64,000 nucleotides of DNA from a virus (Duplodnaviria > Caudoviricetes): the IMG/VR virus record IMGVR_UViG_3300037851_000103, positions 1-64,000 of that record; one strand, 5' to 3'. The number at the start of each line of letters is the position of its first letter. The stretch's first letter is position 1. A program made the position numbers and the translations under genes. Of the stretch, positions 1 to 64,000 are shown piece after piece. Under the pieces are notes generated by a model. That model was not told the DNA's origin. It searched no databases and saw only the letters and a list, made by a program, of their open reading frames with translations.

Positions 1-2
1 CC

Positions 3-443
3 TACGCGGGAGGTCCAGCGGACTATGTGCCTATCTGCTTATCTACCGATGCTGTTACAAATACTTGGCGTTTTGCCGGAGTAAACTACAACGGTGATCA
101 AATACCTTCTTTCGTCAATGGCTCACCATCTGGAATATACAGCAGAAACACGGCATTTGCCGCGCTTGCTAACGGCAAACCTCAGGTAGTGTCCATGATC
201 AATATGTACACAACCTCTGCTACTGATATGATTTTTGGTGCGTCTACTGCCTCTGCGTTGTATCGTATGTCTGGATGGTGGACTGATGTAATTGTAATTA
301 GAGGTACTATTGGTGATTATATGAGGCAACTCGTAGAGGGGTATCTTGCATGGTCTTGTAGTCAATACGGGGACACCTCATTAATTTCAAATTTAATATC
401 GACCCATCCATTTAAGAATCGTCCTCCATTAATAGGAGATTAA
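3..443 (+). CDS. C-terminal part (5'-truncated) of a phage tail-fibre/LamG-type virion protein
   Basis: The frame is open from nt 3 (YAGGPADYVPICLS...), so the GTG at 27 is probably not the start. It ends VEGYLAWS...LISTHPFKNRPP, resembling the VEGYLAWKW..LP..HPYK..PP terminus of phage LamG-type fibre proteins. Confidence 0.55.
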   Translation, partial: YAGGPADYVPICLSTDAVTNTWRFAGVNYNGDQIPSFVNGSPSGIYSRNTAFAALANGKPQVVSMINMYTTSATDMIFGASTASALYRMSGWWTDVIVIRGTIGDYMRQLVEGYLAWSCSQYGDTSLISNLISTHPFKNRPPLIGD

Positions 444-444
444 T

Positions 445-585
445 ATGGCAATTTTAAGAACTAGATTCCCGTTAATTTATTTTTTAGAACAAAATAATTT
501 GGAATATTGTATTTCATTCTTAGGAGAACAAAATTTTTACTTCGATCCTAATATGACTGAAATAACATTATGTTGGATTGATTGA
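445..585 (+). CDS. small hypothetical protein, 46 aa (not in ORF track)
   Basis: MAILRTRFPLIYFLEQNNLEYCISFLGEQNFYFDPNMTEITLCWID*. AGGAG at 434-438 lies 6 nt before the ATG, and the ORF starts 1 nt after the upstream stop. Confidence 0.55.
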   Translation: MAILRTRFPLIYFLEQNNLEYCISFLGEQNFYFDPNMTEITLCWID

Positions 586-627
586 AAAATAATTATTTAT
601 TGTTAAAATACCATAAAGGAAAAATAT

Positions 628-1170
628 ATGGCCAAATATGTTAATATTATGAATTTTGAAATACGAATGAGACAATTTTGGCTACCTGGACAACCAGCAG
701 TCACTATTCCTGCCCATGGGATTATTGAGGGTCCAGAAGAAATGTTGAAAACTTTTAGTTTTCTAAGACCTTTTTATAACAATACTCAACCTTCTCCTAT
801 AATACCAAATAATATTCCAGAAGAAAAAAAAGATGTAATAAGAAATAATATATTGGCAGAAAAATATGGAAAAACCTTTTTTAATGAATTAGAAAAAGAA
901 GGTGTTATAAATACTCCACAACAATTAGAAAAAGAATCTGCAAAAAATCCTACCCCAGAAAAATCTTTTGCCAATGTAGACGATCAAGTGGTTGAAATGC
1001 CATTTGATATTACTAATGTTGAAAGTTGGGTAGATTTGACAAGAGAACAAGTTACCCAGGCTGCCAATATACTAAAATTGGATGTTGCTTCCGTAACCGA
1101 AACAGGTAGAAAACGCAAGTGGGCTATTATCAAATTGATTAAAAAATATATTGAAGATAATAATCTTTAA
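628..1170 (+). CDS. hypothetical protein
   Basis: 180 aa ORF with AAAGGA SD; no family recognised. Confidence 0.75.
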   Translation: MAKYVNIMNFEIRMRQFWLPGQPAVTIPAHGIIEGPEEMLKTFSFLRPFYNNTQPSPIIPNNIPEEKKDVIRNNILAEKYGKTFFNELEKEGVINTPQQLEKESAKNPTPEKSFANVDDQVVEMPFDITNVESWVDLTREQVTQAANILKLDVASVTETGRKRKWAIIKLIKKYIEDNNL

Positions 1171-1174
1171 TTAT

Positions 1175-1182
1175 TATAAATA
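1175..1182 (+). promoter_or_regulatory. T4-type late promoter TATAAATA
   Basis: Exact motif in the intergenic gap before ORF 1202. Confidence 0.65.
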
Positions 1183-1201
1183 TATCTAAAAGGAAATCTA
1201 A

Positions 1202-2020
1202 ATGACTTCAGTTATTGATTATAAAATGTTGAAAATAACTGATCCATTGCCCCATAGGGACGGTGGGGAATTAATTATCAAAAATTTCATAACGGTTGCT
1301 GATTATTTAGAAAATAGTGTTTTTATAGATAATACTACACAAAATATCGTAGGAAATAAAATTTTTGATTCATTATCTGTGACAAACATTACTGAAAATA
1401 ATTTGATAACCGTTGATAATAATGGAAAAATAATATCGTCAAATATATCTACAACCAATGTCGCTACAACTGGTTATGTGACAAATCTTTTTAACAATTT
1501 TAAATTATCAGATATATTAACAAATGGAAATATTACTAATGGTAATTCATTGATTGTTTCTATTGGTGATATTTTTTCTCTTGGTGCGTATTCAGTAACG
1601 GCTATTTTAAATGAAAATAATCTTATTTCAAATTCCCCCAATGCATTAGCAACGCAAAGTTCTATTAAAACTTATGTTGACACTAAAATAGCAAATATTT
1701 CAGGAATTGGCAATATTGATATAATATCAGGGCAAGTATCTAATATCAGTGGTTCTCAAATAATTGATACTGTGGATAATAAAAATTCTATAAAATGGCA
1801 TATTTTCATTTATGATACAACATTAGACAATTTTAGAAGTGAAGAAATATTATTTGCAACAAATGGTATTCAATGTAAATATAATGAAATCACAACGGAA
1901 TCTGTCGGTGATACATCAACGGTAACAGTAAGTGCAAATTGTTCAATTAATAGTAATTATTTGTATATCATACCTGTAACAGGAAGTTGGAATATCAAAT
2001 ATATAAGACAAGCGATTTAA
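1202..2020 (+). CDS. virion structural protein (fibre/collar-associated type)
   Basis: Contains SNSPNALATQSSIKTYVD and a C-terminal IDTVD..KNSIKWHI...RSEEILFATNG segment, both motif types seen in phage fibre-associated proteins. AAGGA SD. Confidence 0.55.
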   Translation: MTSVIDYKMLKITDPLPHRDGGELIIKNFITVADYLENSVFIDNTTQNIVGNKIFDSLSVTNITENNLITVDNNGKIISSNISTTNVATTGYVTNLFNNFKLSDILTNGNITNGNSLIVSIGDIFSLGAYSVTAILNENNLISNSPNALATQSSIKTYVDTKIANISGIGNIDIISGQVSNISGSQIIDTVDNKNSIKWHIFIYDTTLDNFRSEEILFATNGIQCKYNEITTESVGDTSTVTVSANCSINSNYLYIIPVTGSWNIKYIRQAI

Positions 2021-2034
2021 AAGGGGCACAAATT

Positions 2035-3180
2035 ATGGCATCCAATATTGTAGTATCTGGTGTCAAAATAGAAAGCCTTAAAAATAATAAGGATAAACTA
2101 TTAACTATTGATAATTCTGGACAAATTGTTGTAAGTGATTTAACTATTCATGATGTTTTAACTCATGGTCAAAAAGAAATTGAAGATAAATATGTTTTTA
2201 ATCAAGAAGTATTATTCAAAAAAAATATTATAGTTACTGGCGAAACCATAACAGAAAATAAAAAAATCATCAATCTTAAAAATAATTTTATAATTATTAA
2301 TTCTGGGGAAGAAGGTGATGGGGTTTCAACTGATATAGCTGGAATTAAAATTGATAGAGGAACTGAACCACCATACTATTTTATATTTAATGAACAAAAC
2401 AAAACTTTGCAAATTGGTTTAGAAAACAAATTATCTGATATTGTAACGGTAAATAATCAAGAATCTGGTATTGTCTGTTGGGACTCAAGTAAAAAACAAT
2501 TTATAACTTATAATAATTTATTAGATCATGAACCAATACAACAAAAATTTGATGAATTAAATAAAAAAACAGAAAATTTATTTAAAGTTTTATCAGTTAT
2601 TGATCAAATGAATGTCCAAAATAAAGTAATGATTGATGAATTATCACCTGTTGTTCAAGATCATTCCCAATCATTATTAACAATTTCTGAAAATCTCAAT
2701 ATACTTAATGAGTCTTTTGAAGAAAATAAAGTATTAAATGATTTTAAATCTATTGTAGAAAATGATTTAAAAACAATCAATGATGATATTCATGATTTAA
2801 AAACCGTTAAAAATGATTTAAATAATAAATTAAGATACCATGAAATTTTAGAAATTCAAAATGATATTAAATCGAATACTGACATAAACTTTAAATTTAA
2901 TGAACCATTAAAAGCAGATAAACATTATTTAATAGAATGCATAATAAATGGAATTGGATATGCAACTACAAGCAAGTTAGAGTGTGTTATTGAAGATTCG
3001 TTAGGCAATCCACTTAGTAATAAAGCAATATTAATTCCAGTAACTCACAATCAGCATGTATCATCTGTTAATGTGTGTAAAACTTTAATTAGTAATATTG
3101 GTACATTTACAGTTAAAATAAAAAATGCTACATTATGGAAGGAAATATATAATTGTAGTTTAATGGTAATTGAAATATAA
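2035..3180 (+). CDS. virion structural protein with coiled coil
   Basis: Likely start is ATG 2035 (AAGGGG SD), not 1987. The NNFIIINSGEEGDGVSTDIAGIKIDRGT motif is typical of phage fibre-associated proteins; there is a central heptad-rich region. Confidence 0.55.
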   Translation: MASNIVVSGVKIESLKNNKDKLLTIDNSGQIVVSDLTIHDVLTHGQKEIEDKYVFNQEVLFKKNIIVTGETITENKKIINLKNNFIIINSGEEGDGVSTDIAGIKIDRGTEPPYYFIFNEQNKTLQIGLENKLSDIVTVNNQESGIVCWDSSKKQFITYNNLLDHEPIQQKFDELNKKTENLFKVLSVIDQMNVQNKVMIDELSPVVQDHSQSLLTISENLNILNESFEENKVLNDFKSIVENDLKTINDDIHDLKTVKNDLNNKLRYHEILEIQNDIKSNTDINFKFNEPLKADKHYLIECIINGIGYATTSKLECVIEDSLGNPLSNKAILIPVTHNQHVSSVNVCKTLISNIGTFTVKIKNATLWKEIYNCSLMVIEI

Positions 3181-3189
3181 GAGGAAACC

Positions 3190-4362
3190 ATGCGCCCATA
3201 TAGAAAAAAAAGAGAATTAGCGGATTGGATTCGCAGAAAATTAGGTGCACCAATAATAGATGTTTTAATAGACTCTACGCAAATTGACGATTGTATAGAT
3301 CAAGCGTGTGATTTTTTTGGTGAACATGCAGGCGGAACCGGAAACGTTGATAGCATTATTTTAATTAGTCCAGAACCCGTTTTATTTGATGGAACCGGAA
3401 GTCAAACACAACCTGGGCCAAAAGCGGGACGATGGAGAAAAGCAAATACAAATTGCATAGGAACATCAGGAACAAGTGGAACTTCAGCTTGTCCTCCAAA
3501 TAATTGCGGGGCAGTAAATACAGTTAATTTAGCAAAACCATTAGATTCTTGTGTAAATCCTCTCCCAACATTCCAACAAAATGGTGAATGCTGTCCAACT
3601 GATTCTAAATGTCGTGGTCCTGGTTGGTGTGGGGATGGCTATCAAGACCCCCATTGTTTTACGGAAACTGAAAAAGTTGAAATGGATGTTCAAGGTCCGT
3701 ATTGGGTTGAAGGTGATACCTCAGTTAAACCCGCTCGACAAGGATTTGTGTTTAAATCCATTTATGATGTTCCAAGTGATGTAATTGCTATTAAAGAAAG
3801 CCTTGGGGTTGGGTATTATGGGACGAGTGCTTATGGTGCAAATGATGGGGAAGCAATGTTTTCACCTATGCATCTTCTGATACATGGTGGTGGAAATTGG
3901 GGTATGAATTCTCCTACATCTTGGGTTGATAATCGTTATGGGTATTGGCATGGGGCTAATGGCGGATTCGTTGATGTTGTTGGGTGGGAAATGGGAATGC
4001 AATATTTAGAAATGTTTAGAACTTTATATACTACTAAGATGAGCATAACACTTAAAGAATTAGAACATAAAGTACAAGTATCTCCCGCACCATCACAAAA
4101 AGGCGTAATAGCATTCGCTTGTACCAGAAAAGTAGCTGATGAATTTTTATATAACCATCAATGGGTAAGAGAATATGCACAAGCTCTTTGCCTTACCCAA
4201 GTTGGGATGAATGCCGCTAAATATTCTAATTTGACCTTTCCTGGTGGCGGTTCAATAAATGCAGAATTATATCTATCACGGGGCGATACATTACGAGAAA
4301 AATTAGAACAACAAATTGCTGATGGTATGTATAGTGAACCTCCAAATTTTATAATCGGATGA
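3190..4362 (+). CDS. gp13: neck protein, T4 gp13-like, with Cys-rich insertion
   Basis: LADWIRRKLGAPIIDVLIDSTQIDDCIDQACDFF N-terminus and WVREYAQAL...GMNAAKYSNLTFPGGGSINAE C-terminus. GAGG SD. Confidence 0.9.
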   Translation: MRPYRKKRELADWIRRKLGAPIIDVLIDSTQIDDCIDQACDFFGEHAGGTGNVDSIILISPEPVLFDGTGSQTQPGPKAGRWRKANTNCIGTSGTSGTSACPPNNCGAVNTVNLAKPLDSCVNPLPTFQQNGECCPTDSKCRGPGWCGDGYQDPHCFTETEKVEMDVQGPYWVEGDTSVKPARQGFVFKSIYDVPSDVIAIKESLGVGYYGTSAYGANDGEAMFSPMHLLIHGGGNWGMNSPTSWVDNRYGYWHGANGGFVDVVGWEMGMQYLEMFRTLYTTKMSITLKELEHKVQVSPAPSQKGVIAFACTRKVADEFLYNHQWVREYAQALCLTQVGMNAAKYSNLTFPGGGSINAELYLSRGDTLREKLEQQIADGMYSEPPNFIIG

Positions 4363-5384
4363 TTATGAATTTTAAAGAATTTAATGAGTCGTTAATTGTT
4401 ACTGAATCAGAACAAAAGATAAAAGCATCACTATTAATGCACAATCAAATTGTTAAATTTCCAAAAATAGGTTGGATTATTCCATATTCATTGGCCTTTA
4501 AAAGAGATATAAATGAAACAACAATAAAAACTTTAAATGATAATTTAACAATACCAGATCCGTATGTAATCCAAAAAGATAAATTCCAAGCAATGTTAGA
4601 AGAAGTGTCCTATAGATTATCAAAATTGGGGTTTCGAAAACAAAATCAGAAAATATTATTTATGTCTTTTATTGCTACTAATAAATATTTTATAGAAAAA
4701 CATTGGAATGTGCGAGCAATAAATCCTAATTTATTTGGGTTTTATATCGAAAAATCAGACACAATTTTTATTAATAAAAATGCTTATCCCTTAAATTCTA
4801 AAGCATATATTTCTGGTCTAATACATGAAATTGCTCATGCTATTTGGATTAAACTTCCCAAAGAAACAAAAGATCATTTTATTACAACTTTACAAAATTA
4901 TCAAACAATAGCAGCAAAAAAATATTATTCCCAATATACAGAAAAACAACCATTAACAAATAAAGAAAAACAAATTGTTTCAAAACAATTTAAAGAAAAT
5001 TTGACTAATAATTTACAAAAAGATGTTAATCTTATTATTGATATTATAAGTACTGCAATAAATAATACTTATAATATCCCAACATCAACGGTAAAATCTC
5101 AAATATCAAGAAAAATTTTAATGATTGTCAGAAACAATCCAAAAATTCTTTATACAAATATTAATAAATTATTAAATGATATAACTGTTACAAAACAAAT
5201 TGATAATGATGAAGAATCAATAAAATCCCATATTGTTCAAAAAGGAATAATGCCATCCAGTTATAGTTTAAAAAATCATGAAGAATCTTTTTCGGAATTA
5301 ATTTCATATGCAGCAGAAGATATTACAAAAATTCCCAAAGAATTAAAAAATCTATTAATTGGTATTATCTCCAAAATAATATAA
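4359..5384 (+). CDS. zincin-type metallopeptidase-like protein with capsid-targeting-like N-terminus
   Basis: GFYIEKSDTIFIN strand, HEIAH at 4824-4838, distal NHEESFSE glutamate motif, N-terminus MNFKEFNE. ATGA overlap with the gp13 stop. Confidence 0.65.
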   Translation: MIMNFKEFNESLIVTESEQKIKASLLMHNQIVKFPKIGWIIPYSLAFKRDINETTIKTLNDNLTIPDPYVIQKDKFQAMLEEVSYRLSKLGFRKQNQKILFMSFIATNKYFIEKHWNVRAINPNLFGFYIEKSDTIFINKNAYPLNSKAYISGLIHEIAHAIWIKLPKETKDHFITTLQNYQTIAAKKYYSQYTEKQPLTNKEKQIVSKQFKENLTNNLQKDVNLIIDIISTAINNTYNIPTSTVKSQISRKILMIVRNNPKILYTNINKLLNDITVTKQIDNDEESIKSHIVQKGIMPSSYSLKNHEESFSELISYAAEDITKIPKELKNLLIGIISKII

Positions 5385-5387
5385 ATA
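5380..5387 (+). promoter_or_regulatory. T4-type late promoter TATAAATA
   Basis: Exact motif ending 6 nt before the gp14 ATG; it overlaps the upstream stop codon. Confidence 0.5.
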
Positions 5388-5393
5388 ATAATT

Positions 5394-6557
5394 ATGGCTG
5401 GAGCATCAGACCCTTTTCGTTGGAAACGCTATTTTGGTCAATTTTCTGGCGATTATGATAATAATCGTGAAATTGAAACCTATGATAGTTTGATGGCTGA
5501 ATATGCTGGTATTGCCGGTGTCCCTATAATTTATTACACCATAAATGTCGATCAATATAAAAATGGAATAAATATAGCTACAGGAGAAAATTCTTCACCA
5601 TTATGGGATAGAGCTATCCAATTAACAGCATTACAAGAAAACTGGTCTAACGAAGCACAAAAAATAACAACTTTTAATTTAGAAAATATTGATGAATTGG
5701 TTTTATTTATTCATAGATCAACCTTTGATAAATTAATTGGGCCAAGGTCTGAAAATACTCCGGTACAAGGACCAAACCTAACCCCAAGACCAACTAGAAG
5801 GGGTGGATATGGCCCCATTACTAAAGATATTGTTAAAACTTTAAATAATGATTTATATTATGAAGTTATAACTGGTGGTTTGCATTTCCTTGAATCAAAT
5901 GCACAACATTTTGGACATAAATTTTGGTATAAATTAACATTAAAACCAAGAGAACCATCAGCCCCTATTATTGGAACTGGCGAACAATATGGATTATCAC
6001 AACAAACCATGACATTAGAACAATTAGCTTTGAGCAAAGGTTTGCCTGCGGATTATTACAAAGGAAATTCACAATTTGTTATACCGACTCCATCTTGCGA
6101 TGACTTATTACAACCATATCCAGATCCAGAATTGGCGGGAACCGTGCCTCCATCTTCTAGTAATCCAGATTCTTGTGGAAGAATAAATTATCAAACCACA
6201 GGTGGAAATATTGGCCCCCTTTCTGAAATTCCTGATGATTATTATCTACCAGATGGCAGAATTGCAGATAAATACCGGGTCGAAGGACCAAAATCATTCA
6301 GCAATTCCTCAGATACAGCTAAAGTTCAAACCCATGCAGAAACCGTCATTGATCCACAATCAAATCTAACAGTAACTAAAGATCTTCCTTCTGGAAGACA
6401 AGGAACATTTAACGAACAAAGCATTCCCATTTATGTTGATACTGGCGAACCTATTCCAGCTAACTCAGAAGACTATAGAAACTTTATTGGATATAATAAA
6501 TATGGGCCTTCTGGAAAAGTTGTAAGACATAGCAGAGAATTATGGGGTGATTGGTGA
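5394..6557 (+). CDS. gp14: neck/head-completion protein, T4 gp14-like, with C-terminal extension
   Basis: IETYDSLMAEYAGIAGVPIIYY...RAIQLTALQENW...TTFNLENIDELVLFIHRSTFDKL pattern; position between gp13 and gp15. Confidence 0.8.
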   Translation: MAGASDPFRWKRYFGQFSGDYDNNREIETYDSLMAEYAGIAGVPIIYYTINVDQYKNGINIATGENSSPLWDRAIQLTALQENWSNEAQKITTFNLENIDELVLFIHRSTFDKLIGPRSENTPVQGPNLTPRPTRRGGYGPITKDIVKTLNNDLYYEVITGGLHFLESNAQHFGHKFWYKLTLKPREPSAPIIGTGEQYGLSQQTMTLEQLALSKGLPADYYKGNSQFVIPTPSCDDLLQPYPDPELAGTVPPSSSNPDSCGRINYQTTGGNIGPLSEIPDDYYLPDGRIADKYRVEGPKSFSNSSDTAKVQTHAETVIDPQSNLTVTKDLPSGRQGTFNEQSIPIYVDTGEPIPANSEDYRNFIGYNKYGPSGKVVRHSRELWGDW

Positions 6558-6585
6558 TAATTTTTTAAAAAATAATAAAATGATA

Positions 6586-6593
6586 TATAAATA
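6586..6593 (+). promoter_or_regulatory. T4-type late promoter TATAAATA
   Basis: Exact motif in the intergenic gap before ORF 6619. Confidence 0.65.
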
Positions 6594-6618
6594 AATTATA
6601 ACACATCAAGGAGTCATT

Positions 6619-7242
6619 ATGGAAAAATTACTATTTAATGCTAATGTTATTGGAAAAAAAATCCATAAAATATTTGAAAATGCTAACCCATTTATTCCCG
6701 TTAATCCAGAATTAAATGGGGGAAAAAAAGAAATAGAAACTCCTGATATGGAAAATGGGGAAATAGAAGATACTGATGCTGAAGAGACTGGCGAAAATGG
6801 TGAGAATGGTGAGAAAAAAGAACATGAAATTATTGATGAATTATCTGATGCTGCTGATGAAATTAAATCTGCGGTCGATATGATTAAAGCCTCTGAAGAA
6901 TTAGAACATGATAATACTATTGATAAAGAAACTCATGAAAAAATTGAAGCAAAAGCCTCTGAAAAAATAGAACAAGCTAAACAAAAATTACAATCATTCC
7001 ATGATGAATTTAAAAATGCTGAAAATAAAGAAAATACTGGAATGACAACTGATACGGGAATGCCTCAACCTGAACCCGAAAAAGAAAATGGCGATGAAGA
7101 ATCTGATGATGATCAAGAATCTGAAAAAGATGTAGAAAATACTCAAGATGATTCTGAAGAATCTGATGATGATTCTGATGATGATTCTGATGATGATTCT
7201 GAAGAAGATGATGAAAAGGTTCTCATAGATAATAAAAAATGA
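6619..7242 (+). CDS. highly acidic low-complexity protein
   Basis: Very D/E-rich 207 aa ORF with AAGGAG SD. Confidence 0.75.
   Translation: MEKLLFNANVIGKKIHKIFENANPFIPVNPELNGGKKEIETPDMENGEIEDTDAEETGENGENGEKKEHEIIDELSDAADEIKSAVDMIKASEELEHDNTIDKETHEKIEAKASEKIEQAKQKLQSFHDEFKNAENKENTGMTTDTGMPQPEPEKENGDEESDDDQESEKDVENTQDDSEESDDDSDDDSDDDSEEDDEKVLIDNKK
7162..7197 (+). repeat. 12-nt tandem repeat (TCTGATGATGAT)x3 encoding SDDD
   Basis: Three exact copies at 7162, 7174 and 7186. Confidence 0.9.
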
Positions 7243-7269
7243 TAATTTGACCCAAAGGGTAATAAAATC

Positions 7270-8472
7270 ATGAAAGATTATTTTTACCCTAAATCATTAG
7301 AAACAACTATTGCAGCATTTAATGATCTTTTTAATAATTTAACTATAAGAGTTTTTGATACTAAAGGCGAAATCGTAGGAATTAAACCAGTATCATTTAA
7401 AGTTGCTGCTAAAGAAAAAATTGCCGCAATTCTTGAAAGTTCAACGGTTAATGATGTTGATCCACAAATTGAAAACTATTTACCAAAAATATCTTCAACT
7501 TTTAAAGGTATGGTTTGGGCCAGAGAAAGAATGTCTGGTAAACATAATACACGATTGGTTAATATCGAATATTATGATTATGGTACATTGGATTCTAATG
7601 GAAATCCAATTAAAAGACAATTACAAACTGATATTCAACCAGTTCCTTATGATTTAACATTTGAAATCGTTATCTGGACTAAATATCAAACTGATATGTT
7701 CCAAATTCTTGAAAATATTCTCCCATGGTTCGCTCCAGAATTATATGTATCAATAAAAGAAAGAAATTTTGGATTGGAAAGAAAATTTAAAGTTACTCTC
7801 AATTCATCAACTGAAAATAATATGTATGAACTAGGAGAAACTGATAGAAGAATATTATTAACAAATCTTAATTTCACCGTTGAAACGGTATTCTATAAAC
7901 CATTAAAAGTATCAAAAGAAATATTATGCTCTATTATTTCTATTGCTGATGTTCCTTGCAAAAGATCATTGTTTAAAGGTGAAAAAATTATCGCTCAAGA
8001 TACTTCAGATTTTAATGAATCATTGTTTGAAGTTAATTCAAATGTCGATATTGATACTTTAGATAAAAAAGAAGAATATGATCTTATGGTTAATTATTGG
8101 AAATATGCTAATTCTAATATGAATCCAAATCAATATAAATCATGTGTCGATGATAATTGCCAATCCCCATTACCTCCAACACCAGGATGGGATATTAATA
8201 ATGATTCCGTTATTGATGATCCTCAACCTTCCCCTTGCGAATTAAAACTTAAAAAACCAAAAATATTCATAGATGAAAATACTCAAAATATTACTATTTA
8301 TTATCAAGAAATGAAAACTGAAAAAATTAATGATACTCAAGAAAGAATGTATATCGTATCATATCAAAAAACCCTTACTCCAATTGGTGATTTATTATCC
8401 GGTCCTACTATAATTAATAATGAAGATTATCCAGATTTGCCAATAACTCTGGATCATCTAAATAATCCTTAA
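7270..8472 (+). CDS. gp15: tail terminator/tail completion protein, T4 gp15-like
   Basis: YFYPKSLETTIAAFNDLFNN, LPKIS, QPVPYDLTFEIVIWTKYQTDMFQILENILPWFAP. Confidence 0.92.
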   Translation: MKDYFYPKSLETTIAAFNDLFNNLTIRVFDTKGEIVGIKPVSFKVAAKEKIAAILESSTVNDVDPQIENYLPKISSTFKGMVWARERMSGKHNTRLVNIEYYDYGTLDSNGNPIKRQLQTDIQPVPYDLTFEIVIWTKYQTDMFQILENILPWFAPELYVSIKERNFGLERKFKVTLNSSTENNMYELGETDRRILLTNLNFTVETVFYKPLKVSKEILCSIISIADVPCKRSLFKGEKIIAQDTSDFNESLFEVNSNVDIDTLDKKEEYDLMVNYWKYANSNMNPNQYKSCVDDNCQSPLPPTPGWDINNDSVIDDPQPSPCELKLKKPKIFIDENTQNITIYYQEMKTEKINDTQERMYIVSYQKTLTPIGDLLSGPTIINNEDYPDLPITLDHLNNP

Positions 8473-8483
8473 AAGGAATAATT

Positions 8484-9065
8484 ATGGATAATCAAAAAAA
8501 GAAAAAAAATGTTCCACATGGAACATCTAATAAACCTATAAAATCTATTGATGACCTTGTTAATGAACAAAAAGATGATATCGGTTTCGATCCTGAAGAT
8601 ATTAGTATTATGGAAGAAACTGTTAAAAAATCCCACGAAAAAGTAGAAAGTATTAAAAAACAATTCGAAGTTATTAAAACTTTACCTGATGAAGAATTTT
8701 CTAAAACAATGCTTAAACAATTAATAGAACGCGCATCAACTATGCTTGCCGCTTTAGAATCTGAAATAATTGATAACCCCTCTGGTAGAGCCATAGAAAC
8801 AGCCGCCACTATGGTTACTGCTATCAATAATATTGTCGATTGCTTTAATAAAATGAATACTACTAAAGAAAAATTAGAACTTGAAAAACAAAAAATGATC
8901 TCTAAACATAAAAATCCTACTACTCAATTACCACACACAATCTCAAATACTAATAATATACTCGTTGCTGATAATTCCTCAATATTAGATATGCTCGCTA
9001 ATAATGGGATCGTGCCAGGATTATTTAAAGAGCATCAAAAAAATATTGAACCTAAAAAAGAATAA
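8484..9065 (+). CDS. terS: terminase small subunit, T4 gp16-like
   Basis: Helical core (LKQLIERAS..LAAL...PSGRAIETAA) and NTNNILVADNSSILDML tail; sits between gp15 and terL. Confidence 0.75.
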   Translation: MDNQKKKKNVPHGTSNKPIKSIDDLVNEQKDDIGFDPEDISIMEETVKKSHEKVESIKKQFEVIKTLPDEEFSKTMLKQLIERASTMLAALESEIIDNPSGRAIETAATMVTAINNIVDCFNKMNTTKEKLELEKQKMISKHKNPTTQLPHTISNTNNILVADNSSILDMLANNGIVPGLFKEHQKNIEPKKE

Positions 9066-9067
9066 TT

Positions 9068-9448
9068 ATGCCAATCGCTTATGATGACCTGGGAAGAATT
9101 AAAAAACCAGGAAAAAAAACTGAATTTACTCAAGAAATGTTAATTGAATATGCTAAATGTATTCAAGACCCTCAATATTTTGCAGAACAATATTATAAAG
9201 TTGTGCATCAGTTAGAAGGGGCACAAATTATTAAATTGCGAAGTTATCAAAAAAGAATCCTTACTAACTATTTAAAAGAAAATTTGAATATACTTATGGC
9301 GTCCAGACAAGTTGGTAAGTGTGTTCAGGCCAATACGTTAGTGTATATTAGAAATAAATATACTAAAAAAATCGAAACTATTGAAATTGGAAAATTATTT
9401 TTAATGATTAAAAAAGAATTGGTTAAAAATAATATTATTGATGTATAA
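9068..9448 (+). CDS. terL: terminase large subunit N-fragment fused to split-intein N-part
   Basis: EYAKCIQDPQYFAEQY...LRSYQ...ILMASRQVGK (Walker A up to Lys, aa 1-84), then intein block A CVQANTLV, then a stop. Confidence 0.93.
   Translation: MPIAYDDLGRIKKPGKKTEFTQEMLIEYAKCIQDPQYFAEQYYKVVHQLEGAQIIKLRSYQKRILTNYLKENLNILMASRQVGKCVQANTLVYIRNKYTKKIETIEIGKLFLMIKKELVKNNIIDV
9320..9445 (+). mobile_element. split intein N-fragment (IntN, 42 aa)
   Basis: Begins with Cys1 (TGT at 9320): CVQANTLVYIRNKYTKKIETIEIGKLF. Confidence 0.88.
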
Positions 9449-9453
9449 ATTTC

Positions 9454-9481
9454 TTGCATATTTAAATAAATCATTTATAAT
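9454..9481 (+). promoter_or_regulatory. putative sigma70-like promoter for the endonuclease and terL C-half
   Basis: TTGCAT-N16-TATAAT, followed by AAAGGA SD before ATG 9513. The AT-rich context lowers specificity. Confidence 0.35.
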
Positions 9482-9512
9482 AAATATCAAATTAATAATA
9501 TAAAGGAAAAAT

Positions 9513-10598
9513 ATGTCAAATAAAAAGATATGCGAAATTTGTGGGGCAAGCATTTTTAAATCGTCAATATATGATCATGTATTGAAATATCATAATTTGA
9601 CGAAACGAGATTATTTAACTAATTATGTTAAAAGTATTTTTATATCTGAAATTGATGGAGAATGCTTTCAGGATTTATGCCATCTTTCAATTTATTTAAA
9701 AAAGAAAGGGGTTAATTTAGAAGAATATTGGCATAAATATTTTAAACCTGAACATCCCGAAATGACAGGATTCTGTAAACAATGTAATAAAAAATTAAAA
9801 TTTAACGGTTTGGGGCAAGGATATTCGATATTTTGTGGATTTTCTTGTTCTACAAAATGGTATGCTGAAAACACAGATCGAATTGAAAAGGCTATGAATA
9901 CTCTCAGACAAGAAAAAGAAAATAACCCAAATTATCAATTACAACCTGTTCAAATTAAATATTGGATTAATAAAGGTTATTCTGAAGTTGAAGCTAAAAA
10001 ACTTGTTAGTGAAAGACAAAAAACCTTTACACTTGAAAAATGTATTAAAAAATATGGGGAAGAAGAAGGAATTAAAAAATGGAAATCCAGACAAGACAAA
10101 TGGCAAAATACATTAAAATCTAAACCTTTAGAAGAACAAATCCGAATTAATAAAGCAAAATTTAATAATGGAGTTGGATTTTCAAAAATTTCTCAAAAAA
10201 TATTTTGGGAAATATATAATTATAATATCGCAACAATGGTTAACTTGGATGTTTATTTTGCGGAATTAAATAAAGATGAAAATGATATTATGGATTCCAG
10301 TGGTACTAGCCATGAATATTGTTTAGTTGACGAATATAATAAATTTTATTTTTTAGATTTTTATATAAAAAAATTAAATCTTTTAATAGAATTTGATGGG
10401 GATTATTGGCATAATGTAAGAGGAAATAAAGAACGCGATGCAATACGAGAGAAAAATATATTAACGGTATTGCCAGGATTAAAAATAATAAGAATTTCTG
10501 AAAAAGAATATAAAGAAAAATCTAGTATAATATTAGAATCCATAAAAAACGATATAAATGCGAGAATTGAGGAATATGGACTTGACATTAAATATTGA
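9513..10598 (+). CDS. free-standing homing endonuclease, Vsr/DUF559-like PD-(D/E)XK with N-terminal Zn fingers
   Basis: CEIC...HVLKYH and CKQC...CGFSC Zn motifs; C-terminal FLDFYIKKLNLLIEFDGDYWH...ERDAIRE...KIIRISE; lies between the two intein halves. Confidence 0.82.
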   Translation: MSNKKICEICGASIFKSSIYDHVLKYHNLTKRDYLTNYVKSIFISEIDGECFQDLCHLSIYLKKKGVNLEEYWHKYFKPEHPEMTGFCKQCNKKLKFNGLGQGYSIFCGFSCSTKWYAENTDRIEKAMNTLRQEKENNPNYQLQPVQIKYWINKGYSEVEAKKLVSERQKTFTLEKCIKKYGEEEGIKKWKSRQDKWQNTLKSKPLEEQIRINKAKFNNGVGFSKISQKIFWEIYNYNIATMVNLDVYFAELNKDENDIMDSSGTSHEYCLVDEYNKFYFLDFYIKKLNLLIEFDGDYWHNVRGNKERDAIREKNILTVLPGLKIIRISEKEYKEKSSIILESIKNDINARIEEYGLDIKY

Positions 10599-10944
10599 GA
10601 GAAAGTTTACCCAAGTTTTTGATGTTGAAGATTATGATATTTTAACTCCGCAAGGTTGGAAACCTATATCTAAAATAATGGAAACTGTACCATATGATGT
10701 TTGGTATGTCGAATTGGAAAATGGTGATAATTTAAAATGTGCAGACACCCATATATTATACACAGAAAATCACACTCAAATATTTGCTAAAAATATTATT
10801 ATTGGTCAACTTATTGAAACTGATACTGGATATCATAAATGTATTAAATTAGAAAAATTAGATATTCCTCCTGAAAATATGTATGATATTGAAGTTGATT
10901 CAATAGAACATGAATTGTATACAAATAATTTTGTAAGTCACAAT
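10576..10944 (+). mobile_element. split intein C-fragment (IntC, 123 aa)
   Basis: ILTPQGWKPI, LKCADTH (block B), MYDIEV (block F), SHN|T (block G; +1 Thr at 10945). Confidence 0.92.
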
Positions 10945-12372
10945 ACGGTTTGTACTGCTATTTTTATATTATGGTTTTCTTGTTTTCAAAAAGATAAAAC
11001 CGTTGCAATATTAGCAAACAAAGAAAAAACAGCCAAAAGTATATTAGAAGAAATAAAATATGCTTACGAAAATTTACCAGAATGGATAAAACCAGGAATT
11101 GAAGAATATAATGCAACATCCGTTCAATTTGATAATGGGTGTAAAATATTAGCAGCCGCCACATCAAAAGATTCGATTCGTGGTGAATCTATTGCATTAC
11201 TAGCATTGGATGAATTTGCTCACGTTGCTCCTGAAAAAGTTGATGAATTTTGGACTGGTATTATTCCCACCATATCAACAGGTGGTCGTTGTATTATTGT
11301 ATCCACCCCCAAAGGTACGGGTAACTTATTTTATAAACTTTGGATGGATGCTACGACAAAATCTGGGTCATTTCCATTTCATCCTACATTAGTACATTGG
11401 TCTGAAGTTCCAGGTAGAGACGAGGAATGGGCCAGACAACAAAAAGCGATTATTGGCGAACAACAATTTCAGCAAGAATACAACTGTCAATTCCAAGGTT
11501 CTACAATTACACTAGTTAGTTCTGAATTCATGTTAAAATATTTAAAATCAAAACCTCCGGTTGCTACTCCTGATGATTATACCAAAATGTGGGTTGATGG
11601 TGTTGAAAAAGATCATATATATGTGGTTTGTGCTGATATTGGTGCTGGGGTTGGGTCTGATTTTTCAATTATTAACGTTTTTGATCTTACATATTATATA
11701 ATGAGTAACAAAAAAGATCCAATAAAACAGGTTGCTATTTGGAGACATAATGGTATTACTCCTACAGAATTCACCAATTATGTTTATAATAGTTTAAAAT
11801 ATTGGAATGATGCGTATATTATTTGCGAGGTTAATCCTGGTGGTTATGGTGATGATTTAATTAATGATTTATTTAATACCTATAATTATGAAAATATTTT
11901 TATAGATATTGAGAAGGGTAGGAAGGGATTATTTTCGACAAAATCATCTAAACCCAAGTCTGCCAAATGGTTTAAAGAAGATTTAGAAGGGTTTAAGATT
12001 ATTTTAAATGATAGTGAAACGATTAATGAGATTACATATTTTGAAGAAGTTAAGGAAAATGTATTTAAAGCTAAAGCGGGTCGTAATTTACATGATGATT
12101 GTGTAATAACATGTTTACATTTAGCATTTTTCATACATTCTACATATTTTGATGGTGAATTATTTGATTATTTAAACAAGATGAATCCGAAGGCAGAAGT
12201 TGAAGATGCTTCTATTAAAAATTCTTTAGATTCTTCGGTATCGACCAATGAAGAGAATATAGATTTATCATCAGCATTTGAAGCGATATTAGATGATCCT
12301 GTAGATGAAAATGATGATAATTGGTTAGAACGTGATGAAATGAATATATATCGTAGACGGATGAATATTTAA
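10576..12372 (+). CDS. terL: split-intein C-part fused to terminase large subunit C-fragment (ATPase remainder plus nuclease)
   Basis: GAGGA SD before ATG 10576. The intein ends YTNNFVSHN, then TVCTAIFILW...AILANKEKTA, LLALDEFAHV (Walker B), IIVSTPKG, CADIGAG, HDDCV. Confidence 0.95.
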   Translation: MDLTLNIERKFTQVFDVEDYDILTPQGWKPISKIMETVPYDVWYVELENGDNLKCADTHILYTENHTQIFAKNIIIGQLIETDTGYHKCIKLEKLDIPPENMYDIEVDSIEHELYTNNFVSHNTVCTAIFILWFSCFQKDKTVAILANKEKTAKSILEEIKYAYENLPEWIKPGIEEYNATSVQFDNGCKILAAATSKDSIRGESIALLALDEFAHVAPEKVDEFWTGIIPTISTGGRCIIVSTPKGTGNLFYKLWMDATTKSGSFPFHPTLVHWSEVPGRDEEWARQQKAIIGEQQFQQEYNCQFQGSTITLVSSEFMLKYLKSKPPVATPDDYTKMWVDGVEKDHIYVVCADIGAGVGSDFSIINVFDLTYYIMSNKKDPIKQVAIWRHNGITPTEFTNYVYNSLKYWNDAYIICEVNPGGYGDDLINDLFNTYNYENIFIDIEKGRKGLFSTKSSKPKSAKWFKEDLEGFKIILNDSETINEITYFEEVKENVFKAKAGRNLHDDCVITCLHLAFFIHSTYFDGELFDYLNKMNPKAEVEDASIKNSLDSSVSTNEENIDLSSAFEAILDDPVDENDDNWLERDEMNIYRRRMNI

Positions 12373-12430
12373 CAAATAATATATTATATATTCTTTTTTA
12401 ATATTTTAGCATAATTTTATAGTTTCTTAT

Positions 12431-12438
12431 TATAAATA
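12431..12438 (+). promoter_or_regulatory. T4-type late promoter TATAAATA
   Basis: Exact motif upstream of the sheath gene. Confidence 0.7.
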
Positions 12439-12483
12439 ATAATAGACAATAATATATTATGCCCGAAATAAGGAGTACATTTC

Positions 12484-14478
12484 ATGCCTCAAAATCTTTC
12501 TCCTTCAGTTGATATCAATGAAAAGGACTATACTCAAATTGTGCCATCTGTAACCAGTTCAGTTGGGGCAATGGTTATTCATGCTGCCAAAGGTGCATTA
12601 AATACTAGAGTTTTATTAACTAATACATCTGATTTAGAAGAGAAATTTGGTCGTCCTGCTGACTATAATTTTACCCATTGGTTTACTGCTGAAGCATTTT
12701 TAAAACAATCAAATCAATTATATGCTGTTCGTATAGAAGATGTTACTAAAGCTGTTCCTGGTTTAACTGTTGGAACATCATCAACTACTGCTGGTGATGT
12801 TGTAATTTTAGAAAACACAAGCAAGAAAGCTGAATTATTTCCATTAGGTTATACAAATATTAAAGAATTTGAAGCGAAGAAGGATTATTCAAAGAATCCA
12901 GATTTACCTCCTTCTGATCCTGATTCTTTAGATTATGCTGGTAACAATTTACTTGATGGTGAAAATTATCACTTTTATGCTGTTGGTCCTGGGTCATACT
13001 ATGAAGGAATTTCTGTATTAGTTGTTAATAAGACTGACTTTGATCTTATAAGAGATCTTAAAGATGAATTGGCTGAAGCAAGCACAACTGAAGATCAAAA
13101 TGATATAGCTGAAAAATATTACTATGGGACTCCTGCTACTACTGCTGCACCTGAAGTTGAATATTTATCAAATTCATTAACCAAATATGATATTTTAACT
13201 CCACCTGTTACAGTTGGCGATGATTGGACTGTCAATACCAATGTATTAACTGCTATAACTGGTTTTGAATATGGTCCTGCTGAACCAGATGAAGCTATCT
13301 TAATAGTGTTTGATGAATTTAATGCTCCTGTTGAACAATATCTTTTCTCAAATAATAAAGATAAAAAAGATACTCTTGGTAATAGTATGTTTGGTCCTAC
13401 CTTAGTTAATGGAAATTCTGAATATATTTACTTTTATATTGGCAACAATGAAGCTACCGCATCTGGTATAACGTTAGTATCAACCCGTAGAACCTTCTTA
13501 GGGTTTACTGATTATGATGCGGCAAATAATTTTGATAAATTAACTGGTGAAGTTTCTGGTACTGGAATTGGTGATTTAACTGGTGAAATAATGACTGCAT
13601 GGCAAGAACATTTTACCAATCCAGAAAGTCTTGAAGTTGATCTTTTAATTGATCCAGATTATGTCGATGAAATCAAACGTTATATAGATCAAATTGCAAG
13701 GGATATTAGAAAAGATTGTTTTGCTATTTTAAATGTAAGACAAGAGAAAATTCAAAATACTACAACTTTTAAACCTGTTGCAAATCCTTATACCACCATG
13801 AAAGATTATGTTGCCAATACTTTAAAAATAAATAGTTCGTATTCCGCTATTTATGGAAACTACTTTAAGATTTATGATAGATTTGCTGAAAAAGAACGTT
13901 GGGTTCCTGTTACTGGTTTCGTTGCTGCTGTTATGGCATATACTGATTTTAATGATGCCCAATGGTTTGCTCCTGCTGGTTTAAATCGTGGTATAATTTC
14001 TAATGTTACCGACATTGCGGTGAATCCAAATAAAGGCCAAAGAGATATTTTATATTACAATAGAATAAATCCAATAGTCAATTTTACTGGTGAAGGTATT
14101 GTAATATGGGGTCAAAAAACCTTACAATCAACTGCAAGTGCCTTCGATAGAATAAATGTTAGACGGTTATTCTTACATCTTGAAAAGAGCATCAAAAAGA
14201 TGGCAAGATTCTTCTTGTTTGAATTTAATGATGATTTCTCAAGATCCCGTTTCCGTGGAATCACAAACCCATTCTTATCTGGCGTTAAAGCTAGACGTGG
14301 CGTTTATGATTATTTAGTTGTATGTGATGAATCAAATAATACCGCACAAGTTATTGACAGCAATGAATTTAGAGCCGAAATATTAATCAAGCCTTCACGG
14401 GCTATTGAATTTATCAAACTAACATTTACTGCTGTTGGAACTGGTGTTGAGTTTAGTGAAGTCGTTGCAAAAGCCTGA
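12484..14478 (+). CDS. gp18: tail sheath protein, T4 gp18-like
   Basis: LSPSVDINEKD, FGRP, WFAPAGLNRG, RINPIV...GIVIWGQKT, AFDRINVRRLF, FEFND. Confidence 0.97.
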   Translation: MPQNLSPSVDINEKDYTQIVPSVTSSVGAMVIHAAKGALNTRVLLTNTSDLEEKFGRPADYNFTHWFTAEAFLKQSNQLYAVRIEDVTKAVPGLTVGTSSTTAGDVVILENTSKKAELFPLGYTNIKEFEAKKDYSKNPDLPPSDPDSLDYAGNNLLDGENYHFYAVGPGSYYEGISVLVVNKTDFDLIRDLKDELAEASTTEDQNDIAEKYYYGTPATTAAPEVEYLSNSLTKYDILTPPVTVGDDWTVNTNVLTAITGFEYGPAEPDEAILIVFDEFNAPVEQYLFSNNKDKKDTLGNSMFGPTLVNGNSEYIYFYIGNNEATASGITLVSTRRTFLGFTDYDAANNFDKLTGEVSGTGIGDLTGEIMTAWQEHFTNPESLEVDLLIDPDYVDEIKRYIDQIARDIRKDCFAILNVRQEKIQNTTTFKPVANPYTTMKDYVANTLKINSSYSAIYGNYFKIYDRFAEKERWVPVTGFVAAVMAYTDFNDAQWFAPAGLNRGIISNVTDIAVNPNKGQRDILYYNRINPIVNFTGEGIVIWGQKTLQSTASAFDRINVRRLFLHLEKSIKKMARFFLFEFNDDFSRSRFRGITNPFLSGVKARRGVYDYLVVCDESNNTAQVIDSNEFRAEILIKPSRAIEFIKLTFTAVGTGVEFSEVVAKA

Positions 14479-14494
14479 TTTAAGGAGAAAATAA

Positions 14495-15133
14495 ATGCCA
14501 ATAGCTGACCAACCCTTTAACTTGCATTCATTTAGACAAGTCATTGGTGATCCGGCGCGTCCATATTTATTCATTGTTCATATTCCTGAGATTGGGACTG
14601 ATGTAACAATGACTTCATTAGCTAAATCTGCGTCATTGCCGGGATTTCAATTAGGCAAAGTTAATGTAGCTTTCCAAGGTATGAATATTAAAATAGGTGC
14701 GCCCCCTTCAGATATTCCAGATTGGAAAGTTGAATTTATTTGTGATGAAGCGCATGAATTGAGAAATATATTTATGCGTTGGCAATCTTTAGTATATGAT
14801 CCTGGTACAATGCTTTTGAGTCATTCTAATAGTTATAAATCTGATCAAATTGGTGTTGCTCAAATGGCTAGAAATGGTCAAAAAGTTGCTATTTTTAATC
14901 TTATTGGTGCATTTCCAGCAAATGTATCTGAAATAACTGTAGCGCAAGATCAAGGCCAAGCAATCGAAACTTTTAGCGTTGATTTTTCTATGGATTATTA
15001 TGTTAAGGTTGCTAACTTTGGCGATGATGCTACTGGTGTTGCTCCCTTTATCAGAACTGCACAATCAGTTAGAATTGATCGTGGTGCCCCGCCTCCTGGC
15101 GGTCAATGGATTACCCCATTTAATCCTCAATAA
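14495..15133 (+). CDS. gp19: tail tube protein, T4 gp19-like
   Basis: ARPYLFIV, KSASLPG, WKVEFICDEAHELRNIFMRWQ, LIGAFPANVSEI, IETFSVDF; follows the sheath gene. Confidence 0.92.
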   Translation: MPIADQPFNLHSFRQVIGDPARPYLFIVHIPEIGTDVTMTSLAKSASLPGFQLGKVNVAFQGMNIKIGAPPSDIPDWKVEFICDEAHELRNIFMRWQSLVYDPGTMLLSHSNSYKSDQIGVAQMARNGQKVAIFNLIGAFPANVSEITVAQDQGQAIETFSVDFSMDYYVKVANFGDDATGVAPFIRTAQSVRIDRGAPPPGGQWITPFNPQ

Positions 15134-15157
15134 TTTTTGATTATTTTTTATAATTTT

Positions 15158-15190
15158 AAACCCTTTGTATTATTACAAAGGGTTTTTTAT
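15158..15190 (+). terminator. Rho-independent terminator after sheath-tube
   Basis: Perfect 12-bp stem AAACCCTTTGTA-TTAT-TACAAAGGGTTT followed by a T-run. Confidence 0.9.
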
Positions 15191-15225
15191 TATTTTGCGA
15201 AATAATTTTAAAAAGTTTTATTAAT

Positions 15226-15234
15226 TGATATAAT
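15226..15234 (+). promoter_or_regulatory. extended -10 promoter (TG-A-TATAAT) for the gp26-like gene
   Basis: TGATATAAT downstream of the terminator and upstream of the AGGAG SD. Confidence 0.45.
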
Positions 15235-15255
15235 TAATAATAGGAGAATATTTTT

Positions 15256-16038
15256 ATGTCAATGAAATTCAATGATTTAAAGAATGCATTTTCAAAGAAA
15301 GAAATAGGTCAAGATGTAGTAGAATTACTATCTTCTCCTAATAAAGCAAGTATCAAAGGTATGACAACTAAAGATATAAAGGAAGTATTAAAAGCGATAG
15401 AGAAGCAAGATGAATATTTGATTCAACAAGCATTTGATGCTATTTTAGACCGTTGTGTCGTAGATTTAGACGGTGGGCCTTTTGATGTTAATGCTCTCTT
15501 AAGTCAAGATCGTTATTATTTACTTTTAAAAATTCGACAAAAGACTACAGGTGATGTATGTAAAATTAATCATCCGTGTCCAGTAAGTAAAAAGATGGTA
15601 GAAGGAATAACCATTGATTTGGGAAATTGTTTACAAGTTAAGAAATTTGAAGGCGAGTCTCTATTTAAAGAATATTCATTAAAAGATAATATAAAGATGA
15701 CATTGGGACCAATTACAAGAGGCGAAGAAAAAATTATTGAAAAGTATTTAAAAAAGATAAAGGACGGTAATTCTATTATTGAAAGACGATATGCGACTTA
15801 TGCTGCATTAGTTAAGGATATCTATATTAAAAATGATAAAGAATTTGAAAAGGTTGATATGGTTTTTGATGATAAGATTAAATTTATTACCGAATGTTGT
15901 TCAAATGTTGAATTGAAACTTATTGATGAATTTATTAAAGAATTAGATTTTGGTGCTACAATTAAATTCCATTTCAAATCAGATGATTATGAAAATGAGA
16001 ATGAAGAGGTGAATTTAATAAGTTTTTTTATTATGTAA
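15256..16038 (+). CDS. gp26: baseplate hub / tail assembly chaperone, T4 gp26-like
   Basis: IKGMTTKDIK..L, LLSQDRYYLLLKIRQKTTGD...CP, ELDFGATIKF; ends NLISFFIM; position ahead of the gp51-like and tape-measure genes. Confidence 0.75.
   Translation: MSMKFNDLKNAFSKKEIGQDVVELLSSPNKASIKGMTTKDIKEVLKAIEKQDEYLIQQAFDAILDRCVVDLDGGPFDVNALLSQDRYYLLLKIRQKTTGDVCKINHPCPVSKKMVEGITIDLGNCLQVKKFEGESLFKEYSLKDNIKMTLGPITRGEEKIIEKYLKKIKDGNSIIERRYATYAALVKDIYIKNDKEFEKVDMVFDDKIKFITECCSNVELKLIDEFIKELDFGATIKFHFKSDDYENENEEVNLISFFIM
16023..16029 (+). promoter_or_regulatory. candidate -1 slippery site T TTT TTT
   Basis: Seven T at 16023-16029, in register with the gp26 Phe-Phe codons. The -1 frame is the gp51-like frame. 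Confidence 0.6.
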
Positions 16039-16112
16039 TATCTTTAAATAGAAAAGATTGTATTCATCCATTATTTTATACATTATTTGGCCAAGAACAT
16101 TATGTAAAATAC

Positions 16113-16334
16113 ATGAATGATGCAATATTATTAATGGAATATTCTGAAGGTAAATTTTCATATAATGATATTGATAATTTATATGTTGAAGAATTGCCGT
16201 ATTTAACTGCTCAATTTAAACAATTATATGATCAAAAACAGAATAATAAGCAAGAATATATAAAAGGTATTATGGAATTTGTCAATGCTCGGGTTGATGT
16301 ATTATTTAAATTATTATCTGGCAAAAAAATATAA
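16113..16334 (+). CDS. gp51: gp51-like baseplate hub assembly protein (frame open from 16005; probably reached by -1 frameshift at about 16029)
   Basis: LLMEYSEGKFSYNDIDNLYVEE..L resembles the gp51 LM.H..YSL.EIENM.P.E pattern. There is no SD before 16113. Confidence 0.6.
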   Translation: MNDAILLMEYSEGKFSYNDIDNLYVEELPYLTAQFKQLYDQKQNNKQEYIKGIMEFVNARVDVLFKLLSGKKI

Positions 16335-16337
16335 ATA
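16330..16337 (+). promoter_or_regulatory. T4-type late promoter TATAAATA
   Basis: Exact motif ending 7 nt before ATG 16345; it overlaps the upstream stop. Confidence 0.5.
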
Positions 16338-16344
16338 ATCAGTA

Positions 16345-19209
16345 ATGGTAAATTATTTTAATAATTTTAAAGAAATGATTGAAAATTCTTTGAAAAATCA
16401 AAGAAGTGAATCTCCTATTATCGAAAATACTCCTGATGATACTATTATTTTAAAAAATATTGAAGATAATGTTGAAATAATTTTGGATAATATTGAAAAA
16501 AATAGTAATATTAAAGATGATATTGAAATTAAAAAAAGTAATGAACAAATTATTGAAACATTTGAAAAAAATCAAAAAATTATTGATAATATTATTGATA
16601 AATCAGAAGATGTTTCAGATACTATAACATTATTATCAGATACCGAAGATAATATAGAAATAATTATAGAAAATGAAGAAAAAATTAAAAAACAAAATGA
16701 AATAATTTTTAATAATTTTGATAATTATCATAAAAAAACAAATATTTTTATTAGAAGTTATAAGAATAGTATAGAAAATTATACTAAAATGATTGATATA
16801 ATTAAAACTAAAATAAACAAATCTAAAGATACTATAGGAAAACAATTTAATAATTGGATAGATCATATAGATTCAAAATTTGATAAGATTATTTCTAATG
16901 TTAAAAAGATTAATATAAAGACAATAGAGAATTATTTTGATACATTAGCCAAGAAGGAACCAATAACTTGTCGGATGGCAAATTTTGTTAAAGAGAAGTT
17001 AGGTAATTTTTTTGAAAAATATGCAACCCCGATATTTAATTTTTTTTCATTTGAATTTGAAACCGTTAAGAATGTATTAACATTTATAGGAAAATCAGGA
17101 TTTAAAATATTTTCATGGATAATGAATATTGGAACCTTTGTTGTTGAAAAATTATGGTCAACTATAAAATGGTTATCAAAAATTGGTTGGGAATTTATAT
17201 CAACAACGTTTAATGTTATTTCAAGTTTAGCCAAGAAGGGGTTCAATTTTTTCATGGATATAATGATAGAAGTATTATCAAATCCATTAGTAGTATTAGC
17301 TATTGGAGTTGCAATTTGGTGGAAAGGTTCTGCTATAATTAAATTTTTTAAAGATTATATTCAACCCTTAATAGGAAAATTTTGGGATACGTTAAAATCA
17401 TCATTTGAAAAAGTATTTGCGACTACCAATGATTTTTTAATTAATATTGGATTAACAGAAGATAGAAAGAATACAATTTGGAGTTATTTTGATGATATAT
17501 TTACATTTGTATTTAATAATAATGTTGTTAAAGGTTGGATTGATACGACTTTTATGACCTTATTTGGTATGTCTTATACAGATATGTATAATGTTACATC
17601 ATCTTGGGTTTCTGATACAATTAAAACCTCTTGGAATAAATTTAAAGAATTTTGGGATGATGTTGAAGTTGGAAATTTATCTGAACAATTTATGGATTTC
17701 GTTAAAGATTGGAAACTTGTTTGGAATGTTTTAACAAGAGGGACCACATTTCAGACAGAAATTCAAAGAATGGATTTGCAAGATGCTATTCCTGATTTGA
17801 TAAAAAATAAATTGTTAGATTATACGCAAATGATGACACAATCTATAGTTGCGTCAAAAATAGCAAGTACCCCGATTACTAAAATAGATATTGGTGGTAT
17901 TCAAAAACTAAAAAACGTAGTATTAAATGAAGTTAATACATCTATTGACAATTTAATTTTAAAATTTTCTGATTATGATCTAACTAATTTACAATCATAT
18001 CTTAAAATTAAAGCGAAACAATCATTAGATTCTTTAGATTTATCTAAAATGTTATCCATGGATAAAGAAAAATTGAAAGATGAAAGTGTTCTTCTAGAAT
18101 CATCTATTAATTTATTTCGTCAGAATATTTTAACTGATACAAAAAATTTAACAGAAATGGTTAATACGGCAACAGATTTAACAGATGCAACCAATAAATT
18201 AATTAAATTAACATCAATGACTATAGAAAGTTTTAGTAGTATAACCCCCCAAATTGTTGGATATATAGAAGATTATAAAAAAAGTGCTATGGAATTGAAT
18301 GATAGATTAATGGTATCAGCAGAAACAATTAATTATAATTTAAATGATAATATTAATAAATTATACAATAAAGATGTTTCATTACTTAAATCCCGCGAAT
18401 TTATTAAAGAATATTTTAGATTAATATCAATAATGGCAATTGCTACTAATCAAAATGATTTCGAATCCGCAACACAACAATTTGGGTCATTATTTCAAAA
18501 ATTTGGATTGCCAATAACTACATATGAAGCGAGTATTATCACTAAATTTAATAAATTTAATATTATAAATGAACAACTTAATACATTATTATTAAAAGGT
18601 GTATTAATGGAATGGAATAAAGATTTATCAAAAAAGAGAATAAGTTTTGATAAATCTTTAAATTTTGCTGAAATTCCGAATTATGGATTATCATTACAAC
18701 AAATACAAAAGGCATATGAATTAGGAATGATGTTGGGGCATTCTCAATTTTTCTCTGAATTGCATCCAATGCTTCAAGCGCAAATATATACTGATCTACT
18801 ATCAAAAGAATCAGAATTAAAATATGAAAAATTTAAACATCTAATTAAATATTATTATGAAAAAGATGGTTTTGTTAATTATGAATGGGTTAAAAAAGAA
18901 GCAGAACGTGTTGGACCTTATAGCATAAATCCAAATTCTGTTGAACAAATGGAAGTTGGAAAATATGTGACCAAACCAACTTTAGCATTAATTGGCGAAG
19001 GAAAATCGCCTGAATTAGTTGTTCCTATGAATAAAAAAGGTATTGAATTTATATATCAGACAATACAAGATAAGTTAGACACATACATTTCAGATACTCA
19101 TAAAGATAATATACAAGTTATTCAAGAATATTCAAATTCAATTATCTCACAACCTGACGAAATGATTTTCAATCTTAAAAATTTAGCTATGGGGGTTATT
19201 AATAAATGA
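16345..19209 (+). CDS. tape-measure-like protein 1
   Basis: Long helical protein with Trp/Phe-periodic amphipathic repeats and a C-terminal KYVTKPTLALIGEGKSPELVVPMN motif typical of tape measure proteins; follows the chaperone-like pair. Confidence 0.78.
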   Translation: MVNYFNNFKEMIENSLKNQRSESPIIENTPDDTIILKNIEDNVEIILDNIEKNSNIKDDIEIKKSNEQIIETFEKNQKIIDNIIDKSEDVSDTITLLSDTEDNIEIIIENEEKIKKQNEIIFNNFDNYHKKTNIFIRSYKNSIENYTKMIDIIKTKINKSKDTIGKQFNNWIDHIDSKFDKIISNVKKINIKTIENYFDTLAKKEPITCRMANFVKEKLGNFFEKYATPIFNFFSFEFETVKNVLTFIGKSGFKIFSWIMNIGTFVVEKLWSTIKWLSKIGWEFISTTFNVISSLAKKGFNFFMDIMIEVLSNPLVVLAIGVAIWWKGSAIIKFFKDYIQPLIGKFWDTLKSSFEKVFATTNDFLINIGLTEDRKNTIWSYFDDIFTFVFNNNVVKGWIDTTFMTLFGMSYTDMYNVTSSWVSDTIKTSWNKFKEFWDDVEVGNLSEQFMDFVKDWKLVWNVLTRGTTFQTEIQRMDLQDAIPDLIKNKLLDYTQMMTQSIVASKIASTPITKIDIGGIQKLKNVVLNEVNTSIDNLILKFSDYDLTNLQSYLKIKAKQSLDSLDLSKMLSMDKEKLKDESVLLESSINLFRQNILTDTKNLTEMVNTATDLTDATNKLIKLTSMTIESFSSITPQIVGYIEDYKKSAMELNDRLMVSAETINYNLNDNINKLYNKDVSLLKSREFIKEYFRLISIMAIATNQNDFESATQQFGSLFQKFGLPITTYEASIITKFNKFNIINEQLNTLLLKGVLMEWNKDLSKKRISFDKSLNFAEIPNYGLSLQQIQKAYELGMMLGHSQFFSELHPMLQAQIYTDLLSKESELKYEKFKHLIKYYYEKDGFVNYEWVKKEAERVGPYSINPNSVEQMEVGKYVTKPTLALIGEGKSPELVVPMNKKGIEFIYQTIQDKLDTYISDTHKDNIQVIQEYSNSIISQPDEMIFNLKNLAMGVINK

Positions 19210-21848
19210 CACCCGACGTAGCATTGACAATACTAAAATTAGAACTTAAAAAATTAAAATCTGAAGATATTCCAAAAAGTATTTTAGAAAATAATATCGA
19301 AAAAATTGAAACTATTCATGAAAATACTTCTAAATTGAAATCAGAAGTACATGATTATAATAATGAATTGCAAGAATATCTAGATGACCAAAATAAAGAG
19401 TTAGAAAATGCTCAAAAGCATTTAAATGATAATAATACTATCATTCTTAAAACTACCAATAATATTGAAATTAATGTTGATGATGCTATTGAAGCATCTA
19501 AAGAAAATTTAGATGAATTAAAATTAAAACCAGACGAAATTAATATTCATATAGATAATCAAGAAAAAGAAAAAACTATTATTACTAATAAAAATACAAT
19601 TTTACAAGAAAAAACAAAATATTTTAATTCAATTACTGATATTCTTCGTAATCATTTAAATATTATCAAAAATTATTTACAAAATGATTTTTTAAATAAA
19701 GAAAAACAATTATCAACAAAAATAATGAATGATTTAGTTTCGATAAAAAATGTATTTAAAAATATATCTTTAATTGGTCTTGGTAATATTATGTGCGTTA
19801 TTGATATAGGATGGGGTTTAATTAAAAATACTTACAAATATTTATTGTCCAAGCCTATTGCTTTTATATATAAGAAATTAGATTCCGCATTATTATCTAT
19901 TCCTATAATTAGTGCAATGTGGTCAACATTAAAAACTATTGTATATTGGAGTGTTGCGTATCCAATAAAAAAGTTTATATCATTTAGTATGTCTGCCTTA
20001 TCTTATGTTTGGAAAGGCATATCAGTTATTTTTAATGTTGGATATGCGGTGGTCGAAAAGGTGGTTTCTATCGTGGGTACTGGATTGTATTATTTTGGAA
20101 GGTGGTGGACTTCCTTATTAATTAAAAGTTTGTCAAATCCTTTTTATTGGGTACTTGGCATACCTATGCTTATATTTACCTTTGGTACAATTTTAAATGC
20201 AATAACAACCTCTTCTATTTTTATTGATTGGATAGTTAAAGTATTATTTACGTCTTTTAATATAGGAAAAACCATTGGTGGATTTTTATGGGATACCGTT
20301 GATTCTATTTTTACTTGGATAAAAAATTATATATTCTTTTATACAGATTTTAATGATATGTTTAACAATACCTTTAAATCAATTGAAGGATTATTTGTAT
20401 ATATGTTAGGAAAAGATAATGTTGATATATTTAAAAATTGGTATAATACTGGAAAAGAATGGGTAATCTGGATTAAAAATACTTCAATTAAAGTTCTTAA
20501 TTATATTACTCCATTTTTTACTATGATTGGGGGATTTTTAAAAGAAATTCAAACAGAAGGATTTTTAGTTTGGATAGTTAATCAATTTGAAAAATTCAAT
20601 TTTGGTTATGGAGAACCATTTAAACAACAATTTCTTAGTTGGATTAAAGAAAAAATAGGGGCAAAATATACCGCACCATATATTTTAACTAAAAAAGAAT
20701 TGAAAAAAGTATCAAAAGATTTATCACAAGATTTATTAATTCAATATTATCTTAATTATGAAAATTTAAATATTCCTCCTGATTTAATATTACAAAAAAT
20801 TTCTAAAGAAAATATCCCAGAATTGCGAGAATTATTTAAAGATTCTTTATCAGAATATTCAATATCACAATTATTAGATAATTTACCTCAACAAATTGAA
20901 TTGTTTAAACGTGGACAATTACCTATAGCTTCGGCACAACAAATTCAACAACGTATGCAATATCGTCAAAATTTACAAATAATTCAAAAACATATGAAAT
21001 CATTAAAAATGTCTGATACTACCTTTAAAGATTTAACACAAAATCTTAAAATATTAACAGAAAATTCTAAAAATATCAAAAATCAACATACCAATCAAAT
21101 ATTGACTATAGATACTATTAACGATCAAATTGTTTCAAAAATAAATAACATAAATGAAAAACATAATGCTTTATCAAAAATTACTGATACTTTAAAAAAT
21201 GAATTAGAAGAAATGAATCCAAAACAATTAGCAGAAAGTTTAAGAGATTGGTCTGTTTTAGGGGTTCAACCGTGGAAACTGACTGAAGATGTTTTTGCAA
21301 CTGGATTAGCTACCGGAATTAATATTTTAACCCCCACTCAAAGACAACATCATGAACGATATGATGCAAAAATGACAAAATTATTATATGAGGCAGATAC
21401 ATCAACCCAAGAAATGTCTATAAATAAAGCATTTTCTTCAAATCCTTATACAAAATATTTTTTTAATGATTTTGTAAAATCTTTATTTAATAATGCTTAT
21501 AATAATACTGCTTTTAAAATAAATCCATTAAATATGCCATATTCAAATGAATATTTACAATCTAAATCTGAAAATAAAACTTCAGATATTGAGATTCCTA
21601 AAACATTTAACATTACAAAACATGAAAATGGCGGAATTTTAGGTACTGGTGTGATGAATCTTGATAATCAAACATTAGAATATGTAAAAAATCAAACAAA
21701 AGATATTGATATAGATTTTGATAAAATAACTAATAATAACACCAAAAAAATAATTTATAAAAAAATAAGCCAACCAACCCCAATATCAGGGGAAACTTAT
21801 GAACTATACACCATGAAACAATTGGCAAAATCCATCATAGAAATATAA
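19206..21848 (+). CDS. tape-measure-like protein 2 (paralog)
   Basis: Same layout as 16345: charged coiled coil, Trp-periodic hydrophobic region, LSNP motif, ENGGILG near the C-terminus. ATGA overlap. Confidence 0.65.
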   Translation: MTPDVALTILKLELKKLKSEDIPKSILENNIEKIETIHENTSKLKSEVHDYNNELQEYLDDQNKELENAQKHLNDNNTIILKTTNNIEINVDDAIEASKENLDELKLKPDEINIHIDNQEKEKTIITNKNTILQEKTKYFNSITDILRNHLNIIKNYLQNDFLNKEKQLSTKIMNDLVSIKNVFKNISLIGLGNIMCVIDIGWGLIKNTYKYLLSKPIAFIYKKLDSALLSIPIISAMWSTLKTIVYWSVAYPIKKFISFSMSALSYVWKGISVIFNVGYAVVEKVVSIVGTGLYYFGRWWTSLLIKSLSNPFYWVLGIPMLIFTFGTILNAITTSSIFIDWIVKVLFTSFNIGKTIGGFLWDTVDSIFTWIKNYIFFYTDFNDMFNNTFKSIEGLFVYMLGKDNVDIFKNWYNTGKEWVIWIKNTSIKVLNYITPFFTMIGGFLKEIQTEGFLVWIVNQFEKFNFGYGEPFKQQFLSWIKEKIGAKYTAPYILTKKELKKVSKDLSQDLLIQYYLNYENLNIPPDLILQKISKENIPELRELFKDSLSEYSISQLLDNLPQQIELFKRGQLPIASAQQIQQRMQYRQNLQIIQKHMKSLKMSDTTFKDLTQNLKILTENSKNIKNQHTNQILTIDTINDQIVSKINNINEKHNALSKITDTLKNELEEMNPKQLAESLRDWSVLGVQPWKLTEDVFATGLATGINILTPTQRQHHERYDAKMTKLLYEADTSTQEMSINKAFSSNPYTKYFFNDFVKSLFNNAYNNTAFKINPLNMPYSNEYLQSKSENKTSDIEIPKTFNITKHENGGILGTGVMNLDNQTLEYVKNQTKDIDIDFDKITNNNTKKIIYKKISQPTPISGETYELYTMKQLAKSIIEI

Positions 21849-21870
21849 ATTATTATAAAGAGGCAAAACT

Positions 21871-24015
21871 ATGGATGACAGACCACCCCCACAAAAAACC
21901 CCCTATGGCACAATTACTAATGAAACATTAACTGATATTTATGATGGTAAAAATACGTCTCCTAATACTCCAATTACCAATATTAATACTGGTGAGGACA
22001 TAAATTATAATAATCTTGAATTAAGTGCTGTTGATTCAAAACAATATGTATATACTCGTCCATCAACTGATACATCTAATGAACCAGTAACATTTGAAGA
22101 AGCAAAAACTATTAAATTTAAAAAAGATAAAGCTGAAGAAACCTATGCTTTAGAACAAAAAAAATTAGAAAATATTTATTATAGAAAATCAATAGAATAT
22201 AATAATAATCCAGAATCAATTAAAAACGATCCGGCAATAATTGCACAAAATGAAAAAGTAAACGAATCTAAAGAAAAGTTGGCAGATATTAATCAGACTA
22301 TTACAAATGCTAGTACTGCTCCTGATGGTGAAGTTAATTTGTTAAAAGCCGGGTTAACTGCTCAAGATATAGATAATGCTAAAAAACAAGAATCTTTAAA
22401 TGTTGCCGGAAATGTAACTACTAAATCTGATTTAGGAAATTTAGCAAAAACAGCAAATTCAGAAAATGTTGGAAAACGCCAAACTGGTTTTGAAAATGTT
22501 AATAATTCGGCCCCATTTTATTTTCAAATGCCAACATTAAAATCTATTACAGACTTTAGAATGAAAAATGGATATAGTCCATACGGGGCAAAAGGATCTG
22601 GAGAAATCGCAAGAGACGCAGTTCATTTTTCTATGTTTGATTTGAATCCGCCAGCACCAAGAGCAAATATAAACTCAAATAATATAATAACTAATGAAGT
22701 AAGAGATCAAGGTACAAATTTAATAGGAACTTTTACTATTTATCCAAATAATCAGGATTGGCTTTCTTTATCACATACTCATAAATGGGGTAATGATATG
22801 TTATCATCTATTGTAAATACAGCCAATACTGCTCTGGGGCTTGTTGATAATCTTCAATCATTAATTTCATTGGCTGGAAACATTACAGAAGGAGCAACAT
22901 TAAATCAAGAACAAGCAGCCTCACAAAGAATCTCAAGAAAAATTGATATGATTGATACTTATCAGTCAAGTGAAAAATTGACAGTTAATATACCATTTAT
23001 ATTGTTTACCAAAGATAATTTTTTGGAAGATGTATATAAACCTTTATTACTTCTTACTGCAATGACATATCCAAAACGATTAATTTCTGGTGATTTATTT
23101 TCGGACATTGAAAAATTATTAACTCAAGCTGACGATGCTTCAAAAAATTTAAATGAAGAAAACCTATTTAAATCAGCATTGACCACCGCAACTGGCGCTA
23201 CTAGAGAATTCGTAAAAAATAATAAAAATGCGGCAAATGATTTTGAAAAAAATGCCGGAAAATTGGGAGGTTATGGATTATTTAGATATAATGTATCAAA
23301 ACGACCAGAATATATGACAATGAGACACGCTTCGGGATTAATATATTTTCCGTTAGCATACATAGATAGTATTAAATACACCTTTAAAGGCCCATGGTAT
23401 AATTATAATGGACAACCATTTAGCAATGCCTCAACAACTGGTCAAATAGAAAAAGTATTATTGAATGGTTTAGACAATATTAATGCAACTTCTGGCGGGG
23501 GGGCGTTTGATAGATTTGGAAGAAATATAAAAAATACCTTTACCCAACTTGGACAAAATTTCCAAAATGCTGGATTGGCAGTTAGAAATGAAGGTCAACT
23601 TGCCGCTAGAAATATAGTTGGAAATAAAATCCCCCAACCTCAAGTAGGCCCAATAGGAACCTCATTCCATTCAACCCCAACCAACCCCAACATTATTCCC
23701 GGCGATCCAGATTATAAAATGATGGTAGCGTATCCATCCCAAGCTGAAGTTTCGATTACCGTTAGAAACGCAGCCCCTTTATTTAGGGATGATTTTATGC
23801 AATTGTTTTTTGGTGCCTCAAATGAACAAGATTTAGTAAATGTTACTGTCCAGCAAACAGGACAAGGCAATTTAATAACTCCATCTGGTGAAACAATTCG
23901 GCGTCCAGTAGGTATGAATGCTGGAGACTTGCCTAGACCAACTAAGGGCATTTCGACCCAAAAAAATACTGCTGTTAATGCTAAAACTGCAACTAAATCA
24001 TCAACAGGACAATAA
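21871..24015 (+). CDS. baseplate tail-tube cap/initiator, gp48-like, with N-terminal extension
   Basis: SLSHTHKWG, TYQSSEKLTVNIPFILF...LLLLTAMTYP, AYIDSIKYTF, YPSQAEVSITV pattern; directly precedes the gp53-like gene. Confidence 0.55.
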   Translation: MDDRPPPQKTPYGTITNETLTDIYDGKNTSPNTPITNINTGEDINYNNLELSAVDSKQYVYTRPSTDTSNEPVTFEEAKTIKFKKDKAEETYALEQKKLENIYYRKSIEYNNNPESIKNDPAIIAQNEKVNESKEKLADINQTITNASTAPDGEVNLLKAGLTAQDIDNAKKQESLNVAGNVTTKSDLGNLAKTANSENVGKRQTGFENVNNSAPFYFQMPTLKSITDFRMKNGYSPYGAKGSGEIARDAVHFSMFDLNPPAPRANINSNNIITNEVRDQGTNLIGTFTIYPNNQDWLSLSHTHKWGNDMLSSIVNTANTALGLVDNLQSLISLAGNITEGATLNQEQAASQRISRKIDMIDTYQSSEKLTVNIPFILFTKDNFLEDVYKPLLLLTAMTYPKRLISGDLFSDIEKLLTQADDASKNLNEENLFKSALTTATGATREFVKNNKNAANDFEKNAGKLGGYGLFRYNVSKRPEYMTMRHASGLIYFPLAYIDSIKYTFKGPWYNYNGQPFSNASTTGQIEKVLLNGLDNINATSGGGAFDRFGRNIKNTFTQLGQNFQNAGLAVRNEGQLAARNIVGNKIPQPQVGPIGTSFHSTPTNPNIIPGDPDYKMMVAYPSQAEVSITVRNAAPLFRDDFMQLFFGASNEQDLVNVTVQQTGQGNLITPSGETIRRPVGMNAGDLPRPTKGISTQKNTAVNAKTATKSSTGQ

Positions 24016-24017
24016 AT

Positions 24018-24422
24018 ATGCCATATAATAATATTCCGCCCACAAGTTTCATGAATTTATTTAAAGAGATTGTATATGATAAAATACAATCTCCAAAACC
24101 AATGTTAGACATTTGGGATGCAATTCAAATTGGAGGATTTAATAAAAATCAATTGAGATATTTTCAAATGCATAAAGTATCTGTTGGCGAAACTTGGGTT
24201 TCTCTATCAAAATATTATTATAATGATGAAAGATTATGGTGGGTAATTCCATTATTCAATGATGTATTTGATCCATTTATTATTTTTGATGATGAAATAA
24301 AATCTTCTGAAATAGAAATGTTACAGGTTTTACGAAATGAATACATTAATGAATTATTATTATTAGCAAGACAACAGAAAATAAATAACAATCCGAATAA
24401 AATAGATAAATTTGAAGGATAA
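24018..24422 (+). CDS. gp53: baseplate wedge protein, T4 gp53-like (LysM-like)
   Basis: VSVGETWVSLSKYYYNDERLWWVIPLFNDVFDP. Confidence 0.85.
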   Translation: MPYNNIPPTSFMNLFKEIVYDKIQSPKPMLDIWDAIQIGGFNKNQLRYFQMHKVSVGETWVSLSKYYYNDERLWWVIPLFNDVFDPFIIFDDEIKSSEIEMLQVLRNEYINELLLLARQQKINNNPNKIDKFEG

Positions 24423-24425
24423 ACT

Positions 24426-25964
24426 ATGGTTGACGGAATCCAACAATTAGATGAAATTTCTATAAGTTGTTATTTAAACAGAGGGCCAAATTTTAAATAT
24501 TTAAAAAATGATGAATTGTTAAACGCTAAAAATTATTTAGGAAACCCAATATCAATAGAAATTCATTCATCAATTAATGGATTTTACAGGTATGGAAGTA
24601 TTACTTTTCATGATACTATAGGATTTAGAGAAACCCTACCATTAACCGGAAATGATATATTAACGGTATTTTATAAAAATAAGCATAATGTGAATGATTC
24701 ATTAACGGGAAGATTAATTCATTTTAATATTTTTGATATGGAAGAAATCCAACTTAGACCAGCATCATCAAAAGAAGAACGGCATACATTAAAAGCAATA
24801 AAAATGCATATTATTGAAGCACCATTTTATCTATTTTTAAATACATCAAAAATTAAAAAAATATATGGAACATCATCAGGAACAGGAAATGATAAATTAT
24901 TATCAATTTCTGATATTGTCGAAGAAATTTTTAGAGGAATATTTAATTCTAATTCTGAATTGATGGAATATTTTAATTTTTATTTTCAAACAACTAAAAA
25001 AATTAGTGGACAATTTTGTAATCCTAATTGGAATCATCAAAAATTCATAAAATATTTATTAGATTATGCTTCTGATAAGAATAATAGAGGTAATTTTAAA
25101 TTATTTACTACCTCTGATATTCAATCCGGAAAGATTAATATTGTTTTGAGAAATCCCACCCATATGTATTCATTACCATTTAAAGGTAAAATTTATGAAT
25201 ATTTTTTAAGTGATGAATCGACTTTAAATAATACAGATATATCAAATCCTTTAAATCAAATTGCGAATCAAAAATTAAATACTATTTATTATTATAAATT
25301 TTTAAATTATGATTTAAGTGCTATTACATCAGGATTTGGTGGTGGTACTATATATAATTATAATTATTTAAATGGAAATTATTCTGAAATTTGTAATACT
25401 TATACAAATATAAATACAAAATTGCCAACCACCAGTAATTATTTAATATGGAAGGATGAAATATCAAATTGGAATAATCAGGTATATTATGATGGTTCAA
25501 TGAGTGAGTTTTTATCTACAGATTATTTAAAAAATAAGATATTGGATAATCATCATCAATTAAGATGTATAATTTTGACCCTTATAAATGAAAATATAGA
25601 AATTGGTGATGTTATTTTAATAACATTTATGTCAGGAATGGTATCATTTACTAAAGGTGATTCTCATTTAATTGATGAACAAATGTCAGGATATTGGATA
25701 GTTGAAGAAATCAATGATATAGTCCATCAGGGTAAAGGTTATAGAAAATATATTTTAATGAAGGATTCATATTTCAATGTATATACGCCAAATGATTTAG
25801 ATGCTTCTAAGATATTACCTGTAAATAAATCTATTGCTAGTCATGATATAATTTATGATGAAAATGGTGTAAAAAGATTTAAAACCACATATTCAGATAA
25901 TTATAAAATATATAGTGAAGATGATAAATTTTCTGATAATTCTAATGGAGGATTAGTATTATGA
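24426..25964 (+). CDS. baseplate hub protein, gp27-like
   Basis: IEIHSSINGFYRYGSITFHDTIGFRETLPLTGNDIL N-terminus and MSGYWIVEEINDI...KDS C-terminus. Confidence 0.7.
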   Translation: MVDGIQQLDEISISCYLNRGPNFKYLKNDELLNAKNYLGNPISIEIHSSINGFYRYGSITFHDTIGFRETLPLTGNDILTVFYKNKHNVNDSLTGRLIHFNIFDMEEIQLRPASSKEERHTLKAIKMHIIEAPFYLFLNTSKIKKIYGTSSGTGNDKLLSISDIVEEIFRGIFNSNSELMEYFNFYFQTTKKISGQFCNPNWNHQKFIKYLLDYASDKNNRGNFKLFTTSDIQSGKINIVLRNPTHMYSLPFKGKIYEYFLSDESTLNNTDISNPLNQIANQKLNTIYYYKFLNYDLSAITSGFGGGTIYNYNYLNGNYSEICNTYTNINTKLPTTSNYLIWKDEISNWNNQVYYDGSMSEFLSTDYLKNKILDNHHQLRCIILTLINENIEIGDVILITFMSGMVSFTKGDSHLIDEQMSGYWIVEEINDIVHQGKGYRKYILMKDSYFNVYTPNDLDASKILPVNKSIASHDIIYDENGVKRFKTTYSDNYKIYSEDDKFSDNSNGGLVL

Positions 25965-26083
25965 ATGATGAAATTACAATATATAATTATTCTGTTTGTG
26001 AAATTGAAATTATTATAGAGGAAAATAATTTAATAACATTGGCAATGATTTCTGATGATGATAATGAGATTTTATATAAATAA
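25961..26083 (+). CDS. small acidic hypothetical protein, 40 aa (not in ORF track)
   Basis: MNDEITIYNYSVCEIEIIIEENNLITLAMISDDDNEILYK*. GGAGG SD; ATGA overlap with the hub gene stop. Confidence 0.55.
   Translation: MNDEITIYNYSVCEIEIIIEENNLITLAMISDDDNEILYK
26075..26082 (+). promoter_or_regulatory. T4-type late promoter TATAAATA
   Basis: Exact motif upstream of ORF 26099. Confidence 0.55.
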
Positions 26084-26098
26084 TAAAAAGGACCACAA

Positions 26099-26446
26099 AT
26101 GGAAACTGATAAAGTATATAGAAGAGGTAATGCGATAACATTTGTTATTAAACATAAGCCATTTATTGATTTAAGTATACCTCCTAGTGCCAATGATTAT
26201 AGACCAGCATCGTGTGTCAATATTTCTATTTATGATGAAACATTAAACGAGACATTATTAAATTGTCAAACTATGACTGCGGTTCCAAATAGACCAGGAT
26301 GGTATTTTTATAGGTATCAAACCACAACATCCCATCAACCGGGGTTATATACTGCTATTATTACAGTTATTACAACTATTGATAATACTGATTATACAAC
26401 CAGACAAGTCCAAGAATTTCGATTGGTGGATGATAATATTTTATGA
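26099..26446 (+). CDS. hypothetical virion protein, probable Ig-like beta fold
   Basis: Beta-strand pattern PGWYFYRYQT...PGLYTAIITV; AAAGGA SD. Confidence 0.5.
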   Translation: METDKVYRRGNAITFVIKHKPFIDLSIPPSANDYRPASCVNISIYDETLNETLLNCQTMTAVPNRPGWYFYRYQTTTSHQPGLYTAIITVITTIDNTDYTTRQVQEFRLVDDNIL

Positions 26447-27168
26447 GTAGTTCTGAACCAAATACCATTTTAGAAATTAATGAAAGTCATACTGACAATT
26501 TTATATTAGTCATTCCACATCTTCCCACAACTGTATTTTTAAGTAGTTCATTTCAATCATATACAAAACCCAATTATTTTACCTCAACTGTATCAACTTC
26601 TAGCGGGGAATGTGGTGATGGTCCTGAATTTCAAGGAAATACAACAGGGACCAGTGGAACATCAGGTTCTTGTAATGAAAGTACTGACACTACAAGATCA
26701 AAAATAATAAGAGAAACCAATATTGATTTGCAAAATTTTATGTTGTATTTAACTGATGTAACTTTACCTGATGTTAGCATTGATAAAGTGACTATTGACA
26801 CCCCATTTGCCACATTATCAAGACCTAGAAAAATTAAATTTGGCGATCTTTCTATATCTATGAAAATTTCGGAAAATTTAATAAACTATAATGCAATTTT
26901 ATATTGGTTATATGCGTTACATAATCCTGAAGAATTTAATAAATTAAGTGGCAGAGGAATGATTAAATATTTCTTTCAAGAAGTTTATGTAATAATTAAA
27001 AATAACCACAGAGAAAAAGTAAGTGAATATAAGTTTATTGATGCCTTTCCATATACACTATCCTCATTGCCATTAACCTATAAAGATGCTGAAAATTTAA
27101 AATGCGATGTATTGTGGGGTCATTCAGGTATGGTTCCATCAGATAATTTCGTATTAAAATATGTATAA
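26443..27168 (+). CDS. gp3: tail tube terminator / sheath stabiliser, T4 gp3-like (tube fold)
   Basis: DVTLPDVSI...TPF...KIKFGDLSISMKISENLINYNAILYWL, YKFIDAFP..LS. Could instead be a gp54-like paralog. Confidence 0.7.
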   Translation: MSSSEPNTILEINESHTDNFILVIPHLPTTVFLSSSFQSYTKPNYFTSTVSTSSGECGDGPEFQGNTTGTSGTSGSCNESTDTTRSKIIRETNIDLQNFMLYLTDVTLPDVSIDKVTIDTPFATLSRPRKIKFGDLSISMKISENLINYNAILYWLYALHNPEEFNKLSGRGMIKYFFQEVYVIIKNNHREKVSEYKFIDAFPYTLSSLPLTYKDAENLKCDVLWGHSGMVPSDNFVLKYV

Positions 27169-27188
27169 TTATTTAAAAAGGATAAATT

Positions 27189-27608
27189 ATGAGTTGTAAT
27201 AGACCATTAAAAGAATTAGAATTGCAACCATGCAGATTCATGATAAAACAAATGGGTCCACGACCTGTTATTAAAAAAATACAATCAAACAGAATTACGG
27301 AACCAAGTGAAACCCCTGGAAAAATAAGAGTTCGTAAAACTATTCAAAAAACCGATGAAAATGGTCAATTATTATATGAAATTAAAAAAGTTGAAATTAA
27401 GAAAGGGTGCAAATGCAAAGGTAATCAACAAACTGTTATTGAAGAAAGAAAAGTTCCTATTACTGTCGATATTTGGGTAGAAGAAGACGCTCCGGTTGAA
27501 CCTGTCGCAGAAATAGTCGAAACTACGATGGAAAAATATGCAATATGTAAAATGTTTGGACAAGTTCCTTTCTCATATTGCCAGAAATGTTCAACATATC
27601 AAAAATAA
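27189..27608 (+). CDS. hypothetical protein with Cys clusters
   Basis: CKC and C..F...YCQKC motifs; AAGGA SD. Confidence 0.7.
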   Translation: MSCNRPLKELELQPCRFMIKQMGPRPVIKKIQSNRITEPSETPGKIRVRKTIQKTDENGQLLYEIKKVEIKKGCKCKGNQQTVIEERKVPITVDIWVEEDAPVEPVAEIVETTMEKYAICKMFGQVPFSYCQKCSTYQK

Positions 27609-27612
27609 TAAT

Positions 27613-27620
27613 TATAAATA
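27613..27620 (+). promoter_or_regulatory. T4-type late promoter TATAAATA
   Basis: Exact motif in the intergenic gap before ORF 27646. Confidence 0.65.
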
Positions 27621-27645
27621 ATTATTAACCATTTGAGGGTTTCAC

Positions 27646-28074
27646 ATGTTTAAATGGTTTATGCAATTATTTAAAAATGATTTAACAGATGATCAAAAAT
27701 TATTTAAAAAAATAAAATTGAAAATACAAGGTAGTCGATATGATCCTATTTATTTTACAAGCGAAAATAATCAAGAAATTATTTCTGTAGAAATTAAAAA
27801 ATTTATAGATACATATCAAAAAATGTTCAATATGTTATCAAATAATGAAAAGAATGATTGTTTAGAAATTGCACATAATAGAACCCTTCATTTATTAGAT
27901 CATATTAAATTTCAAAAGATAAAACAATATAAAAAGTTAGAAAAGAATTTTTCGGAGGATTTTTTAAAATTTTGGAATGATTATGCAGAGTGCTGTAAAA
28001 ATATATCAAGTTTAGATGAAAATATTAAATTAAATATAGCATCGTTGACCCTTAAGACTATTATAATGTCATGA
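27646..28074 (+). CDS. hypothetical protein
   Basis: 142 aa ORF, GAGGG SD; no family recognised. Confidence 0.7.
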   Translation: MFKWFMQLFKNDLTDDQKLFKKIKLKIQGSRYDPIYFTSENNQEIISVEIKKFIDTYQKMFNMLSNNEKNDCLEIAHNRTLHLLDHIKFQKIKQYKKLEKNFSEDFLKFWNDYAECCKNISSLDENIKLNIASLTLKTIIMS

Positions 28075-28658
28075 ATAAAAATGAAATTAGAGAACAAATT
28101 TTTAAAAGGTTGTCAAAAAGAAAATTAAATTCAACTATTATTGAAGGTATTATTAGTGAACATATTGAAAATGAATTATTTGTATTAGAAAATGATTTGA
28201 CTATTGAAGATTTACCAACAAAATCGGAAATGAAATGGTGGTTTCAAGATGCCCCGCATAAAAATATATTAAATGATGGTGTATTAATGGAAGTGCAAAT
28301 AGATGAGATATGTTTAACTGATAAATTAGCCACCAAAATATTTAAATATTATTATAAATGGAAATGGGAACCTAATAAAGAATTACCAAAAGAAATTATA
28401 GAATTAATGAAATTATCTAATGATACCAAACGTAAAAAAGAGTCTCAAAGACGGTTATTAGAGAATTTACTAATAGGAATTATAAGATTTAAACATTTAG
28501 AAAGACGGCCATATTTTTATCCTGCTGAAATAATAGAATTGACTGATATAGTTATAAAGCGATTAAAAATAATAAATAAAATTAATGATGGTTTTTTTGA
28601 GAAAGAAGATATAATTAATATAGAACCATTTTATTTATTTTCTGTAGAAGGGAATTAA
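28071..28658 (+). CDS. hypothetical protein
   Basis: 195 aa ORF coupled on both sides (ATGA and TAATG overlaps); no family recognised. Confidence 0.7.
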   Translation: MNKNEIREQIFKRLSKRKLNSTIIEGIISEHIENELFVLENDLTIEDLPTKSEMKWWFQDAPHKNILNDGVLMEVQIDEICLTDKLATKIFKYYYKWKWEPNKELPKEIIELMKLSNDTKRKKESQRRLLENLLIGIIRFKHLERRPYFYPAEIIELTDIVIKRLKIINKINDGFFEKEDIINIEPFYLFSVEGN

Positions 28659-30346
28659 TGAAAGTTGAAGATTTCCATAAAATGTCTTTCCAAACCTTTG
28701 GTATATACAGAGGCTTAATTGAAGACAACGTTGATCCCCTAGATGTTGGTCGGGTAAGGGTCAGAATATTTACCATTCATAGTTTTGATGGAGTAGAAAC
28801 GCCCGTTGATCAATTACCATGGGCTGAGCCAGCAATTGGATTGGCTTGGTCAGGCGGGACCAATATTTATAATAATGATTATGGAAATGATAAAACAAAG
28901 GCAATTAAAGGTGGCCGATATAACGTTGGAGACACTTCTATTGAAGAATATTCTAAAACTAGTTTGGATAATATTAGAAATGCTGAATTTTCTGAAAAAA
29001 GAGAAGACAAAATAACGAATGCCTGTGGTACGGGTGGAGACTTTGTAGTTCCAAAACGAGGCAATTGGGTATTTTTATTTTTTGAGGGGGGCAATCATAA
29101 TAGGCCAATTTATTTTGCAATGGCACCTATGGCAAAAGACTGGAATGCTACTAAAAATTGGCGAAATATAGAACTACAAAAGAAAATTGAACAAATTGAG
29201 GACTTTAAAAAAGATTTTAAACCAAGGGATCAAATAAAACCCAAAGAAAAATCGTGGGCCGACAAAGCGATTGTTAATTCATTAGTAGGACAACCAGATT
29301 TAAAAGTATTTCCGCCGGATGATGGCCAGAAAACAGATACTAACAGAGATATTCAATGCGTAACAAGTGCAAATGGCACTACTATTATTATTGATAATCA
29401 AAGCGGAAAGGAACAAATTTTTGTTATTCACAAAAATTGTCTTGATTATACTGATAAATATGGAAATAAAAAAATATATGTAGGAAAACAACGAGGAAAA
29501 AACGGAGATTCAAGCAGCAAAGACAAAATTGGCCCTACAAATTATGATATTGATGAATCATGTCATTTAGAAATTGGTGTTGAAGGAAACCATGATTTAC
29601 ATATTTTAGGAAATTATAATATCTATACTAAAGGACGGACCCATATACAGTGTGATGATACAATTCAAATTGATTCTGCTAAAAGCATTGGAATTGCTAT
29701 TAAAGAAGGTGATATTGATTTAATCGTAGAAAAAGGAAATGTGAATGCTGATATTGCTGGAAATCTTGATGCTGATATTGGCGAAAATTTAAATGCTCAC
29801 GTTTTAAAAAATGCAAATATATTAATAGAAGGAAATTTAAAAACTACAGTTAATAAACAAATTGATTTAATATCAAAACAAAATATTAATATGACATGTG
29901 TAGATTTTAATTTAAATAGTTCAGGAATAATTAAAATTAATGCTTCTGAAATAAATACAACTTCCAATATTTTAAAAATTTCTAAAGATGTAAATATAAC
30001 AGGATCCGTAATCATTGGAAATACATTAGACGTTAGAAGTGAAACCTCTGTTGGTAGTAATTTATGGGTAACTAATAATCTAAGTTGCGGAGGATCTTTA
30101 AAAAATAAAGGGTCGGTAGATTTGGGGTCGCCAGTAATGTTACATGGAGTACAGGTTGTTGGGGGTATGGGTAGCGGAAATGGAAAGCCCCCTGCGACCC
30201 CACAGTCTCCAACATCAGCACCGAAAGCAACTGAAGCGACCAAAGAAAATAGTTCTCTAAAGATAGATAAGGATTATTCATCATTAGAAAATAATGATTC
30301 TTATCCTTTTGATCCTCAAGAAAATAATCCAGGGTCATCTAAATAA
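28658..30346 (+). CDS. gp5: baseplate central spike, gp5/VgrG-like (OB fold plus beta-helix, no lysozyme domain seen)
   Basis: GIYRGLIEDNVDPLDVGRVRVRI, LPWAEP, VPKRGNWVFLFFEGGNHNRPIYF; long V/I/N-G beta-helix repeats. Confidence 0.9.
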   Translation: MKVEDFHKMSFQTFGIYRGLIEDNVDPLDVGRVRVRIFTIHSFDGVETPVDQLPWAEPAIGLAWSGGTNIYNNDYGNDKTKAIKGGRYNVGDTSIEEYSKTSLDNIRNAEFSEKREDKITNACGTGGDFVVPKRGNWVFLFFEGGNHNRPIYFAMAPMAKDWNATKNWRNIELQKKIEQIEDFKKDFKPRDQIKPKEKSWADKAIVNSLVGQPDLKVFPPDDGQKTDTNRDIQCVTSANGTTIIIDNQSGKEQIFVIHKNCLDYTDKYGNKKIYVGKQRGKNGDSSSKDKIGPTNYDIDESCHLEIGVEGNHDLHILGNYNIYTKGRTHIQCDDTIQIDSAKSIGIAIKEGDIDLIVEKGNVNADIAGNLDADIGENLNAHVLKNANILIEGNLKTTVNKQIDLISKQNINMTCVDFNLNSSGIIKINASEINTTSNILKISKDVNITGSVIIGNTLDVRSETSVGSNLWVTNNLSCGGSLKNKGSVDLGSPVMLHGVQVVGGMGSGNGKPPATPQSPTSAPKATEATKENSSLKIDKDYSSLENNDSYPFDPQENNPGSSK

Positions 30347-30377
30347 TTATATATTTTAAAATTATAATTTTAAAATA

Positions 30378-30385
30378 TATAAATA
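30378..30385 (+). promoter_or_regulatory. T4-type late promoter TATAAATA
   Basis: Exact motif ending 6 nt before the gp25 ATG. Confidence 0.6.
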
Positions 30386-30391
30386 AAAGAT

Positions 30392-30775
30392 ATGGCAGAA
30401 TTAGAATTTTTCAATGATCTTCCATTAGATATTACAGTATCATCGCAAGGTGATATATCTAAAGTTATTAATGCAGATTCTATTAAACAAAGTTTAAGAA
30501 TGCTTATTGATACAGCTAAGGGCACAAGAATATTTTTGCCTTATTATGGTTGCCGTATAAAAGCATTTTTATTTGAACCATTTGACGAAACGACTGCTAA
30601 AAGAATAGGCGAAGAATTACAACATACTATTAAAAATTACGAACGTCGAATAACATTATTAAATGTTAATGTTCAAATGAATTTTGATACAACGAGTTAT
30701 GAAATTAATGTTATTTATAAAATATCCTCTACGAATAAGATTGATTCATTAAATGTTTCTCTTGAGAGGTTATAA
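30392..30775 (+). CDS. gp25: baseplate wedge subunit, gp25-like
   Basis: SIKQSLRMLIDTAKGTRIFLPYYGCRIKAFLFEP...IKNYERRI. Confidence 0.93.
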   Translation: MAELEFFNDLPLDITVSSQGDISKVINADSIKQSLRMLIDTAKGTRIFLPYYGCRIKAFLFEPFDETTAKRIGEELQHTIKNYERRITLLNVNVQMNFDTTSYEINVIYKISSTNKIDSLNVSLERL

Positions 30776-30777
30776 AA

Positions 30778-33700
30778 ATGATTAATAAAGATATTATTAA
30801 TTATGCAGCAACAGATTTTGATGCGATAAAATCTGAATTAATAAATTTTATTAGAGAAACGAAAACATTTAAAGATGTTGATGTTGAAGCATCTAACATC
30901 AATACCCTAATTGGTTTATATGCATGGTTGGGTGCTAATTTTGGTTATTATATAAATGCTGTAGCCAATGAACCATTTTTATCAACCGCCAAACGCTATA
31001 AAAATTTAAATAGAATTGCTAAATTACTAAATTATAATCCCAGAGGTTACATTTCATCAACGGTTGATGTTATTGGGTCATTAACACCTGAATATTGTTA
31101 TGGGAAAAAAGATGTTTATATAGAAATCCCTGCATATTCAATTTTCCCATCAACAAAACCTACTCCAAGTGGCAATAATTTTACATTCACCAATCCCACT
31201 AGTTATGTGTATATGGTTCAAGGATTTGGAATTAGGACCGTTCAACAAGATGATTTTACTTATAATGGATTTAAACTTCCTTATACTGCTCCAAGTTCAT
31301 TCTGGACAGTAGATAATGAAATAACTTTTGATTATTCAAAAATAATGTTAAATCTTTCTGAAACTTTGCCATTATCAGTATTAGATAGATTAGATCCTTC
31401 AAAATTGAAATCATTTGATACTGAAAATGTTCCTTTATTTAATCCGTCAAATCCTACTTCTATAGGACAACCATTTACAAGAAATATTGAAATGAAATTA
31501 TCAACATTAAGATTTAGACCAAATATTACTTATCACATATTATTTTATTATGATACTGAGCAATCAAAACCATATTTAGAAATTTTACAAGATGGTGATT
31601 TAACTGAAGATAAATTAGATACTATTATTTCCTCAATACGATTAGTGGCAGATAATGATAATAATACATATTATACTTTAAAAGAAGTTCAAAATAATGC
31701 AACCGGCAAATTTTATTTGGGTGTATTAGGAATGAATAATTTAGATAGTATTAATTTTGCATTTGATAAATTGGAATCAACTGATTACGGGATTAAACAA
31801 ATACACATAGATATTAATAAAGATGGGACAAAATTGCCATTTCAAGTATTAATAAATGGACAAATCTACCAATTTAAATCGGGTCGTTTAAGTTCCCAAA
31901 TATTTGATTTGAATTCATGGGATATAAATATTCCTTATTATAATGTTAATTTAACTATCAATAGTCCTGAAGATGCTGATTATAATTATGATGCAAAATT
32001 AAATGTTACTTCCAAAGAAGTATTATATAATGAAGTTACTATTGCTAGAATTTATCCATCATATACTGATCCTGAAACTGGTATTGAAACATTAAAACGA
32101 AATATTGGACAACGATTTGGTAATTTTCAAGCTATTCCAGTAACTACAATTCAATCGTCAGAACAAAAATCTGGATTTGTAAAATTTGAAGATGGTATAA
32201 ATAAAATATTTATTGATTTTGATCAATCATTTACAGCCCCAACTAGCGGGACTTCAGAATATATAGTTTCATTAACTCCTGATGAAAATGTTCAAGTTTG
32301 GTATTCTGATAAAAATGAAGATGGGTTTTCTATTAATATTGAATCAAATACTGGTTTTGATGGAAAAGTCAATTGGATTGCCACAAAAATAAATGATGAA
32401 GAAACTAGAGAAATAGAAATTACATTTAATGAATCAATACCACAAATTGATGGTGAAGATGCAGATTATACCATATTTTTAACACCCTCTGATAATATTA
32501 GATGTTGGTATGAAAATAAAACATCTGATGGTTTCAAAATAAAAACCGAGAAAGCATTTACGGGAACTATTTCATATTCTACTTTCGTCTTCTCTGATAA
32601 TCAGGAAGTAGTTGATGAAGAAAATTCAGCAACCCAAAGAAAAGGTACTGTATCATTTTTTGGAAATATTGTTACAAAAGATATAACATTTGATGGGGAA
32701 TTTCCCAATAATGAATACGGGTTGCATATGATACCAAATAAAAATGTTAATGTTTGGTACACCAATAAAACTACAACCGGATTTACTATTAATATTGAAG
32801 AAACTGACGAAACCGTAAGTGTGGATTGGTATGCAGATTATTCATCAGTCTATAAATTCCAAAAACATGGAATGGTTAATTTTTCTGGACAATTAACAAG
32901 TGCTGGTACTCTACCTGGATTAAAATTTGAAAATATTCCAGAAACATTTATTGTCGAGAATTTAAAACAAGGAAATGTTTCATTTTCATACATTAATTCA
33001 AACGGTATAATAGTAAATGCTAATAATAATTTGAGAATACAATTTTCTGCTGATAGAAAATCCATTAATGAAATAAAATTTCAAATTCAAGAAGAAACTG
33101 TCTCTTATAAAGATATCAGAATTTTTATAAAAAATTCAAGTGGAAATTGGGAAGAATGGCTAAATGCTTCTGATATTTCACTTGGCGTTAATATTGATAT
33201 TGATGAAAAAGTATTTTTTGTGCGTGTCGAAGATACTAAATTGACCGAAGTTAGTTTCGGTGATGGCATAACATATGGAAGTGACCCATATGGAAAAGAA
33301 ATAATAATTTTTGGTTTAAAAACTGTTGGGCAAGATGGTAATATTCCACCAAATACTTTAGAAAAAAGTTTTATTTTATCAAGACAAATTTTAGGCGATG
33401 ATACTATTTCTATTCCATTTGAAGAACAATTTATCCAATTAATTGGACTGAAGACTGATACATATTTCAATGATGCAAACAATTCATTGCCAACTGTTGT
33501 TTATGATAGCGAAGGCACCCAAATAACAGAGGATATTTTTCAAGTTAAACAACCCAATTCTGCTATCGGTGGGTCATTTCCTGAAAATACCGAAGAATTA
33601 AGATATAATGCATTATCTTCCAATTTAAGACAAGATAGAATTGTATCAATAGAAGATTATGCATCATTTATGGTATCTGCTTTCAATGATATAATATTAA

Positions 33701-34383
33701 GAGCCATCGCTTTATCATATAAAGATATTAAAGATTCACAATTAATTGATAATTTTGATAATATGGACTATTTTTTCAATACTATTTTTTTAATAGTATT
33801 ACCAAAATATGGAAATACTATTACAAAAAAACAAAGAGATATGTTTATTGATGCATTAAATAAGCAATATAAAGCAATGGCTACCGTTAATCATGAAGTT
33901 ATATCAGCTAAATTAATACCTATTGATATTAGAATACGATTCAAACCCGTTAAACCGGGATTGTCATTATCAATACAAACTTCTATACAAAAAGTAATAA
34001 GAGATTATTTTGATAGAAATAATCATGAAATGGGTGAAACATTACATCATTCAGATTTAATGAATCAAATTCAAACAAACATTTCAGGAATTGATTATAT
34101 TGAAATGGCTTGGAATAAAGATGCACAAGATCAATTAAAATCTGGCGATTATGATATTGATGCTGTTACATCTGCAACAGAAACGGTTGCAGAAGTTAAA
34201 CGGAAAAAAATATTAGAATTATTAGCTAAAGACGCTTCTTTAATTAATATTGTTGAACCATTACTTGATGTTAAAAATTCTACCACCAATAAAAGAGAAT
34301 GGTTATTTAGTCAAAATATTATAATGGATAAATACGAATTTCCAATAGAAGGAGATATAATTATAGAATTAGATAATAATTAA
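30778..34383 (+). CDS. gp6: baseplate wedge subunit, gp6-like, with large insertions
   Basis: DFDAIKSELINFI, FLSTAKRYKNLNRIAKLLNYNPR, VSFGDGITYG..P, GGSFPENTEELRYNA...QDRIVSIEDY. Confidence 0.92.
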   Translation: MINKDIINYAATDFDAIKSELINFIRETKTFKDVDVEASNINTLIGLYAWLGANFGYYINAVANEPFLSTAKRYKNLNRIAKLLNYNPRGYISSTVDVIGSLTPEYCYGKKDVYIEIPAYSIFPSTKPTPSGNNFTFTNPTSYVYMVQGFGIRTVQQDDFTYNGFKLPYTAPSSFWTVDNEITFDYSKIMLNLSETLPLSVLDRLDPSKLKSFDTENVPLFNPSNPTSIGQPFTRNIEMKLSTLRFRPNITYHILFYYDTEQSKPYLEILQDGDLTEDKLDTIISSIRLVADNDNNTYYTLKEVQNNATGKFYLGVLGMNNLDSINFAFDKLESTDYGIKQIHIDINKDGTKLPFQVLINGQIYQFKSGRLSSQIFDLNSWDINIPYYNVNLTINSPEDADYNYDAKLNVTSKEVLYNEVTIARIYPSYTDPETGIETLKRNIGQRFGNFQAIPVTTIQSSEQKSGFVKFEDGINKIFIDFDQSFTAPTSGTSEYIVSLTPDENVQVWYSDKNEDGFSINIESNTGFDGKVNWIATKINDEETREIEITFNESIPQIDGEDADYTIFLTPSDNIRCWYENKTSDGFKIKTEKAFTGTISYSTFVFSDNQEVVDEENSATQRKGTVSFFGNIVTKDITFDGEFPNNEYGLHMIPNKNVNVWYTNKTTTGFTINIEETDETVSVDWYADYSSVYKFQKHGMVNFSGQLTSAGTLPGLKFENIPETFIVENLKQGNVSFSYINSNGIIVNANNNLRIQFSADRKSINEIKFQIQEETVSYKDIRIFIKNSSGNWEEWLNASDISLGVNIDIDEKVFFVRVEDTKLTEVSFGDGITYGSDPYGKEIIIFGLKTVGQDGNIPPNTLEKSFILSRQILGDDTISIPFEEQFIQLIGLKTDTYFNDANNSLPTVVYDSEGTQITEDIFQVKQPNSAIGGSFPENTEELRYNALSSNLRQDRIVSIEDYASFMVSAFNDIILRAIALSYKDIKDSQLIDNFDNMDYFFNTIFLIVLPKYGNTITKKQRDMFIDALNKQYKAMATVNHEVISAKLIPIDIRIRFKPVKPGLSLSIQTSIQKVIRDYFDRNNHEMGETLHHSDLMNQIQTNISGIDYIEMAWNKDAQDQLKSGDYDIDAVTSATETVAEVKRKKILELLAKDASLINIVEPLLDVKNSTTNKREWLFSQNIIMDKYEFPIEGDIIIELDNN

Positions 34384-34399
34384 AAATATCTATAAAACT

Positions 34400-34407
34400 T
34401 ATAAATA
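34400..34407 (+). promoter_or_regulatory. T4-type late promoter TATAAATA
   Basis: Exact motif upstream of ORF 34427. Confidence 0.65.
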
Positions 34408-34426
34408 GATATACAAGGAACTAATA

Positions 34427-37400
34427 ATGGCGAATTATTTTAGTGCCAATTTTAATTATGACCCTTCTATAATTTTTGCCCCTCAAAATGTTAATTTTGA
34501 AGATGCTTCAACTGTTGGGTATATTAAAAATGATTCATTGACTGTATTAGTAGATGAATCTGACAATACTTTAACTGATTTAACTATTGATTATGATACA
34601 ACGTATGCAAATAAAATAGAAAAATATGAATGGATTTTTGGAGACGGGACCGTTTCTAATGATCAAAATCCTAAAAAATATTTCCAATTTTCCGGTGAAT
34701 ATCAAGTAACGTTAAATATTTATTCAGAAAAAATATTTGATATTAACACAGCAAGATTCTATAGAATAAAAAATTCAAAACCTATTATCTTAGTTATTAA
34801 CTTAATGACTGTATCATGGTTAAAGAGTCACATGACTCCACCGCATATCAATGCCTTAGAAACCAATAATGGGTTTAAAGACCTTATATTATCAACATCT
34901 AAAATGTTTGATAATATGTATAAACAAATTACTGATATTTCAAATCTTTATGATATTGAAAATACTCCTTCCCAATTTTTAAAATATTTTAGTGAAACTT
35001 TAAATCATAAAGAATTTTATTCTAAAAAAATTGGTTATAATTGCCAAAATGCAACGGAAAATTATGAATCATTTTTAAATTATGATATTTTCAAAAAGAT
35101 TGAAAATAATATTGCTACAGAAGATGAACTTAAAAAATTTAGAACTTTTTTAATTGATACGATTGATTTATTTAAAGAAAAAGGTTCAAAACAATCTATT
35201 GAAGATTTTTTTAAATTATATGATTTTATTATAACTGTAAAAGATTTATGGACTAAAAATTTTGAACAAACCCCTATTGCTCCGATAGAAGATTATTTTA
35301 TATTAGATCCAACTTTAGAAAATACGAATAATAAATTTAAGTTTAAAGGTATTACTGTCTTAGGTTGGAATAATAATCTTGCTCAATTTAATAATAATTT
35401 TAATGCATTAATGATAGATAATTATCATTATATTACTAAACATTCATATCCTGCTGATGTTAATGATGATTTATCTACCAATTGTTTAAAAACATTTGAA
35501 ATAAATAATTACCCTCCGTATATTTACGATGTTCAAAGAGACGATGGAAGATCATTAATTTCAGATACTAAAAAATCTTGTGAAGGATTGGAAATTAATT
35601 GTACAACCCCATTAGAGATATCTTGTCGAATTGATGGTTTTGCTATTAATAAAAATTCTAATTATTATGAATCCAATTCATATAATGGTTCTTTATGTAA
35701 AATATGGTTAGCCCCTCAAAATTATGTTAGCAATTTATTAAATACTATTGGAAACATTCCAAAGAATGATGAAGAACGAAATGAAATTATAAGTGATACG
35801 TCAGACGATTATTTGTGGGCAGATTGGAAATCTGGAGCAACAGTTCCCCCCGAAATGGTTGGGGTGTCATCTAATGCTATTAGAGTTCCAAAATTTAATG
35901 ATATTTTGCCAGCCTTAAATTATAATTCAACCCCATCAAATACCAACTTATTACATATTGATACCATTAATTTTTCAACCTCGACTGATTTATTTATGGT
36001 TATGAGAGGTTTTATTAAAATAGATACTCAAGGATATTATAATTTTATTTTAGATATTGGGAATACAAATTCTACTCTTTCTACTCAGCATGTTGGATTA
36101 TTTAGTTTATCTAATACTAAATACTCTACTTTGGAAGACATTGAAAATTTAAATACCGTTGATAATTTAGTATTTAATCGTATTGATGGAGATACCTCTG
36201 AAGATGTTCAAGATGGAGAAAATACCGTTTCATTAACTATTAAAAATTCAGAATATGGTATTATTGAAATAAGACAAACTGATACAGTTAAAAATAGTGA
36301 ATGGAAATATCTATATCCTGGTTATTATCCATTTGAATTAAAAACAACTTATAGTTCGTCAAATATTAAAAAATTAAAGTTATCATGGGAAATGTGGAGA
36401 GAAGAATATAATTCTCTTACAACAAAATATCATTTTGTCAATAAAATTATAACTCAACCGATTCCTTCAAACAATTTATGGACCATTAAATCAATTGAAG
36501 ATTCTATTGAAAACACTCAAGGGAAGGGATTAATCACTATCCCTTCAGAAGTTTTAGAAATTGGCGAATCATTTAATATATCTTATGTTCAACCAACAAC
36601 AACAATAAATTATTCGGGAATTTTAGCAACCCAAAATAAGTATAAAGACGTTGAATTTAATATTAGAGTTTCTGTTAATAATCCAAAAATAGCTAATGAA
36701 ATATATTCAGATCTTCCTCATAATTCTTTCCAAGTATTATTTAGAGGGGTTAATTTAGGAAAAGATTTATATGCTGATATTGATTCTTATTATGCGCTAA
36801 TATATAATGGTTTAACCAGTGAATTTAGTTTGGCGTATGTATCGTTTGATAAATCTGCTAATATAGAATTTTATCAATATTTAAATCTCAATGCAGATAA
36901 TACAAATTTGGACGAAATTGTTTTAACTAAACCATTATTAGATCAATATAATAATACATTATTATTAGAACCAAATAATATTTATGATATTAAGTTAAGC
37001 GTTTCAAATAATTTAGTTTCTTGTTATTTTAGATTAAATTCAAATTATACGATGATTATGAATAATGTATCAAATTCAAATACTACTACATTGGGGCAAT
37101 TTGAAGATACAAACCCATATACAACAATTTTTGAAAATATTACATTATTACAAAATACTGAACAAACGCAAATATTTGATAATTTAGGAAAAGAATTAGA
37201 TATTTATAATAAATATGTCCCCATTACAGATGCCGGGTATTATGGGTTTGCAACACAAAAATCTCTCATAAATATTCACAAATTTAAAATTGATATATTA
37301 GATAAAATTGATGAAAATCTTTCCGAAAATGAAGATAAATGGCAAACAATTAAACCAAAATATCTTGATTCTAGAAATAATAAATTATTAAAATTTAATT

Positions 37401-40400
37401 CTTATGAAAATAATTCAATTAATACGCAACAAAATACTGTATTTGTATATCAAGTAACAGATTCATATAATAACAATGATTCTGTTTTATTATCCTCTGA
37501 TTTGCAACAAGTAACAGAAAATTCTATAAATAAAGTGTTTGCTAATGATATTTCCGCAAATAATTATGGAACTCGTTTTAATGTTTTACTGAATTATGAT
37601 TTTATAACAAATAATTTTAAATCAACTGAAGAAATTCTAGATCAATTAATTATTCCATTTGGAAAATTTTATAATCCTTTCATAAATTGGAATGCAATAA
37701 AAACAGACTATTCATCTGCTGCTCACGGTGGATATTATCCAATTCTTACTGAGACTACTGCTGTTTATCCTCATACGGTAGCTATAAGCGGAAGTAATAT
37801 TGAATATGTTTCCACATTAACAAGATCATCTGATAGAAAATCTCTAACCTTAAATACTAAATTAAATACTATTTTAAATATATATTCAAATAGCCAATTT
37901 AATGGAGTTTGGGAAGAAATTTGCCCAAATTCTGTTTCTGAAAAATGGGATATTTATGGGATTGGTGAAATAGACAATGAAGTTCTTGCTCCTATTTATC
38001 GAAATAAAAATAATGCAAATACTGATGATGCAGAAATTATAGGCGCACGTTTAATTAATAATGAAATTGTTAAACAATTGATATGTAGGTATTGTGAAAA
38101 TGCTATAATATGGGCTTTAGTTGATATACAATTACCCAATAATGCTATTAAAAATAATCCAACATATTTTAATACCGTTTCAAATGAAACTATAAGATAT
38201 TTTGTTCCTATTGGAAAATTATCATATGAAAATCTTATTTATTTATTGCCTATTGAAATTTTAAAAAATAATTTAGGAAAAATAAATATAGTTGGACTTT
38301 ATGCCAATCATAGTTATGAAGGATTTACCTTTGTTGATAATGATGATAATATTCAAATAAATATTGATGTATTCAATTATTGGGAAACTAAATATAATAA
38401 TAAAATAACTTGTAAATATTATTTAGATGTTACTACAAGTTTTATAGGAAAATTTGCTGCAAATAATATAATACCAATACAAAATCATACCCCGCAAAGT
38501 TGTGAACCTGGAACATATTTAGAACCAATTGAAACTACACAATGCAATATATTGCCAAACGCATTTTATATGCCAGATGCTATATCAGAAATACTTAAAG
38601 AAATTGAATCTACTTATACAGATAGATCATCTTCAGAACAATATATAAAATTTGAACAAGATTATAACTGGTGGAATCCTAATGGAGTATGGATTAAACA
38701 ATATGTAGAATCTAAATATGATTCTACAAAAATAATTTCTGGATTAAATCAAAATAATAACGATGGTATAACTTTATCCTTATTAAATAATCAAAAATTA
38801 TTATCTGCAAATTATTTAGTAAATATTGATTGGTGTGTTACTAACGTTGGATGGGATTATGATTATGCTATTGGTTCCAGAAATGACTATAATGTCGGTT
38901 CATTTTCACCATCATCAACCTATGAATTGATTGGGTTTGAATTATCTGATACACGGTTTTTAGTAAATAAAGAACAATTAATTTCTATTAACAATAATAT
39001 TAATGCGACTATTCCATTATCTACTGTTTCAACGAGTGGACAATCATTGATACAATTTGGAAAATATGTAAATGAAGAATCCAATGATTCGCAATATACT
39101 TTAAATTTATACGGATTGTTTAATTGGTATAATAGTCATGCTAATAATGATTATTTAACAATTGAAGACAACAGAGTTGGTTGGCATCTTGATGATTGGA
39201 ATGATCAAGGAAAACAATGTATCAAAATTAATAATATTTATGCCCCAATTCCCATTTCAAATTATCAAATAAATAAATATTGGTCATATTATCAAACATC
39301 TATACCTCCTTTCTCTGCAATTACTAAAATATCATTTAATAATTATATTAATTCTATATCTTGTAATGATAATGAAATAATTAATTATAATTCCATTATA
39401 ACTTTAGGTAGTTCAGATGAAAATATTAGTTTCTATTCTGTTCCTCCAATTGTTCAGTATTATCCAAAATGGAAAAAACTCATTGATTATGTATTATTAG
39501 ATAATTATATTATTCCAACTGATTATTTCTATATTTCAAATATAGATACTGATTATTATATAAAATTTAATAATCAACAATTTAATTTTGAAATTTTTAA
39601 TAATTCAAAAATTTATATTGAATTTTATAATGATGTTATTTTTAATAATTTAGAAAAACAATTATTTGTGGATAATTTTGATAATTCTCGTCAAATAAAT
39701 TGGGTGCATTTTAATGCTAATACAGATAATCATTTTGAAATAATTAATAGAGAACCAGAATTATCATTACAATTAACTTCAACTGTTGCTCCATATTCAA
39801 TTATAAATTATAAAAATGCAAAAGCATTTAAATTAGAAAATAAGAGTGAAGAAATAAATAATGATAAATATTCTGGAACCAATAATAATGATAAAATTGT
39901 TGGAGTTGATAATAATGATGGTTATAACAATATTATATCATTATCAACTATAGAATCTAATAATTATGAATATTATTGTGATATTATATTTGATAAAGAG
40001 TTAATAGATAATGGTTATGAGAAAAAATTTGAAATTATTTTAAAAGCAGAAAATAATTATAATTATGATTCCAAAAAATATGAATTAACAGATTTTTATT
40101 TTGTTGGTATTGGTTCATTTGATTTTGATATTGGATTTGGGATGAGAAGTGTTCAAAATAATGAAATAAAAGAAACATATTTAGCATCTTGGGGGGAATA
40201 TAATACCAAAGGTGTTAAAGTTGATACATGGTATACTTTAAAAGTCAAAATTACTCCCAATGAAATAAAAGTATTTTTTAATGAAAAATTTGAAAATCCA
40301 CGATTAATTTTAAATTATAACACTAATAAAAAGTTTGAAAAATTAACAGATAGATATCTTAAAGGACAATATGAAACCCTTCAAGCTATTTTGATTGGGT

Positions 40401-41404
40401 TAGAAGAATTACAAATTACTTATCCAACCACATTAGGAAATAAATTAAGTCAACAATATACATTTGATAATTTTAAAGAAGAATTTGCTTCAACATTACC
40501 TATAAACGGCAATTATGTTGGATTTAGAACATATAATCCAAATACTTATATTTCAAACGTTAACTATCTAATATTTAAACCAAAAGTGTATAAATTTGCA
40601 ACAACCACTGATAATATTTCATTAAATCAATTATTAGTAGAGATAAAAAACAATTTTACCTTATCTAATGATCCAAGCATTAAAAAATATGATGTATCAA
40701 CTGATTTCGTAGAATATATTCAAATTGATGATACCCTTTATTATAGAATTGAAGATAATCCGCCTCAAAAATATATTAATGATATTGAAACTTTTAAAAT
40801 TATAGAAGATAAAGTTTTGATAACTGAAAAAATCAATCCTACTGATGGAGGACTTGGCGTTAATTTGTGGACGAATGGTGAACATACTATAATATGGTCA
40901 TTAGAAAAAGGAACGGATCCGTATAATATTGTTAGAATGTCTGATTTTTTTGATATTATAGATGGTTTAATAAAAGTTGAATTAGTAAGAGGTAATTCAA
41001 CATATACTTGTGAAAGAGATATTGATGATAATCTAGTAGGTTATTTTATCCCAATTAAGGTTGGCGATCAAATAACATTTACCATTGATTTTAGTGATTT
41101 GTCATTAATGTATTTGACTATAGATGACTTGATGAATAAATTGACATTATATGAATTAAATAAATTGCCAATTGATCCATTAAATCCTTATACAACATTT
41201 TCATTAGACGGAAGTGTTGTTAGATATAATAAGAAAATTAGATGCTTTACCACAAGAATGAATACTGAAATTGGAATATTCATAAAAGATAAAACCTTTT
41301 ATTATGATAATGTTTCTAATTTTGAAGAATATACTGATAAAAAAATCCGTGAAATTTATATAAATGATAATAAGCTCAATGTAATTTTTGAGGATATTAC
41401 ATGA
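34427..41404 (+). CDS. giant baseplate wedge protein: PKD domain, gp7/P2 gpI-like segment, PA14-like and ConA-like domains
   Basis: YEWIFGDG...NP...F...GEYQVTL (PKD); LYDIENTPSQFLKYF...LFKEKGSKQSI..FF (gpI/gp7-like); FMVMRGFIKI...GYYNF (PA14-like); two lectin-like repeats ending GYYGFA and GNYVGFRT. Confidence 0.7.
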   Translation: MANYFSANFNYDPSIIFAPQNVNFEDASTVGYIKNDSLTVLVDESDNTLTDLTIDYDTTYANKIEKYEWIFGDGTVSNDQNPKKYFQFSGEYQVTLNIYSEKIFDINTARFYRIKNSKPIILVINLMTVSWLKSHMTPPHINALETNNGFKDLILSTSKMFDNMYKQITDISNLYDIENTPSQFLKYFSETLNHKEFYSKKIGYNCQNATENYESFLNYDIFKKIENNIATEDELKKFRTFLIDTIDLFKEKGSKQSIEDFFKLYDFIITVKDLWTKNFEQTPIAPIEDYFILDPTLENTNNKFKFKGITVLGWNNNLAQFNNNFNALMIDNYHYITKHSYPADVNDDLSTNCLKTFEINNYPPYIYDVQRDDGRSLISDTKKSCEGLEINCTTPLEISCRIDGFAINKNSNYYESNSYNGSLCKIWLAPQNYVSNLLNTIGNIPKNDEERNEIISDTSDDYLWADWKSGATVPPEMVGVSSNAIRVPKFNDILPALNYNSTPSNTNLLHIDTINFSTSTDLFMVMRGFIKIDTQGYYNFILDIGNTNSTLSTQHVGLFSLSNTKYSTLEDIENLNTVDNLVFNRIDGDTSEDVQDGENTVSLTIKNSEYGIIEIRQTDTVKNSEWKYLYPGYYPFELKTTYSSSNIKKLKLSWEMWREEYNSLTTKYHFVNKIITQPIPSNNLWTIKSIEDSIENTQGKGLITIPSEVLEIGESFNISYVQPTTTINYSGILATQNKYKDVEFNIRVSVNNPKIANEIYSDLPHNSFQVLFRGVNLGKDLYADIDSYYALIYNGLTSEFSLAYVSFDKSANIEFYQYLNLNADNTNLDEIVLTKPLLDQYNNTLLLEPNNIYDIKLSVSNNLVSCYFRLNSNYTMIMNNVSNSNTTTLGQFEDTNPYTTIFENITLLQNTEQTQIFDNLGKELDIYNKYVPITDAGYYGFATQKSLINIHKFKIDILDKIDENLSENEDKWQTIKPKYLDSRNNKLLKFNSYENNSINTQQNTVFVYQVTDSYNNNDSVLLSSDLQQVTENSINKVFANDISANNYGTRFNVLLNYDFITNNFKSTEEILDQLIIPFGKFYNPFINWNAIKTDYSSAAHGGYYPILTETTAVYPHTVAISGSNIEYVSTLTRSSDRKSLTLNTKLNTILNIYSNSQFNGVWEEICPNSVSEKWDIYGIGEIDNEVLAPIYRNKNNANTDDAEIIGARLINNEIVKQLICRYCENAIIWALVDIQLPNNAIKNNPTYFNTVSNETIRYFVPIGKLSYENLIYLLPIEILKNNLGKINIVGLYANHSYEGFTFVDNDDNIQINIDVFNYWETKYNNKITCKYYLDVTTSFIGKFAANNIIPIQNHTPQSCEPGTYLEPIETTQCNILPNAFYMPDAISEILKEIESTYTDRSSSEQYIKFEQDYNWWNPNGVWIKQYVESKYDSTKIISGLNQNNNDGITLSLLNNQKLLSANYLVNIDWCVTNVGWDYDYAIGSRNDYNVGSFSPSSTYELIGFELSDTRFLVNKEQLISINNNINATIPLSTVSTSGQSLIQFGKYVNEESNDSQYTLNLYGLFNWYNSHANNDYLTIEDNRVGWHLDDWNDQGKQCIKINNIYAPIPISNYQINKYWSYYQTSIPPFSAITKISFNNYINSISCNDNEIINYNSIITLGSSDENISFYSVPPIVQYYPKWKKLIDYVLLDNYIIPTDYFYISNIDTDYYIKFNNQQFNFEIFNNSKIYIEFYNDVIFNNLEKQLFVDNFDNSRQINWVHFNANTDNHFEIINREPELSLQLTSTVAPYSIINYKNAKAFKLENKSEEINNDKYSGTNNNDKIVGVDNNDGYNNIISLSTIESNNYEYYCDIIFDKELIDNGYEKKFEIILKAENNYNYDSKKYELTDFYFVGIGSFDFDIGFGMRSVQNNEIKETYLASWGEYNTKGVKVDTWYTLKVKITPNEIKVFFNEKFENPRLILNYNTNKKFEKLTDRYLKGQYETLQAILIGLEELQITYPTTLGNKLSQQYTFDNFKEEFASTLPINGNYVGFRTYNPNTYISNVNYLIFKPKVYKFATTTDNISLNQLLVEIKNNFTLSNDPSIKKYDVSTDFVEYIQIDDTLYYRIEDNPPQKYINDIETFKIIEDKVLITEKINPTDGGLGVNLWTNGEHTIIWSLEKGTDPYNIVRMSDFFDIIDGLIKVELVRGNSTYTCERDIDDNLVGYFIPIKVGDQITFTIDFSDLSLMYLTIDDLMNKLTLYELNKLPIDPLNPYTTFSLDGSVVRYNKKIRCFTTRMNTEIGIFIKDKTFYYDNVSNFEEYTDKKIREIYINDNKLNVIFEDIT

Positions 41405-44400
41405 CAAACAGCAATATAACTTTTAATCTCTCAAGAGGTAATGCCTCTAACGATATGCTCGGTATTGGAATTGATTATAATGTTTTTGGAAAATCATTAG
41501 GTGGAATGTTTTTTGATGAAGAGATATTATTAAATAAAGAAATTTATAAACATAAATTATTAGATGGCAATCAAGAAATTTTTGATCCTATTGTTCCAAC
41601 TGATGTAATTAAATCGCAAATTAATTATAGCGCAATCTTTATAACTAATAGAAGTTTTGAAACCTCTATTAGTCTTGATAATATTTCTATAAGTGATGTT
41701 ATTCCAGATTCATTAACAAGTTTTATTCCTGAAGTGACTGGAGCGTTCCCAATTTCTGATATTGATATTGCTATTGAAGGTATGTATACTATTAATGAAG
41801 TAAAAAGAAATATTCCAAATGATTTTGGAAAACCCGCAAATCCATCAATTGTCTTAGATGATGAATTTGATTCAACCCAAAAATTAAATCAATTGGTTTT
41901 TAAAAAAATATTATCTGGCACTGATTTGCCATCTGAAATTCCCCCTAATTGTGTTCTCAAATTATGGCTTAAACGAGAAATTGTTATCACTAAGATGGAT
42001 ATGCCGGAAGATGAATTAGAAGAGTCTGTTAATTTATCTGTAACTGAATCAAATCAAAATATAACAAATTTAAACTTTTCTTATGCAAAATTAAAAGGCA
42101 GAATCCCATTATCAAATTGGTATGATTATACTATTACAAAGGGAACAACTACTTCTATTCAATTAAAAGAATTATTACCAAAAGAGGTTCCTGTCCAAAA
42201 TTATAATATAATCAACACCTTTGTTGTTAATAAAAAAATAGTTCTATTTTATTATGTTGATATTGGTACAACTCAAAATTATTTCTTACTAACCATTAAA
42301 ACACATGATGATGTTAACTATAATAAATATGTTCAAGTTCAATTATTCCCAAATCCGTTCATACCAGATAATGTCAATCTTTATAGTAGAACATTAATTG
42401 ATATTAGAAAATCCTTCTATAATTTTAATGAATTTTATTTGTTTTGGAATGAAAATTTAACTAAAAAAGAAATATGCAACCTACAATTTTTTGGTTATTA
42501 TGAAAAATATACAAGATCAAGCGTAGATCCGTTAGATATTACGGTTTGGACTTCGGATGAAATATTTAATTATACTAATCATGGATTTGATAATAGAAAA
42601 ATAGAAACCTATACTTTAAAAGATTTTAAAGTTATTAGAGATAATATTTTAATAAATAATTTAGAACAATTTGATGATTTGTTTATACTATTTACACAAA
42701 ATACAAAAAATCTTGGATTGATTTCATCTATCGAAAATATTAATCTTAATAAAAATGAATTATTGTATGTCTTTGAAAAAGATATTAAAAATTCTAAAAA
42801 TAATAATTATAATTCTTACCCAGGAATTAATTCACAAGTATTCTCGCAAAGATTATATCCAACATCATTACCAACTATTGATCAAATAACAGTATTAAAT
42901 TATACAAAAAATAAAGATTGTAATATCATTATTAATAATTCATCTACTATTTCTACGACAATTAAAGAACCAAGAAAAATAAAATATTTAGTAGATGGCA
43001 CAAGATATGTTGATTTAAATTCTTTTAATATGAATAGTATTGACGTTAATAAAAATTTTATAACTTATGATTTTCCATCTAATAAAGAAATACATTCTGG
43101 ATATTCATTAACTGCTGGTATTTGTATTAAAAATGATGAAAATATTTATGACTCATTAACAAATGTTTATTTAACAAATTATTCATTAACAAATATAAAA
43201 AATGATATTATTTATCAAAAACCATTATTTCACCAAAATATAGTAGAAGTATCTAATATAAATTCATTATCAATACCTGTTGAATGGGTAAATAGAACTT
43301 ATAAAAATGAATGGAAAACAATTTTAAATACGTTAACTATTATTTCCAAAAATAATAACAATCCTGTATATACGTTGCAATATAATTTTGCTTGTAACGT
43401 TTGGAGATCTATTGTGGTGGATGTAAATGGGGAAGTTCAATATATTTATCATGATGACTATATTAATACGACTAATACTATTAGCACTACAGGATCAGGT
43501 ACATCAGGGGTTCCTATTTATTGTAAATCATTACCAGAAATAGACATAGAAGAATTAAATTGGATTATCGAACCAGATGTTTTCCAACCAGTAACCATTA
43601 AAATTGAACATAAACAAGTATACTCAAATCAATTTCAATTGAATAAATATTTTGTTAACATCCAGGTCTATTTTAAAGGAAATTCAACTCCATTAGTTGA
43701 TGTTTCTACATATACCAATAATCTGTCAAATGTAAGCTATATCGCTTTTAATCATGATTCTCATTTTAATATGAAAATGAATTATTTAGATTTGTTTGAA
43801 AATAATATTGACGATGGGTTCTTATTTAGAATAACAAATCTTCATTTGGCTATCTTACATAAATTAACGGTTGATATAGGAAAAGAATTAACTGTTGATC
43901 CCCAATTATTCCAAAACCAATCATTATTTAAATATTATAGAATTATTAAATTATCAAATCTTAATATTATTAATAATTTAAATAATGATATGACTATTCC
44001 TATTATATTATATGGAAATGGATATAAACAAATTAATGATAATTATAATTCTTTTTTAAGTATAGAAAATCCTTTTGATTTTTCAAAAATTAGGATAAAT
44101 GATACTTCAATAAGAATATACACAGATAATAATAGCACCATTCCAGTAAAATTTAAAATAAGTAAATATGAATATGATAATGATTATTGTGTATTATGGG
44201 TAAGATTGCAAGATATTAGTAAAAATAATTATAAAATATATTTATTTTATGATAAATCGTCAATTGATTATAAAGACGAGATATATGAACAATATAGTTA
44301 TTTAAAAAATAATATTTATTCTCAATCAGCATTAGGTGGCTGGCATATGGATGAATTGATAAAAGATAGTCGTTTATCATATTCAACGGGTCGAATTTTT

Positions 44401-45477
44401 AATGCTGGGGAACCTATAATATATGAGAAATCAGTAAATAATGAGTTACGGTTGACAAAACTTGATAAAGAATATATGTTTGGTATAGCCAAAATATATA
44501 AATCCCATAAATTTAATTTGACGATAGAAGACAAAAATATTGATGATGAAATGTTAGATGATGAAGAAACTAAAAAAGAGTTTGAAACATTTATTCGTGA
44601 TTCTGTGACAATATTTAAGCCAAGTTATACTGAATTGGTCAACATCAAATCCTCTGATATAGCAGTATTGGAAGCAGGAGAAAATTCTATGGGTCTTTCA
44701 AATAATAGAAGAGTAACCGGGTTGATAGCTATGACACCGAATACAAATGTGAATACTTATTATAACAGAGAAGATTTAAGCCAATTCACAATGTTGACAT
44801 CATTTAATGGATTTAGTCAAAACATTGATTGGGTTGTTGCGAAAACTATAGATAGTAGTGTTATTAAAACTGGTGTAATAAAAATAAATGGAAAAGTAAA
44901 AAGTGAAACTATAAGATTTGAAACCCCATTTAAAGATTCTGATTATTTTGTATTTTTCTCAAATCCTAAAAATCAAAAGATTTATTGGAATAGTATGTGT
45001 CCTGATAGATTTACAATTTCTGCTAGTTATTATTTAGAAAAAGAAATATCATGGATGGCATTTCATAGAGATTGTTTTGGTGGTATATATACTCCTGATA
45101 GTATATTTGTTGGTAAGCGTACATTATCTGGAAAAGTGTTTATTGATTCGGATGACAATGAATATACTGAATGGCCAGGAAATGAATTGACTGATATTTC
45201 ATTTCCATCCCCCACAGAAGATAATTTGACATATTGGTATAATAATGAATTGATAATTAAACCTGATTATGGGGTAGAAGGGGATCCTGGTATTATGAAT
45301 ATTGATATTAATGATCCTGGTTATGCTTTAATATTATCTTCAAATCAAAATATAAATATTTATTGGACTAATAAAATGAATAACAAATTTAATATAAAAA
45401 CAAGTAGTCCTAGTGATTGTATTGTTCATTATTTATGTATAAAAAATGGCGTTGAATGGTGGAAAGAAATCATTTAA
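41401..45477 (+). CDS. large baseplate/fibre-associated protein with DUF2341-like domain and H-lectin-like C-terminal modules
   Basis: FDFSKI...IRIY...YCVLWVRL...IYLFYD...GGWHMDE (DUF2341/LamG-type); KPSYT motif at 44617-44631; ATGA overlap. Confidence 0.6.
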   Translation: MTNSNITFNLSRGNASNDMLGIGIDYNVFGKSLGGMFFDEEILLNKEIYKHKLLDGNQEIFDPIVPTDVIKSQINYSAIFITNRSFETSISLDNISISDVIPDSLTSFIPEVTGAFPISDIDIAIEGMYTINEVKRNIPNDFGKPANPSIVLDDEFDSTQKLNQLVFKKILSGTDLPSEIPPNCVLKLWLKREIVITKMDMPEDELEESVNLSVTESNQNITNLNFSYAKLKGRIPLSNWYDYTITKGTTTSIQLKELLPKEVPVQNYNIINTFVVNKKIVLFYYVDIGTTQNYFLLTIKTHDDVNYNKYVQVQLFPNPFIPDNVNLYSRTLIDIRKSFYNFNEFYLFWNENLTKKEICNLQFFGYYEKYTRSSVDPLDITVWTSDEIFNYTNHGFDNRKIETYTLKDFKVIRDNILINNLEQFDDLFILFTQNTKNLGLISSIENINLNKNELLYVFEKDIKNSKNNNYNSYPGINSQVFSQRLYPTSLPTIDQITVLNYTKNKDCNIIINNSSTISTTIKEPRKIKYLVDGTRYVDLNSFNMNSIDVNKNFITYDFPSNKEIHSGYSLTAGICIKNDENIYDSLTNVYLTNYSLTNIKNDIIYQKPLFHQNIVEVSNINSLSIPVEWVNRTYKNEWKTILNTLTIISKNNNNPVYTLQYNFACNVWRSIVVDVNGEVQYIYHDDYINTTNTISTTGSGTSGVPIYCKSLPEIDIEELNWIIEPDVFQPVTIKIEHKQVYSNQFQLNKYFVNIQVYFKGNSTPLVDVSTYTNNLSNVSYIAFNHDSHFNMKMNYLDLFENNIDDGFLFRITNLHLAILHKLTVDIGKELTVDPQLFQNQSLFKYYRIIKLSNLNIINNLNNDMTIPIILYGNGYKQINDNYNSFLSIENPFDFSKIRINDTSIRIYTDNNSTIPVKFKISKYEYDNDYCVLWVRLQDISKNNYKIYLFYDKSSIDYKDEIYEQYSYLKNNIYSQSALGGWHMDELIKDSRLSYSTGRIFNAGEPIIYEKSVNNELRLTKLDKEYMFGIAKIYKSHKFNLTIEDKNIDDEMLDDEETKKEFETFIRDSVTIFKPSYTELVNIKSSDIAVLEAGENSMGLSNNRRVTGLIAMTPNTNVNTYYNREDLSQFTMLTSFNGFSQNIDWVVAKTIDSSVIKTGVIKINGKVKSETIRFETPFKDSDYFVFFSNPKNQKIYWNSMCPDRFTISASYYLEKEISWMAFHRDCFGGIYTPDSIFVGKRTLSGKVFIDSDDNEYTEWPGNELTDISFPSPTEDNLTYWYNNELIIKPDYGVEGDPGIMNIDINDPGYALILSSNQNINIYWTNKMNNKFNIKTSSPSDCIVHYLCIKNGVEWWKEII

Positions 45478-45488
45478 AGGAATAAAAA

Positions 45489-47162
45489 ATGTCAAATGAA
45501 TTTATAGAAGATATTTCCTTGCCAAACGCCAGTTCAAATGTAACTGACGAAAATATTAATATTCCTTTGCAAGAATTGCAAAACAATATTAAATTTATTA
45601 TGAATATACTAACAAATACCTCAATGAGTTCTAATAATTTTTTATCATTTTTATATGGCAATTTATTAGATTATGATGTTACAGGAAAAAAAATATTTTA
45701 TAATGGTGGCAACTTTGATTGTTTTGAAAAGAAACAAATATTTTTATCTGTTAATGATGGCACGATTACTAATGATGTTGATATACAATCAACGGGGGCC
45801 TCAAATCTATTGGTGTATAAAGGTGGGGTATCATATGTAGATTCTGGTGGGGTCGAACATGGTAAATATCTGCAACGGGAATTTTATATTCCTGAAATTC
45901 TTCGTGGGTCTGAATTAATTTTTGCCATTAAAGGAACAGGGGTTAATTTAGTTAATATTGGCGATGATGTTCCATATGATTATACAATACCATACTGCAA
46001 TTCCTCAACCATTCCAAACATAAGTGCGGTTGGCGATCCTCCAATAATAACATTGGGAACCTCTGGAACGTCAGGTACTAGTGGAACCTCTGGAACGTCA
46101 GGCACTAATATCATTGATTTATCAACCGGATGTTATGGAAAATATGAAGATGTTGGGATTGAAATAATAGGAGCAACTGAAACTATTGAAGAAATCATTA
46201 AATTAGGACCATGGCCACATCATGCATTATATGCAAATTCTGAATGGGAACCCGCTTATAGAACATCTATAATAAAATTCAAAGTTGGAAGAAATACGTC
46301 ATCCATAAAACTGAGAATTAGAAGAACAACAGATACGGGAGCATTGGCAATATCACAAATGTTTATAGGAGGTTTGCCGTCAACATATTCAGATTATGAA
46401 TTTACAAATTTAGATATAAATGAATTTTATAATTTTATTGACGGTATAACAAAATGGAATGTTTCTACCGTTTTAGGACACCATGTTTCAAATACTAATA
46501 ATATATATTTGCCAAATTTATTAACCAAAGAACAATGGTTTCATATTTCTCAATTTAATAAAACCATTGAAGAATTTGATTGGGATCAAGAAAATGGCCC
46601 AAGACCAACCTCGTTAATGCTTCCTGAAAGTCCTGCTGCATTAACACCCCAAACCCATGGATTAGAATTTGATCCGTTATTTGACAGATTTTGCTATTTT
46701 GATATGAGAATTGATGGGCCAAATCCAGGGAAATGTTATTTAGGGATTTCATATTTTATCAATAAGAATGAATATTCAGACGATGAAATATGCCCAGATG
46801 ATCTATGCGGAAATATAAAATTTACAGTTATGGTTGCCGTTGTTAATACTTTAGATTATGGAAACCCAACTGAATCTCAATACGAAAAATTTACTTATAT
46901 CGTTCCTATATCATCAACTATTCAAGATGGCAGATTGGCATATTTTGAGATTTATGGGGATTTTTATAAAAATCTAAATGCTTCACGGGGAGCAATAGCG
47001 TATTTTATAATTGGTAGAGAAGGCAATGACACTGTAAATGATACATTTAAAGGAAACTTTATTTTAGTTGGTTGCAAAACCGGCATAGCTGTTCCTCCAG
47101 ATGACATACCAAATACAGGGACATATACCCAATTATTCGTAGGAGATAATAGCAATTGTTAA
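45489..47162 (+). CDS. virion structural protein with (GTS)5 tract
   Basis: 557 aa, AAGGA SD, GTSGTSGTSGTSGTSGT at 46056-46106. Confidence 0.65.
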   Translation: MSNEFIEDISLPNASSNVTDENINIPLQELQNNIKFIMNILTNTSMSSNNFLSFLYGNLLDYDVTGKKIFYNGGNFDCFEKKQIFLSVNDGTITNDVDIQSTGASNLLVYKGGVSYVDSGGVEHGKYLQREFYIPEILRGSELIFAIKGTGVNLVNIGDDVPYDYTIPYCNSSTIPNISAVGDPPIITLGTSGTSGTSGTSGTSGTNIIDLSTGCYGKYEDVGIEIIGATETIEEIIKLGPWPHHALYANSEWEPAYRTSIIKFKVGRNTSSIKLRIRRTTDTGALAISQMFIGGLPSTYSDYEFTNLDINEFYNFIDGITKWNVSTVLGHHVSNTNNIYLPNLLTKEQWFHISQFNKTIEEFDWDQENGPRPTSLMLPESPAALTPQTHGLEFDPLFDRFCYFDMRIDGPNPGKCYLGISYFINKNEYSDDEICPDDLCGNIKFTVMVAVVNTLDYGNPTESQYEKFTYIVPISSTIQDGRLAYFEIYGDFYKNLNASRGAIAYFIIGREGNDTVNDTFKGNFILVGCKTGIAVPPDDIPNTGTYTQLFVGDNSNC

Positions 47163-47182
47163 TTCAAAAATATTAAAAAAAT

Positions 47183-47190
47183 TATAAATA
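47183..47190 (+). promoter_or_regulatory. T4-type late promoter TATAAATA
   Basis: Exact motif upstream of ORF 47226. Confidence 0.7.
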
Positions 47191-47225
47191 TATTAAAATG
47201 ATTGAGTCATTAAAGGAAATCGTTA

Positions 47226-50200
47226 ATGTCTATAAATGACGAACCAATTAATTTTGGAGAATTTTTTAAGGCTTATACAGGTATAAAATTTACCATTAAT
47301 AAAGAAGATAATTGTTCAATATTTATACCCAATTATACTAATATAAATTATACATCAACTGTTACTTCTAATATTACGGGAACGTCATTAACATTTTCTG
47401 ATCAATGGGCATCGCAATCATTTGTATCAAATGGATCATTAAACAAAATTGATACTGTGCTATTAAAACAATTATGGGATTATCCATCATCAAATATTTT
47501 GTGGGATGATTATAAAAAACAATTATCATTTGTAGATGTAGATGTTGAAGAAATAACATTATATGATTTTGTAAAAAATCTTGATAACTTTATGGTATTT
47601 CATAAATTATCAAGATTTGGTGATGTTTGGTGGGCAAAAAAAGTTCAAACGGACGGGTCACAGAATACCAATTCATTAAATACTAATGTGACTATATCAA
47701 CAATGATTTCATTATCTGGGGGAGATAAATTTTCATTTTGGTCGCCTGATAAATGGTTAAATGATGAGTATAAAAAATACAGTGCCAACCCAACTGCATA
47801 TTCTGGGTTTTTAACTTCCGAAGATTTTATAAACGGTGGGTGGTTTAATATACCTGATATGGTGGTATCAACCCAGCCATTTGAAAAATTAAAAATGGCA
47901 GATATTTTATTACACTTGAATTTATCATATGAACCTATTTATTTTGGCCATTATTATAATATAGATAATAAAACTGCTATTCGAATTAAAGATTCAACTA
48001 CATCTACTGTATTAGACACAACACAAACGAAATCAAATCAAAATAATGGAACCTATTCGGACACCTTAATTGCTCATTGGGTTGGTGGATTGGTAAGCAC
48101 TACTAATGTAAATCAATTTGGGGAATTGGGGACTTATAATGAAAACCCCTGTGAACAAAAACAAAAACAAATAAATTATACAGCAGAAGAAACAAATCCG
48201 TTAGAAATATCCCACAAAATTGACTCACAACTTTCTTTAAATCCTGATTATGATATATCACAACGGGATTTTTTGGGAACCATTGATCCTATAAATTGGA
48301 TAAGTTCTGAAGAAACATTTAATGCTCATAATATTGGTGTGTTAAATGAACCTAGAGCATTCGGAAGAGGAAGCGGAACCTCTCAAAATGGAATGATTGT
48401 AGGGGGGATTAAAACTGATAATAATTCAGAAAGCATTATTACATCAGTATTATCATCATCCGAAATTTGGAAAAATAATGGATTCTTAAAGAATGTTTTG
48501 ATTACCACAAATTCTCCCAGATGTTATCATATTCAAGGTGGGACTGGTTCATCATCCTGTGCCATTATCGGTGGGTATTCAAAATTTAATACAACAGACT
48601 CCAATGAATTTAGTGAATACAGCAAAGATGGAATTCTTAATAATGTAGAAATATTTGAAAAGAATGAAAATGATCCAGAATTATCATCCTTTAAAATATT
48701 CAATGATATTCAGTTATCAGTAACCAGAGGCGATGGGGCAGGATTTGTCAATATTCAAACTCAAAATAAAAAAGATAAGTTTGAAATTTCATCAGTCGTT
48801 AAAAATTATACATTAAATGGCAATGACGAACAAGCTATAAATGACTTTGTTCTTGACAATTCAGAAAAAAATTCAACAACTGATAATGCAGTACGTTATT
48901 CATCGTCAACGGTAACTGGATTTATATATTGTGGAAATACAACAGGAAAATCTTATTTGATAAATACCGCAAATACGGGTGATATAACATCAATTTTTGA
49001 AAAAATAAACATAACAACTGTAAATGCAAGTACTAATTTATTAGATGATCCTATACAATATAATAGTGATTATTATTCAGATGCATTTTTAAATGTTGTT
49101 AATGATGTAATTACTATTGATGGAGCAACAGAATATTCAGAAGAAATTATATTAGAAAAATGTGGAAAATATAGAATAGAATATATTAATGGCGGGTTTT
49201 ATTTAAATTCAGATTTAAATGTTAATAATACTTGTCTTTCTATTATTGACGATATGTTTCAAATAAAAATAGTAAATTCTCCCAATACTAAATTGGTATT
49301 AGACAAAACTGGTATATACCAATTTACAATAAAAGATAGTTCGTTTGCGAGTAACACATTGCAAACTGAAGTCATCAATGATAATATACAAGTTGACTCC
49401 GCTTCAACTATTACCGCAACAGCCGGGGCAACAGTTACGTTGCCATATATTGGAAAATATTTGGTCGAAGTTATAAATGATACTTCTTCGATAGAGTTTT
49501 TCCAATATCCATCAAATGAAACTAGAAATGAATTTGAAATGAGATCGAATGTTCAATTTTCTTATGATTTCTACGCAAATAATTGTGGAACATATAGAAT
49601 ACAATATAGTGACCATGCATTTACTGTATGGGTAGATGATCCAGATCCAGAGGCTAGTGATTATTTGATATATTTCGGGACGTTAAAAATTAAAGTTATG
49701 AGTGTAGATGAAACTCAAACTTTTTCAGAAGAAATTATTTGGCCAAGTTATTTTAATTCAGATGATGATTTTTATGATTATATTGAGGCTAACGATTCTG
49801 CTGGGTATGTTGGAAAATATCATGAATTTTGTGTAGAAGATCAAAATGTTCCGCAAAAAATTAAAGTAATAGGGTGGGATCCATATAACAATTGTGAAGT
49901 TTCTTTAACCCATAGTGATGATTATGGGATTGATTTTTATATGTTTTATATGGGTAGTCAAAATAATTGTTCAAATTGTTCACAGTCATCAGTTACGTTA
50001 CAAAAAAGTATCAATGATGCTGAAAAAGAATTATTCAGCAGTCAAATATATTTTTATAATGAATTTAAAAACTCTGATTTAAATTTAAAATATATAAATC
50101 AAGTGACAACATCAACCGCCGGGGTATCAGGAATAACCGGATCGGAAATTATATCAAGCATCCCAGCAACCGGGAAAATTTACACAAAATTAACATATTT

Positions 50201-53200
50201 ATATACTAATATTAATACTATTGATGAAACAAATGTTAATACATCAGGATCATCTGGCGCATTTGATACATTGGGACTAAATGTATATTTTAATGATATT
50301 TATAAAAATAAAATATTTACAGGTCAACTGCATTCTATTTCTGGATCTGATATATTTTGTAATGCAATTCCTGGGTCAGAAGTTACGATATTGGGCAGTA
50401 ATGCCTTACAAGGTTCTGTTGTTTTACAAGTATGTTATTTAGGATGTACCCCTGATTGTTCATCAAGCTCAAATGTTATTGGGGGATTCTATAACAGTGC
50501 GATGAAAGTCTTTCTTAATGGAAATGAAAATACTGATATTGCATTAGATAAAACTTTTAATTCCTTATATGAGTTAGAATATTATTTGAATAGCAATCCT
50601 TCCCAATCTAAATATGATTTTTGTGTTAATGTTCAAAACTCAAAATTACAATTTCAAAATAAATTTTTCACTCCTAATTATAGTATTAATAAACAAAATA
50701 TTAGATTATTATATCTTGGAACTACGGATGAATGTGATTGTTTAAAAAATTCACCAGTAGATGAAAATTTATCTATTTCTATTAATTATAATACAGTTAA
50801 TAATGAATTAGAATATCCAGTCCGTTGTCATGGGTTGGCCTATGTTGGCGATGATAATTCTGGACTATCAACTGGAGGTAGATGTGAATATAATAATATA
50901 AATGATGTAACATCATTAGTCACGAATAAATATTTGTATCCACAAAACAAACCTCACTATGAAATAAATGTTAATTTTGATTCAGTTAGGGAAGAATTAG
51001 AAAAAAATAGAATATTAGATTTAGTATACGAATTAAAAGATGGAACTTGGATTAGAAGACAAAACCTTTTAGAATCCGTATATTGGCATTGTGGGGTCGG
51101 TGATGCAACTAGATCATTATTTTGGGGTGGTATTCACGACACCACCACATTCTCAGAAATAGATGTATTTAATATATATTCTGATATTGATGGTGTTTAT
51201 ATAAGCGATTTCTTGTGCAATGATGATAAAAAACTATATGATGTTAATATTTCATCTAAAGAAGGTAAAGATTATACAACTACTATTAATACTACTGGTG
51301 ATATGATCGTAACTCCTTCTATCTCGGCATGTTGGGATACTCCTAATTGGAAAACTAATTTAAATTATTCTGATTTATTTGATGACCCACGATATGTAAA
51401 TAATCAAGAAACTTTAGACTATTCAACTCATAATAATTATCCAGAATTTGAAATTATTTCGATCTTGCCATCAAGTCCTACTCCAATCTCTCCCCAAAAT
51501 AATTCAACAATTATATCTATAAATACGGATATCAAAAACAATATTTTAATATCCAAAACGTTCGATCAGGCATCATTTAGAATATTTGCAAATGTTAATA
51601 ATAATACAACTAATGGAACTATAAAAATTAATACTGCTAATATTATAATTGGACAAGAAAATGTTGATATTTTCCCAACCAATATTGTTATTAATTCTAT
51701 TATTAATCAAGAATTAATTTTAACTGATATAGAAGTATTAAAAAATAATCAAACTAAAATTTATTATACTTTTAAATATTCATTTATATATAATACTACA
51801 GAATTTTATGAATTAGAAGGATATGGGATTTTATTATTTAATACTTTAACAGATATATATAATTCAAGTAAAGTGATACAATCTTTAGAAAGTATTTCTC
51901 ATAATTTTATAGTTACTAAATGTTCAATATCATCAACGGTTCCAATAACTATTCATTCAGATAATTCTAAATTGACATTTGAATTGATTGAAGATGAGGG
52001 AATATCTATTGGTGTTGAAACCCTTAATCAATCATGGACTTCATCATTAAAAGAATGCGGTAAAAATATATCAAAATTTATTGATCTTAATGGGTTGACG
52101 CCTATGTGCAGTATTTATCCAAGATGGGGAACTCCAATTTGGACCCATGAATTATATAATAGTACATATGGGTATCTTGGCCTAAACTTTAAATTTAATT
52201 ATAAAAACCAAACAGTTGATAATGATACATCTATTATAAATTATGAAACTACTTCAGTTAACGTTACCGCCAATACATTAGGGTCCATATTAAATCAAAG
52301 AATTTTAATATCTGGACAATCATTTAAACAAAATCATATAATTACAAACATGTCATCTACCGTCGATTTAACGGGATCATTAAATAATGATATTTGCGAA
52401 TTTACATATCCTGAAAATTCTTTAATTATAACATTTACTGAAAATATAACTTCTAATTGGAATCAAAGATTTTATACAGAATGTGCATCTTCAATAACAC
52501 AAGAATACCAAAGTGATAAGAGATATAATGCTCCTGATTATTGGATTCCTTCTAATAGTGTAGGGTCGTGTTTAAATGGTGGAACAAGAAATTCAACTCA
52601 AACCATATCAGAAAAAATAGCATGGAAACGATATATGGATGGTACTGGTTTGGGCGGGGATGTTCCTGATTATGAAACTATCTATGATGTTAAATTAAAT
52701 AAATTAAAAGATTCTATAAATTGGAATTATCTTAAAACATGGTATATTGGACAGCAATGTTTTGGAACAGCAACTTCAGCAATTATTGCCGGGGGTCATA
52801 AAATAGATACCAATACAGCCTTAAAAGGTATTAATAATGGTTATCACGCTAATGATACAACTAAAAGAACCTTTATTTGGGACACAAATACAATACCGGA
52901 AGAAGATTCATATAATAGCATATACTTAGGACGAAGATTATTCAATTATTATTGGAATGGACAAAGTATTGATTCAAATTCAAATAATTCCTCGTTATCA
53001 TCATTAAATGTTATTATATTTAATGGCGAATCTAATATTATTGTTGAACGACAAGGAACCATATTATTTGACGGAACACAAAAATTAGTCTCAGTAAAAT
53101 TTGATACCCCTTTGCCAGATGATGTGACAACTTATGCAATATCATTAACCCCAAGTGATAATATTAAAATGTGGTGGTCTGATAAGTCTAATACAGGATT

Positions 53201-53327
53201 TAATATTAATTGTGAAATTGACAATTTTAAAGGATATGTAGATTATTATATATCATCTATTGTTAAAGCAACAGAAAATGATATTAATAATTTCGATCCT
53301 TTAGAAGGCTATAATTTTGATAAATAA
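47226..53327 (+). CDS. giant virion protein with Kelch/galactose-oxidase-like blades and C-terminal H-lectin-like module
   Basis: Repeats LNEPRAFGRGSGTSQNGMIVGG, SPRCYH..GG...AIIGG, VRCHGLAYVGD...STGG, YWHCGVGDATRSLFWGG, GTATSAIIAGG. Confidence 0.65.
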   Translation: MSINDEPINFGEFFKAYTGIKFTINKEDNCSIFIPNYTNINYTSTVTSNITGTSLTFSDQWASQSFVSNGSLNKIDTVLLKQLWDYPSSNILWDDYKKQLSFVDVDVEEITLYDFVKNLDNFMVFHKLSRFGDVWWAKKVQTDGSQNTNSLNTNVTISTMISLSGGDKFSFWSPDKWLNDEYKKYSANPTAYSGFLTSEDFINGGWFNIPDMVVSTQPFEKLKMADILLHLNLSYEPIYFGHYYNIDNKTAIRIKDSTTSTVLDTTQTKSNQNNGTYSDTLIAHWVGGLVSTTNVNQFGELGTYNENPCEQKQKQINYTAEETNPLEISHKIDSQLSLNPDYDISQRDFLGTIDPINWISSEETFNAHNIGVLNEPRAFGRGSGTSQNGMIVGGIKTDNNSESIITSVLSSSEIWKNNGFLKNVLITTNSPRCYHIQGGTGSSSCAIIGGYSKFNTTDSNEFSEYSKDGILNNVEIFEKNENDPELSSFKIFNDIQLSVTRGDGAGFVNIQTQNKKDKFEISSVVKNYTLNGNDEQAINDFVLDNSEKNSTTDNAVRYSSSTVTGFIYCGNTTGKSYLINTANTGDITSIFEKINITTVNASTNLLDDPIQYNSDYYSDAFLNVVNDVITIDGATEYSEEIILEKCGKYRIEYINGGFYLNSDLNVNNTCLSIIDDMFQIKIVNSPNTKLVLDKTGIYQFTIKDSSFASNTLQTEVINDNIQVDSASTITATAGATVTLPYIGKYLVEVINDTSSIEFFQYPSNETRNEFEMRSNVQFSYDFYANNCGTYRIQYSDHAFTVWVDDPDPEASDYLIYFGTLKIKVMSVDETQTFSEEIIWPSYFNSDDDFYDYIEANDSAGYVGKYHEFCVEDQNVPQKIKVIGWDPYNNCEVSLTHSDDYGIDFYMFYMGSQNNCSNCSQSSVTLQKSINDAEKELFSSQIYFYNEFKNSDLNLKYINQVTTSTAGVSGITGSEIISSIPATGKIYTKLTYLYTNINTIDETNVNTSGSSGAFDTLGLNVYFNDIYKNKIFTGQLHSISGSDIFCNAIPGSEVTILGSNALQGSVVLQVCYLGCTPDCSSSSNVIGGFYNSAMKVFLNGNENTDIALDKTFNSLYELEYYLNSNPSQSKYDFCVNVQNSKLQFQNKFFTPNYSINKQNIRLLYLGTTDECDCLKNSPVDENLSISINYNTVNNELEYPVRCHGLAYVGDDNSGLSTGGRCEYNNINDVTSLVTNKYLYPQNKPHYEINVNFDSVREELEKNRILDLVYELKDGTWIRRQNLLESVYWHCGVGDATRSLFWGGIHDTTTFSEIDVFNIYSDIDGVYISDFLCNDDKKLYDVNISSKEGKDYTTTINTTGDMIVTPSISACWDTPNWKTNLNYSDLFDDPRYVNNQETLDYSTHNNYPEFEIISILPSSPTPISPQNNSTIISINTDIKNNILISKTFDQASFRIFANVNNNTTNGTIKINTANIIIGQENVDIFPTNIVINSIINQELILTDIEVLKNNQTKIYYTFKYSFIYNTTEFYELEGYGILLFNTLTDIYNSSKVIQSLESISHNFIVTKCSISSTVPITIHSDNSKLTFELIEDEGISIGVETLNQSWTSSLKECGKNISKFIDLNGLTPMCSIYPRWGTPIWTHELYNSTYGYLGLNFKFNYKNQTVDNDTSIINYETTSVNVTANTLGSILNQRILISGQSFKQNHIITNMSSTVDLTGSLNNDICEFTYPENSLIITFTENITSNWNQRFYTECASSITQEYQSDKRYNAPDYWIPSNSVGSCLNGGTRNSTQTISEKIAWKRYMDGTGLGGDVPDYETIYDVKLNKLKDSINWNYLKTWYIGQQCFGTATSAIIAGGHKIDTNTALKGINNGYHANDTTKRTFIWDTNTIPEEDSYNSIYLGRRLFNYYWNGQSIDSNSNNSSLSSLNVIIFNGESNIIVERQGTILFDGTQKLVSVKFDTPLPDDVTTYAISLTPSDNIKMWWSDKSNTGFNINCEIDNFKGYVDYYISSIVKATENDINNFDPLEGYNFDK

Positions 53328-53342
53328 TTAAAAAGGAAAAAT

Positions 53343-54623
53343 ATGGCAAATAGACCGGAACCGTTTTTAACATCTGGAATTAGTTTGGGAATCCCAACTA
53401 ATAATCCCTTAACTATTGAAAATATTGATAATGCTATATTTTTAGATAGTAATGGGGAAATGCATTTTAAAGATTCTTGGGTTCCAACACAAACTGATAT
53501 TTTCGGAAATATTTTACAAACATTAAAATTAAAAGATTTGTGGACAAAAAATAATGGTGTATATTCTCAAGATGGAAAATTATATTTTAAAGATTCTACC
53601 GTGGATCGTCCTTATAGTTTACAAGAAATGGTACAATCATATAAAGATATAACCAGTAAACTTATTAATGGTGGTATCTATTGGTTAGGCAGAACATCTA
53701 TATCCAATGATGAATGTGAAAATATCATGATTAATATAAATGGCGATAAAAATTTGACTATTAATGATGATGGGGCAAGAATATTTTTAAAAGACACCAA
53801 TGATCAATATAATCAATTTGCCACCGGAACTAAAGTTTTTTCTATTGATAATTATTTAAATAATTTAACAATAACAGATGGGGGAAATAAATTTACCACC
53901 GTTGATGGCCAATTAAGGTGGCATGATGTTCCAAATCATCACATTTTATTACCTCCTATAGATATGAACAAAGCTCTTGCTTTATTTTCAAAACTTTGTA
54001 TAAGACTTATTAAAAATGATACTCCTATTTTATTTAGACTTTATGATGAAACAGCAAATGTTGTTTTAGATCAAATATCAATTAGTAATAATTCAGAAAA
54101 TCCAATGGAACAACAACCAACGTTAACACATTATGGCCAATTACCAACTTATTTAGAACAATTACAACAATTAAAATGTCAATGCCAAAATAATATTACT
54201 GATGAAGAACCGCCTCATATTATTAAAATACAATTCTATACTAATTTTGAATTTAATGATTCGAATGATGATTTGACATATTATTCATATTTAGAAAGAA
54301 GAGTTATTGGGATTCCAAATTCATTAAATGTGACTCCTATAAATAATTCCAGTATTGATTGTATTATTTGGGATACTAATAAAAATGATACAATAGGAAG
54401 AAAAACCGGAAGTGCGGTTTTTAATAATCAAGATTTAATTAATATAACATTTGATAATAATTTTACGTCATCTGAATATTCTATTAATTTATCATGTAAT
54501 AAAAATATAAATGTATTTTGGAATAATAAAAAATCATCTGGATTTTCTATAAAATCAGAAAAGAAATTCACAGGAACCGTGGATTGGATTGCAACAAAAT
54601 TGAAAAATGAAGGTGCCGCATGA
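53343..54623 (+). CDS. virion structural protein with C-terminal H-lectin-like module
   Basis: Ends TGSAVFNNQDLINITF...YSINLSCNKNINVFWNNKKSSGFSI...VDWIAT; AAGGA SD. Confidence 0.65.
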   Translation: MANRPEPFLTSGISLGIPTNNPLTIENIDNAIFLDSNGEMHFKDSWVPTQTDIFGNILQTLKLKDLWTKNNGVYSQDGKLYFKDSTVDRPYSLQEMVQSYKDITSKLINGGIYWLGRTSISNDECENIMININGDKNLTINDDGARIFLKDTNDQYNQFATGTKVFSIDNYLNNLTITDGGNKFTTVDGQLRWHDVPNHHILLPPIDMNKALALFSKLCIRLIKNDTPILFRLYDETANVVLDQISISNNSENPMEQQPTLTHYGQLPTYLEQLQQLKCQCQNNITDEEPPHIIKIQFYTNFEFNDSNDDLTYYSYLERRVIGIPNSLNVTPINNSSIDCIIWDTNKNDTIGRKTGSAVFNNQDLINITFDNNFTSSEYSINLSCNKNINVFWNNKKSSGFSIKSEKKFTGTVDWIATKLKNEGAA

Positions 54624-56203
54624 CAATAGAATCCTTCCAAACTACCGCATTACAAATAGGAAAAATTGTTAGGGCACTAACATCTGACGCCACAGGAAAC
54701 TTAATATTTAGAGACAACCTCAATCCTGATGGGGAAACTCTTTCAAGATTAATTAGTGGTTTGATTTCATCAAATATATCATTTGATTCATCTTCAAATT
54801 TTTATGCTGGTATAACAAATGTTCAAAACGCTTTAGATTTTTTAAATCAATTTGCTTATTTAAAATATACGGCCCGGTTTATTTATGTTGATCCTACTAT
54901 TCCAGCAGAATATGTGGTATCAGGTGATTTATATAATAATATGAACGATGCTATTACTTACGCAAAAACGTTAATAGCAAATGGTTACAATACGATTAAT
55001 ATATTAGCAATGGGAAGTCATAAACAAAATTCATTGGATACCAATTCAGATAATGGGGTATTTACTTTTGATGGAACTGAAGAAATAATATTAGATGTAA
55101 ATGGATTAAATATAATTGGTATTGGGAATCCAATTTTTAGAGTAAATAATTGTAATGGTACAAATATTGTTAGAAAAAATATTTTTAATATTAAAAATAA
55201 CTCAATTAATAAATCTTCAATAGTATTCCAAGATATATCATTCCAATTTGTTAATTCTACTTATACATCATTTATAAAAATAGAAAATGCATCACAATCA
55301 ATAAATGTTAAAGAACGTCATGGAGTTAAAATTATTAACTCTACGATTTCGTTTACTATTGGTTCACAAGATTATAATAGATTGGTTGATTTTGATAATG
55401 ATAGTTCAATAACTCCAACTGATGTGGAAATTGATGGAATATCTATGGGGTCTATTAATAATGTTATACCGTCAGCAAATCCAATTCAGTTACTTCATAT
55501 AAATCATAATTCACAATCTGTAGTTATTGTTAATAATTTAAATACCGCACATTGTCAACAACCGAATGCAGAAGAAAATGAATTAACTACTAATATTACG
55601 TCTCTTGAATATATTAATTGTAAAAAAGGAAAATGTATAATCAATAATTGTGTTTTAGATGAAAAATCCTATTGGATAGGAAACTTAGCATCAAATGTAA
55701 CAACTAAGTTATTAAATGCTGATTCTTCAGATTCTAGAATTTCTATTTTTAATATTGGTATTGTCAGATCTGATTATAATACAAATTATGAAGATAATAC
55801 TGGAATTACATTATTAAAAGATTGGATTGTTCAAACAAATAATGCTGTTGTTAATTCCGTTGGTGGGACTGATGAAATTTATGATATCACAGTTCAATCA
55901 ATTCCCACATCAGGAACAGGAACGTCTGGGTCTTCTGGAACATCCGGTACATCCGGCACACCGGAATTATTTTATAATGTTAAACCAGTTAAATCATTTT
56001 GGAATAAAGATAATATTATTTTTGGACTTGGACATAGAAATGAATTAAGAATTGGAAGTCCTTCAAATGATGATATTAATAATTATTTAAGTAAATATGA
56101 TATAACCAATTATGGAATACCATTTTGGTATAATTCAACCTTAAAGAAATTCCAATTTTTTGATGGAACTTCTGTTCATACAATTGTTTCTGCAACAACT
56201 TAA
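54620..56203 (+). CDS. virion structural protein, probable beta-helix fibre/spike, with GTS tract
   Basis: FIYVDP...YNNMNDAITYA..L..G...I motif that precedes parallel beta-helices; Asn/Ile-rich repeats; TSGTGTSGSSGTSGTSGT at 55907-55960. Confidence 0.55.
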   Translation: MTIESFQTTALQIGKIVRALTSDATGNLIFRDNLNPDGETLSRLISGLISSNISFDSSSNFYAGITNVQNALDFLNQFAYLKYTARFIYVDPTIPAEYVVSGDLYNNMNDAITYAKTLIANGYNTINILAMGSHKQNSLDTNSDNGVFTFDGTEEIILDVNGLNIIGIGNPIFRVNNCNGTNIVRKNIFNIKNNSINKSSIVFQDISFQFVNSTYTSFIKIENASQSINVKERHGVKIINSTISFTIGSQDYNRLVDFDNDSSITPTDVEIDGISMGSINNVIPSANPIQLLHINHNSQSVVIVNNLNTAHCQQPNAEENELTTNITSLEYINCKKGKCIINNCVLDEKSYWIGNLASNVTTKLLNADSSDSRISIFNIGIVRSDYNTNYEDNTGITLLKDWIVQTNNAVVNSVGGTDEIYDITVQSIPTSGTGTSGSSGTSGTSGTPELFYNVKPVKSFWNKDNIIFGLGHRNELRIGSPSNDDINNYLSKYDITNYGIPFWYNSTLKKFQFFDGTSVHTIVSATT

Positions 56204-56871
56204 TTATTTGGCATTATTTTTAATAATTTTTGTAATTCTTGTATTTGATTATCTAATATTATTATATCTTCTGGTTTAGCATCTTTCTTTTTTAGATTTA
56301 ATCTATAAATAAGAACATTAACATAATTTGCTACATAATTATTGGTATTTATTTCATTTCGATTTGCCAAAGAATCTGATATTTTTTTCCATTCTGTTAT
56401 TTCTTCAATTCTGTATTTAATTTGTTTTTGTAATTTAATAAATTTATATTGTAGTTTTGAGAGATTTATTTTAGTTTCTCTTAAATCAAATTCTTTAATT
56501 GTTTTTTTATCTGAATCCGTTTCCGCTTGATATGAAGTTTGTATTTTTATTAATGTCAATTCTAATTTTTCTATATTTAATTGTAATAATTCTAAATCAT
56601 ATATATCATTCAATAGTTGATCTGCATGAACTTCCGCTTCGATTTTGCATTGCCAATATTTAGACTCTGGTGTAGGAAAAGAAGAATCTGATAAAACCCC
56701 AAATAGTTTAACTGGTAATGGTCTATACATAGGTACTTTATAATAATTATCCAAAATAAAATTTTTATTATTTTCAAGATTTTCCATGTCTTGTTTGGTC
56801 AAAATACTTTTAGAAGATAATGATTCTAAAATACTACAATTTTTAAATGGTGTTAATTCAGTTTGATTCAT
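56200..56871 (-). CDS. hypothetical coiled-coil protein
   Basis: 223 aa, with a VLSDSSFPTPESKYWQC motif of a kind I recall from environmental phage hypotheticals; its stop overlaps the opposing stop (TTAA 56200-56203). Confidence 0.7.
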   Translation of the reverse strand: MNQTELTPFKNCSILESLSSKSILTKQDMENLENNKNFILDNYYKVPMYRPLPVKLFGVLSDSSFPTPESKYWQCKIEAEVHADQLLNDIYDLELLQLNIEKLELTLIKIQTSYQAETDSDKKTIKEFDLRETKINLSKLQYKFIKLQKQIKYRIEEITEWKKISDSLANRNEINTNNYVANYVNVLIYRLNLKKKDAKPEDIIILDNQIQELQKLLKIMPNN

Positions 56872-56874
56872 ATT

Positions 56875-57465
56875 TCAATTTCCTATTATCTGATCCACAA
56901 TATTTAATTTTTTGCAAGTATCAGCATCTAGCCAAACGTCGCGTGCGGGTAATAATTCTTTTTCAATTCTTTTTTTAGTTAATCCCGTACATTCTTGATA
57001 ATGATTTAATAATCTATTATATATTCTATCTAATTCTCTCGTATGATTTTGTAATTCCGTGTGACTTCCGCCTATTTCTGTCGAGAATCTATGTGACATA
57101 AATTGGGTTTTTTTAGTGCAACATCTATAGCCTTTTTCGCCAGCCATAAAAATAATTAATCCTCCTGAACATGCTTGTCCGTAAGCATGACAGTGAACAG
57201 GAGTTTCGATTTCAGAAATAACATCGCATATCATTTGTGAAGCATATAAATCGCCACCTGGACTGTTGATAATTAATTTTATCGGTTTTGGATTTTGTAA
57301 GGTTTTATTTAAATCGTCTATATTATATAACTGTTCAACTATTTCTCTGGAACTATCTATTTTTATTTCCCCTAAAATAAATAACCTAAAAGAACTCCAA
57401 ATATTATAATCATCTATATTATTATCCGGGGAAACTGTGCCTAATTGTATTTCTTGTGCGGTCAT
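56875..57465 (-). CDS. clpP: ClpP-like serine protease
   Basis: LFILGEI, PIKLIINSPGGDLYA, GQACSGG (catalytic Ser), FMSH (His), TGLTKKRIEKE...RDVWL (Asp). Confidence 0.92.
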   Translation of the reverse strand: MTAQEIQLGTVSPDNNIDDYNIWSSFRLFILGEIKIDSSREIVEQLYNIDDLNKTLQNPKPIKLIINSPGGDLYASQMICDVISEIETPVHCHAYGQACSGGLIIFMAGEKGYRCCTKKTQFMSHRFSTEIGGSHTELQNHTRELDRIYNRLLNHYQECTGLTKKRIEKELLPARDVWLDADTCKKLNIVDQIIGN

Positions 57466-57480
57466 TTTTATTCCTTATGT

Positions 57481-57699
57481 TTAAATTTTTCCGACGTTAT
57501 CAGGAATTTCATTTGGGTTAAAATATGATAAATTAGTATAATTATTTCCCTTTATTCTAGTAAATGAACCAGAACCAATAACACTTGTTTCACCACAATC
57601 ACAAGTAGCCCATTCAGTATTTGAATGCGGAATAACTATATCTTTACATGCATTGCATTGTAATTTAATCTTTAATACTGTATTAGTCCAATGATCCAT
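57481..57699 (-). CDS. small Zn-binding phage protein
   Basis: KLQCNACKDIV...WATCDCGETSVIGS pattern, common in large phages. Confidence 0.75.
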   Translation of the reverse strand: MDHWTNTVLKIKLQCNACKDIVIPHSNTEWATCDCGETSVIGSGSFTRIKGNNYTNLSYFNPNEIPDNVGKI

Positions 57700-57701
57700 A
57701 T

Positions 57702-58265
57702 TTAAATCCTTTCATACAATGAAATTATTTTATCACATACTGAAGAAAAATCAATTTTTGGGTGTAAATGAATTTGCTCATGCAAACATTCATCTGGTAA
57801 TCTATAAGCAGATTCATATTTATTAGTATATTGTATGCCTTGTCTACACAATTCAAAAACATAATCACATGATTTAGCTTCATTGACGAATCTTACATCT
57901 GGAATAATTACAATGTTATAATGATTTTGTTTTTTCTTACATTTTTGTATCCAAAATTCATCGTGTATTAGTTTGCGAAAACAATCAGTTCCTACTTTAT
58001 TTAATAAATCTCTGGGAGAATACCCAATTAAACAAGGCAAGGGAGCGGTTAATTCCGTCCATTTTGTTTCTTTATATTGTCTATCTTGTAACGTCCTTAT
58101 TGGAATTCCAGTAATATGCCAAACTAATTCATATAATTCATCACTAAAAGATGCTTTATTTATACATATCCCACTATAATTAAAATTCATCATTTTAATT
58201 ATAGCATTTGCCGTTGTATCTTTTCCAACATTTTCTGGGCCAGCAAGACCTATAAAAAGAGTCAT
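57702..58265 (-). CDS. deoxynucleoside monophosphate kinase (T4 gp1-like)
   Basis: IGLAGPENVGKDT P-loop, SFSDELYE, SPRDLLNKVGTD..R, FWI, IPDVRFVNEA. Confidence 0.9.
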   Translation of the reverse strand: MTLFIGLAGPENVGKDTTANAIIKMMNFNYSGICINKASFSDELYELVWHITGIPIRTLQDRQYKETKWTELTAPLPCLIGYSPRDLLNKVGTDCFRKLIHDEFWIQKCKKKQNHYNIVIIPDVRFVNEAKSCDYVFELCRQGIQYTNKYESAYRLPDECLHEQIHLHPKIDFSSVCDKIISLYERI

Positions 58266-58441
58266 TTTTTAGTTTCCTGAAAAAATCCATCACCTAAATG
58301 AATATATGATGGTGTGGTGGATGATTCTAACATTATAACAACTTCCCCATTTTGGTCAATACATTTCGGACAGTGAATATTTCCGGTATTATGTTTAACA
58401 TCAATAATAGTTTTGCATTTTGGACATTTTAATTCTTTCAT
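58262..58441 (-). CDS. FmdB-like zinc-ribbon protein, 59 aa (not in ORF track)
   Basis: MKELKCPKCKTIIDVKHNTGNIHCPKC...HLGDGFFQETKK*. AAAGGA SD; ATGA overlap with the kinase start. Confidence 0.8.
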   Translation of the reverse strand: MKELKCPKCKTIIDVKHNTGNIHCPKCIDQNGEVVIMLESSTTPSYIHLGDGFFQETKK

Positions 58442-58474
58442 AAAAGTTTCCTTTTTATAGTATAATTTAATTAA

Positions 58475-58482
58475 TATTTATA
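58475..58482 (-). promoter_or_regulatory. T4-type late promoter TATAAATA on the minus strand
   Basis: The forward strand reads TATTTATA; it points into the Zn-ribbon/kinase/ClpP cassette. Confidence 0.5.
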
Positions 58483-58494
58483 ACTAAAATATAT

Positions 58495-58502
58495 TATAAA
58501 TA
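58495..58502 (+). promoter_or_regulatory. T4-type late promoter TATAAATA
   Basis: Exact motif upstream of ORF 58536. Confidence 0.7.
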
Positions 58503-58535
58503 CATTTAAACGATTTTCAACTTAAGGAATATTAC

Positions 58536-60458
58536 ATGACTGTTAGATATAGAGATAAAACAGTTGGGCATATACATAATGATCCTATTTATATTACCCA
58601 AGCTGATGCTAGTTCTGAATTAAAAATCGGTCAAGTTGTGTATCTAGATGCCTGTGGGAAATTCTTGCCTGCGATGGCTATTGTTGGAAAAAGCAATGTT
58701 GTTGGAGTCGTTTGGTCTATTGAATCCCCGCATTCTTTTTATTTAAAACAAACTCCTGGTCCTTTAATGTATCGTTTTCCATTAACAAAAGAATATTTTG
58801 CGATGATTGGGGATAAAGTAATAGAAAATCAACCAAGTTCTGAAAAAATTCCTGGTGATATTGGGGCAAACTTATATCTAAGCGCAACTGAAGCAGGAAG
58901 TATTACAAATGTTCCTGCTATTTCAGGTGGCGATATTAGCTGTACTAATACTTTAGTTGGCACAAAAATGCCATATGGGTGGCTTTTTGATCCTAAAGTT
59001 TCTTGTAAAGATGCATTGGGTGTATATTGCAATACTATATTGTTAGGTTATATATCAGGAATGACATTTTCTACTATTGCATTTGATTGCAATGAATGTG
59101 ATTTAACGATCAAAGGTACGATTTGTGCATCATTTGATTATTATTACTGCGCCCAATCCTATGCATTAAATGATGCTTTGCCATATGGTGAATGTGGTGA
59201 TTTAACGTTTGCCTTATCTGGAAATGGATTAACTATTTCTGGTACATCTGAAAATACTGCTTATATGATCTATATAAGAGATTCCAATAATGTAAGTTAT
59301 ACATTTACATTAATGTGCGATCCTGATTTTATTGTGATTCCTGGTCCTGCTGGCCCCGCTGGTCCTCCTGGTGTTACTGGTCCTGCTGGCCCCGCTGGTC
59401 CTGCTGGTGCAACTGGTCCTGTTGGTCCCGCTGGCCCTCCTGGCCCTCCTGGGGCAAATGGCGCAATTGGCCCTTCTGGTCCTAAAGGGGATAAGGGAGA
59501 TAAAGGAACAAATGGAACAAATGGCGTATGTCTAGAATGTGTTGACGTGTTAAATTATGGTTGTGGATTATCATTAACTGAAACTGATGATGGCGCATTA
59601 TTATATAATTCTGGATTGGTTGATATTGAACATCCAGAAACCTGTACTGCCGAATTTAGTGTTGTTGGTGGGTTATCGACTACTATTACTGATGATGGTT
59701 GCAAAAATTTGGCATATGCTAATAAAGGCATTAATTTTAATGTTCCTACCTCATTTGTAGGAGGGGCTACCTTATTAATAAAAACAACTTCTGCAACTTG
59801 TCCAAATATTGAATTATATGGTGGCAGATTATTTGGCACTACTTGTACTGGTGGTATTAATGAAGATGGCTGTGCGGGAGATAAATATCAAGCTAAAATT
59901 AAAGGTGAAATTGGTATTGACGTAATACAAACAGCTAACCCAACGAATCCTAGTGTAACAATATCTACTGTGTTAGATTGTGCATATATTGAAATTCCAA
60001 CTCCAAAAATAAATAAACAACCTGCTGGGGTCGCCATTAGTCCTGGTCAAGAATTAGTTAGCGCAATAGATAACGGTGGAAATTGTGATTATAATTCTAC
60101 AATAAAAACGTTTCCTGGGCTTGGATTAAATCCATTAGACGAAACATTAAAATTTGGGGTATCAACAGTTGGCACTAATCTTATGTTTGATAATGGAAAA
60201 ATTAATTTAACGACTAAAAAATTTCCAAATATTTCAGATGGTAATGGTACTCCAGTTTCAACTCCAGATAAGTATATAACAAAAGTTACTATTAATCAAA
60301 CTGATGCTACTAATTATAAACTTGATTATGAATACACGGATTCAGTTTTAAAAGATCCTGTTATAGCTGGGGAAGGATGTGCGATTATTGGTGTTACTAA
60401 AGGTGCTGAACAAAATTATATATTTACCAGAGGCAATGTATGTTGTACATATACTTGA
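58536..60458 (+). CDS. Cys-rich virion protein with collagen-like triple-helix segment
   Basis: N-terminal LKIGQVVY...[12 protein letters not shown] (capsid-cement/fibre-like beta motif); 20 Gly-X-Y triplets; AAGGA SD. Confidence 0.75.
59343..59525 (+). repeat. collagen-like (Gly-X-Y)20
   Basis: [61 protein letters not shown]. Confidence 0.95.
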
Positions 60459-60472
60459 AAGAGGAATGAATA

Positions 60473-63400
60473 ATGCCTTGTGAATGCTCTGTTGCAACTA
60501 TTTTAGGTTATTTAAATGCAACTTTGGATAATTTTAATACAATTAAAGATTCTATAATAACAAATTGTCCAACCTGGGCAACGGATTATGATTCTGGAAC
60601 TGCGCTATGGAATGCAAAACAATTTGATCTTGGTACGGGGCAACCATCACCATGCACTTTTCAAAAATATGGGCCAAACTGTATTCTTACTGATCATACC
60701 AATACCTTTACTTTTTATGAAGCAGCTACTTATAATCCAACAGACCAAATAGATTTAAATTGTGATGATGGTACATGCTCTCATTTACCAGATGCTTTAC
60801 TTGTTATAACAGAAGCAATAGAAGCAGTAAATCAATCTATTTGTGAAATATCAGAAGGGGCATTGATAAAACCTGATACTATCAATAGAATTAGAACGGC
60901 AATTGGAAACGTTGCTGATAATTGTATTGTTAGTACAGCATCATCCCCTGAATGTTATGATAATGGTCAATCTGTTGAAGAATTAGAAAGCCCCGAAGAA
61001 TGTTGGACTAAAACAACTTGTTATGACTTATCAATAAAATTTACAACATCTAAAGGGACTAATCCTAATGATTGTGATTGTGATGCGGGTGATTGTGAAG
61101 GAGTATTAGAAGATTGTTCAACGAGAGTAAACAGTGGTGATTATTTTTCCATCAAACATTTTTCGGAATTGGTTTCTGAATCTGGAAAATTAACGGGGAA
61201 ACAATATTGCTGGTGTTGTAATACCGGATCTTCTAGCTCATCTTCAATGTCATCTTCATCTTCAAATTCTTCAAGTTCGTCTAATTCCTCGTCTTCTTCA
61301 TCAAAATCATCTTCTAGTTCATCATCTTCAAGATCATCATCCTCAAGTTCATCATCAAAATCATCTAGTTCATCCTCTTCAAGTGGTCCAAGTTCATCAT
61401 CCTCAAGTTCTTCTAAATCATCTTCTAGTTCATCATCCTCAAGTTCTTCTAAATCATCTTCTAGTTCATCTTCTTCTGCTGTATCATCTTCTAGTTCCTC
61501 TTCTAGTTCATCATTATCATCGTCATCAAAATCTTCAAGCTCTAGTGCAACTAATTGTTGTATTTATAATGGGCCATATACCGATGTTGTATTATCAACT
61601 TTGGGAGCGGGACCATTTTATTGCGGAACCTCACATGAATTAGACTCTGGATATACAAGTTGTAATACTATTCCCTATCAAGATTATTGGGCGTTAGATA
61701 TTTATAGTGGGTTAATTTCTTCGCATCCATTTTCAATTGATACCGAAAATCCTTCTTGTATTGGGCTATTTAAAGCTGTTGAAATATTTTTTAAACGAGA
61801 AGATGGTTTGGAAGAAACCATATCCATAACAGAACTAGATTCAAATAATGAGTATGGTTTTATTATGGGACAGTGCCCTAATGGCGATATTCCAACCCCG
61901 TCTGCCTTTATTTACAATAATCCATTATATGCTAAAAAATTAGAAATTACAAGACTTAGATTTTATGTATATGATGGGGTTTCATTTCAACCAGTATGTC
62001 AGTCTTATCAAGACTGTTCGATAATAATAGAATCTACTGAAAACGTATGCAATTCAGAGTATGAAATAGGAATAGAGACTGCTATTTATTGTGATATTTC
62101 TGATATTCCTGCTTGTTTTAATATATCTTCGTCATCATCATCAAATTCATCGTTATCCTCTAATTCATCTTCGTCATCTTCTAAATCATCTTCTTCTTCC
62201 CATTCATCATTATCATCTTCTAAATCTTCTAAATCATCATCTTCTTCTAGTAATCATGTAAGTTCTAAATCTCCTACTATGACAATTAAAATTCCAGATA
62301 GTAATTTGTGTGGAATATGTCCGTCTAATTTATCGTTGACTTTAACTATTTATTATTTAGTCGATAACATATATGTTCCGTGGACTGGAAATATTGAAAG
62401 TAAAGATTGTTTAGGAGTTTATTATTGGGTTGTGCATGAATTAGAAGATTGTACTACCTATAAAATAATATTGGACGGGTCAGTTTCAACAACCCAAGGA
62501 TGCGGTGATATCACGTTCCATGGCGAACGGTATGTTCAAGTATTATGTGATTGCCCCACAATGTCATCTTCAAAATCATCAAGTTCTTCAAAATCATCAA
62601 GTTCTTCTAAATCATCATCAAGTTCTTCTAAATCATCTAGATCATCATCTTCATCATCCTCAAGCTCTTCTAAATCATCCTCTAAATCATCATCATCCTC
62701 TAAATCATCTTCAACCTCATCTAGTTCATCATCAATTTCATCGTCAAAATCATCATCTTCTAGCTCATCTTCAAAATCTTCTAGTTCTTCACGATCATCA
62801 TCTAAATCCTCTGCATCATCAAGATCATCTTCAAAATCATCAAGATCATCATCTTCAAAATCTTCAAGTTCTAGCGCAAATTCTTATAATTATTCAACTC
62901 CTGGGGTCTATACATTGGAAGTTCCGTCAGGGGTTTCTAATTTAATAGTTATTACAGTTGGTGGTGGTGGTGGCGGTAACGGATCCTCATATTCCGGTGG
63001 TTCTGGTTACGGTATTGTCGGGAGTGGTGCCGGTGCGGGTGAAATAAATAACTCGTCAACTATTTCAGTAACGCCAAGTCAAGTATTATATATTTATGTT
63101 GGGGCCGGAGGTCTTGGAGGGTGTGCAACCCATAAAGTAACATGTACTCCCCCTGATCCTGGGTTTAAAGAAAAAGGTTATGCGGGTGAAGATACCTATG
63201 TTAGATTGAATGATAGCCCATTTACTGAATTTTGTAGATCTGCTGGCGGAAATGCTGGTTCTTCGCAAACGGTAGGGGGGGTTGGTGGGACTGGAAATGG
63301 GGGGACTGCTGGGGCTAATGGGGGAAATGGATATAATCCATTATCAAGTGGTACTTGGTCGGGGCCATTAGGCGGAACAAATGCCCAATATTCTTCATAT

Positions 63401-63496
63401 GGTAAAGGTGGGGATGGGTCATCAATAACAACGGGGACATATGAAGAGGATGGTGAGGATGGAACCGGAGGATATGTAAGTATTCAATTATTTTAA
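60473..63496 (+). CDS. poly-serine, Cys-rich virion/fibre-like protein with C-terminal glycine-rich domain
   Basis: Three Ser tracts separate Cys-rich domains; C-terminal YSTPGVYTLEVPSGVSNLIVITVGGGGGG glycine-rich domain typical of phage fibre tips; GAGGA SD. Confidence 0.8.
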   Translation: MPCECSVATILGYLNATLDNFNTIKDSIITNCPTWATDYDSGTALWNAKQFDLGTGQPSPCTFQKYGPNCILTDHTNTFTFYEAATYNPTDQIDLNCDDGTCSHLPDALLVITEAIEAVNQSICEISEGALIKPDTINRIRTAIGNVADNCIVSTASSPECYDNGQSVEELESPEECWTKTTCYDLSIKFTTSKGTNPNDCDCDAGDCEGVLEDCSTRVNSGDYFSIKHFSELVSESGKLTGKQYCWCCNTGSSSSSSMSSSSSNSSSSSNSSSSSSKSSSSSSSSRSSSSSSSSKSSSSSSSSGPSSSSSSSSKSSSSSSSSSSSKSSSSSSSSAVSSSSSSSSSSLSSSSKSSSSSATNCCIYNGPYTDVVLSTLGAGPFYCGTSHELDSGYTSCNTIPYQDYWALDIYSGLISSHPFSIDTENPSCIGLFKAVEIFFKREDGLEETISITELDSNNEYGFIMGQCPNGDIPTPSAFIYNNPLYAKKLEITRLRFYVYDGVSFQPVCQSYQDCSIIIESTENVCNSEYEIGIETAIYCDISDIPACFNISSSSSSNSSLSSNSSSSSSKSSSSSHSSLSSSKSSKSSSSSSNHVSSKSPTMTIKIPDSNLCGICPSNLSLTLTIYYLVDNIYVPWTGNIESKDCLGVYYWVVHELEDCTTYKIILDGSVSTTQGCGDITFHGERYVQVLCDCPTMSSSKSSSSSKSSSSSKSSSSSSKSSRSSSSSSSSSSKSSSKSSSSSKSSSTSSSSSSISSSKSSSSSSSSKSSSSSRSSSKSSASSRSSSKSSRSSSSKSSSSSANSYNYSTPGVYTLEVPSGVSNLIVITVGGGGGGNGSSYSGGSGYGIVGSGAGAGEINNSSTISVTPSQVLYIYVGAGGLGGCATHKVTCTPPDPGFKEKGYAGEDTYVRLNDSPFTEFCRSAGGNAGSSQTVGGVGGTGNGGTAGANGGNGYNPLSSGTWSGPLGGTNAQYSSYGKGGDGSSITTGTYEEDGEDGTGGYVSIQLF
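61229..61546 (+). repeat. poly-Ser tract 1 (about 106 aa), includes exact 36-nt tandem duplication at 61391-61462
   Basis: Mixed TCT/TCA/TCC/TCG/AGT/AGC codons punctuated mostly by Lys; AGTTCATCATCCTCAAGTTCTTCTAAATCATCTTCT x2. Confidence 0.95.
62126..62272 (+). repeat. poly-Ser tract 2 (about 49 aa)
   Basis: SSSSSSNSSLSSNSSSSSSKSSSSSHSSLSSSKSSKSSSSSSNHVSSKS. Confidence 0.93.
62564..62875 (+). repeat. poly-Ser tract 3 (about 104 aa)
   Basis: Ser runs punctuated by K and R every 3-11 residues. Confidence 0.95.
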
Positions 63497-63510
63497 TTTT
63501 TTTCATAATT

Positions 63511-63519
63511 TGCTATAAT
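63511..63519 (+). promoter_or_regulatory. extended -10 promoter TG-C-TATAAT, probably giving a leaderless mRNA
   Basis: The motif ends 6 nt before ATG 63526; no SD present. Confidence 0.5.
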
Positions 63520-63525
63520 TTAATT

Positions 63526-64000
63526 ATGAGAAAAGTAATTTTGAAAAATCATCAAAGTCCTGGTGATTTAGTAATGTTGTCTGCTTTGGTAAGAGATATT
63601 CAAAAATGTTGCCCTGGACAATATCAAGTTGATTTAGATGTAACATGTAAAGAAATTTTTGAAAATAATCCATATATTACTAAATTAAATCCAAAAGATC
63701 CAGATATTATAAAAATAAATGCAGATTATAATTTAATTCATGATAGCAATAGACGCCCATTTCATTTTATTCATGGATTTATTCAAGATTTTAATGAAAA
63801 AATGGATGAAAAGATATATCCAACTGAATTTAAGGGTGATATTCATTTATCTGGTGATGAAAAAGTATGGTATTCACAAGTTTACGAATTAATTGGAAAA
63901 GATGTTCCCTATTGGATTGTTGTATCTGGTGGGAAACATGATTATACTGCTAAATGGTGGAATCATAATAAATTGCAACAAGTAATTAATTATTTTAAAG
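63526..64000 (+). CDS. glycosyltransferase family 9-like (heptosyltransferase-type GT-B), 3'-truncated (not in ORF track)
   Basis: MRKVILKNHQSPGDLVMLSALVRDIQKCCP...EIFENNPYITKL...YWIVVSGGKHDYTAKWW matches the GT9 GD..., NP.I and IV..G.....K.W motifs; the frame is open to the window end. Confidence 0.8.
   Translation, partial: MRKVILKNHQSPGDLVMLSALVRDIQKCCPGQYQVDLDVTCKEIFENNPYITKLNPKDPDIIKINADYNLIHDSNRRPFHFIHGFIQDFNEKMDEKIYPTEFKGDIHLSGDEKVWYSQVYELIGKDVPYWIVVSGGKHDYTAKWWNHNKLQQVINYFK

Follow-up and report, generated by a model that had tools for sequence, protein, structure and literature searches.

Probable −1 frameshifting in a gp26-family, predicted tail assembly chaperone gene of an uncultured giant phage

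Introduction

In phage lambda, the proteins gpG and gpGT arise from a −1 slip near the 3' end of the first of two ORFs, which yields two products, one short and one long, with a common N-terminus. Long-tailed phages are considered to use this G/GT frameshift almost without exception, and a −1 frameshift in their tail assembly chaperone genes is reportedly conserved. Another −1 frameshift, that of Escherichia coli dnaX, is said to make use of an SD-like element at about 10 nt, the heptamer A_AAA_AAG and a hairpin. The textbook example of phages without a recognised G/GT pair is, to our knowledge, T4 with its relatives, and the roles of gp26 and gp51 in hub assembly are only vaguely defined. The T4 proteins gp26 (208 aa) and gp51 (249 aa) both appear as hub assembly chaperones in Table 2 of Leiman et al. 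(2010, PMC3004832). Our searches of the literature brought up no report of frameshifting in genes of the gp26 family. Here we describe a gp26-family gene of an uncultured phage that ends in a slippery heptamer and is continued by a long open −1 frame, and compare it with these systems.

Results

Gene Order

The gp26-family gene and the −1 frame ORF that overlaps its end are located on a 64,000-nucleotide stretch of phage DNA (hereafter, the window), between the tail tube gene and a gene for a 954-aa tape-measure protein, a position typical of tail assembly chaperone genes (Table 1). This last gene starts 11 nt after the stop codon of the −1 extension, without an SD. Its product is homologous to an 820-aa protein of the related locus L006 (BLASTP E 9e-24), with which it has the C-terminal block ...LA(L/V)IGEG..PE(L/V)V(V/I)P in common, and the homologues of L006 and L007 match tape-measure PHROGs (E 1e-5 and 6e-9, respectively). 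The order tail tube, chaperone pair (15256–16334 in the window) and tape measure is also found in the loci L004–L007 and L009 and in Listeria phage LIS04. The source of the gene is a metagenome-assembled contig of an uncultured giant phage, estimated to be 38% complete. A 95%-identical relative of the protein is known (P0002), and no close relative of the window was found in the phage GenBank collection. Two exact-pattern IMG/VR matches considered as near-identical relatives (L104 and L105) were discarded as chance matches in unrelated DNA.

Table 1. Features of the gp26-family locus and its neighbors in the window.
Feature	Position	Strand	Evidence or remark
Tail sheath gene	12484..14478	+	Pfam Phage_sheath_1, Phage_sheath_1C; phrog_23 E 1e-99
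Tail tube gene	14495..15133	+	phrog_45 tail tube E 1e-36
gp26-family gene, zero frame, short form 260 aa	15256..16038	+	PF12322 E 8e-14, phrog_150
AAGAGG, SD-like element, 13 nt 5' of heptamer	16004..16009	+	Candidate stimulator of −1 slippage
Slippery heptamer T_TTT_TTT, Ser-Phe-Phe in zero frame	16023..16029	+	X_XXY_YYZ register (AG-T TTT TTT)
−1 frame extension, 101 codons plus TAA	16029..16334	+	Open frame; conserved in relatives
Zero-frame stop, two codons past heptamer	16036..16038	+	Sequence; 0–2 codon distance throughout three clades
Weak AU-rich 6 bp hairpin, 10 nt past heptamer	16040..16058	+	z = +1.6; not convincing as stimulator
First ATG of −1 frame, inside conserved helix 1 of extension	16113..16115	+	Sequence, alignments
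Tape-measure protein gene, 954 aa	16345..19209	+	phrog_12798 E 0.004; homology to L006 protein

Slippery Heptamer and Reading Frames

The gp26-family ORF ends in ...AAT TTA ATA AGT TTT TTT ATT ATG TAA. The −1 frame is closed by a TGA at 16002–16004 and is then open from 16005 up to the TAA at 16332–16334. A slip on the heptamer would yield ...NLISFF-YYVISLNRK..., in which 258 residues of the zero frame are followed by 101 residues of the −1 frame (359 aa in total); the predicted junction peptide of this long form is ...NLISFFYYVISLNR, and its tryptic version SDDYENENEEVNLISFFYYVISLNR. The initial annotation, which had proposed a programmed −1 frameshift at this site, was accurate on these points: the ORF end with its T7 run at 16023–16029, the stop-free −1 frame from 16005 to 16334, the products of about 359 versus 260 aa, the absence of an SD before the ATG at 16113 and the position directly upstream of tape-measure coding sequence all hold. 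The 36 + strand ORFs of the window, with a total of 19,711 codons, contain only 10 T_TTT_TTY sites in register, and the one described here is the only one that falls within three codons of a stop; it is followed by a −1 continuation of 101 codons versus 0–29 codons at the nine other sites. The combination of heptamer and long −1 continuation exceeds chance expectation in the window.

Conservation of the Heptamer and the −1 Frame

Conservation was surveyed in 78 non-identical related loci that form three clades and were recovered by IMG/VR scans with small alignments. An in-register T_TTT_TTY located 0–2 codons before the stop and followed by a −1 continuation of 45–101 codons is present in 72 of the 78, and in these the +1 frame runs into a stop after a few codons. 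All five close relatives of the window (L004–L007 and L009, with 42–52% identity) keep AGT TTT TT[TC] and a homologous −1 extension of 84–94 residues. The slippery run and the open −1 frame, on the conservation of which the initial annotation had made its proposal depend, are thus kept in homologs. The spacer between heptamer and extension domain is lengthened by 16 codons in the window and by 9 codons in L005; both inserts are multiples of three and free of −1 stops. The same layout occurs in two cultured phages, Klebsiella phage vB_KleM_RaK2 and Vibrio phage vB_VmeM-32, whose gp26-family gene ends in an in-register T_TTT_TTC or T_TTT_TTT followed by an open −1 continuation of 58–64 codons, within a stretch of 213–364 nt that is unannotated in their records. 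Listeria phage LIS04 was considered as a further −1 example and rejected: its −1 frame closes at once and its open frame is +1/−2, so that this lineage lends no support to a −1 model.

The T-run has to be seen against the protein that it encodes. A C-terminal Phe-Phe is found throughout the family, including T4 gp26, in which it is encoded by TTC TTT and a shift is impossible, and TTT makes up 46–87% of the Phe codons in the surveyed genomes. Since Phe-Phe is conserved even where there is no slippery site, protein conservation in an AT-rich genome explains part of the T-run. The expectation by chance for the joint occurrence of an NNT codon before Phe-Phe and of TTT as the first Phe codon is nevertheless ~1e-3 for the window's clade and ~2e-4 for the sister clade; judging from these values, the synonymous sites of the heptamer are under constraint. 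The run varies in length: many loci of the largest clade carry T8–T9 (AAT TTT TTT TTC), and many of the surveyed loci carry six T's followed by C (e.g., AAT TTT TTC).

Candidate Stimulatory Elements

An SD-like element is present upstream of the heptamer at a distance within the range of about 10–14 nt expected for such an element. Its core, GAGG at 16006–16009, lies exactly at −17, i.e., with a spacer of 13 nt, in 12 of the 13 loci of the window's and sister clades, and 3 nt further in the remaining one (L018). A conserved Glu-Glu is encoded by the same GAA GAG G, and its second residue is specified by GAG throughout the window's clade (six loci) and, with the sister clade included, in 12 of 13 loci. 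GAG is nonetheless a rare codon, with a share among Glu codons of 7–35% in the genomes of both clades (7–27% in the window's clade). On its + strand the window contains only 59 copies of GAGG. SD sequences precede 23 of 36 window genes and are evidently used by the host, and the conserved GAGG looks like a dnaX-type stimulator, a role that we infer from its position and conservation. A stable RNA structure 5–9 nt downstream of the heptamer was sought in the window and not found (z = +1.6), whereas stable hairpins are located 4–7 nt past the heptamer in L004, L005 and L006 (z = −2.0 to −3.5).

Start Codons in the −1 Frame

The first ATG, GTG or TTG of the window's −1 frame is the ATG at 16113, which is located 28 codons into the extension and has no AGGA, GGAG or GAGG upstream, one of which precedes 23 of the 36 window genes. 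In alignments A3 and A7, this ATG comes after the invariant Y17 and after a His that does not vary in the window's clade, and in the AF2 model the helix formed by extension residues 23–38 spans it, so that a start there would remove the first six residues of the helix. A different situation is found in 4 of the 5 close relatives and in all seven sister-clade loci, where the fourth −1 codon is an ATG that overlaps the zero-frame stop (TAATG or TGATG); in L005 the ATG is located further downstream instead, and the window has ATA at the overlap position. The conservation of this ATG outside the zero-frame ORF suggests its use as a start, and in these relatives the extension may (also) be translated as a free protein, alongside the slip. 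In the largest clade, no ATG is present within the first 10 codons of 50 of 60 extensions, nor within the first 25 codons of 47 of 60. The extensions without a start codon, which are the majority in this clade, could thus be produced only by a shift. Stop-start overlaps are common elsewhere in the window, e.g., at 4359/4362 and 19206/19209.

Protein Family and Predicted Fold

The short form matches PF12322 (T4_baseplate) with 52.2 bits (cut-off 24.5), residues 24–258 covering positions 9–218 of the 219 of the profile, and phrog_150 with E 1e-16. Its AF2 model (pLDDT 88.9) matches BFVD proteins named 'baseplate hub subunit/assembly chaperone', with E values down to 7e-12. When the N-terminal ~100 residues were compared with 48,161 PDB chains using VIA-align, the top three chains were all phage tail assembly chaperones, namely 2ob9 of HK97 (Z 7.2, 96 of 104 residues aligned), 3klu, which is YqbN (Z 7.2), and 3fgx (Z 6.8), the next unrelated fold having a Z of 4.1. 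This model-based comparison supports a tail-assembly-chaperone fold for the N-terminal ~100 residues, to be taken with caution because a Z of about 7 is in the range where the tool warns of common arrangements. Foldseek searches of the PDB with the short form gave nothing significant, and a sequence-profile search of the PDB returned no solved member of the gp26 family.

The extension consists of a linker specific to the window (residues 1–16) and a helical domain (residues 23–96). The pLDDT of its AF2 model is 80, rising to 87–94 over the conserved part and falling to ~53 over residues 1–20. The extensions of the window's and sister clades are clearly related to each other (hhalign probability 98.9%, E 1e-17), and a Foldseek search of BFVD with the extension gave nothing significant.

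Comparison with T4 gp26 and gp51

T4 gp26 is a paralogue of gp51 (E 2e-6), which consists of a full gp26-type domain (residues 1–201) and a 48-aa C-terminal tail; this tail carries PF28602 in precomputed annotations. For this reason, it is the frameshifted long form, and not the downstream ORF, that would correspond to gp51, and the label 'gp51-like' that the initial annotation had given to the downstream ORF does not seem to fit it as a protein. Similarity between the extension of the window's clade and the gp51 tail appears to be weak and transitive. In hhalign, the direct comparison of the two profiles yields E 0.02 with a probability of 2%, and with full-length gp51 the extension aligns to a region other than the tail. 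The extensions of the window's and sister clades match weakly that of the largest clade (E ~0.01–0.02), which in turn matches the gp51 tail in a reciprocal and colinear manner (E ~0.003, versus 0.28 or worse for decoys).

Discussion

From the sequence features described here and the extent to which they are conserved, together with gene order and similarity of fold, it seems quite probable that the gene at 15256–16038 encodes a tail assembly chaperone and is decoded in two ways through a −1 slip, giving proteins of 260 and 359 aa. Most ribosomes would read AGT TTT TTT ATT ATG TAA to its end and produce the 260-residue protein, and a fraction of them would slip back by one base, with two tRNA-Phe on T_TTT_TTT, and translate 101 further codons in the −1 frame. 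The resulting 359-residue protein would contain the same 258 N-terminal residues followed by a linker of ~20 residues and a helical domain of ~75 residues. Like the SD-like element of E. coli dnaX, the AAGAGG located 13 nt upstream probably aids the slip, for which it would base-pair with 16S rRNA, and in the window the slip would take place without convincing help from downstream RNA structure. By analogy with lambda gpG/gpGT and T4 gp26/gp51, the slip frequency would set the ratio of short to long form and both forms would act together, presumably on the tape-measure protein encoded immediately downstream and in tail-tube or hub assembly, and would be absent from the virion. The G/GT-type chaperone pair produced by a −1 slip that the initial annotation had postulated is thus supported by the conservation of heptamer and frame, by the constraint at synonymous sites and by the fold predicted for the N-terminal domain.

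The same arrangement could also represent two ordinary genes without any programmed shift, the downstream ORF being translated independently. In the relatives this would occur by termination-reinitiation at the stop-overlapping ATG, which is indeed present in 4 of 5 close relatives and in 7 of 7 sister-clade loci and is a kind of overlap common in the window. However, the hairpins of L004–L006 would bury this ATG, and in the largest clade most extensions lack any start. The window itself has ATA at this position and would have to use the ATG at 16113, which has no SD and truncates a conserved helix, or weakly ATA or ATT. As for the T-run, it would be the AT-rich encoding of a conserved Ser-Phe-Phe C-terminus, in agreement with the Phe-Phe that is family-wide even in the non-slippery T4 gp26 and with TTT being already the codon for 46–87% of Phe. 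This does not account for the conservation at synonymous sites of both NNT before Phe-Phe and GAGG at −17, nor for spacer insertions that are in frame and open, and we regard two independent genes as unlikely.

A shift could instead take place during transcription, if RNA polymerase added one U on the T7 run and thereby fused the ORFs in some of the mRNAs, which ribosomes would then read without slipping. Polymerase realignment on long A or T runs is established in some bacterial and IS genes. Homopolymer runs permit it, runs of T8–T9 occur at many loci of the largest clade, and the protein product would be the same, so that sequence data alone cannot separate the two mechanisms. Still, the six T's before a C at many loci make a rather short run for the polymerase to slip productively, the T-run always keeps the X_XXY_YYZ register, which is relevant to tRNAs and not to the polymerase, and a conserved SD-like element at a dnaX-like spacing points to the ribosome; transcriptional slippage therefore appears rather improbable. 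Finally, a homopolymer assembly error could have split a single gene, or the downstream ORF could be a dying remnant. The contig is an incomplete metagenome assembly, and its extension carries an insert of 16 codons, which is unusual, and no longer has the ATG of the relatives. Yet a stop shortly after the heptamer is found again in 72 of 78 independent assemblies, as well as in the finished RaK2 and vB_VmeM-32 genomes, and the extension is conserved and predicted to fold, which makes artefact or decay very hard to credit.

If the slip on the T_TTT_TTT heptamer is real, position, fold and recoding would tie the gp26 family to the tail-assembly-chaperone paradigm and would account for the two paralogous 'hub chaperones' of T4. 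Besides, an unannotated stretch of 200–360 nt in many jumbo and T4-like genomes, including RaK2 and vB_VmeM-32, would be coding. Annotation pipelines now call these genes 'baseplate hub', overlooking the long product. A broader scenario, to which we would give slightly less than an even chance, is that the gp26/gp51 family acts as a tail (tape-measure/hub) assembly chaperone across the T4-related and jumbo-myovirus radiation and that the T_TTT_TTY −1 shift is ancestral, T4 being a derived case in which the pair became hard-wired as two paralogous genes. In the window's clade, according to this scenario, a dnaX-like, SD-stimulated slip would be combined with reinitiation at the overlapping ATG, generating up to three products per locus, i.e., the short form, the long form and the free extension.

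Comparison with Known Systems

RaK2 and vB_VmeM-32 differ from the window in being cultured and finished, in being distant (~26% identity to the query clade) and in that their gp26-family gene does not adjoin the tube gene. As in T4, the window would have a short and a long version of the gp26-type domain, and Phe-Phe near the end of this domain is common to both. However, the T4 pair is encoded by two separate, divergently transcribed genes without a slippery site (TTC TTT), while the window has one gene; T4 gene 26 is followed by gene 25 and not by the tape-measure-like gene 29, while the window gene is followed by the tape measure; and the extension of the window has roughly double the length of the gp51 tail.

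In common with dnaX, the window has an internal SD-like sequence at a fixed distance of 13 nt 5' of a tandem-slippage heptamer, which is synonymously conserved, and L004, L005 and L006 add a hairpin 4–7 nt downstream that is absent from the window. The heptamer is a different one, and the role of the SD-like sequence as stimulator is assumed by comparison.

The resemblance to lambda G/GT lies in the overlapping ORFs right upstream of the tape measure, the second of them in the −1 frame and, in the window, seemingly without a usable start, in a heptamer near the 3' end of the first ORF, and in predicted short and long products that share their N-terminus. In addition, the N-terminal domain is predicted to share its fold class with the HK97 gp10 chaperone. 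Unlike in lambda, the protein belongs to the PF12322 family, and its short form, with additional domains at the C-terminus, is 260 aa long instead of ~140. T_TTT_TTT takes the place of G_GGA_AAG as the heptamer, an SD-like element is located upstream of it, and the sister lineages have an ATG at the stop.

The probable slip site and its gene context

The gp26-family ORF of the window (260 residues) ends AGT TTT TTT ATT ATG TAA, and its run of seven T's lies in the X_XXY_YYZ register with the zero frame. In the -1 frame, a TGA shortly before this heptamer is followed by no other stop until a distant TAA, and the earliest ATG, GTG or TTG in between is an ATG that lacks a Shine-Dalgarno (SD) sequence, whereas 23 of 36 window genes are preceded by one. 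A tandem -1 slip yields 258 + 101 = 359 residues with the junction ...NLISFF-YYVISLNRK..., in exact agreement with the initial annotation, whose slippery run, open -1 frame and SD-less ATG are likewise borne out. Ten in-register T_TTT_TTY sites occur in the 36 plus-strand ORFs (19,711 codons); this one alone lies near a stop, and its -1 continuation spans 101 codons vs 0-29 at the other nine. The source record is an 84-kb IMG/VR sequence of an uncultured phage with an estimated completeness of 38%.

Genes for the large terminase subunit, tail sheath and tail tube lie 5' of the gp26-family gene, and a gene for a 954-aa protein begins 11 nt 3' of the extension's stop. This protein weakly matches a tape-measure PHROG and is homologous (E 9e-24) to the equivalently placed 820-aa protein of the relative L006, with which it shares a C-terminal ...IGEG..PE.V.P block. 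The L006 protein and its 803-aa positional counterpart in L007 match tape-measure PHROGs with E 1e-5 and 6e-9, respectively. The pair, annotated as directly preceding the tape measure, thus sits between the tail tube gene and a tape-measure homologue, i.e., in the canonical tail assembly chaperone slot of long-tailed phages. The tape-measure gene itself has no SD sequence, and translational coupling may link it to ribosomes that have read the -1 frame or to others that terminate upstream. In L006, a 332-kb relative, the sheath and tube genes are separated by an inserted HNH/homing-endonuclease gene (phrog_559, E 1e-34) on the opposite strand; it is absent from the matching place in the window.

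Coordinates of features in the window (positions on its plus strand) and in other phages
Sequence	Feature	Position	Remark
Window	ORF	9513-10598	overlaps next ORF (region 9513-12372)
Window	ORF	10558-12372	terminase N-terminal domain match begins only at residue 130
Window	Tail sheath gene	12484-14478	5' of the pair
Window	Tail tube gene	14495-15133	5' of the pair
Window	gp26-family ORF	15256-16038	short form
Window	-1 frame TGA	16002-16004	
Window	Heptamer T_TTT_TTT	16023-16029	
Window	Extension	16029-16334	-1 frame
Window	Earliest ATG in open -1 frame	16113	
Window	-1 frame TAA	16332-16334	
Window	Extension stop to tape-measure start	16332-16347	TAAATAATCAGTAATG
L005	Insert hairpin	3772-3820	
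L006	HNH/homing-endonuclease gene	943-2157	minus strand
Klebsiella phage RaK2 (L103, NC_019526.1)	Slip-site region	3100-3330	
Vibrio phage vB_VmeM-32 (L102, KU160494.1)	Slip-site region	3190-3385	
Listeria phage LIS04 (L001, OQ999172.1)	gp26-family gene end and gap	5932-6890	
Listeria phage LIS04	Gap-spanning open frame	6569-6877	102 codons, ATG near 6632
T4 (L002)	Gene 26, Phe-Phe region	3803-3860	

Conservation of the slippery heptamer

Five loci, L004-L007 from IMG/VR and L009 on a 380-kb metagenome contig, encode gp26-type proteins 42-52% identical to that of the window and keep its gene order. Their ORFs end AGT TTT TTT AT[ACT] ATG T[AG]A or AGT TTT TTC ATG GAG TGA, and conservation of the slippery run and -1 frame, the check proposed earlier, is found in 5/5: each has a homologous -1 continuation of 84-94 residues, while the +1 frame closes soon. 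From codon usage, the joint chance expectation of the required NNT Ser codon and first TTT at the window-clade loci is ~1e-3; in L007 and L009, TTT encodes only ~50% of Phe residues. Inserts after the slip, comprising the first 16 codons in the window relative to the others and 9 codons in L005, both have lengths divisible by three and contain no -1 stop, as selection on the frame link to the heptamer would predict.

Adding DNA of two further clades gave 78 non-identical loci. Across three clades, 72 of these keep an in-register T_TTT_TTY that precedes the stop by 0-2 codons and is followed by a -1 continuation of 45-101 codons, and one further locus has C_TTT_TTC. The 60 loci of the largest clade carry mutually homologous continuations; ATG is absent from the first 10 codons of these in 50 loci and from their first 25 in 47, and ATG, GTG and TTG are all absent from the first 10 in 27. 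Such start-less continuations can therefore be expressed only by a shift. The finished genomes of RaK2 (CGT TTT TTC, 64-codon continuation, 364-nt gap) and vB_VmeM-32 (GAT TTT TTT, 58 codons, 213-nt gap) have the short ORF alone annotated and no feature in the gap; as cultured phages, both are candidates for direct experimental test.

Three largest-clade loci from IMG/VR (L067, L087, L090) miss the T-run or the continuation, the gp26-type ORF of two of them reading through to another C-terminus; they may reflect gene fusion, decay or misassembly. In phage LIS04, the 'baseplate hub' gene of the gp26 family ends GAG TTT TTT AGT ACC CGA TTC TAA and is followed by a 230-nt unannotated gap before the tape-measure gene. 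LIS04 was rejected as a -1 case, its -1 frame meeting TAG at once and its gap-spanning frame being +1/-2; another recoding mode may act on the same T-run, or the frame may be a small overlapping gene.

Candidate stimulators

An SD-like GAGG lies 17-14 nt 5' of the heptamer (13-nt spacer) in 12/13 loci of the window and sister clades; in the remaining locus it is shifted 3 nt further 5'. It overlaps conserved Glu-Glu codons, the second of which is GAG in 12/13 loci (6/6 in the window's clade), even though these genomes use GAG for only 7-35% of their Glu residues (7% in the window). The 23 SD-preceded window genes indicate that the host uses SD sequences, and GAGG, ~28 nt from the overlapping ATG that relatives carry at the zero-frame stop, is too far from it for an initiation SD. 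An internal SD reportedly stimulates the -1 shift in Escherichia coli dnaX; the GAGG-heptamer distance fits the spacing there and, by this analogy, GAGG is a probable stimulator of the slip.

L004, L005 and L006 have stable hairpins that start 4-7 nt 3' of the heptamer (z = -2.0 to -3.5), and none was found 3' of the window's heptamer (z = +1.6). In L005 the insert folds into a strong hairpin (9-bp outer stem, -18.5 kcal/mol, z = -3.0), beginning 4 nt past the heptamer and enclosing the ATG; the insert looks like an acquired frameshift stimulator.

The extension and alternative routes to it

The extension model (pLDDT 80) has 20 low-confidence residues followed by confident helices at 23-38, 45-49 and 55-96. 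An ATG overlapping the zero-frame stop (TAATG/TGATG) forms the fourth -1 codon of L004, L006, L007, L009 and 7/7 sister-clade loci, and L005 keeps the Tyr-Asn-Val-Met motif after its insert. Because the TG of this ATG is not part of the zero-frame ORF, the fact that it is conserved suggests that the ATG serves for initiation or encodes a Met conserved within the fusion protein, and these phages may also make the extension as a free protein by reinitiation. The window has ATA at this position, and a start at its SD-less ATG would drop six residues of helix 23-38, a clade-invariant His among them. Frameshifting is therefore probably the sole route to the complete extension in the window.

The overlapping ATG of relatives and the Phe-Phe conserved at the protein level would suit separate genes expressed with no programmed shift, but this account, which we regard as improbable, leaves unexplained the constraints on synonymous sites, the start-less extensions of the largest clade and the window's own layout. 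Transcriptional slippage would give an identical protein; it accounts poorly for the T6-C sites, the strictness of the register and the SD-like element, and is less probable still. Assembly error or decay is scarcely credible, being excluded by recurrence in independent assemblies and finished genomes. Programmed -1 frameshifting is the probable explanation.

The downstream protein had been called gp51-like. Window-clade and sister-clade extensions are clear homologues (hhalign 98.9%, E 1e-17). Both resemble the largest clade's weakly and colinearly (E ~0.01-0.02; decoys 0.66 or worse), and the latter matches the gp51 tail reciprocally and colinearly (E ~0.003; decoys 0.28 or worse). The label is plausible through this weak transitive similarity, although direct comparison of window-clade extensions with gp51 was non-significant or aligned to another region. 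The correct correspondence would be between the long form and gp51, not between the downstream ORF and gp51. A small independent hint comes from BFVD, in which the short form and extension hit the neighbouring accessions A0A343LED6/A0A343LED7 of Leptospira phage LE4 and I1VX76/I1VX77 of another phage, the extension's hits being non-significant.

Comparison with T4 and the lambda G/GT system

The short form is a clear member of PF12322 (T4_baseplate; 52 bits vs a cut-off of 24.5) and of phrog_150. T4 gp26 (208 aa) and gp51 (249 aa), both classed as hub assembly chaperones (Leiman et al., 2010, PMC3004832), also match PF12322 and are paralogues (BLASTP E 2e-6), gp51 consisting of a gp26-type domain (residues 1-201) and a 48-residue tail. 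When the AlphaFold2 model of the short form (pLDDT 88.9) was compared with 48,161 PDB representatives, the HK97 tail assembly chaperone 2ob9 (Z 7.2; 96/104 residues, onto model residues 1-102), Bacillus subtilis prophage YqbN 3klu (Z 7.2) and 3fgx (Z 6.8) ranked first to third, with Z then dropping to 4.9 and 4.1; Foldseek alone placed 2ob9 just 38th. Three chaperone-type chains at the very top are unlikely by chance, although Z values of ~7 call for caution.

Almost all of 123 family representatives from a full HMMER search end in Phe-Phe plus 0-3 residues, a motif that may be left over from the slip site or may itself have a function in the protein. T4 gp26 retains Glu-Phe-Phe-Glu-Leu-Leu; the corresponding residues of gp51 are Val-Phe-Lys-Leu-Leu. 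In contrast to the T_TTT_TTT of the window, the T4 Phe-Phe is encoded TTC TTT, and T4 therefore has no slip site; its genes 26 and 51 are divergently transcribed, with gene 25 next after gene 26.

In the literature covered, which included few subscription journals, no report of frameshifting in gp26-family genes was found; an earlier description may exist. Position, fold likeness and conserved slip site agree with the G/GT-type chaperone pair proposed for this family. Both the proposed mechanism and the gene's position match the known G/GT system of lambda; new here are the protein family, its link to T4 gp26/gp51 and the presence of an SD-like element.

Follow-up and report, generated by a model that had tools for sequence, protein, structure and literature searches.

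What does a glycosyltransferase act upon when its gene directly follows that of a poly-Ser protein in an uncultured T4-like jumbo phage? The window, i.e. the whole stretch of 64,000 nt that was analysed, shares its coordinates with the 84,103-bp IMG/VR record. The preliminary description of the window had placed a GT9-like ORF 29 nt after the poly-Ser gene on the same strand, and had favoured O-glycosylation of virion proteins over modification of host LPS. The adjacency was confirmed (gap 63497–63525, start at 63526). The ORF is open at the window end; in the record it spans 63526–64482 and encodes 318 aa that match PF01075 (Glyco_transf_9) at 27.1 bits (cut-off 22), and the 158 aa within the window alone gave no Pfam match. 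From the succession of a serine-run fibre gene and ten soluble sugar enzymes, heptose activation included, and from the adjacency of this enzyme clade to poly-Ser, we infer that the particle is probably sugar-coated, by a late-expressed phage system for cytoplasmic O-glycosylation of Ser tracts in a virion fibre (Table 1).

Table 1. Features of the locus; positions beyond 64,000 are record coordinates.
Feature	Position	Strand	Remarks
(GTS)3 tract	3460..3486	+	neck/adaptor-like protein 3190-4362
TTGTSGTSGS tract	26641..26670	+	tail-tube protein 26443-27168, phrog_45
STTGSGTSG tract	43483..43509	+	1358-aa baseplate/fibre-region protein 41401-45477
(GTS)5-6 tract	46056..46106	+	557-aa baseplate/fibre-region protein 45489-47162
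18-residue G/T/S tract	55907..55960	+	527-aa baseplate/fibre-region protein 54620-56203
T4-type late-promoter motif TATAAATA	58495..58502	+	34 nt 5' of collagen-like fibre gene
Collagen-like tail-fibre protein	58536..60458	+	640 aa; PF01391 Collagen E 2.3e-9
Poly-Ser protein, proposed acceptor	60473..63496	+	1007 aa, 28% Ser
Ser tract 1	61229..61552	+	aa 253-360, 85% Ser; mixed Ser codons
Ser tract 2	62126..62257	+	aa 552-595
Ser tract 3	62564..62881	+	aa 698-803
C-terminal glycine-rich domain Gly_rich_2	62897..63472	+	PF21722 E 5.9e-6, aa 809-1000
GT9-fold glycosyltransferase, in-window part	63526..64000	+	158 of 318 aa
TATAAATA motif	64452-64459		precedes GT4
GT4	64479-65516		
GT2	65513-66319		
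GT8-like GT-A	66312-67118		
Methyltransf_24	67115-67795		
Second GT9-like gene	67767-68486		short
FkbM methyltransferase	68479-69393		
Unknown	69397-70239		weak DUF7796-like match
HldD-like	70267-71175		
HldE-like	71156-72511		

The poly-Ser protein probably serves as a fibre or as virion decoration. Its three Ser tracts alternate with Cys-containing domains, and the match of its C-terminal end to Gly_rich_2, a domain found mostly in phage proteins and with atlas clusters mainly from Uroviricota, exceeds the Pfam gathering score. No PHROG match was found for the protein, and we place it in the virion because of gene order and the Gly_rich_2 domain. The collagen-like protein encoded upstream matches about 20 PHROG tail-fibre families, and its N-terminus is homologous to that of the Ser-rich fibre r63 of G001, a 97%-complete relative of 262.5 kb that is syntenic with the record throughout the structural module. 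At the corresponding spot, G001 encodes a 1261-aa fibre (24% Ser) together with two GT9-type genes; the other cassette genes are absent from that position, which keeps only the Ser-rich fibre and the GT9 pair.

Many virion proteins had also been said to carry (GTS)n tracts. With a tract defined as an unbroken run of at least eight G, T or S residues, we found such runs in five other structural-module proteins, compared with about 0.04 expected from composition by a rough estimate. The G001 orthologue of the neck/adaptor-like protein has a G/T/S tract at the matching place, and the tail-tube tract is an insertion that the G001 orthologue lacks; bulky glycans on the latter tract seem unlikely. 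Ser and GTS tracts alike use mixed synonymous codons, in proportions close to those of the whole genome, and are therefore kept at the protein level rather than being fresh products of slippage.

The motif TATAAATA is strongly enriched upstream of structural genes: 13 of its 25 plus-strand copies in the record lie 5–60 nt 5' of plus-strand ORF starts, as against 7.6% of all-AT 8-mers. The copy in front of the collagen-like fibre gene likely starts a late transcript that would run into the poly-Ser and GT9 genes, and no terminator was found within the fibre–poly-Ser–GT9 stretch, where gaps are 14–29 nt. Judged from these motifs, the genes of the locus would be transcribed late, at the time of virion production.

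The GT9 enzyme, for which 3281 homologues were found, has the GT9 fold. Its AF2 model (pLDDT 87) gave Z-scores of 23.9 to 3TOV, 21.1 to WaaF, 20.3 to WaaC and 19.6 to TibC, and thus 19.6–23.9 to all GT9 structures, compared with ≤11 for the next fold class. The clade signature is 'SPGD ... AGGRE..W ... CCxxGGCW'; the GD and K-W motifs show little or no variation, and Cys256, 257, 262, 282 and 297 are invariant. In the C-lobe, the canonical GT9 'DSGxxH' is replaced across the whole clade by 'PVTxLMH', so that donor and chemistry may differ from those of known heptosyltransferases, and heptose is not established as the sugar transferred. The enzyme is no LPS heptosyltransferase by the NCBIfam LPS heptosyltransferase II model (17.8 bits, cut-off 134.6). 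Nor did the suggested kinship to Aah and TibC survive: the N-terminal beta-barrel of that family is absent, and there is no sequence match. We propose the enzyme as a candidate Ser-tract glycosyltransferase.

Co-occurrence of the clade with Ser-rich genes, a check that the preliminary description had called for, took the form of a positional association in phage and bacterial loci. Across 80 viral loci, and likewise across 80 bacterial ones, the density of poly-Ser ORFs at up to 0.5 kb from the GT9 gene is about ten times that found beyond 2 kb. The viral figures are 20.8 ORFs per 100 kb within 0.5 kb and 0.9–2.8 beyond 2 kb (39 clusters at 70% identity); the bacterial density is 16.5 near GT9 as against 0–3.5, with ORF calling crude in high-GC loci. 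A Ser tract lies ≤1.5 kb from GT9 in 18/80 viral and 19/80 bacterial loci, and at least 24 changes in the poly-Ser neighbour trait are needed on the GT9 tree. In a control set of 58 sheath-anchored myovirus loci the density was 1.5 per 100 kb, every instance being a short antisense frame. In many viral loci GT9 is the sole member of the window's cassette that adjoins the poly-Ser ORF, and the poly-Ser partners are mutually unrelated (small tail proteins, proteases, an RHS protein, a beta-helix protein), so that the feature they have in common is the Ser tract itself. In the majority of loci no poly-Ser ORF lies at 10 kb or less from GT9, and a large viral subclade (L035–L068) has no poly-Ser neighbours. 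The gathering of fibre genes and glycosyltransferase cargo in post-tail variable regions could inflate the adjacency in phages. The clade is common on bacterial chromosomes, where it adjoins secreted-protein genes and where its neighbours belong to the same families as the phage cassette (Methyltransf_24, GT-A enzymes, a second GT9, GT2); Kdo, lipid A and LPS-core families are missing from the top 25 bacterial neighbour families. We found no published description of the pairing in the literature; the clade is an unstudied family with serine-run proteins as its neighbours in many phage and bacterial genomes.

More sugar genes had been expected past position 64000, and in the record nine further cassette genes indeed follow, including full-length HldD-like and HldE-like genes. 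All ten cassette proteins are soluble, with no clear membrane segments, and no flippase, polymerase or ligase (Wzx, Wzy, WaaL), priming transferase or export machinery was found with the cassette. The GT4, GT2 and GT8-like genes adjoin GT9 again in 11–13 of the 80 viral loci. The best NCBIfam match of the GT4 protein is SdgA, a very weak one (33 bits, cut-off 800). The earlier suggestion of heptose stands in part: the HldD- and HldE-like genes fit it, but the enzyme lacks DSGxxH and an HldE homologue lies near GT9 in only 3/80 related viral loci. GmhA and GmhB were not found in the 84-kb record.

In the system that we propose, the soluble GT9 enzyme would act in the cytoplasm of the host, while the tail fibres assemble or earlier; it would recognise the homopolymeric Ser tracts of the poly-Ser protein and add the first sugar to Ser hydroxyls, with the invariant Asp14 of the N-terminal 'SPGD' motif as putative catalytic base. 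The GT4, GT2, GT8-like and second GT9-like enzymes would extend the glycan, and the two methyltransferases would cap it. More ADP-L-glycero-beta-D-manno-heptose may be made available by the HldE- and HldD-like enzymes to one or more of the GT9-type transferases, with GmhA and GmhB presumably provided by the host or by the 62% of the genome that is not sequenced. A distal virion protein would thereby acquire mucin-like spacers coated with sugar, with whatever benefit these might bring to the phage; the short S/T/G linkers of other virion proteins may possibly be modified too. In favour of virion O-glycosylation we count fold and catalytic residues, distance decay, GT9 as the common denominator, synteny with G001, late timing, soluble enzymes, the bacterial neighbours, heptose donor supply and the TibC/AAH and mycobacteriophage precedents; against it, the PVTxLMH swap, the loci without poly-Ser, the rarity of HldE, the absence of GmhA and GmhB, the PHROG null and the possible inflation of adjacency.

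Since the LPS core is assembled on the cytoplasmic side, soluble enzymes would also suffice if GT9 and its partners remodelled the host LPS core or envelope glycan during infection, for instance to block superinfection or to release progeny from receptors, the poly-Ser gene being a mere neighbour. GT9 enzymes of known function are mostly LPS heptosyltransferases, WaaF and WaaC are among the closest folds, and LPS and O-antigen clusters typically contain HldD/HldE, GT2, GT4 and sugar methyltransferases. We nevertheless consider host remodelling unlikely, given the score under the LPS heptosyltransferase II cut-off, the bacterial neighbourhood of methyltransferases and glycosyltransferases rather than Kdo, lipid A or core genes, the lack of Wzx, Wzy, WaaL and a priming transferase, and the late-promoter motifs in the structural operon; it also leaves unexplained the poly-Ser positional link in many lineages and the conservation in G001. 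The original preference for virion-protein glycosylation is supported by late-promoter motifs, absent export machinery and non-LPS bacterial neighbours, as a reading of the genes.

In secreted enzymes, poly-Ser linkers are usually regarded as flexible spacers, and the Ser tracts might be plain spacers here as well, with the clade acting on another acceptor (a small molecule, another protein feature or a polysaccharide) and the adjacency arising from shared cargo regions. The loci without poly-Ser ORFs, which are the majority, the missing canonical sugar-binding DSG motif and the heterogeneous neighbours would all suit such an acceptor; we regard it as distinctly improbable in view of the steep decay of poly-Ser density with distance inside the same loci, in viruses and bacteria, the low background in control phage structural regions and the unrelated partners with the tract alone in common. 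T4-like phages classically glucosylate their own DNA, but there is very little chance that the present glycosyltransferases hypermodify phage DNA, for instance with heptose or other sugars on 5-hydroxymethylpyrimidines, because neither the 84 kb nor the 97%-complete G001 contains a thymidylate-synthase-type hydroxymethylase, a search of G001 run with no positive control gave no Tet/JBP match, bacterial chromosomes often carry the clade beside secreted-protein genes, the late-promoter context suits virion genes and not replication genes, and the fold is GT9, not T4 beta-GT-like.

How, then, would virion O-glycosylation by this cassette compare with known systems? WaaC, WaaF and an uncharacterised Veillonella GT9 (2H1H, 1PSW, 3TOV) are the best structural matches (Z 20.3–23.9) and share the Pfam family and the GD and K-W motifs with the phage enzyme, whereas the latter falls far below the equivalog cut-off, has 'PVTxLMH' for 'DSGxxH' and an extra Cys-rich insertion, and lies in a genomic context without LPS genes. 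The bacterial autotransporter heptosyltransferases (BAHT) TibC and AAH (PDB 4RAP/4RB4) have a GT9 fold and transfer heptose to serines in the cytoplasm (PMC4358343). They resemble the phage enzyme, whose model superimposes on TibC with an rmsd of 3.0 over 263 residues, in being soluble and cytoplasmic with a GT9-type GT-B core, in an N-lobe Asp as candidate base, in a Cys-rich C-lobe insertion near the C-terminus, which binds metal in TibC (Fe, through Cys339/342/358/370; PMC4358343), and in a gene adjoining that of the protein substrate, with serine as acceptor, both as proposed for the phage. However, the phage model aligns only to TibC 96–392, and the protein begins with Rossmann strand 1. 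No sequence relationship could be detected, and the enzyme is no closer to TibC than to WaaC/WaaF. The acceptors are beta-helix repeats in BAHT systems, as against the proposed homopolymeric Ser tracts, and the present enzyme is phage-borne and accompanied by elongating glycosyltransferases and methyltransferases.

In the metagenomic phage gene clusters of Pyle et al. (bioRxiv 10.1101/2023.12.21.572611), a dedicated pathway of heptose activation accompanies GT-B enzymes that modify 5hmC with mono- and di-heptose, a precedent that counts for DNA hypermodification. A phage-encoded heptose-activation pathway beside a GT-B is common to both; there, the acceptor is 5hmC DNA, the glycosyltransferase is T4 beta-GT-like, and the clusters include hydroxymethyl-forming enzymes, of which none was found in the 84 kb or in G001. 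The Ser-rich-repeat and Ser-Asp-repeat adhesins of Gram-positive bacteria offer a likeness in the cytoplasmic modification of long Ser-rich repeats by dedicated GT-B enzymes encoded nearby (GtfA/B, SdgA/SdgB); the initiating enzymes are GT4/GT8 there and of GT9 fold here, in a viral setting with no accessory Sec system. Virion glycosylation is documented in some mycobacteriophages (Freeman et al. 2023, as cited in PMC12619734): phage-encoded glycosyltransferases of other enzyme families lie near structural genes, the hosts are actinobacteria, and the glycans reportedly sit on the C-terminal ends of capsid and tail-tube subunits. The candidate system described here would instead combine a fibre-type acceptor carrying internal poly-Ser with nucleotide-heptose steps of its own.

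The poly-Ser gene of the preliminary description was confirmed as an ORF encoding 1007 aa, 28% of them Ser (see table). Three Ser tracts (aa 253-360, 552-595 and 698-803, each 73-85% Ser) are separated by Cys-containing domains, and the C-terminal end carries a Gly_rich_2 domain, a type that occurs mostly in phage proteins; a tblastn search of 50,697 GenBank phages with this Gly-rich C-terminus gave no match, although the low-complexity filter may hide matches. The Ser codons within the tracts are mixed, approximately in the genome-wide proportions, which indicates that the tracts are maintained by selection on the protein. Replication slippage as the origin of the Ser and GTS tracts was dropped for the same reason. 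The (GTS)n tracts reported in other virion proteins were also recovered, as runs of 8-18 G/T/S residues in five more proteins of the structural module, two of which could be identified as a neck/adaptor-like protein and the tail tube. In a syntenic relative, G001, the orthologues likewise carry S/T/P/G-rich linkers at four of these five positions; in the same comparison the tract of the tail tube is an insertion that only the window phage has.

Features of the phage record, in coordinates shared by window and record
Feature	Position	Strand	Remark
Sheath stabiliser	7270-8472	+	
Large terminase	10558-12372	+	
Tail sheath	12484-14478	+	phrog_23, E 1e-99
Tail tube	26443-27168	+	
gp5-type hub	28658-30346	+	
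gp6-type wedge	30778-34383	+	
196-aa ORF	56875-57465	-	
Collagen-like fibre	58536-60458	+	
Poly-Ser protein	60473-63496	+	
GT9	63526-64482	+	
GT4	64479-65516	+	
GT2	65513-66319	+	
Phage-specific GT-A protein	66312-67118	+	nearest structural neighbours GT8
Methyltransf_24 enzyme	67115-67795	+	
Short second GT9-like protein	67767-68486	+	'DSG' motif kept
FkbM methyltransferase	68479-69393	+	
Protein of no assigned family	69397-70239	+	
HldD-like epimerase	70267-71175	+	
HldE-like bifunctional kinase/adenylyltransferase	71156-72511	+	
Block after the sugar cassette	72508-76817	-	SEC-C-motif protein, SprT-like protease, RlaP-type nucleotidyltransferase
Response-regulator-like protein, then histidine kinase	78433-80140	+	L003:15434-17141; weak match for the former, HATPase_c (E 1e-10) and HisKA for the latter

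The gaps between the collagen-like fibre gene, the poly-Ser gene and the GT9 gene are 14 and 29 nt, so that the GT9-like ORF starts where it had been placed, and it is cut by the window end as described. The full ORF of 318 aa scores 27.1 bits with PF01075 (Glyco_transf_9), above the gathering threshold of 22; the 158-aa in-window fragment alone has no Pfam match. An AF2 model of the enzyme is confident (pLDDT 87) and aligns to solved GT9 structures with Z-scores of 23.9 (3TOV), 21.1 (1PSW, WaaF), 20.3 (2H1H, WaaC) and 19.6 (4RB4, TibC), the next fold class reaching Z <= 11.2; Foldseek comparison with GT9 structures gave E-values of 3e-12 to 4e-9. Subunits of the chloroplast NDH-PSI supercomplex (9GRX chain 1, 7WFF chain a and 7F9O chain 6) also match the model, at Z ~17, and thus place a GT9-like fold inside a plant photosynthetic complex.

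Homologues of this enzyme form a clade with the invariant motifs SPGD near the N-terminus, GGK.D.T.KWW, AGGRE..W and CC..GGCW, and with five invariant Cys (256, 257, 262, 282 and 297) in a loop-rich C-lobe insertion. S11-P12-G13-D14 is invariant in all 27 clade members compared, and in the HMMER alignment it lies opposite 'VGD' of WaaF. In WaaC, the catalytic Asp of the N-lobe 'GD' is Asp13. The corresponding Asp is catalytic also in TibC (Asp110; PMC4358343). The C-lobe nucleotide-sugar motif 'DSGxxH' is absent from the clade, which has 'PVTxLMH' throughout, the consensus 'CPVTxLMHLAAA' being aligned to 'NDSGLMHVAAA' of WaaF; in the phage itself 'DSG' is found only in the short second GT9-like gene. 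The protein begins at Rossmann strand 1, with no N-terminal beta-barrel. The model for LPS heptosyltransferase II (WaaF, TIGR02195) gave 17.8 bits, which is far short of its cut-off of 134.6. When a profile of the 27 members was searched against all PDB chains, it matched only WaaF, at E 0.15, with TibC not among the matches at E <= 1, and the family placement therefore rests on the fold. Given the missing barrel, the lack of a TibC match, the score far below the LPS cut-off and the replacement of DSGxxH, we conclude that this is a distinct GT9-fold family whose donor is not readable from sequence.

The clade is very large and its sequences are tightly conserved. At E <= 0.001 we collected 3281 proteins, mostly ~50% identical, with the closest homologues (67% identity) on a 66.7-kb contig. 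It occurs on no fewer than 124 IMG/VR contigs and in at least 536 bacterial species of many phyla, among them Verrucomicrobiota, Planctomycetota, Acidobacteriota, Gemmatimonadota and Eremiobacterota, and including the cultured genera Paraburkholderia and Caballeronia. A tblastn search of the 50,697 GenBank phages with the GT9 gave no match. The viral locus search was made with an alignment of the clade; with the GT9 sequence alone it returned nothing. Our literature search found no paper on the clade or on a phage poly-Ser glycosylation system.

We then asked how often clade members lie beside Ser-rich genes. For this, ORFs were called over 10 kb on either side of the GT9 in 80 loci from viruses and 80 from bacteria, and those containing a 30-aa window with >=60% Ser were flagged as poly-Ser. 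In the viral loci (39 clusters at 70% GT9 identity), flagged ORFs occurred at 20.8 per 100 kb within 0.5 kb, as against 0.9-2.8 beyond 2 kb; the bacterial values were 16.5 and 0-3.5 respectively. Control loci, 58 sheath-anchored myovirus regions totalling 665 kb, had 1.5 per 100 kb overall, all of them short antisense frames. The proposed co-occurrence of this clade with Ser-rich genes is therefore borne out in viruses and bacteria alike. Measured from the tract itself, a Ser tract lies within 1.5 kb in 18/80 viral and 19/80 bacterial loci, and in only nine loci is the nearest one beyond 4 kb. The poly-Ser trait needs at least 24 changes when mapped on a tree of 161 GT9 domains, so the link is not one lineage's quirk. 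The phage partners are small tail-region proteins with Ser tails, while those in bacteria include a protease, a metalloprotease, an esterase-like protein, an RHS protein and a DUF6519 beta-helix protein; since the partners are unrelated to each other, the tract is their shared feature. Many viral loci contain no member of the window's cassette other than the GT9, which points to it as the tract-specific enzyme.

Several of these loci have features of their own. A large viral subclade (L035-L068) has no poly-Ser neighbour, and its GT9s are preceded by 500-730-aa fusions of a methyltransferase, a GT-A domain and a canonical GT9 ('GVDSGPMH'). One viral locus (L014:7799-11317) encodes a 1172-aa fusion protein in which two GT9 domains are joined to an FkbM methyltransferase and, at the C-terminus, an Erv1/ALR sulfhydryl oxidase, and adjoins a Cys-rich protein with a poly-Ser tail. 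Among 139 flanking ORFs of the bacterial loci (L085-L164), the immediate neighbour of the GT9 is a Ser/Thr protein kinase (Pkinase) in five cases and a zinc-ribbon protein in four.

The record is linear, 84,103 bp long and 38% complete by CheckV, from which we estimate a full genome of about 220 kb; because the window is its first 64,000 bases, the two coordinate systems are identical. The GC content of the window is 23-35%, and its + strand carries a T4-type structural module. Cyanomyovirus sheaths are ~32% identical to its sheath, which makes the phage a distant T4-like myovirus. A eukaryotic giant virus was considered and dropped, as its terminase, sheath, tube and gp5/gp6-type baseplate genes, like its T4 late promoters, are those of a tailed phage. 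Neither the poly-Ser protein nor four of its large neighbours matched any PHROG, and the window has no tRNAs. T4-type structural genes, together with four core GT groups and predicted Bacteroidota hosts, have been described for the Moraphage lineage (PMC12619734). By eye, the 196-aa minus-strand ORF has the look of a ClpP-type serine protease; it lies in a short minus-strand block among the fibre genes and has no homologue in G001. A further minus-strand block follows the sugar cassette, and the record also encodes a two-component pair, which is unusual for a phage genome.

A search with the sheath led to G001 (IMGVR_UViG_3300026088_000010; 262,529 bp, 97% complete, 35.9% GC; loci L226-L239), which shares synteny with the window phage throughout the structural module, the proteins being 25-63% identical. 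Beyond the same short minus-strand block, G001 encodes a 1261-aa fibre, 24% Ser, whose N-terminus matches the collagen-like fibre of the window, and whose remainder consists of approximately eight repeats of a Ser-rich linker alternating with a Cys-containing module in which the pattern 'Y..C.T..W' recurs. A small gene, a GT9-like gene and a clade GT9 (53% identity) follow in that order; none of the other cassette genes is found anywhere in G001. The conserved core is thus a Ser-rich fibre with GT9-type enzymes. Of the 80 viral loci, 11-13 also have the GT4, GT2 and GT8-like genes and only three have HldE; these genes look like add-ons.

The total count of TATAAATA, a T4-type late-promoter motif, is not enriched. 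Its placement is more telling: of the 25 copies on the + strand, 13 are found 5-60 nt ahead of a + strand ORF start, where ~2 would be expected (7.6% for all-AT 8-mers), and this suggests T4-type late transcription in a very AT-rich distant relative. One copy lies 34 nt before the collagen-like fibre gene and another 20 nt before GT4. The cassette contains no terminator-like sites; a sigma-70 scan found fewer promoter-like sites than in shuffles and was uninformative except for this absence of terminators. Judged from these motifs, the cassette would be co-transcribed late with the virion genes.

More sugar genes had been predicted beyond position 64,000, and the GT9 is indeed followed by nine tightly packed + strand genes. 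The HldE-like protein matches NF008454 at E 2.5e-88 (residues 5-429 to model positions 7-439 of 475; 296.8 bits, cut-off 521), and its named homologues are all HldE, at 34-44% identity; for the HldD-like protein, TIGR02197 is the best match (E 1.3e-65; 221.7 bits, cut-off 274.6). For both, heptose-pathway models outscore all others by far, yet remain below their equivalog cut-offs. GmhA (TIGR00441) and GmhB (TIGR00213) have no match in the 84-kb record, so the four-enzyme ADP-L,D-heptose set (GmhA, HldE, GmhB and HldD) is incomplete there; as so much of the genome lies outside the record, the phage may still encode them. The case for ADP-heptose as the donor is circumstantial, the HldE- and HldD-like genes of the same cassette being its only support. 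None of the ten cassette proteins has a convincing membrane segment, two borderline peaks being Rossmann core strands, and flippase, polymerase, ligase and priming transferase genes are all absent.

The GT9 fold and the heptose genes would fit remodelling of the host LPS or envelope. We think this unlikely, because it leaves unexplained the link to Ser tracts, the late context and the non-LPS neighbours in bacteria: among the 25 commonest neighbour families of ~75 bacterial homologues, in a tally that left out six ORFs >1000 aa, there was no LPS-core family. A poly-Ser ORF is absent from more than half of the loci, ORF calling being crude in high-GC DNA, and one might suppose that the enzyme modifies some other acceptor and resides beside poly-Ser genes by chance; this we regard as distinctly improbable. 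DNA hypermodification, for which a precedent with heptose exists, is scarcely credible, given that no ThyA-type hydroxymethylase (PF00303) was found in the 84-kb record or in G001, that a Tet_JBP search of G001, run without a positive control, found nothing, and that the clade is common in bacterial chromosomes.

The preliminary description had proposed that the phage O-glycosylates its own structural proteins, and every available computational check lends this partial support. Cytoplasmic protein O-glycosylation of the Ser tracts accounts for the adjacency and the synteny, and also for the late context and the solubility of the enzymes, and it is the reading that we favour as reasonably probable. 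The broader proposition seems to us evenly balanced: that the clade comprises undescribed and very widespread cytoplasmic protein O-glycosyltransferases, which read homopolymeric Ser as a portable glycosylation tag, so that poly-Ser linkers, in phage fibres as in secreted proteins of bacteria, become mucin-like brushes of glycan, the tag being served in this phage by a complete set of tailoring enzymes and a virus-encoded supply of ADP-heptose. If so, poly-Ser 'linkers', usually taken for inert spacers, would be tags for an enzyme family common to phages and many bacterial phyla, and virion glycosylation would reach beyond a few actinobacteriophages to environmental jumbo myoviruses, with a bearing on receptor binding, particle stability, and escape from proteases and host defences. 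Phage 'LPS-type' auxiliary genes (HldE, heptosyltransferases) would then be reassigned from host remodelling to self-decoration, and the enzyme together with a Ser tract could provide a simple glycosylation tag that is genetically encodable.

Both serine glycosylation by GT9-fold enzymes and the glycosylation of phage virions are already known kinds of system. TibC and AAH heptosylate serines before export (PMC4358343), and they provide a mechanistic precedent for the proposed O-glycosylation of the Ser tracts. The likeness to TibC is nevertheless partial: the GT9 model aligns only to its residues 96-392, the clade is no closer to TibC than to the LPS enzymes, and the Cys-rich C-lobe insertion only recalls the iron finger that four Cys form in the C-lobe of TibC (PMC4358343).
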